A stretch of DNA of 64,000 nucleotides from Eledone cirrhosa (GCA_964016885.1 OZ024743.1:264182001-264246000); one strand, 5' to 3'. Numbered from the stretch's first letter, positions 1 through 64,000 are shown. Made by a program: numbers and translations. The notes: generated by a model not told the origin, from the letters alone.

Positions 1-264
1 TATTGCTAAAACAGCGGTCATATTCCGATATTATTAGATATTCTCAGCGAAGAGTATTTACTGAACAAATTAGTTAGACGAAAACTTCCATATAGGTATC
101 GGAAAGTGGAACGAAGTTATGCATTGATTATGTGTATCAATACAGACTGGATGTGAAACATCCCAAAGGAGTTTAGATTTCGATAAAAGTATGAGACGAG
201 TTGCAAGAGAAAAGTAGAAATGAATCCAGTTGAAAAGCAAAATGACAGGTGATAATGTAAGGCA

Positions 265-316
<52 letters not shown>

Positions 317-699
317 ATAACATTAAGAAAGATACTGATGTTACATAACCGTGTATTCATAATAATTATTTCAACGGTTCTCTTATGCAATCCAAGATGA
401 AATTTATGAATTTTTTGATGCTATGAGAACGGTATCTTCAGATGAAAATCCGATATTGTTATATGTCGCAGGCAGAAAACAGGTCCCTCTACACGTGCAC
501 CCGGTTGACATATAGTCTCTTCCAGTATTATAGGCTTTCTGATGAAGTGAAAAAAATAATTAAGTATTGCATATGATTGAACAATATATATTGTAGTCAG
601 TATATGTAGACGATTATAATAGACACAGAAACGTGTTAAAGCAAATAAATTCCTTATCTCCGCAGATGTTTATATTTTCCATGGTGCAATAGTTGCTTA

Positions 700-1565
<866 letters not shown>

Positions 1566-1677
1566 AAACATACATTGCTATTATAGAAGTTCATAGTTTT
1601 CCTCCCCTTTTATAAAACCCATGCCCCTTTTAATCACCCTCCCAGCATCCATTATACGGTAATTACAAATACAGAAG

Positions 1678-1739
1678 CTGATAACAATTGTATGATATTT
1701 CTATTGATTTCCTACGAATGAAACAGTACTAGAACTGTA
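1678..1739 (+). ncRNA. Degenerate hammerhead-like motif in a PLE-type tail
   Basis: CTGATAA, imperfect long stem II, then GAAA-CAGT-actaga-ACTG-TA (good stem III and GUA site). Stem I is not recovered. Confidence 0.35.
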
Positions 1740-1783
1740 TAAATAATTTCAATAATAAAATAAGTTTGCCTATATTCTCCTAA

Positions 1784-2387
1784 CATCTCCAAAACAGTGT
1801 ATGACAACTGATAAAAATCGCCAACTCATTATCTACAACCAGCAAATTGATCACTTTATAGAGTTTGTATATCTCGGTCACAAACTATCATCAAACAACA
1901 ATAGAATGGTTGTGGTACAGTATCACATCTCTTTAGGTTGGGAAGCTTTCAACAAGAACAAGGAAGTACTAACATCAAAACGAGTTTCCTATAATTTGAA
2001 GGCTAAGATCTTCGATACTTACTTCCTACCAATTGCGCTATATGGTCTTGACTCTGTTAATTGGACGACAAGTCACTTAAGAATCTCTCTACATTCCAGA
2101 ACCGCATCAGGAGACATCATTACCATGCGTAGACCAATTACATCAATTGTCAAGTCAAGAGTACTCAAACTATACGGTCATACAAAAGATCAACTCGTAC
2201 TGTGAAGTAGGTTATGCCTGGAAGGACGGTTAGATGGTAAGAGAAGCAGAGGCCGGCAGCCAAAACGATAGGTTGATAATGTCAACCTATGGACTGGACT
2301 TGATCTTTGCTCATTAAATTCTGCTGTTGGTGATCGAACTTTGTGGAGAATAATTCTGCAAATGGCGGAGTTTAGCGTCAACTAATA
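1784..2387 (+). mobile_element. RTE-clade LINE, 5'-truncated and decayed
   Basis: FVYLG...LGWEAF...K.KIF...LP..LYG...LKLYGH...GKRSRGRQPKR is typical of the RTE C-terminus. Short (TAA) tail. 12-bp TSD atattctcctaa at 1772-1783 and 2388-2399. Confidence 0.85.
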
Positions 2388-2453
2388 ATATTCTCCTAAG
2401 GTATTGAGTACCTGTTTTCATTTCCGTCACCTCCCAATGTACATCTACTGTTC

Positions 2454-2522
<69 letters not shown>

Positions 2523-3462
2523 GCAACAGAGTCAACGTTGCATCATGAGTAAACTGTATTGCATACGACAGTTCTTTCCGTAATATCACGGATGTTATGG
2601 AATTTTACCTCTAGCATTAGCTGTGTGAGGATCTCCCTGGAATTAGGGGAGTGTTGCACAGAAACGACACCATTTTTACCTTCCACCGACCTAATCACAG
2701 CCAGCTGGATAGAATGAGGAAATGACTTAGATACTTTTTTTTAGAATCTCGGACTGACATTGGAATTCTTCAGCAACACACGCATGACTATGTTCCGCTG
2801 CCTGACCCTCTTGAAATGTTCCTATGGCTAGGTTTGTATGTTGATTAAAATGAGACAGTATATAATATATATCATCCTAAAAAATATTAAAATAATATAC
2901 TGGTAAAACTATATAATTTTCACACTCTTTCTATTTTCTGATATCGCTTCTTTCTCGGGTTAATACCGGGAAATATATATATCCCGTATATATTTTGGAA
3001 AATTCGATCCCACAGCTTCTGTATATCTCACGATTTCCAAAGATCTTAATCTGGAAACCGTGAGATATAACTGGAAAGTTAACTTCCAAGACACGGGCTT
3101 TCGCCAATGCATGACTATCTACCCTCTCCGTCTCACCGGTGTTGTTCTAGCGAAAAGCAAGCAACTATATGATTTGGCACCAGGCATTGCTGTCATAATG
3201 CAAAGAACCTGCTTATAAACCGAACGAAATCTTATCTGACGTTTTAACAATGTTTCTTGCGTTGGTGCTTAATTTATCAACCGTGATAGGATGAAAGGCA
3301 AATATGAACTCGGCAAGATTGTTACTCAGAGTGCAGAGAGCCGGTATAAATACCATACTATTCGACTACTTGTTGACAAATGTGTAGCATGCTTATTATT
3401 TCTGTTTGTTCAAAGGACATGCTTACTATATTGAATATAAAAGAGCAATATTATTTAACCAT

Positions 3463-3652
3463 GGCGGTGGATTGGCAGTATCGGTAGAGAGTCGGACGCC
3501 ATGCTTTCCAGCATAGTTACGTCCCTTTATGGTCTGAGTTCAAATCCCGTCGAGGTTAACTTTGCCTTTCATCCTTACGGGGTCGATAAAATAAAGTACC
3601 AGTAATGTGCTGGGTAATTGCTGGCCTTGTGCCAAATGTAGAAACAATTATT
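3463..3652 (+). mobile_element. tRNA-derived SINE (abundant family 1), full length
   Basis: A box TGGCAGTATCGGT, B box GAGTTCAAATCC, central gttaactttgcctttcatccttacggggtcgataaaataaagtaccag, tail tagaaacaattatt. More than 15 copies in the window. Confidence 0.85.
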
Positions 3653-6002
3653 TAAGCATTAAATATAACATTTCTGTAACTATAGATAAACAATGGTAAC
3701 GTCTAATATCTTATTGATATATTTATTTATCTCTCTTTTCATTCGTAGGTTGTAAAATAAAATCTTTATTTATTGAACTAAAGAGGTTAATAATGTTCTT
3801 AGAAGTGAAAAAAACATTGAATATGTGACAAACAGATTTCACCAAAAATGTATTTAATATAGAAAATATTCCAAGCTTGTTAATAAAATCAGAAGTGTAT
3901 TAGATTTGTCGTGGCAAATAACTTCCTACTTTGATTTAATAAGGAAGTTGATATTGGTGATAATTACATTCCGAAATAACGTCTTTGGAGACAATTTCTT
4001 GGCGGTAGTTCCATATTCCATATGACAGCAGCAGTTCCCTAACATACATATATTGATTTTTGACATAACCACAGGACTAATTTTGATAAAAGATGCACAA
4101 CCGATAGAGTCGACATTACTATTCTTTTACATTTTTACTCATTTAAATCATTGAATTGCGACCATGCTTGAACTATTTTATTACTAATAACTATTTTGTT
4201 CACTGGCATGAACGACACATTCTACCCCGGAGGGGTTATGAACTCATAGCATGAAGAAATATTTTGAATATTTCAAATATTTTTCATTGCCAAATATTTG
4301 TTGCTATTTCTCACCAGGACAGTCACATCAAAACATAATTGTGTTCAAAAGTCTTCAACCGTCGCAACTCGTCTCGTTCGTTTATCTTACATTATGGAGT
4401 ATATTCCTTATCTAAGAAAGTAAGTGAAATTTATCTAATATTTCAAGACTACATTGATTCCCCGGTGAGGATACGGGAATAGATATAAATGAACACACAG
4501 GAGTGAACAGAGGTGTTCCAGATTACATTTTAATGTGTGAGTGTGTATATATGGAACCGAAAGGGACGCCGTATTGTCATACGGAAAATATTCTGTATTT
4601 TTAAAACCAAACGGATCCTAACTTCTTTCCAGGTCTGACCAAAGCTAACATTTTTCAGTGAAAAAATAGATAGATAGACAGACAGTGATAGAGAGAGAGA
4701 GGTACATTTTATCGACCTGGAAATGATGAAAGGTAAAGTTGACGAGGGTGGGCTTTGGACTCGGAGCCCTGAGAGCCAGAACGAATGTCAATGTTCTAAA
4801 TACATATTAATATAAGACAAGGAACATTTCTGTTGATATAAGCATATAACATTGTAACATTAATAGTGAACGTTTTAAGCGCGTTGATTAACTCCAAATA
4901 CAAGGCCATGTTTAACTTTCATTTTACATATTTACACACATTTAAAAAATGACAGATTTTTAGTCAAGCCTCTTACAGAATTGGCAATTGTTAAATTCAG
5001 ATTTAAACAACAGTGATAGCAAATCTCTACTAAGAAATCAAATTGAGATCCTCGCTAATTTCTCAAGTACGTGGAAGCTGATCCTACATCTACTAATGCT
5101 AACTATTTGAAGATCACTTATGATGATAAGCTGGTTGAGATTTGACGATAGAATTGCTTTATCATTTTTTCATTTACATATAAAGTAGCTCCAATAATAT
5201 TTGACTAACTCATTTATACTAATCAAAAACTTGTAATCGATGATAACATGAACAAGGTCAAACATCCTGTCCAAATTACATTCCATTTACATTTAAACAC
5301 ATTGCATTTATCGCGTCTAAAGTAAAGTGTTGACGTTTAACATCGTGTTAGTTTTATGGTTCGACATAACCTATTTGTCAAAAAACAAAATGGCTTTGCA
5401 TCACACACAGACACACTCATAATCTCTTATTCTCCACTCTCACACACACAATCTCACACTCACTATATACATACGCACATACATATACACACGCATATAC
5501 ATATACACTGAACTGAAGCTAACTAAAATATTTATATAGGTAACAAAGTTGATATATAGTTAATATTCCAAATCATTTGATTGATTCTACTGTCAAGGAC
5601 TTTCGTCCCTAATTCAGAATTTAGAAGTTTTTACACAAACAGACACAACTGGGTGGTTTCATTTTTAGGTGAGAGGACTAAATCACTAATTGATTAAGCA
5701 ACATTACCTATATTTATGGCGAATTTGTTGAAGTTTATTTTAGTATAATTATTCAAAGGAGACACATGATTGTCTTCCATCCAGCGGTTTTCTTGCTGAA
5801 ATTGATCTGCAGGTTTTCGGAAACTGCATCAGTTGATTAAGCTAGCCCTTCTAGGTTTGCTGCAAATGGAATAATATCTGGCACACTTCCACCTGTTAAA
5901 GGTTGAACAAATTCATACTTAAAAGATCAATTTGTTTGCTACCGTATATGTAATGAGCATCCGCGGAAACTGTTTCTTTATGACTATTCTCACTTGCATT
6001 TT

Positions 6003-6381
6003 TGGCAGTATCGGTAGAGGGTCGGACACCATGCTTTCCAGCATAGTTACGTCCCTTTACGATCTGAGTTCAAATCCCGCCGAGGTTGACTTTGCCTTTC
6101 ATCCTTACGGGGTCGATAAAATAAAGTACCAGTAATGCACTGGGTAATTGCTGGCCTTGTGCCTAACGTAGAAACAATTATTAATTAACACAAGGCAGTG
6201 GATTGGCAGTATCGGTAGAGCGTTAGACACCATGCTTTGCAGATAGAGTTCTGACACCTTTACGTACTAAGTTCAAATTCCGCCGAGGTTAACTTTGCCT
6301 TTCATGCTTAAGGGGTCGATAAAATAAAGTACCAGTAATGCACTGGATAATTGCTGGCCTTGTTCCATAAGTAGGAACACA
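6003..6381 (+). mobile_element. Two tandem copies of SINE family 1
   Basis: Copies at about 6003-6182 and 6193-6381 match 3463-3652. Confidence 0.85.
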
Positions 6382-6587
6382 CTTTAATTAACACACTCCC
6401 TTGTGGTTAATAAAGAAAGCATTATTAATTAACACACTATATATTTCTGACGAGTTCTGTAAAATATTAAGGGTAATTGGTGAAAATAGTTTAATGCTTT
6501 ATGTGTAATTTAGTATGATGGTATTTAAGATTGAAATAACTTGAGTTATGGCAAGACTAATTTGAGGATATTAATAGAATGACCACA

Positions 6588-6746
6588 GAAAGGCAAAGTT
6601 AACCGTGGCGGGATTTGAACTATGGTCTGAGTTCAAATCCCGCCACGGTTAACTTTGCCTTTCATCCTTACGGGGTCGATAAAATAAAGTACCAGTAATA
6701 CACTGGGATAATTGCTGGCTTTGTGCCAAATGTAGAAACAATTAAT
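6588..6746 (+). mobile_element. SINE family 1 with inverted 5' fold-back
   Basis: gaaaggcaaagttaaccgtggcgggatttgaact-atggtctg-agttcaaatcccgccacggttaactttgcctttc, followed by the normal SINE 3' end. Confidence 0.8.
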
Positions 6747-7264
6747 AGAATAATCACCATCTTCAAAACTTCTTTTCCAATGAGAAACAATTCCGCCAAA
6801 TGTATATTGTAACTCAATAGATATAAAAAGATTCGGTCTTTAACCCCATTGCCTCCTTTACTTAGATTATAGATCAATTTGTCTTTACGATCTAACACTC
6901 TCTTTAAATCACGTAGACTCACATATGCGTAATTATGTCTGTTTATATTCACATAAATTGAAAGTCAAGCAAGTAAAGTCGGTTAGATGGTAACCAGCTG
7001 ACAAAGTGGTAACAAATAATGACAAATAATGAAAGTACGCTCACTAGTGATATGGAAAAGAAAATTTAAATTAGTTAAATTAATTACAAGGCAAAAGGTT
7101 AATTAATGAAACTTTTAAAATAACTCTTAATTAAAAATCTCTCTTGTAGAATGTATAGGATGTGTTAGCATGTATTTAAACACATTTAATTATAAGTAAT
7201 TTCTAAGTTAATTGCCCCCTGCCCCCCACGTGCACACACCCATACACTGCTCACAAACCCAATC

Positions 7265-7324
<60 letters not shown>

Positions 7325-8527
7325 GCGCACACACACATGCACACACACATACACACACACACATATCAGTGTATGTATATATATATATTGTATTTGTAGA
7401 TTTAATAAGATATATATGAAATGAAAATGCAAATGCACGGCATACAAAGACAGTTATACATAGTAAATGAATGCACCGTGGACGAGTTAATGACGTAATG
7501 GGAGATGTATTATGCACTAAGAAATTTAGTAATAAATAATTCTTTTATTTCAACTCTATTTGAACTCACAGCACAAAGTGACTTAGTTAATTACTATATT
7601 GTCTTATCTCTGTTCCAGTGATTCCGCCCCCTATCTCTTTTGTGATAATACTAGTCACGCTACTTTATTTAATTTCACAACATATAGCTTGTGTTCGATA
7701 GGGAATCAGAGGAGAGTGAAGATAGGAGAGACAGGCAGAGAAATAGAAATACAGAGAGAGAGAGAAAAAAAGAGAGTGAGAAGAATAGAGGGAGAGAGAA
7801 ACAGAAAGAGAGAAATAAGTTGACTTTACACTTATCTCTTACTGTTTTTGTGGAAGATTTAATTCTCAGATCTTTTTATCCTTATCATTTCCAAATTTTG
7901 TTTCCTATTGTTTTCTTTTATTTCTGTATTTTATTCAGATCATTCCATTCCTGGATTTCAATTTTTTCGATTACTTTTCTCCATGTCTCATGTGTTAACC
8001 CATAAATGGCATCACACTACTTTATTGAGAGTTTCACGAATTCAATGGCTTTGACAATTCTATAAAAATTGAATTAAATAATGTTGATTTAATTGTTTGT
8101 TTCTAATATAATATTGGATTTTCATCTTTTTCTTTGTGGTATTGTTTGCTCGTGTGTTAGATATTTTAAACACAGAGATAGAATTAGCGATCACTTTTCA
8201 TGAAAACTACTACATATTTCTTCCATTAATTACAAAAAACACTTTTTGTTTTAATATTATACTACATGAATAATATATTATTCAACACACGAACACACTC
8301 ACAAGCTCATATTCAATTCTTCAGACACATATAAAGATATAGACATGGGAAGCAGCTGTTTGTTAAAACATGTTATATTCAAGACATGAATGTCTTCAAT
8401 TTCATATTTATGATAAAATATTTTCCATATTTCTTTCTTCATCTTTTATAATTAATTTAGTACAGTAACGTTGCTATGCCTATAAAAGTTTAAATATTTT
8501 CTCGCTCTTATAATTCGAAAGAAATAA

Positions 8528-8942
8528 TGGTTTCTGATTTAGGCACAATGCCAACAATTTGGGGGAAAGGGAAAGTCGATTAAATCGACCCCAGTGCGTT
8601 ACTAGTACTTTATTTTATCGACCCAGTAAGGATGAAAGGCAAAGTTAACCTCGGCAGGATTTGAACTCAGATCATAAAGGGCCGTAACACGATACTGCAA
8701 AGCCTGGCGTCCGATCCTCTACCGATACTGCCAATCCACAATGGTTTCTGATTTAGGCTCAAGACCAACAATTTGGTGGGAGTGGAAAGTCAATTAAATC
8801 AACCACTTTGTGTTACGAGACTTTATGTTATCAACCCCGCAAAGCTAACCTCGACAGGATTTGAACTCAGAACGTAAAGAGACATAACTTTATGCCGCAG
8901 ATCATGTTGACCGATGCTCTATCGATATTGCTAATCCACCAC
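8528..8942 (-). mobile_element. Two tandem copies of SINE family 1
   Basis: Reverse-complement matches at about 8528-8740 and 8742-8942. Confidence 0.8.
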
Positions 8943-9443
8943 TGTTTACTGGTTTTGCTCCGTTTTTTAAATTTTTTATTTATTTTTATTTATTTATTTA
9001 TCTTTAGTAGGTAGAATCGTATAAAAACTGTAATTGGTAGAACAGTCACTACCAGACTTTAAAATATCTAACAATTAATTTATGGTTCGATCCACAGTCT
9101 TTTCACGGGTCTCGTATTTGTATTTTGATAAATCATTCATAATTAATTCAATTTTTGTTGTCGAACTCTATATATGATGGCAGCTTTATCCAATAAAGAT
9201 TTTAATGGATAACATAAATAAATGTATCTGTTAGTCACGAGTATGGGTCTGGTTGGTGTAGATTATTACGCAATATTGTCAATGTCGGTAATTATTGTTA
9301 CAGTCGCTGCTTATTGTTTATTCTTATGCAGCAATTGCGTATTATGAGAGCTGCAGATTGAAAACGACTGTCTCCCCAATAATGATAATTAGACCTAGTG
9401 TTTATTGCTGGCTTTGTTTTCGGAGTGTGTTATTTACGTCTAT

Positions 9444-9550
9444 TGGTGGATTGGCGGTATCGGTCGGACGCCATGCTTTGCAGCAAAGAGTTACGGCTCT
9501 TTATGGTCTGAGTTCAAATTCCGCCGAGGTTAACTTTGCTTTTCATACTT
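9444..9550 (+). mobile_element. SINE family 1, 5' part
   Basis: tggtggattggcggtatcggt...ctgagttcaaattccgccgaggttaactttgc. Confidence 0.75.
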
Positions 9551-9684
9551 AATTAAATATATATAATAATGTGTTGCAAAGGTACCTTACAGTAAATACA
9601 TGATCAATTGATAAGAAAATGTCATTATGTACTCTATCTCACATTTTGAGCTATGAAGTTTACAAATACGTATATACATGGAAA

Positions 9685-9754
<70 letters not shown>

Positions 9755-11401
9755 ATGAAAGTATAGAAATTATTGTGAGCATGAAGCCAACAGTATTTCA
9801 TAATATATAAGTGACTAGAACGTCAAAATTGAAAAATAATTAACGTAATATGTATTAGATTGATTATCTGTAGAAATAAGTTATTGCCTTTTTGGTTTGT
9901 GGCTCCTTGTTTAATTAATATGTTCTTACTTGCAACTTACGACAAAAACGCGGCGTTCCACAGGAACGACTCAGATCTTTAATATAAAATTAATCGGTCA
10001 TATCTTGGTCATGATATGATACTGTGTTTGGTTCATTCGTATTACATTTTAACAGTGTCATAATGTATTGTATGCTGTTTCATAGGACTTATAAAATCTC
10101 ATAAAAAGGTAGCATTTCCTCTATAAAATATTCAATTATTGTTTGTTTTAGTTTATCTGTGACAGCGCTGTGGTCGAATTGGTTGTTCTATCATTATACT
10201 AACATATTCAATTATCGCTTATTAACTATCATATGCTTAACACTTAATACATCCTGTTTTGAATATCTTTTGAGATGATGGAGTGATAATTTAAAAGCCC
10301 ACCAGATACAACACATTTTACCATTCAGTATATCATATAGGAAATTGTCAGGCTGTGTCTCCAGGTCACATACACTAAGAGTAAAGTTGTCTCTGGAATG
10401 CTCAGCCACTTAAACTCTAATTTTACTAGTAGGCTGTTTCTATAACGGGGATCCATTACAATTACCGTACAAGCATTAACCGAATAATTGGAACACTCAT
10501 TATTGAAATAAGTAATGTCACCTATAAAGCGATGATTTCTACATAATTTAAAGCATTTTACATTACGTGATGCTCGCCCTCCCTTGTGTGTTTGAGAAAG
10601 TTACTTCCTTTTCTTAAATTGGTAACACATGGTTGCAATGTTTAGCTATAGAATTACCCTAACAAAACCATTATAATGAACTAATTTCTTTATGACTTTT
10701 AACATTGATATCAGGATGGTGTTGCCCACCCGCAGAAGTGAGCCCAGTAATTTGGAACGAGAATTTAAGTGAATCAATGCGGTTAAAAGCGGAATATTTT
10801 ATGTTTATCTAGCTATAGGTTTTGAATATGAGAACAGTAATATATATATATGCAACACACGAGAGATGTAATAGAAAATACCCTCGATTATTGGGACCAG
10901 GAGGTGGCATACGTCCGGGGTTCTGAACACAGAAGAGGCGGGGTGGAGGAAATGTGGAGTGAACGAAGGAGGACATGCTTTCATCGACAGCTTCGTGCTG
11001 TTAGGGTTGGCCACTACATACACAGCTTCATTGCATTTTAAATTTAAAACTGACACAAAACCTAACTGACACAAGACCGCGTAATGTTTAGAAATTATTA
11101 ATTGAGAGAAAATTATACTCATTTCATCCGATATATCTAGAAGAGATATTTAATTACGAAAAGAACATTCAATACAGCATTTCAGAATAAGACTTTCTCA
11201 GTTCGATCCCATGGTCTACCATCTGATACAAAGTGTATTTTAACATGACCTTTGGAGTGGAATTTAATTGACGATTACAGTATACACACACATACACACA
11301 CGAATATATATATATATATATTTATTAAAATAACAGATTAAAGTTTAATATTTATCCCTATCGAGCCCTCTTTGGATTTTAGTATTCAAATTTATTATTA
11401 T

Positions 11402-11447
<46 letters not shown>

Positions 11448-11449
<2 letters not shown>

Positions 11450-11646
11450 CGAATGAAGTGTGGTAAGGAACCAGGTGGACCATAGCGCACCAGAGTACTC
11501 AATATTTAAGGTAGTAGAGTGTGTAATAGAAAAAAATGTTCAAGACCCCTACGGCAGAGCTCGAGCCGTTTCTACAGCTATTTCTGAACTGAAATAGCCG
11601 TCGAAACGGCTCGAGCTCTGCCGTCAGGGTCTTGAACATTTTCCTA
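11448..11646 (-). mobile_element. HHR-tail element family D, fold-back copy 1
   Basis: Homologous to 20055-20240 and 45985-46198. Hairpin 11527-11646 is centred on HHR stem II. Abuts (TA)n. Confidence 0.75.
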
Positions 11647-11677
11647 CATATATATATATATAAGCATACATACCTAA

Positions 11678-11708
<31 letters not shown>

Positions 11709-13014
11709 TATTTATAAAGAGAGAGACAAAGATACATGGATAGATTGACTAATAAATAGATAGATAGATAGACAGATAGATAGAGAGAGTGAGAAGGAGA
11801 GAGAGAGAGAAAGCGAGAGAGATAATAGATAGATAGATAGATAGATAGATGTACTTTACAAAAAAAAAAAAAATTGTAATGCAAAGGTGATTGTATTCGG
11901 GTTTAATCATTTTTATCATGGGTATGTATATATTAGTTCTTTAAATTTTGTGTTTTCAATACCGTTTCAAGAAATTCTTAGTCTTATCTCATGAAAGAAT
12001 TGTGCATATTAATGGACGTATTATAGGCAGTTTCTTGTTGTTTCTTTTGTTTATTTGTTCGTTTGCTTTTAGTCAGAAACTAATCATGGCAATGATGCTG
12101 TCACTCCTAATAACTTCACCGATTCGATATTGTTTAATTCTTAACTCCACTTCGGTTCAATAGTTTAATGTATATATATGTTGAAATGCAAATTCTTCAT
12201 TACTACTAATAACAATATACAATAATATATTTTGTGTAATTCTCTAGAGAATAGCTTTGGTATAATGTTTTTTATCTTTTCAAATTACTTTTCATTCAGT
12301 CTATATCGTAATAGATGCAATGGCTCATTGTTATAAATATATGGTCGAACGATGAGAAAATATTGCCCCTTATGTTTACATACGAATGAGATAGTTCAAG
12401 GTCGGTAGAAGTTACTTCTATATATAAAAAATATGCCTATACTCAACGCAAGTACCGATTACCTTATTTAACTGTGATTACCCGTCGAAACCACTCGGGA
12501 GATAGAAATTATATATATATGTATATATACATATATAGATATAGATATACATGTATATGTCAGTGTGTTTGTGTGCGTTATGTGAATGTGCATGTATATA
12601 CATATATATATATATATACATATATATACATATGGAGCCAGGCCTTTGGGATAACAAGCTCAAATGCAATACTGTCTACATTATACCTCCTTGTATATGG
12701 ACAAGATATGGGTTACCTAATGACCGCGTGTCCTGGATTGCGTCATGGTGTCATGACGTAACCATTTCACAACAGAAATACGTATCATGCTCGTTCGGTA
12801 ATTAAGGAAGTTATCAAATCTCGCCCGAGTGTTATAATATTGATGTATTTAACTCTGTTCTGGAATATGATTAGAATACGATGTCAAAAGTTGGTAGAAT
12901 ACACATGATATCATGTGTTCTTACCTAATTACAAACTGGTTTTCCTGATTGAAGTGACTCAATCACAGCCCCAATTTCCAATTAGGAAATACCCTATGAC
13001 ACAATTCCCCTCAT

Positions 13015-13098
<84 letters not shown>

Positions 13099-13230
13099 GT
13101 AATCTGAGTTTTTTGAATATTAATAATAACATTCGATTCGTTTGCAATTATGCAAACAAGCCTCAATATTATAGCCATGTCAGTAGAATGAACCCTTCTT
13201 TCTTGCTCTTGTGTTGGCATGTGAACAGAA

Positions 13231-13274
13231 CTGCAGACACTAATGTTTCTGGGTATCACCCTTCATCAGTACAG
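13231..13274 (-). ncRNA. Type I hammerhead ribozyme (family A)
   Basis: Minus strand: CTGTA-CTGATGA-aGGGTgatACCCa-GAAA-CAttagTG-TC^TGCAG. Intact core, stems I-III and GUC site. Confidence 0.85.
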
Positions 13275-13408
13275 CTCACTGTTCACCTGCCAAACTGTCA
13301 GAGCCAGTGAAAATATATGCTATTTTCAAAAATACACAGTGACTGATCGGCCTGATTTGCATGTTAGCAGATTGGCTGATCAGTCAGATCTGCATATTAG
13401 CAGATCCA

Positions 13409-13447
13409 CTGATGAAGGGTGACACCTAGAAACATTAGTGTCTGCAG
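13409..13447 (+). ncRNA. Hammerhead copy at the inversion junction (5' stem I strand lost)
   Basis: CTGATGAagggtgacacctaGAAAcattagtgTCtgcag starts at the junction, with microhomology actgat. Confidence 0.7.
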
Positions 13448-13630
13448 TTCTGTTCACATGCTAACACAAGAGCAAGTATGAAGGGTTCATTCTACTGACA
13501 TGGCTATACAATTGAGGCTTGATTGCATAATTGCAAACGAATCGAACGTTATTAATATTCGAAAAACTCAGATTATATGTATTGTATTCAGCCATGTAGA
13601 GCAAAACATTTTCTTTTATATATATATATA

Positions 13631-15304
13631 CAGGATCACTAAAAAAAGCTGGCCCCATTTTTATTTCGTCTTTATTATTCATCTGTTGGCAAAACAAGAT
13701 GAAACTCTGAATATATTTATTTCAACTCATTAAAAATATTATATCAGGAACATACTATCTTTTGATATTTCTGTCCTGAGTTATAGCACATAATCCAAAT
13801 GACGACAAATGAATCCATGTATTTTTTTAGGCTCATGGTGTAGTTTAACATAATGTATTTACACACAGACCTAGCGATACCTCTAATAATTTCTCTGGTG
13901 ATTTTCGTCAGGTCAGAGATTCTCTTGGCTTTGTAATCTATATTTATAAAACTAAGGATGCCTGTCTGTGTGTGTGTGTGTGTGTCTGTGAGTTTGAATC
14001 CCTATAACCCGCGAAGTACCCAACCGATTTTTTTCAACCTTTACATGTATATTACTTTTTGATCCACTAGGGCACGCATTAGGTGAAAAACTTCATTTTT
14101 TCAGCTTTTTAGGGCTTTTCCGAGGCGTTACTACTAGCCGATGTTCCCGAAATTTCAAGGCATATTATGCACATAAAACAAATTCATTTTCTTGATCCCC
14201 TAGGACCCGCACTAGGTGAAAACTTGCATTTTTCCTGCTTCATCGAGGAAAATCTTAAAGATTATCCAGCCATCAGAGTATTCGGTTTATTTTCTTTACA
14301 TATTGTCCAGCATGCAGTTTTTCCACGATTAAGTCTGTTGGCGGCCCGTGTTCCAAAATACCGTATCCCGTGCAAGGCCAGGTTCCACTGCTAGTATGAA
14401 ATATAATTTCAGATAGCCCCAAAGAAAGAAATCTGGGTGACGTAAACCAGGCATAGTTAGGGCAACCTAAAAATCAGATTTCAAACCCATCACACGATTT
14501 CCAAAGCTATACTTCAGTCGTTCTCGCAATTCATTGGAGTTGTGAGTGCTTGCTCCGTCTTATTGGAACCAGAACATTCATCAAATGTTGGTACTTGGTC
14601 TGTAGCTCTTTTTCGAAGTCTTCCAGGGCTTTTAAATAGCATTCTTTGTAACTGTAGTTATGACAACGCTTCCTTCAAAGAAGAATGGGCCAAACAACCC
14701 TACCACAGGAATGATAGACCAGACAATAATTTTAACCGTGTTGAGAGGTTTCACAGTCACTTCAATATCGTTATTAGATTTAGTAAATATGGGTTGTTTG
14801 CCGTCTTCTCCAGCATTTTCGGTGACATATCCTTTCTCTTGATGTTATAAACAGCAGTAAACTTTTGTTTAGTCTGTATTCTGGTGTGATACTTCTTATG
14901 ATCCTCTTTGACAATTCTTCTGCTTGTCTCTGTGTAGAAACCCAAGGATGGGCTTCTCTTTGGAAGTCTCTTGGACCAAGGCAATAGCTTTTTGTGTATG
15001 CTACTTGTGTCGTCCAGTGTGGGTAGGCCGGTACTTAGACATATTTAAGTTTTCCACTGTTCCATAGGTCCCAAACTTCTTCAACCGCTCCTGCATATTG
15101 AAATGCATGAAATTGCTCCTGGACATGCGTGTAGGAACCACATTATTGTTCCATACAGAATATTTGGATCTCTAGCCCCCATATTGATCTTGTCTTCTAA
15201 GTCGTTTTATCTGCCACGTTCTGAAATTTAAGGTTTTTCAATTAGGACATTGATGTACAGAGACACAAAACGTGTGCGGTGCCATACTGTTTTCTGTTAA
15301 GCTG
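13631..15304 (-). mobile_element. Tc1/mariner (IS630-Tc1-mariner) DNA transposon relic
   Basis: Minus-strand fragments KKFGTYGTV, RRIVKEDHKKYHTRIQTKQKFT, WFQ*DGASTH and PDFFLWGYLK. Weak TIR-like ends TA|CAG...CTG|TA. Confidence 0.8.
13937..14394 (+). mobile_element. Non-autonomous Helitron nested in the Tc1/mariner relic
   Basis: Starts A|TCTATATTTATAAAA and ends cccgtgcaaggccaggttccactgCTAG|T. No TSD. The 3' end is shared with the element at 21876. Confidence 0.8.
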
Positions 15305-15899
15305 TATATATACATAGACATATGTCTGTGCGTGTGCATGTACATGTGTGTATGTTTATGTTCTGTTAAATTGCTTGTTACTGAGTATCTAAACATATAT
15401 ATTGCTGATTGCTTAGTTATTTAATAATGCAATATGATATGTTTCTACCATAAACTTTAGTGTCTCACCTCTATTATAACTTACTAATCTTGTTTTGTAA
15501 TCTTTGTTTTTAACATTATAATTATTCGTAACACTTGAAGAACCTATAAAAATATTTTTAATTATTTCTTTATCTTAGTTTTCCATCCTGTCATAATATA
15601 TTTTCTAACTTAATCTAATATCTATCTACTTTAATTGTCTCGTATGGTTCCATATTATAGTTTCATTTTTCAAATATTAAATAGCTTTTCTTGCATGATG
15701 TCAAAAATAAGCGTCAGTGTTTATAATTTTATTAAAGTTGTAGTCCTTCGTTCATACAACATTTCCCTTTGTGCTTGTTTGTCATCAGGTTAATGTTTTT
15801 ATCATTTACATTATTTCTGAATATGTACAATATTTGATGGTATTTTGTGATATTCAATATACATCATGTTCTTATAACGTAAAAAAGGTCTATCTTGTG

Positions 15900-16190
15900 A
15901 GTCGAACCCTGAGGCTCATCAGACCGGTGCTTATCTTGCTTTCCGTCGCACTAAATGATTCAGAGTACAAGAACCCACCCCCACCCCACACGCAAGGCCG
16001 GACGCCAGTCTATCACAGGGTTAAACTCCCAGCTATTGCGAGTAGTAATTTACAGGTGAGTATACTTGGTGCAACGGGAAATGAAGTGCTTTGCTCAAGA
16101 AAACAAAACACAATGCAGTCAAGGAATCGAACCCGCAACATCATGATCGTAAGTCCAACACAATTACTACTGGGTCACGCGACTCCAATC
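15900..16190 (-). mobile_element. tRNA-derived SINE (family 2)
   Basis: ggaatcgaaccc (reverse B box) and gtgctttgctcaagaaaac core, related to 56836-57062 and 58682-58900. Confidence 0.65.
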
Positions 16191-16764
16191 GTTATAAGAT
16201 AAGTAATTGTTGAATAATTATTTGTATTGAAACATTCGTAAATTTCTTAAATGATTTCAGAAATCTATTCTATCATCTTAATTTCATATATATACTAGAC
16301 AAATCCAGTTCATCTCCTTTGGAGAATGCTTTCAGTAGTTGGTTTATTATTTAGAATATGGAAATGAAATCAAGAAGTTGAAATCGATTATTGTGGTTGC
16401 CAGAAGAAGGGAGGGGAGGGGCTGATACAAACAATTGTAAAATTATTTAGTGAACTAAAATAAAAAAAATCCCTTGACACACACACAAACGCGCGCGCGT
16501 GCTCACATGCACAAACCACACACTTACACCCCCCCCCACATACACATATATGTAGATGGATAGATAGATCGATAGATAAAGAAAGAGTAATACATACAGG
16601 TACAAATCAATGTGTGTGTAATGTAGAAGCTATGGTTTATTTTGCTGTCATATCTAGCAAGCCACGTTACCAGAACAAAGCTCTTTGCGCCGTGTACAAC
16701 AGACCGATAGATAAAAAGCAAACCGCAATCACTTTAACAGATGTATACACACACACACGCACAC

Positions 16765-16828
<64 letters not shown>

Positions 16829-18458
16829 ACATAGTATAATAACTACGACGTTACAGTTCTCTGTCTATCTAATCTCTTTCTATAACTCTCTCACTATCTC
16901 TCTATCTATTCCTCTCACAAATGGACTGACACACGGAAGAATGGACATGATTTGACTTTTATTTATATAGCTTTAATATATACGATCGGCTTCTATGCAG
17001 CTCCATCAATGAAATGTTTCACACATGGCATTGGCCAAAAAGAGAGATGACAGTAGATATCTGCCCACTGTGCCACGCATTGCAACTGAACATGAACGTG
17101 CATGGTGGGGCAGTCAACTCCTTCACAAAACCACCATGTTTGTGCGTATGTGTTTTTTTTTTTCAATATGATAAACATATTTATGTAACCAAAGACTGTT
17201 TGAATATGTCCCCATGGCTGATTTAAATTCAGCAATTTACTAAAACGGGATCGATATATTACGTACAAATTTAGATATAATTAACTAAAGTATTTAAAAA
17301 CGGTACACTTGCATGGTCGTATTCCAATGGTAGAAACAAGACAAAGAAAAAACAAAAATCACAAACATTTAAACAAATCTTCTAAATCAACTCATGTTTT
17401 ATACTGCATCGGCGATGGCACAGCCAAAGTTTAAGAGATAGAGAATTCTCTACAAATGTTCTATTTAAGATTTTGGTATTTGGTTTCTGTGACCTCAGAA
17501 ATTGACAAATGATCAGCAGCGCCCGCACTTGACTTGACATAGTTCTTCACATGAATTGTATCACAAGTTCAAACACCACTTTTTAAGTTTTGTCATATTT
17601 ATTTCTCTCCCTCTTCTCTTTTTCCACTCCTCTGCTCCCCCTCACTCTCCCTCCCTCTCATCTTGTACTTCTCTGCTCACATCTTTTTTCTCTCTTCCCT
17701 TCCCTCTTTCTATTGATCTTTTCAAAGCAGACGTGCCGCTATTATTTGCCAGTACATTTTTTTATACACGTTATAAATCACCAAAAAAAGCAATTAATTA
17801 ATACTCATCGTGAATAACTTAAGCATAAAAGGATTTTCATAGATTTATTTTTGTTTTATGCTTGTAATTAATTTTGTTGTTATATTTTGCTTACACCTCA
17901 CTACGCTTTCAATGCGTATTTACAAAATAAATTTCATAGAATCTTAAAAAAGATTAAAAAATGTTACATAAAAAAATTAAGAATGAGACTAAAAACAATG
18001 AATATTGCAAGAACTCCTGATAGAAGAAATACAAAAATGATGGTAGAAAACAGCACAAAAACAACGAAAGATACAAAATAAGACACACAAGAAAAAATAT
18101 AGAAGTAAAAACGCCACACCAATAAAATAAACAAACCATTGACCGTCTGAAATGTCTAATTTAATCTAAAAGTATTCAATAAAAGAATTGTCCAAGGCTT
18201 CCAATATAATAAGACAATGAAAATCCTGCAATGACAATATAAGCGAAATAATTGTGAGTTCCAAATTGATTTTCATCAATGAAGAACATCCGTTTGAGAT
18301 ATACTGCTTCGAAGGCGAATTAACTTGACAAATGAATAAAATTTTCTCGAACGATTGAACAATTATATATATTTGAATATAAAAAACAAAACCTGAAATA
18401 AAAAAAAAGTTACCAAATAACAGTATTGAACGAGAAAGTATCTCCTTTATTAGCAGTA

Positions 18459-18496
<38 letters not shown>

Positions 18497-18795
18497 TACA
18501 CACACACATATACATATGTATTGTACTTCTATTCTCATCCTAAATTGACTGCGGGCTCTCAAGAGTTACCTCCCTCGTAACTTACACGATTTTTTTTTAA
18601 ATAACACTTTTTTCTATACATTTTTCATTTTTTAAATTATCCGCCCTTGCGGAAACTCATTTTTGTTTCCCCACAGGAAAAACACAATCAACCATAGGAG
18701 GCCATCTTTGTTTTTATTTTTCTCATGACAGGCTGAATGAATTGGGGCCTAGAATCCAACGAATCTTGAGTACCTGTTTATGTCACTGTTGTAAT

Positions 18796-18842
<47 letters not shown>

Positions 18843-19005
18843 AAATTTTCGCTCTACATGGCTGAATACAATAAATGTAATCTGAATTTTTCGAATATTA
18901 ATAACATTCCATTCGTTTGCAATTATGCAAACAAACCTCAATTTTATAGCCATGTGAGTAGAATGAACACTTCTTTCTTGATATTGTGTTGGCATGTGAA
19001 CAGAA

Positions 19006-19049
19006 CTGCAGACACTAATGTTTCTGGGTATTACCCTTCATCAGTACAG
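19006..19049 (-). ncRNA. Type I hammerhead ribozyme (family A)
   Basis: CTGTA-CTGATGA-aGGGTaatACCCa-GAAA-CAttagTG-TC^TGCAG on the minus strand. Confidence 0.85.
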
Positions 19050-19061
19050 CTCTCTGTTCGC

Positions 19062-19203
19062 CTGCCATACTGTTAGAGCGAGTGAAAATATATGCTATTT
19101 TCAAAAATACACAGTGACTGATCGGCCTGATTTGCATATTAGCAGGCCGCCTGATGAGTCAAATCTGCATATTAGCAGATCCACTGATCAGCCAGATTTG
19201 CAT
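19062..19203 (-). promoter_or_regulatory. Putative compact snRNA/U6-type promoter of family A
   Basis: Three 33-bp subrepeats, two with a perfect octamer (19130-19137, 19196-19203). On minus: TCACTGTG from 19117, TATAT from 19092, GGCAG from 19066, HHR core at 19044. Confidence 0.55.
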
Positions 19204-19340
19204 ATCAGCAGACGGGCCACCCAGTTTCCTGTATACGAGTGTTAAATGGCCGGGTTTGCCAAATTGAAATAAAAAAGAAAATGTTCACTCTACATGGCTG
19301 AATACAATAAATGTAATCTGAGTTTTTTGAATATTAATAA

Positions 19341-19460
19341 TTGTTTCTACTTTAGGCACAAGGCCAGCAATAACCCAGTGCATTACTGGTACTTTTATTT
19401 TATCGACCCCGTAATTATGAAAGGCAAAGTCAACCTCGGCGGGATTTGAACTCAGACCCT
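19341..19460 (-). mobile_element. SINE family 1 (5'-truncated) inserted in family A unit 2
   Basis: Reverse match to the SINE 3' half, with flanking taataa duplication. Confidence 0.8.
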
Positions 19461-19738
19461 AATAACATTCGATTCGTTTGAAATTATGCAAAGAAGCCTC
19501 AATTGTATAGCTATGTCAGTAGAATGAACACTTCATTTTTGCTCTTGTGTTGGCTTGTCAACAGAACTGCAGACACTAATATTTCTGGGTATCACTGTTC
19601 ACCTGCCAAACTGTCAGAGCTAGTGAAAATATCTTCTAAATAAAACTCAGATTACATTCATTGTATTCAGCCATGAAATGCGAACATTTATAGCATATAT
19701 TTTCACTAGCTCTGACAGTTTGGCAGGTGAACAGTGAG

Positions 19739-19782
19739 CTGTACTGATGAAGGGTGATAGCCAGAAACATTAGTGTCTGCAG
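19739..19782 (+). ncRNA. Type I hammerhead ribozyme (family A, inverted arm)
   Basis: CTGTA-CTGATGA-agggtgatagcca-GAAA-CAttagTG-TC^TGCAG, with one stem II mismatch. Confidence 0.8.
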
Positions 19783-19988
19783 GTCTGTTCACATGCCAAT
19801 ACCAGAGCAAGAATGAAGGGTTCATTCTACTGACATGGCTATACAATTGAGGCTTGTTTGCATAATTGCAAACGAATCGAATGTTATTATTAATATTCGA
19901 AAAAACTCAGATTACATTTATATATAATATATATATATATATATGTGTGTGTGCGTAATTTTATTTATATATATAAATATAATTACAA

Positions 19989-20054
<66 letters not shown>

Positions 20055-20059
<5 letters not shown>

Positions 20060-20240
20060 CACAGGTAAGACCCCGACGGCTGAGCTCAAGCCGTTTCGAC
20101 GTCCAGAATTGGCCGTCGAAACGGCTTGAGCTCAGCCGTCGGGGTCTTACTTGTTCCTATTACCCACTCTACTACCCTAAGTATTGAGTACTTTGGTGCG
20201 TTATGGTCCACCTGGTTCCTTACCACATTTCCTTCGTTAT
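20055..20240 (+). mobile_element. HHR-tail element family D, fold-back copy 2
   Basis: Hairpin 20055-20160. Right arm GAAA-CGGCT-tgagctc-AGCCG-TC^GGGG is the 3' half of an HHR. (TA)n on both sides. Confidence 0.75.
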
Positions 20241-20759
20241 ATATATATATATATATACACGTGTGTTTGTGTGCGGCCGGAATGAAAAATCTAAGAAAGG
20301 ACACTCTCTGAGATTGTTGACCTCCTTTAAAATATCCAAAATCATTCTAACTAAACCCACTATAACATGAGTATGGTTATAAATGGTAGTTTCCACTAAT
20401 TTCTTTCAATTAGGACTCTTATATCTTTGTTCATTCTGTCTTGATATAATATAAAGAAAATATAGCAGTTCAATATATATAAGTGTGAGTCGAGGTGGAA
20501 GACGTAATTCTGCGTACATGTGTGTGTTTGTGTGCGTCTGTGGAGAGATATTGTATATATCAGCAACCTATATAGTTGCTATCCCAATGATAAATGATCG
20601 GACAGTGGATAACACACGCCGGCGTGCTGAACGCCTAGGGTAAGATGCGTCATGTTCCGCAAACAGAACGTAGAAGATAGTGTGGGAGATGCGTTAAAAA
20701 AACCATTCCAACTCGTGGGCTCACTCGGCCAGGTTGGCTGAAGCGCCCCGATAGTAGAA

Positions 20760-21175
20760 TATAGGAAGGGGGGGGGGTAAAAATGTAAAATTCGTCAGAG
20801 CTATAGGTTTATTTACAAACCCATCGCAGTATCGATCGATAGTGAGGGTATTGCGTTTGCCAAGTATTGCGATGGTGTTTACTGGCAGAGCAGAAACATG
20901 CAATTCTGTGTTGGTCAGGCAGGTGGTCAAGGCTCTCGAAAGTCAAAGTTCGCTGAATGTTGTCCTATATGCATTTGGGGAATCGACGTCCACAATGTAG
21001 AGGAGAGATTCGACGATCGTAGAGTGGTGTTTGAGAATTTGACTTGTAAGGTGGCCTGTGGAATATTTCAGTTTTAGCACACATAGTCTAAAGAAAGTAA
21101 GGACGGTTGATGCAGAGAAAAACGCCTTTGAGAGTAACATACGATTTTCTAACACCGGAGTGCAGCTAGCCAACT
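20760..21175 (-). pseudogene. Possible Ty3/gypsy Gag relic
   Basis: HLTSQILKHHSTIVESL...DSPNAY weakly resembles the ITS..TKF..V.SL...P..PY segment of invertebrate gypsy Gag. By-eye similarity only. Confidence 0.25.
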
Positions 21176-21736
21176 TACCTTTCGATTCTGTTGTCTAGTT
21201 ATTTAATCCTCAATTCTGTTGGAAATGCTGGCAATTTTATTCTCACTGGCCTCCTGAATAGCATTTATGAAAAAGAGGCTCTATGATACATTAGATATTA
21301 TAGCTAGCTGGGAAAATGAAGCTGTAAGTTGACATCCATTCTGTAAATGCTCAATCTCCCCAACACAAATGAGATTCTATGCAATAGGACAGATTTTCAG
21401 ACAGCCTTGTACGCAATTTTGACTAGAATCCACGGTCTTCTATGTTTTGGATCTGCCTGCCAACTTAGCGCTGACTGGCTGATACTCAGCTAGACGACAA
21501 GTATGAGCGATCGTGATATTTGATTTCTAACAGCTTTTAATATATAGAACATTTATTATATTCCATATTATTTCTTGCGATGCAATACATCTGGTTGATC
21601 TTAGTCGCTTTCTGAATCATATCATTTTTCTTTCTACGATAGGTAGAATATCGATTGATATTTCGGAAGAAGCCGCATTTCCGAATCAGTGAGAGGTAGG
21701 GAATGGAAGAGAGAATGGGAGGGGTAGTGTAGAGTT

Positions 21737-21817
21737 GAAGAAGAAGAAGAAGAAGAAGAAGAAGAAGAAGAAGAAGAAGAAGAAGAAGAAGAAGAAGAAG
21801 AAGAAGAAGAAGAAGAA
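21737..21817 (+). repeat. (GAA)n microsatellite
   Basis: Pure GAA tract of about 80 bp. Confidence 0.95.
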
Positions 21818-21875
21818 GACAAACATGGAGATCCCTGTACCTTCATACAGAAACTTGTAATCAAAATATTAAATA

Positions 21876-22460
21876 CTAGCAGTGGTACCCGGCGTTGCAC
21901 GGGATAAGGTATTTTGGAACGCGGACCGCCAACAGACCTAATCGTGGAAAATATGTAAAGAAAATAAATCGAATGCTCTGATGCAATTAGTATTAGGTAT
22001 GCTTCTCCTACCACGTGGAGAAAATCGGCTTGGTGCTTTTGTACTTTAATAAAGTGGCATGAGTCAGCAGGACAGATGTCACCACTTATGTCAGACGGAA
22101 GTCTGCAATGCTTGAGCAAGGCATGACGTGCAATCGGACAGCATGTGGGGCCTTCTCGAAGGAGTCCACCGCACCTTAGTAAGTAAACGGAACTGGACAA
22201 ACGTTTACCAAACTGTGCGTATAATTTAACAAATTTAAAAAGGAATGGTGCAATAAAATGGGCCTCAAGGCGTGTCCGTGTTCACTGGCAGCCCTAAACG
22301 AAAGGGTCGCTATCAGTTATTTCGAGGGCCCTTAAAAGGGCATTGTAAGCTGTTCACTGACACTCCAGTAAGGAGGGTAACCATCAACGATTTCAAGTGG
22401 TGGCCCTAGAAAGGGCCATGTGAACGTTCACCTGTAGCCCTTAATAGTGACTTTGACTGC
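21876..22460 (-). mobile_element. Helitron (same 3' end as 13937-14394) with possible Pif1-helicase relic
   Basis: Minus-strand 3' end cccgtgcaacgccgggtaccactgCTAG|T shares about 110 bp with the other copy. GLLREG...RHALLKHCRLPSDI...CHFIKVQKHQADFL resembles the helicase region after motif I. 5' boundary uncertain. Confidence 0.65.
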
Positions 22461-22931
22461 GTTCTCCCTTAAATAAATATATGTACACACACATCCACCC
22501 ACACGCACACACATACACATACAAACACACATACACACACACACACACACATACCCCCTCCCACATATATATATATATATATATATATATCCCAGAAACC
22601 ATAGACAAAACTATAACCCTACTAACAAAAACCAAAGATCCCCGAACACAAGGCAGGACCTGATCCGCAGATCACAACCCACACAAAACCTATTCCAAAA
22701 CCGTAGACCCCTGCCCACACAGAGCCTGTTCCAAAACCGTAGATCCCAACCCACACAAAGGAACCAAATCTACAACCAGGACTATCAACAAACCGAACCT
22801 CAATACGTCCGAAACTTCTATACAAGACCACACAACAACAGAGGAAATACCATTAGATATAATAATACCAATGAAAAAACATTCCAGAAAAATCATTTTT
22901 TAGACCAAGGCTACAGGACTCACGACACCCG

Positions 22932-25201
22932 GTGGCACAAACCGATTTTGAAAAACCGAAAATAATTAACATTTCAAATACAAACCTCTCAGCCCAACAA
23001 GTAAAAATTCTCTCCAAAGGTCTGCAATTCACACCAACACCACAATACCCTAACCCCAACGAGATAAATGACGATATCTCACACTTCTGTAGAAAATTAC
23101 GTCTCACAGAGGAATTCTTTGACAAGGAGAATAACGACGAATCAATTGTACGGAATAAAAGCAGCTACAACCCAACAAAAGGTAGAAACAGAGTTCTGGA
23201 CAAATTTTGTGACCACATAGCTACCTTCCCATACCATGAACTACCGCAACCTAAACCCAAACCCAACACAAGTCGAAGGGAATGGGAGATTATCCATGAA
23301 CTAAAAAACAATACGGACATTGTAATTAAGGAAGCGGACAAGGGAAGTACTGTTGTCATTATGGAGGCTGAAAAATATAAAAATTCTATGTTCTCTCTCT
23401 TACAAAATACTAATTACTATGAAAGAGTAAAAAAACTACCAGCAATCAAAAATAATGACCAAATTAAACACACTGATTTATCGATACCAGGAAGACCTAA
23501 CTAAAAAGGAACGCGATTATTTAACAAATTTTGAATACAAAACCAGCAACCTTAACGGACTTCCGAAGATCCACAAATGTAAAATAATCAACGATGCCTG
23601 TAAACAATCCACCTCAGCCTGCGTGAACACACAATACCCCACAGACCTTAAATTAAGACCAATTGTAGCGGGCCCACAATGTGAAACACACAGATTGAGC
23701 AACTTTATAGACATACTACTGAAACCAATACTGAAACACATACCAAGCCTTGTAAGAGACGATCTGGACCTCTTAAACCACCTCCCCAAACATGTCAACA
23801 ACGACACTATTATTGTGTCTTTCGATGTAGTGAATCTCTACACAACGATCCCACACCAATACGGACTAGAAGCAATAGGATTCTGGCTAGAGAAATATCC
23901 CAATGAGATACCTGACAGAATAGAAAAAAGCTTCATCACCGAGGGATTAAAATTCATCCTACAGAACAACTTTTTTGATTTCGATGGCAATACTTACAAG
24001 CAAATATCGGGGACTGCGATGGGTACAAAAGCCGCTCCAACTTATGCCAACTTAGTCATGGCATACTTAGAAGTCCAGATATATGAACAGTCCAAATCAA
24101 AATACGGATTGAACTTCCACAAATATTTATCAGAGAATTGGAAACGCTACTTGGATGATTGCCTCATTCTTTGGTCCCACACACTCGACCAACTGAAGGA
24201 TTTCAAAAACTTAATAAACGGCATCAATAACCACATCCAATTCCCAATGGAATTCAGCCAAGATCAACTCCCATTTCTGGACATCTTAATCACAAAAAAA
24301 GACACAAATATCGAAACTGACATATACTACAAACCAACAGATTCCAAACAATATCTGCTATTCACCTCCAACCATCCAAAGCACATGAAGACGAACATTC
24401 CTTTTAACCTAGCAAGAAGAATTTGCACAATTGTCTCCAATTATGAAACGCGAAATAAAAGACTTCAAGAATTAAAGGAAATTCTACTCGAGAGAGAGTA
24501 CCCACTATTACTAATAAATAATGGAATAGAAAGGGCTAAAGCAATAGGCATTGATGAATTACGGAAACAGAAACAAATTCAAGGTACGTCCAATATTCTA
24601 TCATATATCTCAACACACAACCCAAGAAATGCGGAAGCTTACAACACTATTCACAATAACATCCCACTACTAAAACAAAACCCAAGAATGAAAAAAGCCC
24701 TTGAAAGACAAAATAATCAAAAGCAAAAGACAACCAAAATCACTGAAAACATTACTCACCAATGCCAAATTACCTACCACAAACCCACAACCAAGTATCA
24801 AAAAATGTGGTCGCTCTAATTGTGGAACCTGCACTCACCTCATTGAAGGCAACACGTATACATTTAAATCAGGACGAAATTTTACTGTAAAAAATCACTT
24901 CACTTGCTCATCAAAAAATCTACTTTATGCCATTAAATGTAAAGGATGCAATGAAGATTATATAGGACAAACTAAACTCACACTCAGAAACAGAATGACA
25001 GTTCATCGCCAACAATTATGAGATCCAACCACGAGACAGATACCACTAAGTGCATATCTAGACATTTGCGCAAGTAATAAGACACCCAAATTCCAAGTCT
25101 TCCCATTTTACCTTTGCGCTAACATTACAACAGAACAAATGCGAATAAATAAGGAAAATATGTTTATTCAAAAATATAGACCAACATTAAATAAGGTTTA
25201 A
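22932..25201 (+). pseudogene. PLE reverse transcriptase/GIY-YIG endonuclease, disrupted
   Basis: IINIS...LSKGLQFTPT, EADKG, LPKIHK, LRPIV, SFDVVNLYTTIP, QISGTAMGT, RYLDD, LPFLD, YYKPT, CGRSNCGTC linker, NLLYAIKC..C..YIGQT. Frameshifts near 23440 and 24705 and a stop at 25019. Confidence 0.92.
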
Positions 25202-25411
25202 TATACATTATGTCAACACCACAATATGACATACACACACACACATAACACCTTCTACTTTGGAAAATAAAAACCCGAACTAAATAAACCTTAACATACG
25301 TTTGCACTGGCAATACAACAGCAAACACGAAAAAGTAAGGAAAATATGTTCATTCAAAAATATTCCTACTAAAGGAATCACTTTCCTACACACACACATA
25401 CACACACACAC

Positions 25412-25446
<35 letters not shown>

Positions 25447-26245
25447 TCTTCATCTTAACATGCTAACCATACTCCCACACACATAACACCCATACACACA
25501 CATAACAACCCCCGCACCTACAACTCCCTCCCCATTTCTCTCTAATAGAACCACTTTCCTACACACATATATATATACACACACACACGAAATATATATT
25601 CTCTCCATCTTAACATACTCGCACACACACACATAACACCCATATACACACACACACAACTCCCTCCCCCATCTTTACTAATAGAATCATCCTCCAATAC
25701 ACACATACACACACACACACATACACATACACACACAAGCACACAAATAAACATACATATCTTCACTTCAATAGAAAATCTGAACTCTGACACCCCGGCG
25801 AGCTGGCCATATTCACTGAACTAGAACATTTCTCCCAATCCCTTTTCTCTTGACCACTATCTCTCCATTGTCATAATATTCACTATAAAGACTACAGAAT
25901 AGTTTTCCAAATAAGGGCGCAAAAATGTAATGAAAACTTGTTCACGTGACAGCCAAATTTCATTTATAACCAACCAAAAAAAAGCCTTCGTGAGCCTCCT
26001 TTTTTCAAGTAAAAAGAAATTCAAACACTCATATATGAAAAAAACAACCTGTGACAACCCCTCCTCTCTTATTTGAAGAACTATTGTAACGCGAACTGGC
26101 GCGAAATTTATTATAATTATTGACAAACCAATCAAATTACTTCTCGAAAAACCTGGCATTTCGAGCCACTTTTTCCATATAAAACAAGTAACATTCAGAG
26201 ACCAACCAGATGTGAGAAAAACCACAGACCCTCCATCTCAACTCA

Positions 26246-26283
26246 CCTTTTGAAAAGCAGAAGAACTGCGAAACCGGTAAAGG
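26246..26283 (+). ncRNA. Minimal type I hammerhead with U3-A8 core variant
   Basis: CCTT-TTGAAAA-GCAG-aagaa-CTGC-GAAA-CCGG-TA^AAGG, with palindromic stem III ACCGGT. Confidence 0.8.
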
Positions 26284-26413
26284 AACCAAATAAATATATA
26301 TATTTTAAAAAAAATAAGACTCCAGTTGCATTTTCGATTTCATCTCTTTTTCTTTATACTTTCACTCGTGTAGGACACTTCGGTTATTTTTCATTTTGTA
26401 AAAAAAACCTCAC

Positions 26414-26492
<79 letters not shown>

Positions 26493-27958
26493 CATAAGCA
26501 TGGCATGTATCAGCCGCACCAATTCTAAATAACAAATGTCACTCATGACTTTTATCATCTTAGTGTAAAACAATATGCAGTGGAATTGAAAACCCGAAAT
26601 CACCTGGTTAAAAAGATCATTTTGACTTTAACACCCTTCCCACTATTTTTTTATATGTACCACAACAACTTTCCATTGATCGGAACTGAAATCGTGTGGT
26701 AATCCACTCCGTTCATAAACTGTCTGTTTTTAGTTATTGAAACTTCATTGCCCACACTTAGATATTAATAAACAATCGCCATAAAACATTATTCTGATGA
26801 TTAGAGTCTTCAGAACCCACTGACTATTAGGTTTTCTTAATATTTCTTTCCAGAATGGCTAACTGTTTACCTACATTTTCATTTGCTTCATATTACTATA
26901 TTTCAACGATAACAAGAATTTATTTTCAATGTATAATTTCCAATACGATATTTGAAACATAAAGAACAGACAGTTGAAAAGAAAAGTAGCCTTCTTAAAT
27001 TTCATATAGGTAATTAGCGCGGACTCTTCACATATACATACATACACGCACACAGCCACTCACTTTCTTGGTCTCTCACTCTCTCTTCCTCTCTCCACAT
27101 ACTTCTTGACTTTCCTTGTCCCTACACTTCTATTTCTTTCCCTTTCTGTCTCTCCGTCACTCTATTCCTATATATCAGTCTGTTTGCTAAACTCAACTTT
27201 TACTATCTACCATTATTTTCCCCTTTACATCACTTATAAATCATATTTCTTTACATTACTTATAAATAATATTTTCAATAAATATTTTGTATTCTTATTT
27301 CTTTGTTTGTCATTTGCTTCCTTTAAGTAAACAACAAATTCATATATTTTCTTTGTATTTCCGTTTCTCGGAAGCAATGTTTCTGTTTTCTTAATTTGAA
27401 ACAAAACGAAATCTGTTATTAAGAAACCTAACTACAGATGAAAGGGAGGTTGGAAGTGGAGAAATAAAAGACTATATAAGGTAACTATATATAAAAAGAC
27501 TACCAAATATGGCAACGTCACAACAATACCAATAATAATGATAACGATAATAATAATTATTTCTAATTTAGGCACAAGTCCTCCAATTTCGATTAGAATA
27601 GATCATCCGTTATATTGGCCCCATTACTTTACTGGTAATTTATTTGATGCATACTGGAAGCATGAAAGGCAAAGATGACCTCGTATAAGATAATAGCGTA
27701 GTTGATGTAGGGATGTTATAGGGCGGGGCTATGAAATTGTGGTGCTTCGAGTTATAAATACTTCTAAACAACACCCATCAAAGCATATCAACTGACATCA
27801 AATGTGATATTTAATTTTTGTTGATCAAATTATTATTTTTTTTCTCTCGCTGTTATGAATAGTAATCTGATAAATGCTGATATTTAGCTGTAGGGCAATC
27901 TAATATTTTTATCAATGCATCACATAATCTTAAATAACAATATTTATATGTTTTGTAG

Positions 27959-27991
27959 GAGTTAAACCTATTGATAATTTCCTTTGTGATG
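27959..27991 (+). other. Candidate 33-nt micro-exon
   Basis: tgttttgtag|GAGTTAAACC...TGTGATG|gtaagc. Symmetric phase 1 and open (VKPIDNFLCD). Confidence 0.3.
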
Positions 27992-28509
27992 GTAAGCATA
28001 CTACTGTGTTTTATTTTTTTAGGTAGAGCGTTGTGAATTACTCCCAGTAAAACATTTGGGAGACTATTGATAACTGTTTGACAAATATCACCTGCATGAT
28101 TATTATGGGAGTCTCTATGGGTTGTTGCTTGAGCAAATATAAATTGTAATTAAACCTTCTGTACATCACAGTCTATCGTCTTAAATAAGTAAAGGTGTCA
28201 AGAAATAATGTATTCATAATCAGCTCTAAAATCAGGATGGTTACAGCAGTGGTTTTGTTTTATTTTGGGGTTAAACAATAACACTTTAATATACGCTCAT
28301 TTGTGTGTTGATAAGTTTGCTAGATTATAAAACTGCGCTGATAATGTATGGTCCCCTAACTAATATAGTCGTAGGGCACCATATTGACATACGGCGTTTC
28401 TTGGGCATTTTAAACCTGACCGAGCCCACCCCTCTCCAGGCCTGAGCACAGCAGATTTCTTCCAGAGAAAGATAGAAAGTGTGAGCGAGGAAATAAGAGA
28501 TACAGAGCA

Positions 28510-28670
28510 AAAATCGACCCCAGTACTAGACTGGTACTTTTTTATCGACCTCGAAATCATGAAAGACAAAGGTGACCTCGGTGGGATTTGAACTCAAAGA
28601 GTAAACAGCCGGAACGAATACCATAAAGCATTCTATTCAAAGTTCTAACGATTCTGCCAATTCGCCGCCT
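28510..28670 (-). mobile_element. SINE family 1 (diverged)
   Basis: atcgaccccagtactagactggtac...ggtgggatttgaactc. Confidence 0.7.
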
Positions 28671-29109
28671 GCGCTGGAAAAAACCCCAGAGCATTTATTC
28701 CCGCACTAACATGTACAATGAGTCATACAATTATTAGTTGTGCCAACGAAAAAAAAAAAAGAAAGAAATCTAAATTAATTTGATCAAGTAAAAATACGTA
28801 TTTAAATATTGATGAACAGGTAGACCTGGAGTAAAAGATACTATTCCTATGCATGTAAGTAATAAGTGTTGTCTAAGACTAAAATCCTTTCTTAGTGCTA
28901 ATAATAGAAATTAGTGAATAATTTATGAAATTAGTGAATAAATTATGAGCCCCATACGCTCTTAATTCAATAGTATATTTCTCATTGGATGCCACTACAC
29001 CTGGGATACTTGAAGGGAGTTCTATCTCCCTAGTGGGGTACTGGTAGTCACTTTTTTTTAGCAGGAATTCTTGGAAGGAAGGCAGTGGCAAGGGACAGAA
29101 AGAAAATAA

Positions 29110-29320
29110 TTGATTTTACTTTTGGCACGAAACAAGCAAGTTGATGTGAAAGTGGAAGTCAATTACATCGACTGCATTGCATTACTTGTACTTTATGTTA
29201 TCGACCACGTAAAATGGATAGGCAAAACTAACCTAAGCGGAATTTGAACTCAGAACGTAACTATATACCGCAAATCATATTATCCACTACTACACCGATA
29301 CAGCGCATCCACTGTCCTTA
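29110..29320 (-). mobile_element. SINE family 1 (diverged)
   Basis: ttatcgacc...ggcaaaactaacc...cggaatttgaactcagaacg. Confidence 0.6.
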
Positions 29321-30136
29321 GAAAGAGCAAATAATGCAAAATAGTAGTTACTCGTAAACTTCTCTGCATATTTATTAAACAACGGTAAATTAAGATTTTA
29401 AAAATATATTAAAATCCCTTTTCTCTGTATAATTTAAGCTCAGCATGACAGTGAGGTTGGACGCTGATAAAATATATTCTCTAAAAGGATGGGCGTTGAT
29501 ACTTCAAACATGAGTGGGGAAATCTACACTACAAAATCAATATAAACTGTTAAAAAGGTTTCACAACAAATTAAAGCAACAATTCATTGGCCAATACCAG
29601 GTTAAACAACATTTGGCTCTTGGATAACAATCTGTTGTCAATATTCGAACCATTTCTCCAGACTGAAAATCAATTACCGTACAGTCGTTGAAGCACTTAA
29701 ACTCGTCATCGGCACTCTCGTTCAAGCGATACAAAACACGGAACAATGAGACAAATGTTCACATTACAACAAATTAAATCTAACAAAGATGTCACCATCC
29801 CGAAATACTAAACAATGCAGAGTAAAAATCTAACATGAAGCCAGTGGAAATACAGAATGATTGATTTCTAACGAGACACAAATCCACATATTGATATCGG
29901 TTCGTACTTCATTTTATTGACGCGGAATGAAAGCCAAAGCCGATTTTTGAGAGATTTAGATTCAGAAGGTTAAGGACCGTGATTGAATAGCGGAAGTATT
30001 TTTGTCTGCCGCTCTACCGAAACTGACAATCCACTGCTTCTTTGTAATGCAGCTCACTCGCACATAATTATAATATGAGATGACATTAAACAATACAAGC
30101 ACACATTTGAGAGATTGAGAGTTATATATATAGAAA

Positions 30137-30195
<59 letters not shown>

Positions 30196-33100
30196 GGAGC
30201 CTACAGATGGACCTGTTGAGCATGTTGATTCATTCTGATTTAAAGTGGTATGTTTAATAGTTAATATAATTCTCTATAAACAATCATGAATTGTGTCATT
30301 CATAATAAACTAGTTAATCCCCTGAAAATACCACGTAATATGTTATTGTTCTATTTTTAGTCATACATTTATTGACTGCTTCAATATATTCCATATCTCG
30401 GTTATATATTTGATTTCTTGAAAGTGTAACACTCAGACGTTTTTCATTATTTTAAATATTTCGATCGTATCTTTGATTTCAGTACTTTTTATTGAAAGCG
30501 TACCACCCGTTTTACTACGTATTTACACCATTGCGCTATTACTCTTATCTACAATACTAACGATTCGCGTAGATGTTAAATAATTAGTAAACTAATAGTT
30601 TGTAATAATATCCATTTTATCAAAGTAGAGAGTCTCTGCTAAATGTATGAGAGTATCTGTTAACTAAAACTGATTCGGTAGACACTACATTATAATTATA
30701 AATAATAATAGATCATTGTAATCTACACTACGAAGGTAAGCTGAAAAGATCATAGTCTCATATGAAGGAGTGATACTAGTGCTGTCAAATCTTGCATGCA
30801 TTAATTTCAGCTCTTCTCATTAATAACTGCAGTGTTTTATTCCATGGGCTGCGTTTAAAAATAAACCTCATTTGGTCATTCCATGAGACTATCTTGGTCA
30901 GCCTATGAACAATTCAGTCGGGCATCGAACCTTCATTTCCAAAAGTTGTGACAGAAACAGAAAAAAGATGGTGTGGGATTGCAATCATTAAATTAGTGTG
31001 GATAGACGTGTCTTGCAGCATGTCCATTTATGTACTTAATTCAACTCCAGTTGGGTCGATAAAATACATTCCACTCATGCATTGAGATCGATATGATCGA
31101 TATTTATTCCAGCCCCTAAAACAGTGTTACTTCGTTTAAAATCAATATATGTCTTGTAAGCAGTCCTGGTAGAAAACAGAAAGTAAGTATTTTAGAAACT
31201 CACACCATTTAATTTCATACTTCTACATTCGGATTTCAAATAGTAAATTGTGCAACTTGGTATTTCTCAAGTTATTCGTTGTCCAATACGAATTTATCTT
31301 TAAGCGTAGACAAAATGTTTTCATCGAACGAATTGAAGCCAAAACAATCTTTTATGAAACGATTTTTTATATAGAAAAATGTTTAAGTAGAATTACCAGC
31401 TAAAAGTATATTCTGAAAAACCAGTGACCGAAATATTAAATGTTCTACGTGTACAAGTGTCATCACCTAAGTGTTACAGATAGCAGATAATTAATCGATC
31501 ATTAACCACATGACGTTCAGTTACAACATTCTTTAGTAGTTTCATAGTGGGACATTAAACAATCACAAATCACAATATTGTTGGAAAAAGATTATTCTAT
31601 AAATTAATATGCGTACAACATTATTCTATAAAAGACATTTCAATTTAAAAAAAGGCATTCAATGAAAAGACGTTTCGGTGTAAAATTGTAAAATGAAAAG
31701 TCATTCATCGAATCAAAGGTTATTGGTGCATTATTAAGGAAACACTTTACTATATTCACAATAAACGCTTTTCTTTCAATGCAACAGAATGTGTTATGTA
31801 CGGTTTTTTTAATCATAGTTCACGAATTGCTACATAAGAAATTTGAAGTAAGGATATCCTTTCATAGAAAACTTTCTTATATCAAAGTTATCCCTAATGT
31901 TTGATTTTTTTTTTATCCAATGTAGTCAGAATTTTTTCGATCATGACTCACATGTAACTGTAAAAGAATTAAATGTCATTGATCACCAAATTCGTTGAGT
32001 TCCAACATTTCAAAGGACAGAAAGTCAGCAAAATCCCGATTCGATAAAGGAAAAGATTTAAATAGATTCTAAATGCCATGGAAAACTAGAATTAAAGCTG
32101 CCATTGAATTTCTCTCGTTCTCTTTATTAAATGATTCCAAACGAAACCGGTTGAAATTTTTACTTTTATGCTAGTGTTTTCCTATCTAAGATCTCTAGGA
32201 AAACTTGGTGATATATACTAAATGAAAACGTGATATAAATCAAGATGTCACTGAGTTCTTTCAATATGCAGAAAAAATAAAAATAAATTTATCGAATAAT
32301 ATAACAAAATTGTTTCAATGGAATTATTACTACAATTGTTGAATGTTGCAAAGGTAGAAGTATATTCCCAGTAAAACGTAGCAGTTTCAATTCCTTGTTG
32401 AGCACGGGTATATTTAGACCTAATTCTAATGCAATTCAGGTATGACTGGAAGCCGCAGTATGTTATTTCTGATTTATCACACATATATTACGACTTTTTC
32501 TTTAATCAGACTTAAATTAATATCCTCATTGTCCATATAAATATATCTAAGCATGAGGATACGTTTCTGATATAATCGATTTTACTTTAAAATCCATTTT
32601 TTTTAATGGCTACATACATAAGACATTCGCTTTGCAATTATAATAGTTAATATAATTCTCTATAAACAATCATAAAGGATCAATACCACTGCGGGGCATC
32701 TTGAATGAAAATCCTGGTTTACCGATGAAATTGAATTGACAGAAACAGTATCGAAGCTCGTTGAAGAAATTGATTCTGGAATTTAAGATTTCCGCCTTGA
32801 CAGCGTTCCAATGATTCAATCTGAGAATTACTTTAATCGTACATCTGTCCTCTAATATCTCCAGATAGTTGCTGATTCATTGTGCAGATTAGTCAGTTGA
32901 TTTAAAAAACTGAATATTTATTTTTTAAACTGACCGAGTCCTATTGGTTTTAAGATGACGGAGAGCAGAGTTCATGATATTTTGGCAGGTTTTTGATTGG
33001 AGAAAAGGGAATATGTCAATGTTATTCTCACATTCGAGATCTGTCTCCACTTCTAGCACGGGAATGAACATCTCCGAAGGAATCTAGCAAACATACGTCG

Positions 33101-33434
33101 ATATTAATCCCTATTTCAACATTTGGTTGCCAAAATACTTTAAAATCCATAGAAACAACAATACCCATCTGATACTTTTGACATATCGTGAAGAGCGCAG
33201 GTACTAAATTGTGGCATGATCGAACAGTTTTGATATTTTTACGCATAATGACCAATCACGATTGATCAAGTATTATGATCCCACAGAAGATCAAGTGAGT
33301 ACCATTGAGTATGGCTATGACCGTGATCTGAAAATTATTTGCAAAGATTCACGAACAATGATTGAAAAAGCATCCGTTTACGTTAGCCGTTTAACACATG
33401 CATCATATTTCTTACTAATATTATTTAAATTCTG

Positions 33435-33630
33435 GATTGGCCATTTCGGTGGAGCGTTGGAAAACATGCTTTACGACATAGAGTTCCGACCCTTTATGAT
33501 GTGAGTTCAAATCCTGCCGAGGTTACTTTTGCCTTTCATCTTTACAGGATCAATAAAATAATGAACTGGGGCCGATTTAATCGAACTTTCGCTTCCCAAA
33601 ATCGTTGGCCTTGTGCCCAAATCAGAAGTC
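33435..33630 (+). mobile_element. SINE family 1
   Basis: gagttcaaatcctgccgaggttacttttgcctttcatc...ggccttgtgcc. Confidence 0.7.
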
Positions 33631-35589
33631 AATACTATTTATATTCTGTCCAGATGATTTCAATAGTTTATTGTTTGGATTTAGGCTAGATCTGGCATTC
33701 TAATCCTTAGAATACTGCTTCATTAAACATGAAGAATACGGTGACAACAATACACAGCTCTATTGGAATTTAGTTAAGAAATACTTACTTATCTGCTTGG
33801 CTGAAGAATATGTTACAATAACAACACATAAGAGGTACGTGATGTTGTTATTCTTGATGTTAATTAACAATGAGTTGAGCTGCCATAAAGGGGGAAAAGG
33901 AGCATTTATTCAGTCACTTGCCCTGCCAGAAATAGCAAACAGATATCATTCAAATCAAACTTCACCACCTTAAAAATAAGGATTCAATAGATACTGCAGC
34001 TGTACACAATTTTGGGAGCAGTTTGCTCAGAAATTATCTCAATGGCGCCAGTAGTTCACAAAGAAGCAAAATTCCTCGCAGTTCATGAGTTGGAATAACT
34101 AAAAGAATAAGAGACGAGCATCCAGACAACATAACGGCAATGCAAGCTATGAAACTGTCGCTCAACTGCCACTCCAATGGAAACCATTGAATAAAATTAG
34201 CCCAAGCCATGGTGTTTATTGACTATTGATAAACGAACAGCATACGTAGAAAGAAAGGAGGAAAGGGTTACACTAATGGAATGGCCCTAGTCATAGGTTT
34301 GCTGAATCTGGTCTGATCTGAGTCTAAACAAAAACAAAAAAACAAAACAACATATTCTAAATGCATTTTATATAAAACAGTCTAGCTAAGGATTGCCGAG
34401 ATATTCGTGTTTAAATATCTTACTATAGATTGGAATACGTTGTCAGTATGTGTGTAATATATAGGCAATACCGTATATTTGATGTATACGATAACATCTT
34501 AAATTAATGCCAGCCGTTTAAAGTTGTCTACAATATAAGTTTGAAAACAAAGCAACTAATTCGTCTCAAGTTTAATAATTGATATTTGTTGATTAAATAG
34601 AAACGAAGCATTGCAAAATTAATTTAGACACCTATTTACCTGGATTAATTTCTTTGATACACAGTGAAAACTGATTGCTAAAGTAAACATTCAATTCACT
34701 AATATATAATGTATGTCATAGATTTATAGTTTAAATATAGATGATGATGTTTCACTGCAGAAGAAATAAAGAGCCAGGATCAATACATTATCAAAGTACC
34801 TCTTTACTTCGCGACTCGTTTTAGCTTCAAATTATGCCAAGTTTGATTGATGGTTTCTATTCTAGTGGGGTCTAATGTAAATCAAATTGAGGATTCCTAA
34901 AAATGCATTCAACCTGCTAGAAGTATTAGTAAATTTTCCATTAATACTCACACTGTTATCTTACAGACTGCCTAAAATATATAACATGAGGTGATCATGA
35001 CTGGAATACTTTAAACAGGGATCTGCCATAGAAGAGTTGAAACGGGTCTCAACCACAACAACAGTACTATGTCACAATTTCTGATGTCAGGAAAGTTTTC
35101 AAATGGAAATAAATCCTTCAGCAATAGATTTACTGGTTTCTGATTCCTGAATTCTGCATGAGTGAAAATAGGAGTAGAGTGATAAAATATTTGATATATC
35201 TCAATGTGGTAAAGGGGGGGGGGGGGGGAATTTATGTATAAATAGGACGAGAAATACGACAAAAATCAATATACTGATAAATAACAATGGGAAATAACGT
35301 ACTTTTATGGGGGTATTGCTGGGAATATTCCAATAACAGTAATTTTTGAAGAATAATGATTACTACAACTACATCATTCAATGACGTATACGTATATTTA
35401 TGATATTTCTGTAAATATATATTCATTTGAAGTGAAAAACCAAGGGTGCGTGTGTTTTTATTGACAGTGTGACCCTCCCAAATTATAGTAATATTTTCAT
35501 TATATACAATTAAGTTTTTTATCGTCTCCATTGAACCGTTCAAGGTGACAGACAAATTGATCTACTTCATGTTCTTTTTCTTCGCTCAA

Positions 35590-36050
35590 TTGTCATGCGG
35601 GCAGAGTCCTCAAACACCCCATTTAGCGAGCCCTATCAGAAGCCACTGTCTCTAATTAATCCAGCCGGAACCCCAGGCGAGAGAAGCGAGCTCATGGGTG
35701 ATATCCAACCATCTTGCTCGGAGTCTACCTTTGAGCCTGTCGCCGGTTGGTTTTGCCCGTTAAATTTGTCCAACGATTCTTTCTTCAGACATTCTGACCA
35801 CATGTCCATAGCATCGGAGCTGTGATCTTTCAATTCAGAGACATGGCAGTTCTACTTTGAGCTACACCTTGATCTACGAGCCAGGAACTCTATCGAGTAA
35901 CGTTACTTTAGACCCCTTTGGACGAACATTTTTTCGGTCACTTGTATTCGCGATCATATTCTTTCGGTCATTATGTGAGATTCATTACGCAAGGTTTGGT
36001 CCGTATACCGAATGGAAGATAGCAAGATTGCTTTTACACCCACCTTTATT
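35590..36050 (-). mobile_element. RTE-clade LINE 3' relic
   Basis: Minus frames read VTLLDRV...IERSQLRCYGHVVRMSEERIV...GDRLKGRLRARWLD. Confidence 0.8.
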
Positions 36051-36148
36051 CTTCTGATGACCAAATACTGACGCTGGTGCATTTTTAGACTTTTTCAACT
36101 TAATTAAGATTTGCACCTGGCAGCCCCCGTGAAAAGGGCACCGAAATA

Positions 36149-38280
36149 ATTATAGTTTTCCACCTGCTTTAGTGGAACTCAACTCACATAAATATTTCAT
36201 TAAGCAAGCGTCCTTGAGTGTCTCGGTCTTCGTAGCACATAATTCCATTCCTGTCTTGCAGCTCTAGGCAGAGAACCAATCAAGCAAATGTCTTTATTAA
36301 ATACAAAGTAAAAAGACTTAGCGTAGGAAAAGGGATATAAAACGGCTTTATCATTCATAGTTATATAAACAGCATTACAAATATAAATGAAGTTATGTAA
36401 AGGTGGAAATATGAAAAAGAAAGATAAAAACAAAATTAAGTAATGTGAAAGATGGGAAGGGGCACAGAAGAGTAGATCTGGCTATATGGGAAAGTAGAGG
36501 AAAGGACTATAAATGCCAGAAGTGAAAAAAAAACAGGGATAAAGTTAGGATTCCTGGGTTACAAAAGAAAGGGAGGGGTAGGGGAGGGGGGGAGGGGAGA
36601 TTCTCTGTGTCTAGAGTGGGGCAGTCTTCGGGAAGTGCCTCGTGGACAAAACTGCAATGGCATTTTCGCGGACAATGGTCAGCGATAACCACTGCAACAG
36701 CCACGTCACCACATAGGGCTAATTCCTTAGAGGTTCTGTTGATGTTTTGCTTTTACGGAGGAGCTTGGCAGCACGGGGTCCGAGGAAGCCTGAAGTCTTC
36801 ACGGCGACTGGTACAAAGAGGAAGCGACCGGACAAGGCCCGGTATTTGTTTGTCTTCCTGTCCTCTGCATCGCGGGCCGCAGCACCAGGTTCTGTGGCCA
36901 AAGGAACTATGCTGAAAGCACAATATGTGACGTCCTAGATGGGGAATATAGCTCCTTCGGATTGGAAGGGTGTAATTCCATAGGGGCACTTGCTGTCTCA
37001 GCGGCTGTGGCCTGCTGGTTCTAGTTTTGACCGTAAGACAGCCACGTCCAGGATTAATTCTATACGTTGTTTTTTAGTGACACAGAATTACTGTGATGAA
37101 TATAATCTACAATTTCACTCCCCTTGTCAGAGCATTTGTTCGAATGTTAGGTTTCAATCTCAAAGAGTAATAACTCTGCTCGAACTATTATCTTTGATGT
37201 CTTATCTGTTAGCATCAGAACCACAACCGGTAAGAAGACAAGGAGAATTATCAAGTAATAATAGGTGGAGTGGTAATTGGTCCGAAACAAAAACAAAGGA
37301 ACTAAAACGATAATGAGTTATACTTAATATTTATTATATTTTTAGAACTGTGGATTCGGTTCGTGGAAGCGTTAAAGCATGGAAAAAATGTTTTTAAATA
37401 GTTGTTCTGTCCCATTAAATTTCAAATTCGGACACTACCGCTGATAACATTTCATCTCAACGGAATTGTAACTCAGAGAGCAGGGATGACTCAATCAGCT
37501 TTCTAGATCACTATCATAACAAGTTTTGTCATAATAAAATATTGATATGAAGACATTTAAATTTATGTATGAAGAGAAAATATATATATAGTGTGTAGTT
37601 TCCATAGGTGAAAACACTTTATCATTGTAACTCTCCACCTGCTTAGGTGGAACTCAATTCACATAAAGAGTTCATTAAGCAGGCTTCCTTGAGACGACGA
37701 GTGTCTCAGTCTTCGCAGCACAGAATTACATTCCTGCCTTGCAGCTCTATGCAGAGAACCAGCCAAGTGAATGTCTTTATTAAATACAAAGTACAATGAC
37801 TTAGCGTAGGAAAAGGGATATAAAATGGCTTTATCATTTACATTGGAATGGCTTTTCCAGCGCGTCTCCCTTGTCGTCCTTCTCTATTCTGTCCGCCAGG
37901 GCTGTGGGGAGGCCATCAATATGATTGACGTCATTTTATCAGTCAGATTATTAAACATGGTGAGACAATACATATATTAGTTTGTCATAACATTGCACAT
38001 AACACTACCAATAGCATTATTAGTATTAGTCTAAAGTATCCTTTTATACCACGCTAGCGTCTATGTTCTCCCAGTAGCTGTATTAAAAATGTATATAAAT
38101 AACATTACAAATATAAAAAAAGTTATGTAAAGATGGAAATACGAAAAAGAAAGATAAAAACAAAATTAAGTAATGAGAAAAAAAGGGGGGGGGGGGCAAG
38201 AATAGTAGATCTGGCTATATGGGAAAGTAGAGGAAAGGACTATAAATGCCAGAAGTGAAAGAAAAACATGGATATAGCAT
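36149..38280. repeat. Diverged direct duplication (36149-36540 vs 37615-38275)
   Basis: ccacctgct..ggaactcaa.tcacataaa...gtagaggaaaggactataaatgccagaagtgaaa occurs twice. The second copy has an extra segment of about 250 bp. Confidence 0.8.
36620..37020 (-). mobile_element. CRE-like non-LTR retrotransposon, restriction-like endonuclease relic
   Basis: KCPYGIT...*DVT...PGAAARDAEDRKTNKYRAL..RFLFVPVAVKTSGFLGP.A...WLLQWLSLTIVRENA matches the RPDG/WDVT/K..KY/FVPVAVETLG/QRLS...RGNA pattern. Confidence 0.75.
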
Positions 38281-39834
38281 GTATTTTCCATGGGTGAAAA
38301 CAGTTTATATAACTACAGCTTTAGAGTTTTATAGATAATCACACATGTAATGCTGTCATTTAACAAGTTTGTAAATTATCATATGACACTACAGTTTTTG
38401 TAATTCAGGAAGAAGTTGCGTAACACCGTCACTTTTCTATCATTTCTCTTTATTGATAATATTGATTTGTTGTTTTCCTCTATAGGGTTCGTGTTAGTGG
38501 TGTACATTCACATATATTGATTACATTCGAAATCACAGTACAAAAGTTTAAAGTGGTATATAAAATTGAACTGAACCTTGAATATTACTGGTGCTTCTTG
38601 TATCAATCGCGGCAAGATGAAAAGAAAAGTGGTTCCTGATGAAAGCTGAGGTTAGAATTCATAAGGACGAAACTATCAACTGTTTCCATTAAATCATTGC
38701 CCTAATCTGTTTCGGTATATAATAAGGGAGTGTTAATGTATTGATCCCCAGCTTCCAATGTGTATCCATTTTCTAATTAGTAGTCAGTATTTGATGTTTC
38801 ATCAAATGAAATATTCTGATTATGTTATAGGTCGGTGAACAGTTCCCACTTTATTAAATATCTTAATGAAGTTAGCTTTCTTTAAATTATGACAACTTTA
38901 CTAACAAAGAGTTACTTTGCCCCACTGTCTCGTTTCAACTTGCAATTTTGGAGTTAAGTACCATGTATCAATCGAAGCGAATCAATAAATTGAATTTTAA
39001 TGTCACATTAATTCTAACTTTCAAATTGAAACTCTCGGAGAAAATTGATAATTATGAAAATATGCAAAGTATTACACCGTTTGAAAACAACAAGACTTGT
39101 TTTTACTTCTGCACAAATACCTTGAATAGCATTAAATAGAATCACTTCGGGCTCATTACAGAAGTGGGAAAATTATATTGTTTGTAAACATATAGAGTTC
39201 AAATGTTACATATTTATGCAACGTACATTAATATGTTCCCTGAGCATAAGGCTCCATAGGAATATGGTAGCTTAGAGATATAGATCTCATCATAGACAGC
39301 ATATAGGTTTATTGATGGTAGCTTTTGACACGGATAAAATGTAACCTCAATTTACAATACTATGTTCAAACCATTAATAGTAGTCGTCAAATCTTCAGTA
39401 TTTAATCAGCACGCAGAAGTAATAGATACCATCACATAGTTAGTTCAAACTGGAGGATTTATATCGTATACGAATCATTTTCATCCATAAAAGAAAGAAT
39501 ACATAAAAATTGTTATATCAATGTTTCGTATATTTCTTGATAGTAAAGTATAGTATAACTGATCAAAAGTGTTCAGGGCACTTCCACAAACTGTTCACTG
39601 ACACAACTCCACCACATCAAAAGGAAACATATACAAAACAAATAGAACGTACACTAGAATAGAGGTAAGTTTCGGATAGTTTTTCAAATTTCAGTTATTA
39701 TACCTATGAATCTCAAAAAGAACATTCCTAATATAAATCGTGTTTTCTTATGACCAACTCACATCATATTTAAATTTAGGGAGGGATATATTAGCATTAA
39801 CGTGAATTTTTACAGGCTTTTATTCCCATTTAAA

Positions 39835-39992
39835 ACTACTGGTGCATTATTTTATCGACCCCTTAAGAATAAAAGGCAAAGTTAATCCCGCCGAGGTTAA
39901 CTTTGCCTTTCATCCTTACGGGGTCGATAAAATAAAGCCCCAGTAATGAACTGGGTAATTGCTGGCCTTGTGCCAAAAGTAGAAACAATTAT
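39835..39992 (+). mobile_element. SINE family 1 with inverted 5' fold-back
   Basis: ...aaaggcaaagttaatcccgccgaggttaactttgcctttc... Confidence 0.75.
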
Positions 39993-40797
39993 TTCTATTA
40001 TAACATTAATAACTTTATATAAATTACTGGCTAAAAAAAGTAACGTCACAAATATCATTTATGTTATCTAGGTTTATTTAACCTGAGTAGTAAGTAGTGC
40101 TCTCATCTGTTGCTGCCTAAGAAAAGCAAAGTTAAATAATTGAGAAATTTCATGAAACAAGTTTTTCTCCTTTTGTTTTCCAACAATCATTTTTTTAAAC
40201 CATGTGTATATCATTAAGTTATCAATTTGAATTACCAATTTCACCGTGATTATATTTCTGTAAAAACATTACCATTCATTAAAATAACTATTGTGCTTTC
40301 TTGATTGGTTTTTAGCTGTTAAGTTTTATTAGAATTTTACTAAATATTAAATAGTAACTCTCATTTTACGTGTATAGATTATCAGCATAAAATTATCCTA
40401 GAGACATTTTGACGTGTATTTAAATGTTCAAAACAAAAACCTAAGTTGGTTATGTAGAATGAACCAAGAATTGCGCGTGAAAAGTTTTTAATTTCTATTT
40501 AAAACACTCACTCGTGTAAACACTCACTCGTGTAAAAGCATATATGAATGATAACCAAATTATATTCCTGTAAATCAATAGCTAATCACTATCCATTTTT
40601 GAAATCAAAAATATTTTTATTAGCAACTGTCAATTTAAGCAATTGAAAATATGTTCATTTAAATCTATTGACAACGTATATATCTGTATCTATAGATTCA
40701 TAACGTAGAAAGTCTACATTCCACCGTTGATTTCTCACATTATAGTTAGCGGATAGTTGATTAACTCTACACTATATCGGATGAAATAAATGCCACG

Positions 40798-40957
<160 letters not shown>

Positions 40958-41438
40958 GCTTTTATTTCATCCGATATGAACAGAAACATTCAGATTTAAC
41001 CCAGAATAAAATTGAGAAAACATCAATGTAAAGCATATTATCTAATCCTCTATTTTTTTGGCACTTACTCTCCCTCATATAAATGAAACCTAACAACCAT
41101 TAGGACCTGTAGAACGTCCACGTGTTAAAACATTTTAAAGTACAAAATACGCATAAATGTTGCTGTATGAATGTGTAGGTTCATTATATTGAACATTTCG
41201 ATTGCGTTTATACGTGTGTGCCTATACCCATATACTCATCTACAAATGCAGAAACGTACGCAGGCAGACCCCCCCCCCACACACACACACATACACACAC
41301 ACACACACCGGCACACGTACGCCCACTCACAAGCCTATATATTTTAAACGAGTCGCAGATCGATATACGTGTTGCTGTTAGATCCATCTCTACAACATCC
41401 TGCGTGAAAAGGAAAAACTAAAATCCTAAGAAACCACC

Positions 41439-41498
<60 letters not shown>

Positions 41499-42543
41499 AT
41501 ATATATATATATATGTGTGTGTGTGTATTTCTGTGTGTGTTTGTGAGTGTGTGTGTGTGCGTGTGTGTGTGCGTGCGTGTGTGTGTGTGTATTTTTTGCA
41601 TTGGTAAGATCAGATAAGATAGATGAGACAGATCTGTCTTTTCTTCTTCAGGAGTGAAAATAAATAACAATGTATTGAACTTGCAATGGAAACACCTAAT
41701 TCGAAATTCCTCAACGATATAAAATTAGTTTTACTTTAGAACCTGATTTGAAAAATAATAGGTATCTCTATACAAATATTATTAAAATATATATGTGTGA
41801 AAATATTCTTAACACCATACATATAATTTTCTTCTATACCTGCACGGGTCGTTTGACTAACGAAAAATCTAAATATTTCCCAATCTTTCTCGTATAAATA
41901 ACTGAACCTACTGCCCTAAATATGTAGTAAATATTTTTTAAATTATTCCTGCTGTAACCAATTTGTAGTTTCATCATACTTTTCCCGAAGAAAAAAAAAC
42001 ACAATAAATTTACAACACAATAAATAAACAACAATAAATTTATACTTTTTTAACTTTGAAAATCTTATGTAAGATAAGCTAACATTGAACTTGAAATTTT
42101 AACTGCTTCTCTTAATGCTCCTTGTTTTGAATCCTCTCTTTTTCTTGATATTTGTCTTATGATATATATTTAATGTTATTTTATTATATACATTTCCCGA
42201 ATAGATACGGTTGGGATAATGCACCCATAAGGATGTAAATTTTTACCTGGTAATATCCAGTTTCTTCACAAATGGATACGATATTCTAATCAAGTTGAAA
42301 CTTTCGTAGAGATGCATAAATAAATAACATCTTATCATTGGTTTTCTTAACATTTGAATATATATATATTTATATATACATATATATATATATATAAAAG
42401 AAATAAGATTTCACTTCAAGCATAGCTTTATACAATTTGTATAAATATTTCGTATCTCCAAAGAAATACGGTTTTAGGAAGCCGTAGCTATGCAAACAGC
42501 GGGGGCTAACGCCCTCTGGTGATGTCAAGCATAAGCAAGGGGG

Positions 42544-42587
42544 ACCGTCCTGACGATGGCCAGTTAAGCCTGAAATGCATAGACGGT
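42544..42587 (+). ncRNA. Type I hammerhead ribozyme (family B, copy 1)
   Basis: ACCGTC-CTGACGA-tGGCcagttaaGCCt-GAAA-TGCA-TA^GACGGT, with palindromic stem III ATGCAT. Confidence 0.88.
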
Positions 42588-42782
42588 TGTCCCCCTTATT
42601 TCTGCTGGACATCACCAGAGGGCGTTAGCACCCCCCCCCCCCCGGTGTTTGCATAGCTACGGCTTCCTAAAACCGTATTACTTTGGAGATACGAAATATT
42701 TATACAAATTGTATAAAGTTATGCTTGAAGCGAAATCCTATTTCTGTTTTATTATAAGTTGAGCCAACTTATGCAGCTTCAT

Positions 42783-42857
42783 ATGCAAATGAGATTAATC
42801 ACCTCATTTACACAGGCGAGAAAACTTTATATTCTCGACTGTCTTCTAGTCCAGCAG
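42783..42857 (+). promoter_or_regulatory. Putative compact snRNA/U6-type promoter of family B
   Basis: ATGCAAAT 42783-42790, TCACCTCA from 42799, TTTATAT 42826-42832, AGCAG 42853, HHR core 42882. Confidence 0.55.
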
Positions 42858-42875
42858 TCACAAGCGGTGGGAGGG

Positions 42876-42919
42876 ATCGTCCTGACGAATGCCAGTTAAA
42901 CCTGAAATGCATAGACGGT
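42876..42919 (+). ncRNA. Type I hammerhead ribozyme (family B, copy 2)
   Basis: ATCGTC-CTGACGA-atgccagttaaacct-GAAA-TGCA-TA^GACGGT. Stem II is decayed. Stem I is extended by gtccagcag/ctgctggac. Confidence 0.75.
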
Positions 42920-43026
42920 GGTCCCCCTTGCTTCTGCTGGACCTCACGAGATGGCGTTAGCTCCCCGGTGTTTGCATAGCTACGGCTTCCTAAAACCTTA
43001 TTTCTTTGGAGAAACGAAATATTTAT

Positions 43027-43123
<97 letters not shown>

Positions 43124-43238
43124 GTACGAGGTGAGTTTTATTGTAGCACAATAAAGCAATGCAAATATCGGATAAGTAGCACTCTACAGTTTATAGGACT
43201 GGAGTATAAATAATATAAGATCAATGAGAATATAAGAT

Positions 43239-43293
43239 CTGATGAGAACGCAGATATCATCCCATGATGATATTTGTTTTTTAAATGCGCATA
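43239..43293 (+). ncRNA. Degenerate hammerhead in the Naiad pLTR
   Basis: CTGATGA-GAACGCAGATATCATC-ccat-GATGATATTTGTTTT-tTAAA-TGCGCA-TA. Long stem II, GAAA mutated to TAAA, palindromic stem III ATGCGCAT. Confidence 0.65.
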
Positions 43294-43504
43294 ATAAAAT
43301 ACTTGGAACTCTTTTAAACATCTTTTGATCTTATATTATTCACACTCCAGTCCTATAAACTGTAGAGCGCTACTTATCCGATATTTGCATTGCTTTATTG
43401 TGCTACAATAAAACTCACCTCCTACATTAACTTGCTCCTTGAATGTTTGAGCGCTAACTCTCATATAGGATACCTTTGATGGTCTCTCATTTTTCTTCTA
43501 TAAC

Positions 43505-45676
43505 ATGGATTATTACAACATAACAACTTCAATTAAAGACATTCCTATACCTGGTAAGTCTGAATTCACTTAGCTTCTGATTGAAAAAGCTGACTCTTTT
43601 GTGAGAAGGCTTTGGTGGATCGCTTTTTTCCATGATCTGCGCCAAAAAGGAAATTTCTATACTAAGGAACATAATAATTTTGATCATTTATTTAACTCTA
43701 GAAGAAATCCTCCTTCCAACAAAAATCTAGTGCAGTTTGAGGAATAATTAACTAATATTATAAGATGTCTTAAATTCAAGAGAAACACTTATAGAGGACA
43801 GGAGCACCTTATAAATCTCAGGAATACGATTTTGGACCTTAATTCCTCTAAAAATATCTCAGTCCACTCCGACAAAACTAATAATTTATATGGCGTATCT
43901 AAAGATAAGTATAATAACTTTATCCTTAAGGAACTAAGGAAGAATTATCGTAAAACTAACCATGACAATTTGGAATCTATAAACTTGGAAGCTTCTGAGA
44001 TTATGTCTAAACTTGGCATCGAGAAAAAGACCAAACCATTCTTCCCAAGACTCCGAGGATAAATCTCAAGGATCATAAAAGTAACTTTCGAACGGAACTG
44101 CCTGTTAGACTAATTTCCCCCTCTAAATCAGATCTGGGCGTTGTTAGTAAATCCATCGTGGATAGAATTATGCCACAGGTTCGTTCTAATTGCTCTATTT
44201 CTAACTTAAATTTATAGATTGGTACATCTGAAGTAATTGGCTGGTTCAATCACCTGAATAATAAAAACAAACAAAAATTTACTCAGTTTGACATTGCCAG
44301 TTACTATTCTTCTATTTCGCCTTCACTCATCAACAACGCTCTATATTTCGCATTTAATTATTCTGACATTACTACAGATGAACTTTACATCATTCTCACT
44401 GCAAGAAAAACTATCTTGGAATTCAACAATGAATATTGGACTAGAGCTGATACTTCCAATAATTTTGATATCACAATGGGTGCTTCCGATTCATCGCAAT
44501 TGACGGATTTGATTGGTATCTTTATTCTGAATTCTTTAAATCGGAAGATTCCTCAACTTCGTGGTGGAATTTATCTTTGACGATGCCCTTTTTACTGTCT
44601 TAAACTGTAACTTAGTTAACCTTAATATTATTAAGAACAATATACTTGATCTATTTAAGCTCCATAACCTTAAAATTGAATTTGATAACAATGTCAAACT
44701 AGCTAACTTCTTGGATATATCCCTTAATCTTGACACTTGGCTATATTACCCTTACCATAAAAACAATGAGAATCTAAATTATGTTAATTTTAAATCTAAC
44801 CACCCCACTAACGTTAAAAATGCTATAGTCAGTAATATTGAAAAAAGTATCTCAAATCTATCCTCTAATAAATTTATCTTCGACGCTAATGCCAATTACT
44901 ATAATAATGCGCTTTCCAAAGCCGGCTATCCTGATAAAATTAAATACAGTAAAGAAACCAATCATCGAAGGACTTATAGTAAAATAGTTAATTATGAACA
45001 TTCCAATAACTTAAATAAAAGACCTAGATACAAAAATATCATTTAGTATAATGCTCTTTTTCTCTATCTATCACTAATAATATTCTTAAACTATTGTTTA
45101 GGGCCTTAGATAAATGCTTCCCTCCCTCGCATATCTATAGTAAAATCTTTAACAAACATATAATCAAATTCTCTTATTCCACCACTTCCAACATCTCTAA
45201 CATTATCTCTAAACACAATAATAAAATATTAAGTAATAAATTACATCCATACAACACTGATCGTCATAATAATAGCAGTAGTAATCCCGACCTAGGTTAG
45301 ATTCAGTAAATTTAAATACGACGTCAAACGTAACTTCGTTGAATGTTCATAATACCAATCTAAATGAGGAACCTATAATTCCTATCGTAAATAACTTCTC
45401 CCATCCAATTCCTTCTATAAATAATACTAGGTCACTTGTTAATAACTCTGTTAATTTCTCTAATCGTAATTGTAATTGCCCAGTCAGAACTAAATGTCCT
45501 CTTAATAACCAATGTCTTGATAAAAACTTAGTGTATGAATGTAAGGTTATAACTGGTACTAATTCTTTTACCTATTTCGGTTCCACTTCCCCTTCCTTTA
45601 AAGCAAGAATTTATAATCACAAATCGTCTTTTAAATACCAACTTAAAAGAACTAACACAGCACTCTCGGAACTTTA
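43505..45676 (+). pseudogene. Naiad-type RT/GIY-YIG polyprotein, multiply disrupted
   Basis: SIKDIPIP...LIEKADSFVRRLWW, LKDHKSNF...VRLISPSKSDLG, QFDIASYYSSI, FDITMGASD, IFDDAL, NFLDISLNL, SNHP, CNCPVRTKCPLNNQCL..NLVY, YFGST..FKARIYNH. Confidence 0.88.
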
Positions 45677-45948
45677 ATTCTATAATAAATAGACGTACGG
45701 ATTTATTTTCGCTCTGCTTGCATAAATCCCATAGAACATTCCATAAAGTATACAGCTTTTATATGTTTTACAAATATACCCATCTATATGAAATCAAGTC
45801 ATTAGAGATATACTTCACTGCTTTACGATCGTTTCTAGATGGTTATAATACATTGTATTTATACTCAGTTATTGATCTATGTAAGTTTACAAACTATCAG
45901 ATGGAGAGAATATTTACTTACATGCATATTACCAGCTGTTTGCAAAAG

Positions 45949-45984
<36 letters not shown>

Positions 45985-45987
<3 letters not shown>

Positions 45988-46198
45988 CAAGTAAGACCCC
46001 GACGGCTGAGCTCAAGCCGTTTCGACGGCTAATTCTGTGAATTCACTAATTCGGCTAATTCACAGAATTAGCCGTCGAAACGGCTTGAGCTCAGCCGTCA
46101 GGGTCTTAATTGTTCCTATTGCCCACTCTACTACCCTAAGTATTGAGTACTTTGGTGCGTTATGGTCCACCTGGTTCCTTACAACATTTCCTTCGTTA
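45985..46198 (+). mobile_element. HHR-tail element family D, fold-back copy 3
   Basis: Hairpin 45985-46115, GAAA 46077-46080, GTC^ 46097-46099. (TA)n on both sides. Confidence 0.75.
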
Positions 46199-46334
46199 TA
46201 TATATATATATATATATATTTCTATGTATGTATATATATATATACATGAATATGTATAATATATGTATGTATGTATATATATACATATATACATACATAG
46301 ATATATATACATACATATATACATATATATATAC

Positions 46335-46377
<43 letters not shown>

Positions 46378-46593
46378 TATACATATATATAATATGTATA
46401 TACATATATATATATATATGTATACACACATATATATATATATGTATGTATATACATACATATATACATATATATATATGTATATACATACATATATACA
46501 TATATATATATACATATATATATATGTAAGTATGTGTGTATACGTACATACATATATGTATACAGACGTACAGTAGCATGCACATATATATAA

Positions 46594-46706
<113 letters not shown>

Positions 46707-46874
46707 TACATACATATACATACAGGTACACATACATATATGCACGTATCAGTTTAGCAGACGCTTATTATAAGGCCGCTTTGTTCGTTTGTAAACAAAC
46801 TGAACAGACTGAATTTTTATGCCGTACGGTGTTAAGGCAACCACGTCACCTTTTTTTTCAACACTGACACAGGA

Positions 46875-46917
46875 ACGATGTACTAGTTTCAAGCTTGTTA
46901 GCTATCATCAGCACCGT
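46875..46917 (-). ncRNA. Type I hammerhead ribozyme (family C)
   Basis: Minus strand: ACGGTG-CTGATGA-tAGCTaacaAGCTt-GAAA-CTAG-TA^CATCGT, with palindromic stem III ACTAGT. Confidence 0.88.
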
Positions 46918-46925
46918 ATACCCAT

Positions 46926-46999
46926 CTGCCAGATAGTTGAACGTTCGAAAGTATATACTTTCCTTATGAAAATTAACGGCTGAGCAGCCTAATTTGCAT
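46926..46999 (-). promoter_or_regulatory. Putative compact snRNA/U6-type promoter of family C
   Basis: On minus: ATGCAAAT 46999-46992, TCAGCCGTT from 46983, TATATA from 46957, GGCAG from 46930, HHR core 46911. Confidence 0.55.
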
Positions 47000-47383
47000 A
47001 TCGAGTGAGCTAAGTCGGTCAGACATACTGAAAACGATGAGTTGAAAAAAAATGAAAACGAAATTTCATTTCTCACTCTTAGTACGGCACTTACTTAAAT
47101 GTAAGTATGTGTGTATACGTACATACATATATGTATACAGACGTACAGTAGCATGCACATATATATATATATATACATATATATATACCTAACAAGCTTG
47201 AAACTAGTACATCGTTCCTGTGTCAGTGTTGAACAAAAAGGTGACGTGGTTGCCTTAACACCGTACGGCATAAACATTCAGGCTGTTCAGTTTGTTTACA
47301 AATGAACAAAGCGGCGTTATAATAGGCGTCTGCTAAACTGATACGTGCATATATGTATGTGTACCTGTATGTATATGTATGTA

Positions 47384-47462
<79 letters not shown>

Positions 47463-47639
47463 GTGCATGCTACTGTACGTCTGTATACATATATGTATGT
47501 ACGTATACACACATACTTACATTTAAGTAAGTGCCGTACTAAGAGTGAGAAATGAAATTTCGTTTTCATTTTTTTTCAACTCATATATATATATATAGAA
47601 ATATATATATATACATATATATTACATATATATATGTAT

Positions 47640-47733
<94 letters not shown>

Positions 47734-47770
47734 CAAGTAAGTATGTTTTGAAACAGTGAGCAGGTTTGAA

Positions 47771-47979
47771 ATTAGAAAGAGAATAGTTTTCACCGTATTT
47801 TTTTTACTAAAGAATTGTTTTAGTCTGATAATGGGGTTTAGAACCGTCAGATAAATGGAAAAAGATGAGTATTGATGTACATCAATACTCATATTTTTCC
47901 ATTTATCTGAGGGTTCTAAACCCCATTATCAGACTAAAATATTTCTTTAGTAAAATAAAATACGGTGAAAGCTATTCTA

Positions 47980-47987
<8 letters not shown>
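47771..47987. repeat. Spacerless palindrome of about 217 bp between (TA)n tracts
   Basis: Arms of about 108 bp centred on attgatgt|acatcaat, with few mismatches. Confidence 0.9.
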
Positions 47988-48020
<33 letters not shown>

Positions 48021-48025
<5 letters not shown>

Positions 48026-48295
48026 AAAAAGAGATGACATCGAAAATGCAACTGGAGTCTTATTTTTTTTTTAAATATATATATTTATTTGGTTCCTTTA
48101 CCGGTTTCGCAGTAATAGAACCACTTTCCTACACACATATATATATACACACACACAAAATATATATTCTCTCCATCTTAACATACTCGCACACACACAC
48201 ATAACACCCATATACACACACACACAACTCCCTCCCCCATCTCTACTAATAGAATCATCTTCCAATACACACATACACACACACACACACACACA

Positions 48296-48347
<52 letters not shown>

Positions 48348-49016
48348 TACACACACACAAGCACACAAATAAACATACATATCTTCACTTCAATAGAAAA
48401 TCTGAACTCTGACACCGCAGCGAACTAACCATATTCACTGAACCAGAACAATTCTCCCAATCCCTTTTCTCTTGACCACTAACTTTCCATTGTCATAACA
48501 TTCACTATAAAGACTACAGAATAGTTTTCCAAATAAGGGCGCAAAAATGTAATGAAAACTTGTTCACGTGACAGCCAAATTTCATTTATAACCAACCAAA
48601 AAAAAAGCCTTCGTGAGCCTCCTTTTTTCAAGTAAAAAGAAATTCAAACACTCATATATGAAATAACAACCTGTGACAACCCCGCTCTTATTCGCGAACT
48701 GGCGCGAAATTTATTATAATTATTGTCAAACCAATCAAATTACTTCTCGAAAAACCTGGCATTTCGAGCCACTTTTTTCATATAAAACAAGTAACATTCA
48801 GAGACCAACCAGATGTGAGAATAACCACAGACCCTCCATCTCAACTCACCTTTTGAAAAGCAGAAGAACTGCGAAACCGGTAAAGGAACCAAATAAATAT
48901 ATATATTTTTCAAAAAAATAAGACTCCAGTTGCATTTTCGATTTCATCTCTTTTTCTTTATACTTTCACTCGTGTAGGACACCTCGGTTATTTTTCATTT
49001 TGTAAAAAAACCTCAC

Positions 49017-49023
<7 letters not shown>
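48021..49023 (+). mobile_element. 5'-truncated copy of the Neptune PLE 3' UTR with inverted tail
   Basis: 48113-49023 matches 25543-26420. 48021-48113 is the reverse complement of the tail starting inside HHR stem II. (TA)n on both sides. Confidence 0.9.
48849..48886 (+). ncRNA. Minimal type I hammerhead, U3-A8 variant (second copy)
   Basis: Identical to 26246-26283. Confidence 0.8.
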
Positions 49024-49055
<32 letters not shown>

Positions 49056-49468
49056 CTCACCTCTTCCTCGCACTTCCATTCACTCACTCTCTGTTTCTCC
49101 CCTTCTCACTTCTTCCCATTTGGCTTGCAGTGGGTTCTCTTTTTGCTCACATCTCACTCAACTCGGACGGTCTGTATATCGATCGCTCATGAAATCCACC
49201 CAGCTTATGCTGACCGGATAACCATGTTGCTTGTTTATTCATATCATTGCGTTGCTTTCATCCTTCTATGTTGTTTACTTGTCTCACTCGCTTTACGCGA
49301 TTTACTTGTCCCAATAGCTTTATTTAGCTATTGCTCGCACCAACCTGAGGTATATGATTTTTAATGCGATGTAATATCAATAATGGTTGACAAATCACTG
49401 ACGAAGGACTATTTTTATCATATGTAACCCATGAGCAACCACGCAGTATTCTTCTTTCTTCTCATGTG

Positions 49469-49604
<136 letters not shown>

Positions 49605-51393
49605 TGGAATGTGCTTCGGCCTTTAGCTATAAATCAATATTTGTTTTAATGAAGTAAAATATTGGGACAATTCGATATAAAGCGTAATATTTGAACTGGA
49701 AATTTGCTATTTGCTTCTCTTATGAGTTATTCACCAAATTCCCTTTGTACTACTGTTTAAAAGCGTTTAGGCTTTCTAGTTTTGAATGATTGCTGAAATA
49801 TGAATAATGCATTGCAAGTATAAAGTTATCAATGTCAAAACCTATTAAAGGATGGGAAATTGAGAAAAGGTTGAAAGTTGTGAAATATTAAAGACGAAAA
49901 TAGCAGCAAAAAAAAAAAAATAACTAAATGAAAGATCAAGAAAGAATGCGGGATTCTCCTTTGGTTTTGACGATAAACTTTCATTTGTTCAAATAACTGA
50001 ATTTCTCTTCGTGAAATTAATATGTAAGTGGCTGATATTTACACCCACAACGCAATTCCAAGGTCAAATCAACGTGGCACAATGTGATAAAACTACGGAT
50101 ACAACCTTAAAGGAAATTCAGAGAGAAAACCAGATATTATATCTGATTGGAAATATATTTATTAAAACCAAATTGATGAATAAGTTTGACTTCAGTGGGA
50201 TTTGAACGTTAAGCATAGAGTCGGTTCGAATATTGTCATGCATTCTATCTCACAAATTTACAGCCTAAAGGAAGAATATACAATATACAAAATAAAATTG
50301 TCTAAAACGAAATTTATTGATTGATACATAAGAGTAACCTTATGACGACCAGCTTATTTTGAATTCTGTCATGGTCAAGTTGCCTTTTCTATTTCAGATT
50401 CTCTTTTCAGATTAAATATTCTAACGTGTCTCTCCTTTTCTTTAAATTTGACTGTAATTTTAGCGGGTCACTAGGTCAGCTGAATTTTACGCTCTTTCTT
50501 TCTTTCTTTCTCTCTGGTTTTCTTGCAAGCGTGCTTGCGTGCTTTATTTCCTTCTCCCGTTTTTCTTTTTTTCTTTCTTTCTCATTCTCTTTGAAAGAAA
50601 TCGGTAGAGATCAGAATTGGAGAGAGGGTTTTCGCCATATTCTGATTTCCAAGACAAACTGTATGTTACGACGGTATTCCATCAGTAATTGAGGTTCCAT
50701 GTCAAGACAACATTAGAATTTAGATAACCTCTACGGGATTCTTAACAACATAATTTAAACAACATAATTTAAACAATGACACATTGGATGAAGCAGTTCG
50801 AGCTGCTATCTCTTTGAAAACAAAGTGGAGTGGATGGTCAGAGCTGGAAAATGTATAAATTTGATAGGTTTCAGTCAGTATTTCCCCAGGCCATGTCTAA
50901 ATTAATAGCACTATGGAAACTTATGTTCTTGTGTTTTAGAGCCCAAGTTTGTCGACGGCCTCGTGAAGAGATTTAGAAACAGATTACGATCAGCCAAACG
51001 ACAACCACCAGAGACAGTAGCAGCATATAAACAGGAATTTATGTTATGGACTTTGCATGAATACATTTTAATTTAAATCTGGCATAGAATATGGCGCATA
51101 TTCATATTTAATATATCTTTTCACCGAAATTTACGTTACCCCAATTCCCATAATTATCATCATCATCGTAATCATCATTATAATTATTCACACCCACCAT
51201 CATTTATCTTTACATCCTTGAGGAAAGAAATTAATACTATTAAGATAAAATAAATCACTATGATTCTTTCTGCAGTTATACAGTATTTTCACTTAAATGT
51301 CTTTAGTTCGATTCAAAAACACTACAGGGTTTACAAAAGATTCTGACCCGTCGGAGGATTACACACATAAAATATAAACAAAACACACATCAC

Positions 51394-51512
<119 letters not shown>

Positions 51513-52035
51513 AATAGACTATGTGTGTCAGTGTCTGTTTCCGCATAACTTCTACAGTTTACATCCGATTTCCTTCAAATTTGGAACAAACATGCATTAT
51601 GTTCCCTAGTTTATTTTGGACTCATAACATTTGTTTAAGGCACCTCCTAGGCTGGGGGAGTAAAGTGTCGATTAAATGGTAGCATTGGCCTTGGATTTTA
51701 AATGTTGTGAAATAACCATAGTCAGTATAATTTTTTTTCAGATCCAAAGGACGTCACCTGAAACATAGCTTCTGAAGTGTTGCTTCGTCAGTACGGTCTG
51801 TAAGTAATAAGCTGGAGGCTAGATTAATTTCAAATTGTATCAATTTTTCTTTGTTCTATGAAATCAAACACTGTAAAACAACTTATCTTTAAACCTTCAA
51901 CTGATATACTTTGATCTATAGCTTAAGCCGATGTGGGAAGACTCTCTCTCTCTTTGAATATCTAACACTTTAATTGTATTTCTCTCTGTATAACAGCCTA
52001 TCTCTCTGCCTCTCCCTCTTTAGATGTGAGTTATA

Positions 52036-52081
<46 letters not shown>

Positions 52082-52375
52082 TATATAAAGTGTTTCCGTA
52101 GGAAGGGTAAACGAAAGGAGAGTGATCTATGTAAGCTACAGAGCTATTTAGTTATGTAATGAACAACATAAGACAATTATTCCATTTACCAAAGGTTTCA
52201 CAAAGACAGACGAGCTCGACACAGACGTCTGAAATCGCTTATCAGAATGAAAATTTATTTGATATGGATGTAAGATATGAATTTATAAACAAAGGCAGAA
52301 ACAATTGAAAGCGAGGCTGATATATAATGTAAAATAAAATAACGGGGGAAAATAGAACGTAATGTAATGGGGAAA

Positions 52376-52411
<36 letters not shown>

Positions 52412-52484
52412 GTATAGTGGTAGCTATGGTGCTTCCGTAGGCGGTATGCCAAAATTAGCACTAGATATTCATCAGAGTAGAGTG

Positions 52485-53686
52485 TATATATTATAAAGAA
52501 AACGAAAAATCAGTGATGCATCTGGACTTAGTTTATTTCGTGTTACAAATGTTTCGCCGGCATGTAGCTCGAATCATGGTCCTTGTATGGATCTGGCTGA
52601 TTCTAATTCTGCGAGTTCTTTGAGACACGGATGTTATGTCCGGAGCAAATTTTATCACTGGGGTGTCATCATCAAAACAACACCCTCAAAAAACCCTCTT
52701 TCCACTGTTGTCATGCCATTGGCTGTTTTTACTCCACGTCATCACAAGTTCTGGTCAGTATCTGCTGCCACACGGTTCATCAACCATTTTCCGTCTGACA
52801 CATTTCAATGGAGTCATGCTGGGTTCAGTACTTCACACGTTTGCTCACATTTCAGGGTAAGCACCCACACATACTAGAATAAACACATAATAACACACAC
52901 ATATTCAGACATATACCTAATTATGCATTCACACTCGTACGTCTACATGCACAAACACCCACACGGCCACATACATACATCGCAGTATATATACTCACAC
53001 ACCCTCTCTCCCTCACTCCCATAGACCCAGTCACACACACTTGTTGATACATGCCGCCACGAGCCTTCAGACTGTTCTGTATCAATTGGGTAAGCATGTT
53101 CTATTCAAACGTACACATATATACATACACATGCGCGCACAAGTGTGTGTGACTGGGTCTATGGGAGTGAAGGAAGAGAGGGTGTGTGAGTATATATACT
53201 GCGATTTATGTATGTGGCCGTGTGGTTGTCTGCGCATGTAGACGTACGAGTGTGAATGCATAGATAGGTGTATGTCTGAATATATGTGTGTTATTATGTG
53301 TTTATTCTAGTATGTGTGGGTTATTACCTGAAGTGTGAGCAAACGTGTGAAATACTGAACCCAGCATGACTCCATTGAAATGTGTCGGACGGAAAATGGT
53401 TGATGAACCGTGTGGCAGCAGATACTGACCCGAACTTGTGATGACGTGGAGTAAAAACAGCCAATGGTATGACAAGAGTGGAAAGAGGATTTTTTGAGGG
53501 TGTTGTTTTGATGATAACACCCCAGTGATAAACTTTGCTCCGGACATAACAGCCGTATCAGAAAGAACTCGCAGAAGTAGAATCAGCCAGATCCATACAA
53601 GGACCATGACTCGAGCTAAATGCCGGCGAAACATTTGTAACACGAAATAAACTAAGTCCAGATGCATCACTGATTTTTCGTTTTCT

Positions 53687-53697
<11 letters not shown>
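52485..53697. repeat. Inverted duplication of about 555 bp with a spacer of about 95 bp; PLE-tail-like
   Basis: 52485-53043 vs 53140-53697, with dispersed mismatches. The right arm ends cgaaac...aataaa...ttttcttta-(TA)n. Confidence 0.88.
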
Positions 53698-53743
<46 letters not shown>

Positions 53744-53792
53744 ATGAATTAGTTTAGCGAGGTTTTTTATATGAAATCGTGTATCGAAATAG

Positions 53793-54117
53793 ATATTGTT
53801 ATACTTGGGGAGGGTCATATTTGTCATACAACACAACAGGAGGAACAAAGAATATAACACCACTGACGATGTTGCAGATGTGCAACGAAAGATTTACGTA
53901 AATTATGTAAACTATATATATATATGTGTTTGTGTCTATATTGTATCTGTATTATTTTTGACCGTCGGTCAGTCAATGGCAACATTGAGGACCGAGTAAG
54001 TTAGATCGCAGATATAAAAGACAGCGAGAAGCGAAAACCAACCAAACAGTGAGTGTGTTCTGTTATTAATTCTGGCAATATTACGCAAATATGACCCTCC
54101 CCAAGTATAACAATATA
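53793..54117 (+). mobile_element. Small HHR element (family E) with 31-bp inverted tail copy
   Basis: 53793-53823 is inverted relative to 54087-54117, with an internal HHR-like motif. TA-rich flanks. Confidence 0.55.
53863..53896 (+). ncRNA. Hammerhead-like motif (stem I not recovered)
   Basis: CTGACGA-tGTTGCA-gatg-TGCAAC-GAAA-GATT-TA. Confidence 0.55.
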
Positions 54118-54749
54118 TATAATAACATATATATATATAATTACACACACATATATATATATATATATATGCATACATATATAAACATCTACCCACACAT
54201 ATATACTCGCACACATACACATAAACATACGTATACATATATACATACATATATACATACATACATAAACACGTACATATACATATACATAGACACACAT
54301 CCACACACACATATATATATATACACACACATGTATATATAAATATATAATATACACCCACACATACACACACACACACACACGCGCGCATATATATATA
54401 TTAACAAAAATAAAGAATTGTTCAGTTTTTGTATACATCGCAAAAGAATGACTTTCAGAAGTATCTTTAATCTATAGAATATATTTCACTTGTTTACATT
54501 TTATATGTAATCACTCTGTTTTTGTCGAGATTTTGTGGGGATTTTTAAATAATATTTTACTTTTTTTTTATCCTAATATTTTTCAACTGATATTCTTTTT
54601 CAAATGATATTCTTTTTAATGGTTTTCAATGATATTTTGAAATATAACTTTTTTGTGATAATTTTGATAATGTTTCTAAATATGTTTATGATGTCTGTAA
54701 TAGTATATTTCGCTATATAGAATTTAACACATTCATCGATGTAGATAAT

Positions 54750-54938
54750 TGTTTCTACGTTTGGCACAAGGCCAGCAATTATCCCAGTGTATTACTGGTG
54801 CTTTATTTTATCGACCCCGTAAGGATGAAAGGCAAAGTTAACCTCGGCGGGATTTGAACTCAGAATGGCAAGGGCCGTAACTCTATGCATCAAAGCATGG
54901 CATCCAACCCTCTCCCGATACTGCCAATTCACCGCCCT
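54750..54938 (-). mobile_element. SINE family 1, full length with 15-bp TSD
   Basis: TSD atcgatgtagataat at 54735-54749 and 54939-54953. Confidence 0.9.
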
Positions 54939-55711
54939 ATCGATGTAGATAATACTATCTAAATACATATAAAAGAATTCTCATCTTTGAAAACATCTAA
55001 TATAAAATACCTTATAATCATTTAAAAAATAATATATTACAGTTTTCTACTTATATTTCGCATATATCTTAATTGTATAATTCTTTAAAAGTAAATTCTA
55101 GAATTAAATGACAAATGTAACATACTTATTCTAATTAAGAAACATTGGAGTTATCCTTTATAATGTAACACGCTTATACATTCCTTCTACATAAAAACTA
55201 AACTTTACATGAATATTTATTTTCGTTGACTTAATAAATTTTTTGTCAATGTTTCCTATCTTGATTGAACTATCTGAATGCACAAAATAATCTTCTCAAA
55301 TAAAATTTATAGCTACGTCCTTTTCTTAACTATATATTGAAAATGTAAACACAAAATTCTTCGTAACATATATATAAATATTTAATTTATCTATCTAGTG
55401 AAAATAACAACATATATACTCACCAAAAATGTTTATATAAATACTTATATAAATAACCCGTTGTAATATAATAAACTAAATATCATCTATATAATATTAT
55501 AACTCATGATTTGAATAGATCCAATAATTTGTTGTATATCTCAATTAAAAAAAATTAAATTGGTATTCTACCACTTCAACATATTCTTAACTCTCATATT
55601 ATTTTATAGATACTACCAAAATATATGATTATATAATTAAATAATTAAATATAATTACATCACTCTCTTTACACCATCACTGATATGATCCATACAATTT
55701 TATCTTAATAA

Positions 55712-55900
55712 TTGTTTCTACGTTTGGCACAAGGCCAGCAATTATCCCAGTGTATTACTGGTGCTTTATTTTATCGACCCCATATGGATGAAAGGCAAAG
55801 TTAACCTCGGCGGGATTTGAACTCAGAATGGCAAGGGCCGTAAATGTTTGCTGCAAAGCATGGCGTCAGACCTTCTACCGATACTGCCAATCCACCGCCC
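55712..55900 (-). mobile_element. SINE family 1, full length
   Basis: Near-identical to 54750-54938. Flanks ttatcttaataat and ttatgttaataat. Confidence 0.88.
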
Positions 55901-56339
55901 TTATGTTAATAATTGTATCTACTTTAGGCACAAGTTAATAATAATAGTGTATTTCTAACTATAATTTTTTCTTATAATCACTCATTAAATTTTCTTACAC
56001 CATAATATTAATATTAACCTCTCTTTTTTCCTTTTATAAATTATCCTTATAAATTATCCTAATAATTATTTAAATTTACCTAGCTTCTAAATATAACGAT
56101 CTTTTTTCAGCCTTACGTTTCAACCTCATTAACATATACATACTAAGGATTTGAAATTTTTCTTTCACTATCCAAACCGAACCTGAACCGATAAGGTCTG
56201 GTTTCTTGGGTATGTCAACATTTATGAAACAAATTTTGTATTTTATCTGATGAGAACGAACCAACATTTTTGTACCCTTGAAATATATATAATAAAATAA
56301 ATATGGTTTTATAAATATAGCTTCCATTTATTAATATCA

Positions 56340-56376
56340 CTAGCAGAAAAACCACCCTTCGGGTGGTTTTCTGCTG
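56340..56376 (-). other. GC hairpin followed by CTAG (Helitron-like 3' terminus)
   Basis: ctagcagaaaaaccaccc-ttc-gggtggttttctgctg. Confidence 0.4.
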
Positions 56377-56384
56377 GCATGTAT

Positions 56385-59433
<3,049 letters not shown>

Positions 59434-60904
59434 CAAATTATTAACAAATGAAGATATTCACATAATCAAAATATATGCTTTATTATATATATTTCGAAGG
59501 CACTGTGTTATGTTTATTCCAGTACGTCCTCGTCAGATAAAATATAAGATTTGATATATGACATACCTCTACGGTCTTCATATTTCAATTCCAGTATTAG
59601 CAGTGATTAATTTCATCAAATCTCAACATTTATATACAACAAATAATAATATGATATATTTAAAGAAGAAAAAGACGTGGAGCGAATTATAGATATAACA
59701 GAGTGTCTAGAAGAAGATGAGATGCAAGACAAAATATAAGAAAAAGAAAGAGAAAAAATAAAAAATACATATATCAATGAATATATAGATGGGTGAAAAA
59801 GATGAATAAATATATATAAACAAGAAAAAAAAAGAAGAAAGAAAGAAGAAATAACGACAAAAGAGATTATGGTGGGGGGGGGGGGGGGGTAAGTTTAAAA
59901 ACCGTTGTATTAGGTCAATTGAGGCAACCAATCAATTACCATAAACCATTGAGTATCTCTAGTACTTGGTTATGTTTAAGCTAATTATACTAATATAATA
60001 TATCAAAATTAATCAATATATATTACTTTTCATTGCCTTCACATATTTATTTAATTAAAAATTTATATAATTTAATTTAACTCATTAAAGATTTTAATTT
60101 CTGGTTTAGGTAATATATTCCATAAGTATTTTGATACAATTTTAAAAAAATTTACTTTAAAGCATATTTAAATAATTATTAAACCTGTATTAAAATATAT
60201 ATTAAAATACATGCATATAACACCTTTATAAAATCATTTCAAATCTTTAATTATCATATAATTACAGGATTAAATTTTACTTATATTTACTCTCAAAAGT
60301 TTTATTTCGTTAATTTATATTTACTTCAGTAATTACAAATTATTACAGTTTCCTTTTAAAGAAATTCTTATATTATTCAACTATATAATTTATGTAAAAA
60401 ATTAAAATAGTAAGCTATTCAAACATAATAAAACTATTTACGAAGAATTTAAACACAAGGAAGATAACTCATCCCCCATACGTGAGCATTAAACAATATA
60501 TCTACTCTAAATTCAATTGATATTTCTAAACCATAAATCAACAATTGTCAAGTTAAATATTTAACTGTCCTGATAAAAAAACTAAGGATACAGAGACTCA
60601 TAATGAAATTATTATAATAGATAAAACATCAATACATTATTACTCCGGTAAGGCAAACATTATAAATATAAATATGTTTATAAAAATTATTATAAAAATT
60701 ATTAATTCTCAATATTCTTTCGCAACTTGTATAATGCTTGGAATGTTTTACCGGTTCTGTGTTGGCATCTGCTAAATAATTCTTTCTTCTTGTTAATTAA
60801 ATTGTCATAATTTGTGATTATCAATAGAGTCTCAAGATTGCAAAGATTGCAAAATTGGCGAAACTGTATTCATTGATTAATCAATGAACCATATTAATCT
60901 TTGG

Positions 60905-60986
<82 letters not shown>

Positions 60987-60992
<6 letters not shown>

Positions 60993-61372
60993 CGTAAAAT
61001 AAGAAAATTATAAAATTAACTTACTTACTTAATTAGTAACTATGTGGTTCAATGCATGGGATTGCAGAACAATAATATGAGAGTCGTAAAATAAGAAAAT
61101 TATAAAATTAACTTACTTACTTAAATTTCACTCCCAACTAATTAGTTTCTGAAAGGGATTAAACGTACTATCCGAAGAGCGCACGGAGAAGCCTTTCGCT
61201 ATCAGGGAAGTCTATTCTCCCGTGCGCTCTTCGGATAGTACGTTTAATCCCTTTCAGAAACTAATTAGTTGGGAGTGAAATTTAAGTAAGTAAGTTAATT
61301 TTATAATTTTCTTATTTTACGTCTCTCATATTATTGTTCTGCAACCCCATGCATTGAACCACATAGTTACTA
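60987..61372. repeat. Fold-back hairpin (arms about 160 bp) with partial tandem duplication, in (TA)n
   Basis: 61033-61190 vs 61213-61372. 60987-61032 repeats 61079-61124. Confidence 0.88.
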
Positions 61373-61429
61373 AGACAAAACCTATATATTTGCTAACATA
61401 AGTATGCATCTGTGTATATATATGTTACT

Positions 61430-61512
<83 letters not shown>

Positions 61513-61549
61513 TATATATACAGGTACAAGGACATACAATCAAACATAC

Positions 61550-64000
61550 ATACCTCCGCCTTTCTCGACACCATCCTCGCACCTCTCGTCACCACCCTCC
61601 CCTCCCACATCTCTGACACCAACTAAGCCCTTTGTCTGTTCGACTCCCTCACTTTCCCACCTGGCCCCACCCCCTCCTCTTCACTCTAGTCATTAAGTCA
61701 CTTTAGACCGTCATCCCCACGCTGACGGCCTACGCGCCCTCCGGCACTACCTCGACCTTCGCCCCTCCCTCATCCCCTCCACCCCACCCTCATTTGCCTC
61801 GCCCAGCTGGTCCTCACCCATAACTGTTTCTCCTTCTTGGGTGAGTTTTACCAGCAGGTAACTGGGGTATCAATAGGCACAAGAATGGGCCCCAACTATG
61901 CCATCCTTTTCGTTGGCCATGTTGAGGCCCAAATATTTGCCCAATACACCGGTCCCACGCCCGAACTTTACGGTCGGTACATCGACGACTTCATCGAAGC
62001 CACGACCATCACCCGTGAACAGCTCGACTCCTTTCTCTCCATCCTCTGCTTCTTCCACCCCTCCCTCCAATTCACCACCTCTATCTCCACCACCCACGTC
62101 CACTTCTTGGATATCTCCGTCGCCATGGACCCCTCCCACCACTCCCGCGTCATCTTCCCCTTATTCAAACCCACCGACCCCCATTCCTACCTAGACTTCA
62201 CCTCCTCCAACCCAACCCTCACCAAACACTCCATTCCCTACTCCCGAATCATCCGGATCCGCCGCTTCTGCAGCCGAGATGCTGACTTCGAGACTCAGCC
62301 ATATCTCCCGGAGTGGTTACCTCCTTCCCTCGTCCACGCCACCCTCACTCGCGCCCACGTAGCCCACCGCTCTACCGCCCTCACTCAACGCCCTCGCACC
62401 CCCAACCGCCATCTCCCTTTCCCCCTCACCTACTACCCATGCACCATATCCATCCCCTGCACCATCCTCCGCCTTTTCCGACGCCTCCAGTCGGACCCCT
62501 CCACCTCCCCATCTTCCTATCCCCACCATCTCCTTTAAACACGCGCGCAACCGTCGCAACCTCCTCGTCCGCAACTCTCTACCCCTCAATCACCGTTCCT
62601 GCGTCACCTCCGCTGCACCTCCTTCAACCTCGTATACGGACTTCGCTGCACGGCGTGCAGCGCAACCTTCGTCGAACAGAGCGGACGTCACCTGGCGGAT
62701 TAGTTCACGGAGCACCTCGGAGATATTCATCTCGGCGGGTGTTCCGCCATCGCCCGCCACTTTGGTTCCTCTGGACATTCCGCCCACCAGCTAACGGTCT
62801 GTGACCTGATCCAATGTCATGGGACCCCCGCCACCCGCCTTACGGTCGAGCAACACACCATCTTCACCCTACAGACCCCCCCCCCTGGCCTGAACTCCCG
62901 ATCCCTCTTCCTTTAGCCTTCGACCTTGCCCCTCCCCTATACACACCCCCTTCTAACACCACTAAAACCTTCCTAATTTTCACCGTCCCCTCCACTTTCA
63001 GCTACCCTCCTACCCCCTTGGCCCACCCCACAAATAATACTACTAACACCCACCACCCTCTTGGCCCATCCACAACTAATAATACTAACACCCCACCCCT
63101 CCCCATATCACATGCGCACCCACACCCTCACATGCACACCCCCACCAATACATATATACACACATTCACACTATTAACACACCCTACTGCCACCATTAAC
63201 CCCCACCCACACATCCACATCCGACCACCCCACCTCTAATAATACTAAACATCCCCCAACCCACTTCCCCCTCACCACACACACACACGAACACACACCT
63301 TCACACATACACTCACCCGCACTCACGTACACACCGATACAATACCCACTCTACACCCACACTATCAACATTAACCGCCACTCACACACCCGCATTCAAC
63401 CCCCCCCCCCAATAATAGTAACACCCATTCTAGTAACACACACTCATACCCAAACACGCACACACAGAGTACATTACACTCACTGTCCGCAGCCCCTTCT
63501 TTCTCTCTCCCTCACTCCGCACTACCGACACTCATCCCACTAACACGTCCACTAATATACACACAAACCCCCCACTAACCCTAACCCTAACCCTCTTCCT
63601 CAACCTTTCACACATACCCATCCCCTCCCTTGTCCGCCGCACCTCCGCACACAGGTACACATATTTCCCACCACATACAGACCATCTCTAACACCTGTCC
63701 GTCTGCCTCCTCCCTACACTACCTGCTTGTCACCTTCTTACTGCTATCTCTACCTCCCTCCCCCAACAATCGTCCTGCCTTCACCCTCTGACCACTTTCT
63801 GTTGCTCGCGCACCCCACAACTCTCTACTTCCTCAATATTATACCTAGTATTCTACACCACCGGCCCACCACTCCAGTCATCCACCTTGCTATACTCGGA
63901 ATTTTCAACATCAATTCCTAAACTTTGCGGAAAAACATCGAACAACAGAACAAACGCTTACACTATTTTCGCATACACATAATCATACATCCACACCACA
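61550..64000 (+). mobile_element. Second Neptune-type PLE (C-rich strand), 5'-truncated and decayed; 3' UTR appears to run off the window
   Basis: [84 protein letters not shown] (GIY-YIG). Coding relic spans about 61550-62910. Confidence 0.85.

Follow-up and report, generated by a model that had tools for sequence, protein, structure and literature searches.

A hammerhead-bearing, non-coding repeat family with PLE-type insertion marks in the octopod Eledone cirrhosa

Metazoan non-LTR retrozymes have been described as non-coding units of 150-450 bp with a GC content below 50%, in which a canonical type I hammerhead recurs in successive units and the predicted circle pairs with itself, leaving the ribozyme helices free, and which co-occur with Penelope-like elements (PLEs; PMC7229834; bioRxiv 10.64898/2026.07.22.740005). 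From that co-occurrence, together with phylogeny, the same two sources proposed PLEs as the movers of retrozymes, and circularization by a host ligase has been established for the retrozymes of axolotl and mussel (PMC7229834). In the axolotl element HHR_Amex1, helix III consists of one pair plus a palindromic tetraloop, and the ribozyme cleaves poorly as a monomer but well in dimeric form (PMC7229834). The insertions of PLEs are marked by a partial tandem, an inverted 5'-truncated copy, a one-end tail of 30-40 bp, and a bias toward microsatellites (PMC8557442). Specifically, the tail has been explained by two RT start sites inside the RNA, at AT-rich targets (PMC11167929), and the minimal PLE hammerhead has a helix II of 7-8 bp and a helix I of 4-5 bp (PMC4209133). 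Non-autonomous PLE derivatives with head-to-tail insertions have also been reported, in Chlamydomonas (PMC8557442).

Herein, we describe a repeat family, family B, from Eledone cirrhosa, one copy of which lies in a window of 64,000 nt (the whole stretch of DNA analyzed; GCA_964016885.1 OZ024743.1:264182001-264246000). Family B shares with metazoan non-LTR retrozymes all of the features listed above, namely unit size, GC content, non-coding character, PLE co-occurrence, successive type I hammerheads, and a self-paired predicted circle. It departs from them in that the locus is a dispersed 1.5-mer with an inverted head, a one-sided tail, and a (TA)n target, and in that the family carries a promoter-like cassette. 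With EN+ PLEs it shares the partial tandem, the inverted 5'-truncated head, the tail at one end, the microsatellite target, and a type I hammerhead upstream of the tail (PMC8557442, PMC11167929, PMC4209133), whereas it has no RT or GIY-YIG frame, its hammerhead is canonical, and its tail measures 42 nt rather than 30-40 bp. Its unit size also matches those of HHR_Amex1 and newt satellite 2 (~330 bp), and like HHR_Amex1 it has a helix III of a single pair under a palindromic tetraloop, a form that calls for a dimer; these are likenesses of description only, and family B differs from the axolotl and newt units in its invertebrate host, its ATGCAT palindrome, its AUA triplet, and its TATA-like box. 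We found no inverted heads or tails in the main texts of PMC7229834 and the 2026 preprint, the supplements of which may differ, and, among the papers listed, none on cephalopod retrozymes, although supplements of retrozyme papers could list cephalopod families. Judged on sequence features, family B qualifies as a non-LTR retrozyme in every testable respect except long arrays.

The family unit and its ribozyme

A sequence-only reading of the window had proposed that two hammerheads, 332 nt apart, define a retrozyme monomer. Both cores stand, with CUGACGA starting at 42550 (HHR1) and 42882 (HHR2), GAAA present in each, and a spacing of 332 nt. The cleavage positions it had placed after A42581 and A42913 likewise agree with our analysis, both being N17 and both cores having an AUA triplet, as does the palindromic stem III (ATGCAT at 42575 and 42907). 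The extended stem I that it had named is found at HHR2 alone, GTCCAGCAG occurring a single time, at 42849; in self-alignment, the 5' arm of HHR1 is an inverted copy of downstream sequence. Contiguous stem I pairs number seven in HHR1 and six in HHR2, and stem II forms three of its four pairs in HHR1 (U.U at the base) and two of four in HHR2, where the broken pairs are at 42890 and 42900. Cores combining a stem I of at least 6 pairs with a palindromic stem III of at least 6 nt occur five times in the real window and in none of 100 Markov resamples of the 60,467-nt masked window. Rfam returned no match at gathering score in the whole window, which lowers the case for library membership and leaves the structural reading unaffected. 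In form, both are canonical type I hammerheads rather than minimal PLE ones, having a helix II of 4 bp and a helix I of 6 bp plus an extension. The claim that the unit has no ORF was confirmed, the longest ATG frame in the circularized monomer being 42 aa on the plus strand and 34 aa on the minus strand. We also considered, and rejected, an autonomous PLE identity for the unit, which has no RT/GIY-YIG ORF and no frame above 42 aa.

Within the window, sequence and BLAST searches found no second copy of family B, and nhmmer gave weak matches only, to two further hammerhead families described below (family C, E 0.042; family A, E 4.5), and none to a PLE. A metagenome scan with the family B core gave no match. 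Outside the window, four of the nine sequencing runs listed were compared with one period, 42707-43029 (six of the nine contain part of the stretch, with no RNA run listed among these), and pieces lying on this period amounted to 3,378 contigs in run X1, 36 in X4, one in X5, and 1,795 RAD reads in X7, the RAD reads sampling few loci. By identity, the X1 contigs fall into 395 at 99% or above, 774 at 95-99%, 1,311 at 90-95%, and 898 below 90%, which is a count of contigs and not a copy number. The pieces leave no part of the period uncovered, and five contigs and 130 reads contain a joint that closes it, leading from 43029 back to 42708 through a single intervening letter; the family period is therefore ~323 nt. 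The 332 nt of the sequence-only reading is correct as the length of the unit at this locus, and not as that of the family, the locus copy having a 9-nt C-run expansion. Because no piece on the period exceeds 161 nt, arrays longer than 1.5 units, none of which appears among the pieces, are something we infer. Family B is a multicopy, non-coding family with a unit of ~323 nt.

The family majority has G at 42890 (98% of X1 depth) and at 42900 (99%), along with C at 42877 and T at 42920; with these letters, stem II is 4 bp long and has a 7-nt loop, and stem I is 6 bp long and is followed by a bulge. Stem II variants covary, with A at 42891 accompanying T at 42901 (28 and 27 contigs) and G at 42889 accompanying C at 42903 (13 and 6); in the consensus of 35 contigs, GAAC/GUUC occur in phase and make three compensatory pairs, although this variant may be a single subfamily and thus one event. 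No conserved core base and no stem III position is hit among 40 of the 115 variant rows, and position 7 is variable. On these comparisons, the family ribozyme is a canonical type I hammerhead with compensatory changes in stem II. The majority circle is predicted to fold at -108.2 kcal/mol (z -7.92; 0 of 100 shuffles as good) with stems I and II formed, and in the majority tandem the double-hammerhead fold is predicted to lie 2.8 kcal/mol above the minimum. Two results from other systems weigh against activity: when four triplets were compared in a viroid hammerhead, cleavage was slowest with AUA (PMC1636495), and only one of nine predicted Xenopus retrozymes cleaved in vitro (bioRxiv 10.64898/2026.07.22.740005).

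Anatomy of the insertion

Self-BLAST and alignment resolve the locus into a 150-nt inverted head followed by 1.5 sense units, the whole set within (TA)n (Table 1). The sense copy, 489 nt long, ends at 43029; the head extends 42 nt beyond the end of the right arm, so that a tail is present at the left end only. The head is evident as a palindrome spanning 42396-42748 and as an inverted match of 42438-42546 to 43029-42920 at 92%, and it differs from the family majority by three substitutions in 112 nt. The direct match, of 42541-42706 with 42873-43029, is at 86%, and GGGAC at the junction is its overlap with the inverted match, which reaches as far as 42546.

Table 1. Features of the family B locus (positions in the window; unit positions, given with a plus sign, are counted from the cleavage site)
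Feature	Position	Strand	Remarks
(TA)n tract, left half of target site	42358..42395	.	Period-2 repeat at 42358-42396 (Tandem Repeats Finder)
Inverted head, antisense copy of unit ~+8 to +158	42396..42545	-	Self-BLAST, alignment
One-end tail, 42 nt, matching 42707-42748	42396..42437	-	Ends at family long 3' end, T-run then TA repeats
Microhomology GGGAC, 5 nt, junction of head and 5'-truncated sense copy	42541..42545	.	Inside HHR1 stem I
HHR1, type I hammerhead, C3 at 42550, predicted cut after A42581	42544..42587	+	U.U mismatch at stem II base
Unit between the two predicted cuts, 332 nt in locus copy, non-coding, 43% GC	42582..42913	+	
C-run expansion, +9 nt, private to locus copy	42630..42643	+	Alignment; 9-nt gap versus majority
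Octamer ATGCAAAT, 99 nt upstream of HHR2 C3	42783..42790	+	First element of candidate internal promoter
TATA-like box, TTTATA in locus copy	42826..42831	+	TATATA in 99% of X1 depth
HHR2 with native extended stem I (GTCCAGCAG at 42849 pairs with CTGCTGGAC at 42934)	42849..42942	+	C3 at 42882, predicted cut after A42913
GCAG, candidate start, 28 nt after first base of TATA-like box	42854..42857	+	Inferred; families A and C share this spacing
Right arm, direct repeat of +1 to +116	42914..43029	+	Ends at short 3' end
(TA)n tract, right half of target site	43030..43121	.	Target-site duplication indistinguishable

Read from this arrangement, the inverted 5'-truncated head, the one-sided 42-nt tail, and the (TA)n on both sides are PLE insertion marks. 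Some of them are seen in other copies as well. Among the matches listed, pieces run into AT-rich DNA at 42745-42752 in 21 contigs of X1 and in 119 and 250 reads of X7, which is the position of the outer end of the head at this locus, and opposite-strand joints at varied places, one contig each, point to inverted heads in other copies.

The segment from +1 to +116 is present three times at the locus, with three private substitutions in the head, three in the first sense copy, and seven in the right arm. As no derived change is shared among them, a circle and a linear multimer both fit as templates. Six of the seven private substitutions of the right arm (42914-43029) are transversions, and its excess may stem from conversion between the paired arms or from an assembly error.

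A promoter-like cassette and its surroundings

Upstream of HHR2, the family B unit holds an octamer, a TATA-like box, and a candidate G start, an arrangement that recurs in families A and C, neither of which has a BLAST match to family B. In all three, ATGCAAAT stands 88-99 nt ahead of C3, an AT-only hexamer follows ~35 nt later, and GCAG lies 28 nt past the first base of the hexamer, just before stem I; from the end of the octamer to GCAG there are 62-64 nt. In family B, TATATA is supported by 36,422 of 36,692 in X1 depth at row 42827, and no variant hits the octamer among 40 of the 115 variant rows. The octamer-TATA-GCAG pattern, which was defined after seeing the data, has four matches in the window, all four ahead of family A, B, or C cores. 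The probability of the octamer falling in a given 15-nt slot is 0.0007, any common 8-mer arose in 16 of 200,000 random triples, and exact octamers number nine in the window versus 5.5 expected. Common descent could be the source of the shared cassette, but the spacers have diverged and the boxes have not. Two family A cores, at 13409 and 19744, are without the cassette, both being 5'-truncated or rearranged just upstream.

A comparable promoter already described is that of H1, a compact type 3 Pol III promoter with an octamer, a Staf site, a PSE, and a TATA box in 84 bp (PMC11340601). The cassette resembles it in having an octamer and a TATA-like box less than 100 bp from a candidate G start, with the first T-run ~220-265 nt downstream. 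It differs from the H1 type in that the family octamer is only ~35 nt before the TATA-like box and in that we recognized no PSE common to the three families, only TCA being shared in the interval. Past the candidate start, at least four T in a row are first met at or beside the long 3' end in each of the three families, whereas avoidance of earlier T-runs is not significant in any of them (shuffle P 0.42, 0.33, and 0.24 for A, B, and C); the upstream half of A and C contains several T4-T8 runs. We found no literature on octamer promoters in retrozymes, to which supplements of retrozyme papers may add promoter notes, and no paper on a mollusc promoter among those listed. In a 1994 study, the newt satellite 2 promoter was reportedly found to include an octamer. 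That promoter is cited as internal and of the snRNA type for Pol II (PMC2220036; also PMC2114352), and metazoan retrozymes, according to a review, seem to be without promoters (PMC7761336).

A metagenome scan for an octamer with a hammerhead core, a pattern that required the octamer and hence says nothing on enrichment, returned at least 114 loci; 14 of 114 are hammerhead-like, in eight clusters, and among the matches listed none of these 14 has the full cassette or a second core. Thirteen metagenome contigs (L001, L011, L025, L051, L059, L065, L068, L076, L079, L086, L090, L103, and L104) hold type I hammerheads in which an additional U sits at the base of stem II and most palindromes are of the ACATGT type, and in four (L001, L051, L065, and L079) an inverted repeat surrounds the hammerhead core, resembling PLE heads.

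The window itself is rich in related repeats. Family A (13097-13617, 18837-19340, and 19460-19921; minus-strand cores at 13269 and 19044) has a canonical type I hammerhead with a 3-bp stem III, a GUC triplet, and a period of ~436 nt, together with inverted heads and 33-nt repeats that each contain an octamer or near-octamer; its two 3' ends are ~35 nt apart, the long one like that of family B in having a T-run and then TA repeats. Family C (46526-47582) has a minus-strand hammerhead at 46911 with the palindrome ACTAGT and the octamer-TATA-GCAG cassette. Its inverted head extends beyond the cleavage site, and its unit, with a period of 575 nt in the window copy, contains a (TA)n tract. Further hammerhead-like cores, none with an octamer cassette, lie at 56247(+), 59536(-), 441(-), 53863(+), 38636(+), and 51791(-). 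Those at 56247, 59536, and 441 resemble PLE minimal hammerheads in their AT palindromes and the length of their stem II regions, and the first two face each other across an inverted repeat with 1-kb arms (56392-59364). Long palindromes between microsatellites (52492-53691, 61033-61373, 47773-47985, and 771-1475) are probably PLE-type inverted heads. A third small repeat family (11448-11646, 20057-20238, and 45985-46197) forms a hairpin of ~100-130 nt adjoining (TA)n. A SINE-like repeat of ~200 nt has more than ten dispersed copies (3449-3654, 6002-6395, 8526-8955, 19333-19462, 39837-39999, 54742-54938, 55697-55934, and others), one of them inserted in a family A locus; ARAGORN found no tRNA gene in the window.

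PLEs are present as well. Of nine frames, that at 23431-24816 is the only one that Pfam names with a useful E-value (RT, RVT_1); it has 830 relatives, many with RT and GIY-YIG, and its best named relative is an Octopus bimaculoides protein at 74%. It belongs to a PLE-type remnant at 22590-25415, with a 462-aa RT frame between (TA)n tracts, which is 31% identical (E 1e-21) to another PLE-type RT remnant at 61726-62538. Immediately downstream of the family B locus, a broken PLE occupies 43121-45950, the C-terminal piece of which resembles GIY-YIG clusters (0.94-0.96); BLASTP of 44218-44577 against the RT at 23431-24816 gave nothing. Between family B and any PLE of the window, BLAST and nhmmer found no shared sequence.

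Mobility, circles, and alternative readings

We consider it probable that family B is a PLE-mobilized, non-autonomous, hammerhead-bearing retroelement of the non-LTR retrozyme type, and we lean, less firmly, toward its making circles. Multi-unit source copies would be transcribed from the octamer-TATA cassette of a preceding unit or by read-through. As suggested by the predicted structure and by the axolotl retrozymes, two hammerheads would pair through the palindromic stem III, cut after AUA, and release monomers, which a host ligase would circularize. Going by the scars, the RT/GIY-YIG protein of a PLE would nick (TA)n DNA and reverse-transcribe either an uncut multimer or a circle. From one of two start sites, separated by 42 nt, it would continue across both cleavage sites, stop 9 nt upstream of the core, and switch strand at the stem I microhomology, yielding an inverted head, 1.5 units, and a one-sided tail. 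Crossing both cleavage sites would require either that the multimer be uncut or that the circle be read through more than once.

The first alternative retains the PLE and gives up the stable circle: linear uncut multimers would serve as templates, circles would be rare or absent, and the cassette would give mostly short transcripts that start near 42854, are cut once, and stop at the first T-run. We regard this as unlikely, although it agrees with the in vitro finding that hammerhead cleavage is dispensable for PLE insertion and that uncut RNA is the main substrate (PMC11167929), and with a first T-run that is Pol III terminator-like and sits at the long 3' end in all three families. However, taken alone, the lack of earlier T-runs has no statistical significance; shuffles of the whole circle are predicted to fold far less well than the circle itself, in which the two ends pair; and the short transcript would lack the cassette, yet the copies carry it.

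A second, improbable alternative takes the locus for a pseudo-LTR (pLTR) remnant of an autonomous PLE, the 1.5 units being a chance partial tandem of its terminus. The tiling of the whole period by pieces that close on themselves, without a fixed break, argues against it, as do the lack of any frame above 42 aa and a helix II of 4 bp versus 7-8 bp in PLE minimal hammerheads (PMC4209133), the PLE-type cores of the window having long stem II regions. In its favor, the insertion scars are those of PLEs (PMC8557442), retrozymes have been proposed to derive from pLTRs (bioRxiv 10.64898/2026.07.22.740005), and 338 further loose ends, beyond the matches listed, could include an ORF junction.

A family-level retrozyme is distinct from the stronger proposal, made in the sequence-only reading, that the locus itself is transcribed across both hammerheads and yields a 332-nt circle. 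The former part is upheld, the family being multicopy, non-coding, ribozyme-bearing, and self-paired as a predicted circle; the latter we judge very improbable. All conserved bases are kept in both cores, U.U at the base of helix II is tolerated in the axolotl HHR_Amex2 (PMC7229834), the HHR2 lesions could be assembly errors, and a transcript from 42530 is predicted to close the monomer helix (P 0.82) and to pair the stem III palindromes (P 0.70). Even in this transcript, however, HHR2 stem II stays unformed. When 42400-43029 is folded as a whole, the 5' half of the monomer is predicted to be taken up by the head. The closing helix and HHR2 stem II then both have P 0.0, and the double hammerhead comes out 50.6 kcal/mol less stable than the minimum. 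Moreover, the only cassette is downstream of HHR1 and hence cannot transcribe both cores. The locus copy differs from the majority at 16 of 323 sites, nine of which break majority pairs, about as random changes do, while four keep pairs and three are unpaired. Its circle is predicted at -86.0 kcal/mol (z -3.45; 0 of 100 shuffles as good), and the majority with 16 random changes averages -92.2 (sd 6.8), 25 of 150 such sequences being as poor as the locus copy; as -86.0 is within this range, the decay looks neutral. Because HHR2 stem II is broken and the head would sequester the 5' half of the monomer, we take the locus copy for a decayed one that, in these models, is an unlikely source of circles. 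Junction-spanning reads, which the sequence-only reading had put forward as a check, match genomic DNA at 42913/42914 and thus would look alike whether they came from a circle or from a linear tandem transcript.

A MITE-like DNA transposon with terminal inverted repeats and a TA target, or a fold-back assembly artifact, is scarcely credible: the head and right arm do form inverted repeats around the element, with TA flanks, but the supposed inverted repeat recurs inside the element, the two ends are offset by 42 nt, 11 of 162 sites are mismatched between the arms, and the opposite-strand joints of other copies are at varied places.

Returning to a PLE-mobilized family B, we tentatively offer, as a possibility that we hold short of even, that octopod retrozymes are self-promoted PLE parasites, in which the upstream octamer-TATA promoter in each unit would fire into the next unit. 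A transcript with one hammerhead would not include such a promoter; to rebuild the promoter, ribozyme, and 3' end together in a new copy, reverse transcription would thus have to copy a multimer or go round a circle more than once.

The retrozyme as such is ordinary, and the locus copy is probably dead. Its interest lies in what it adds to the proposed partnership of PLEs and retrozymes: in family B, PLE insertion scars are seen directly on a retrozyme, and its two defined 3' ends are candidate RT start sites. The three-part promoter candidate common to three families bears, in turn, on how retrozymes are transcribed. If the self-promoter reading is true, it would explain why such elements are circular or tandem, and it would connect a retrozyme of an invertebrate with newt satellite 2 and its snRNA-type promoter.
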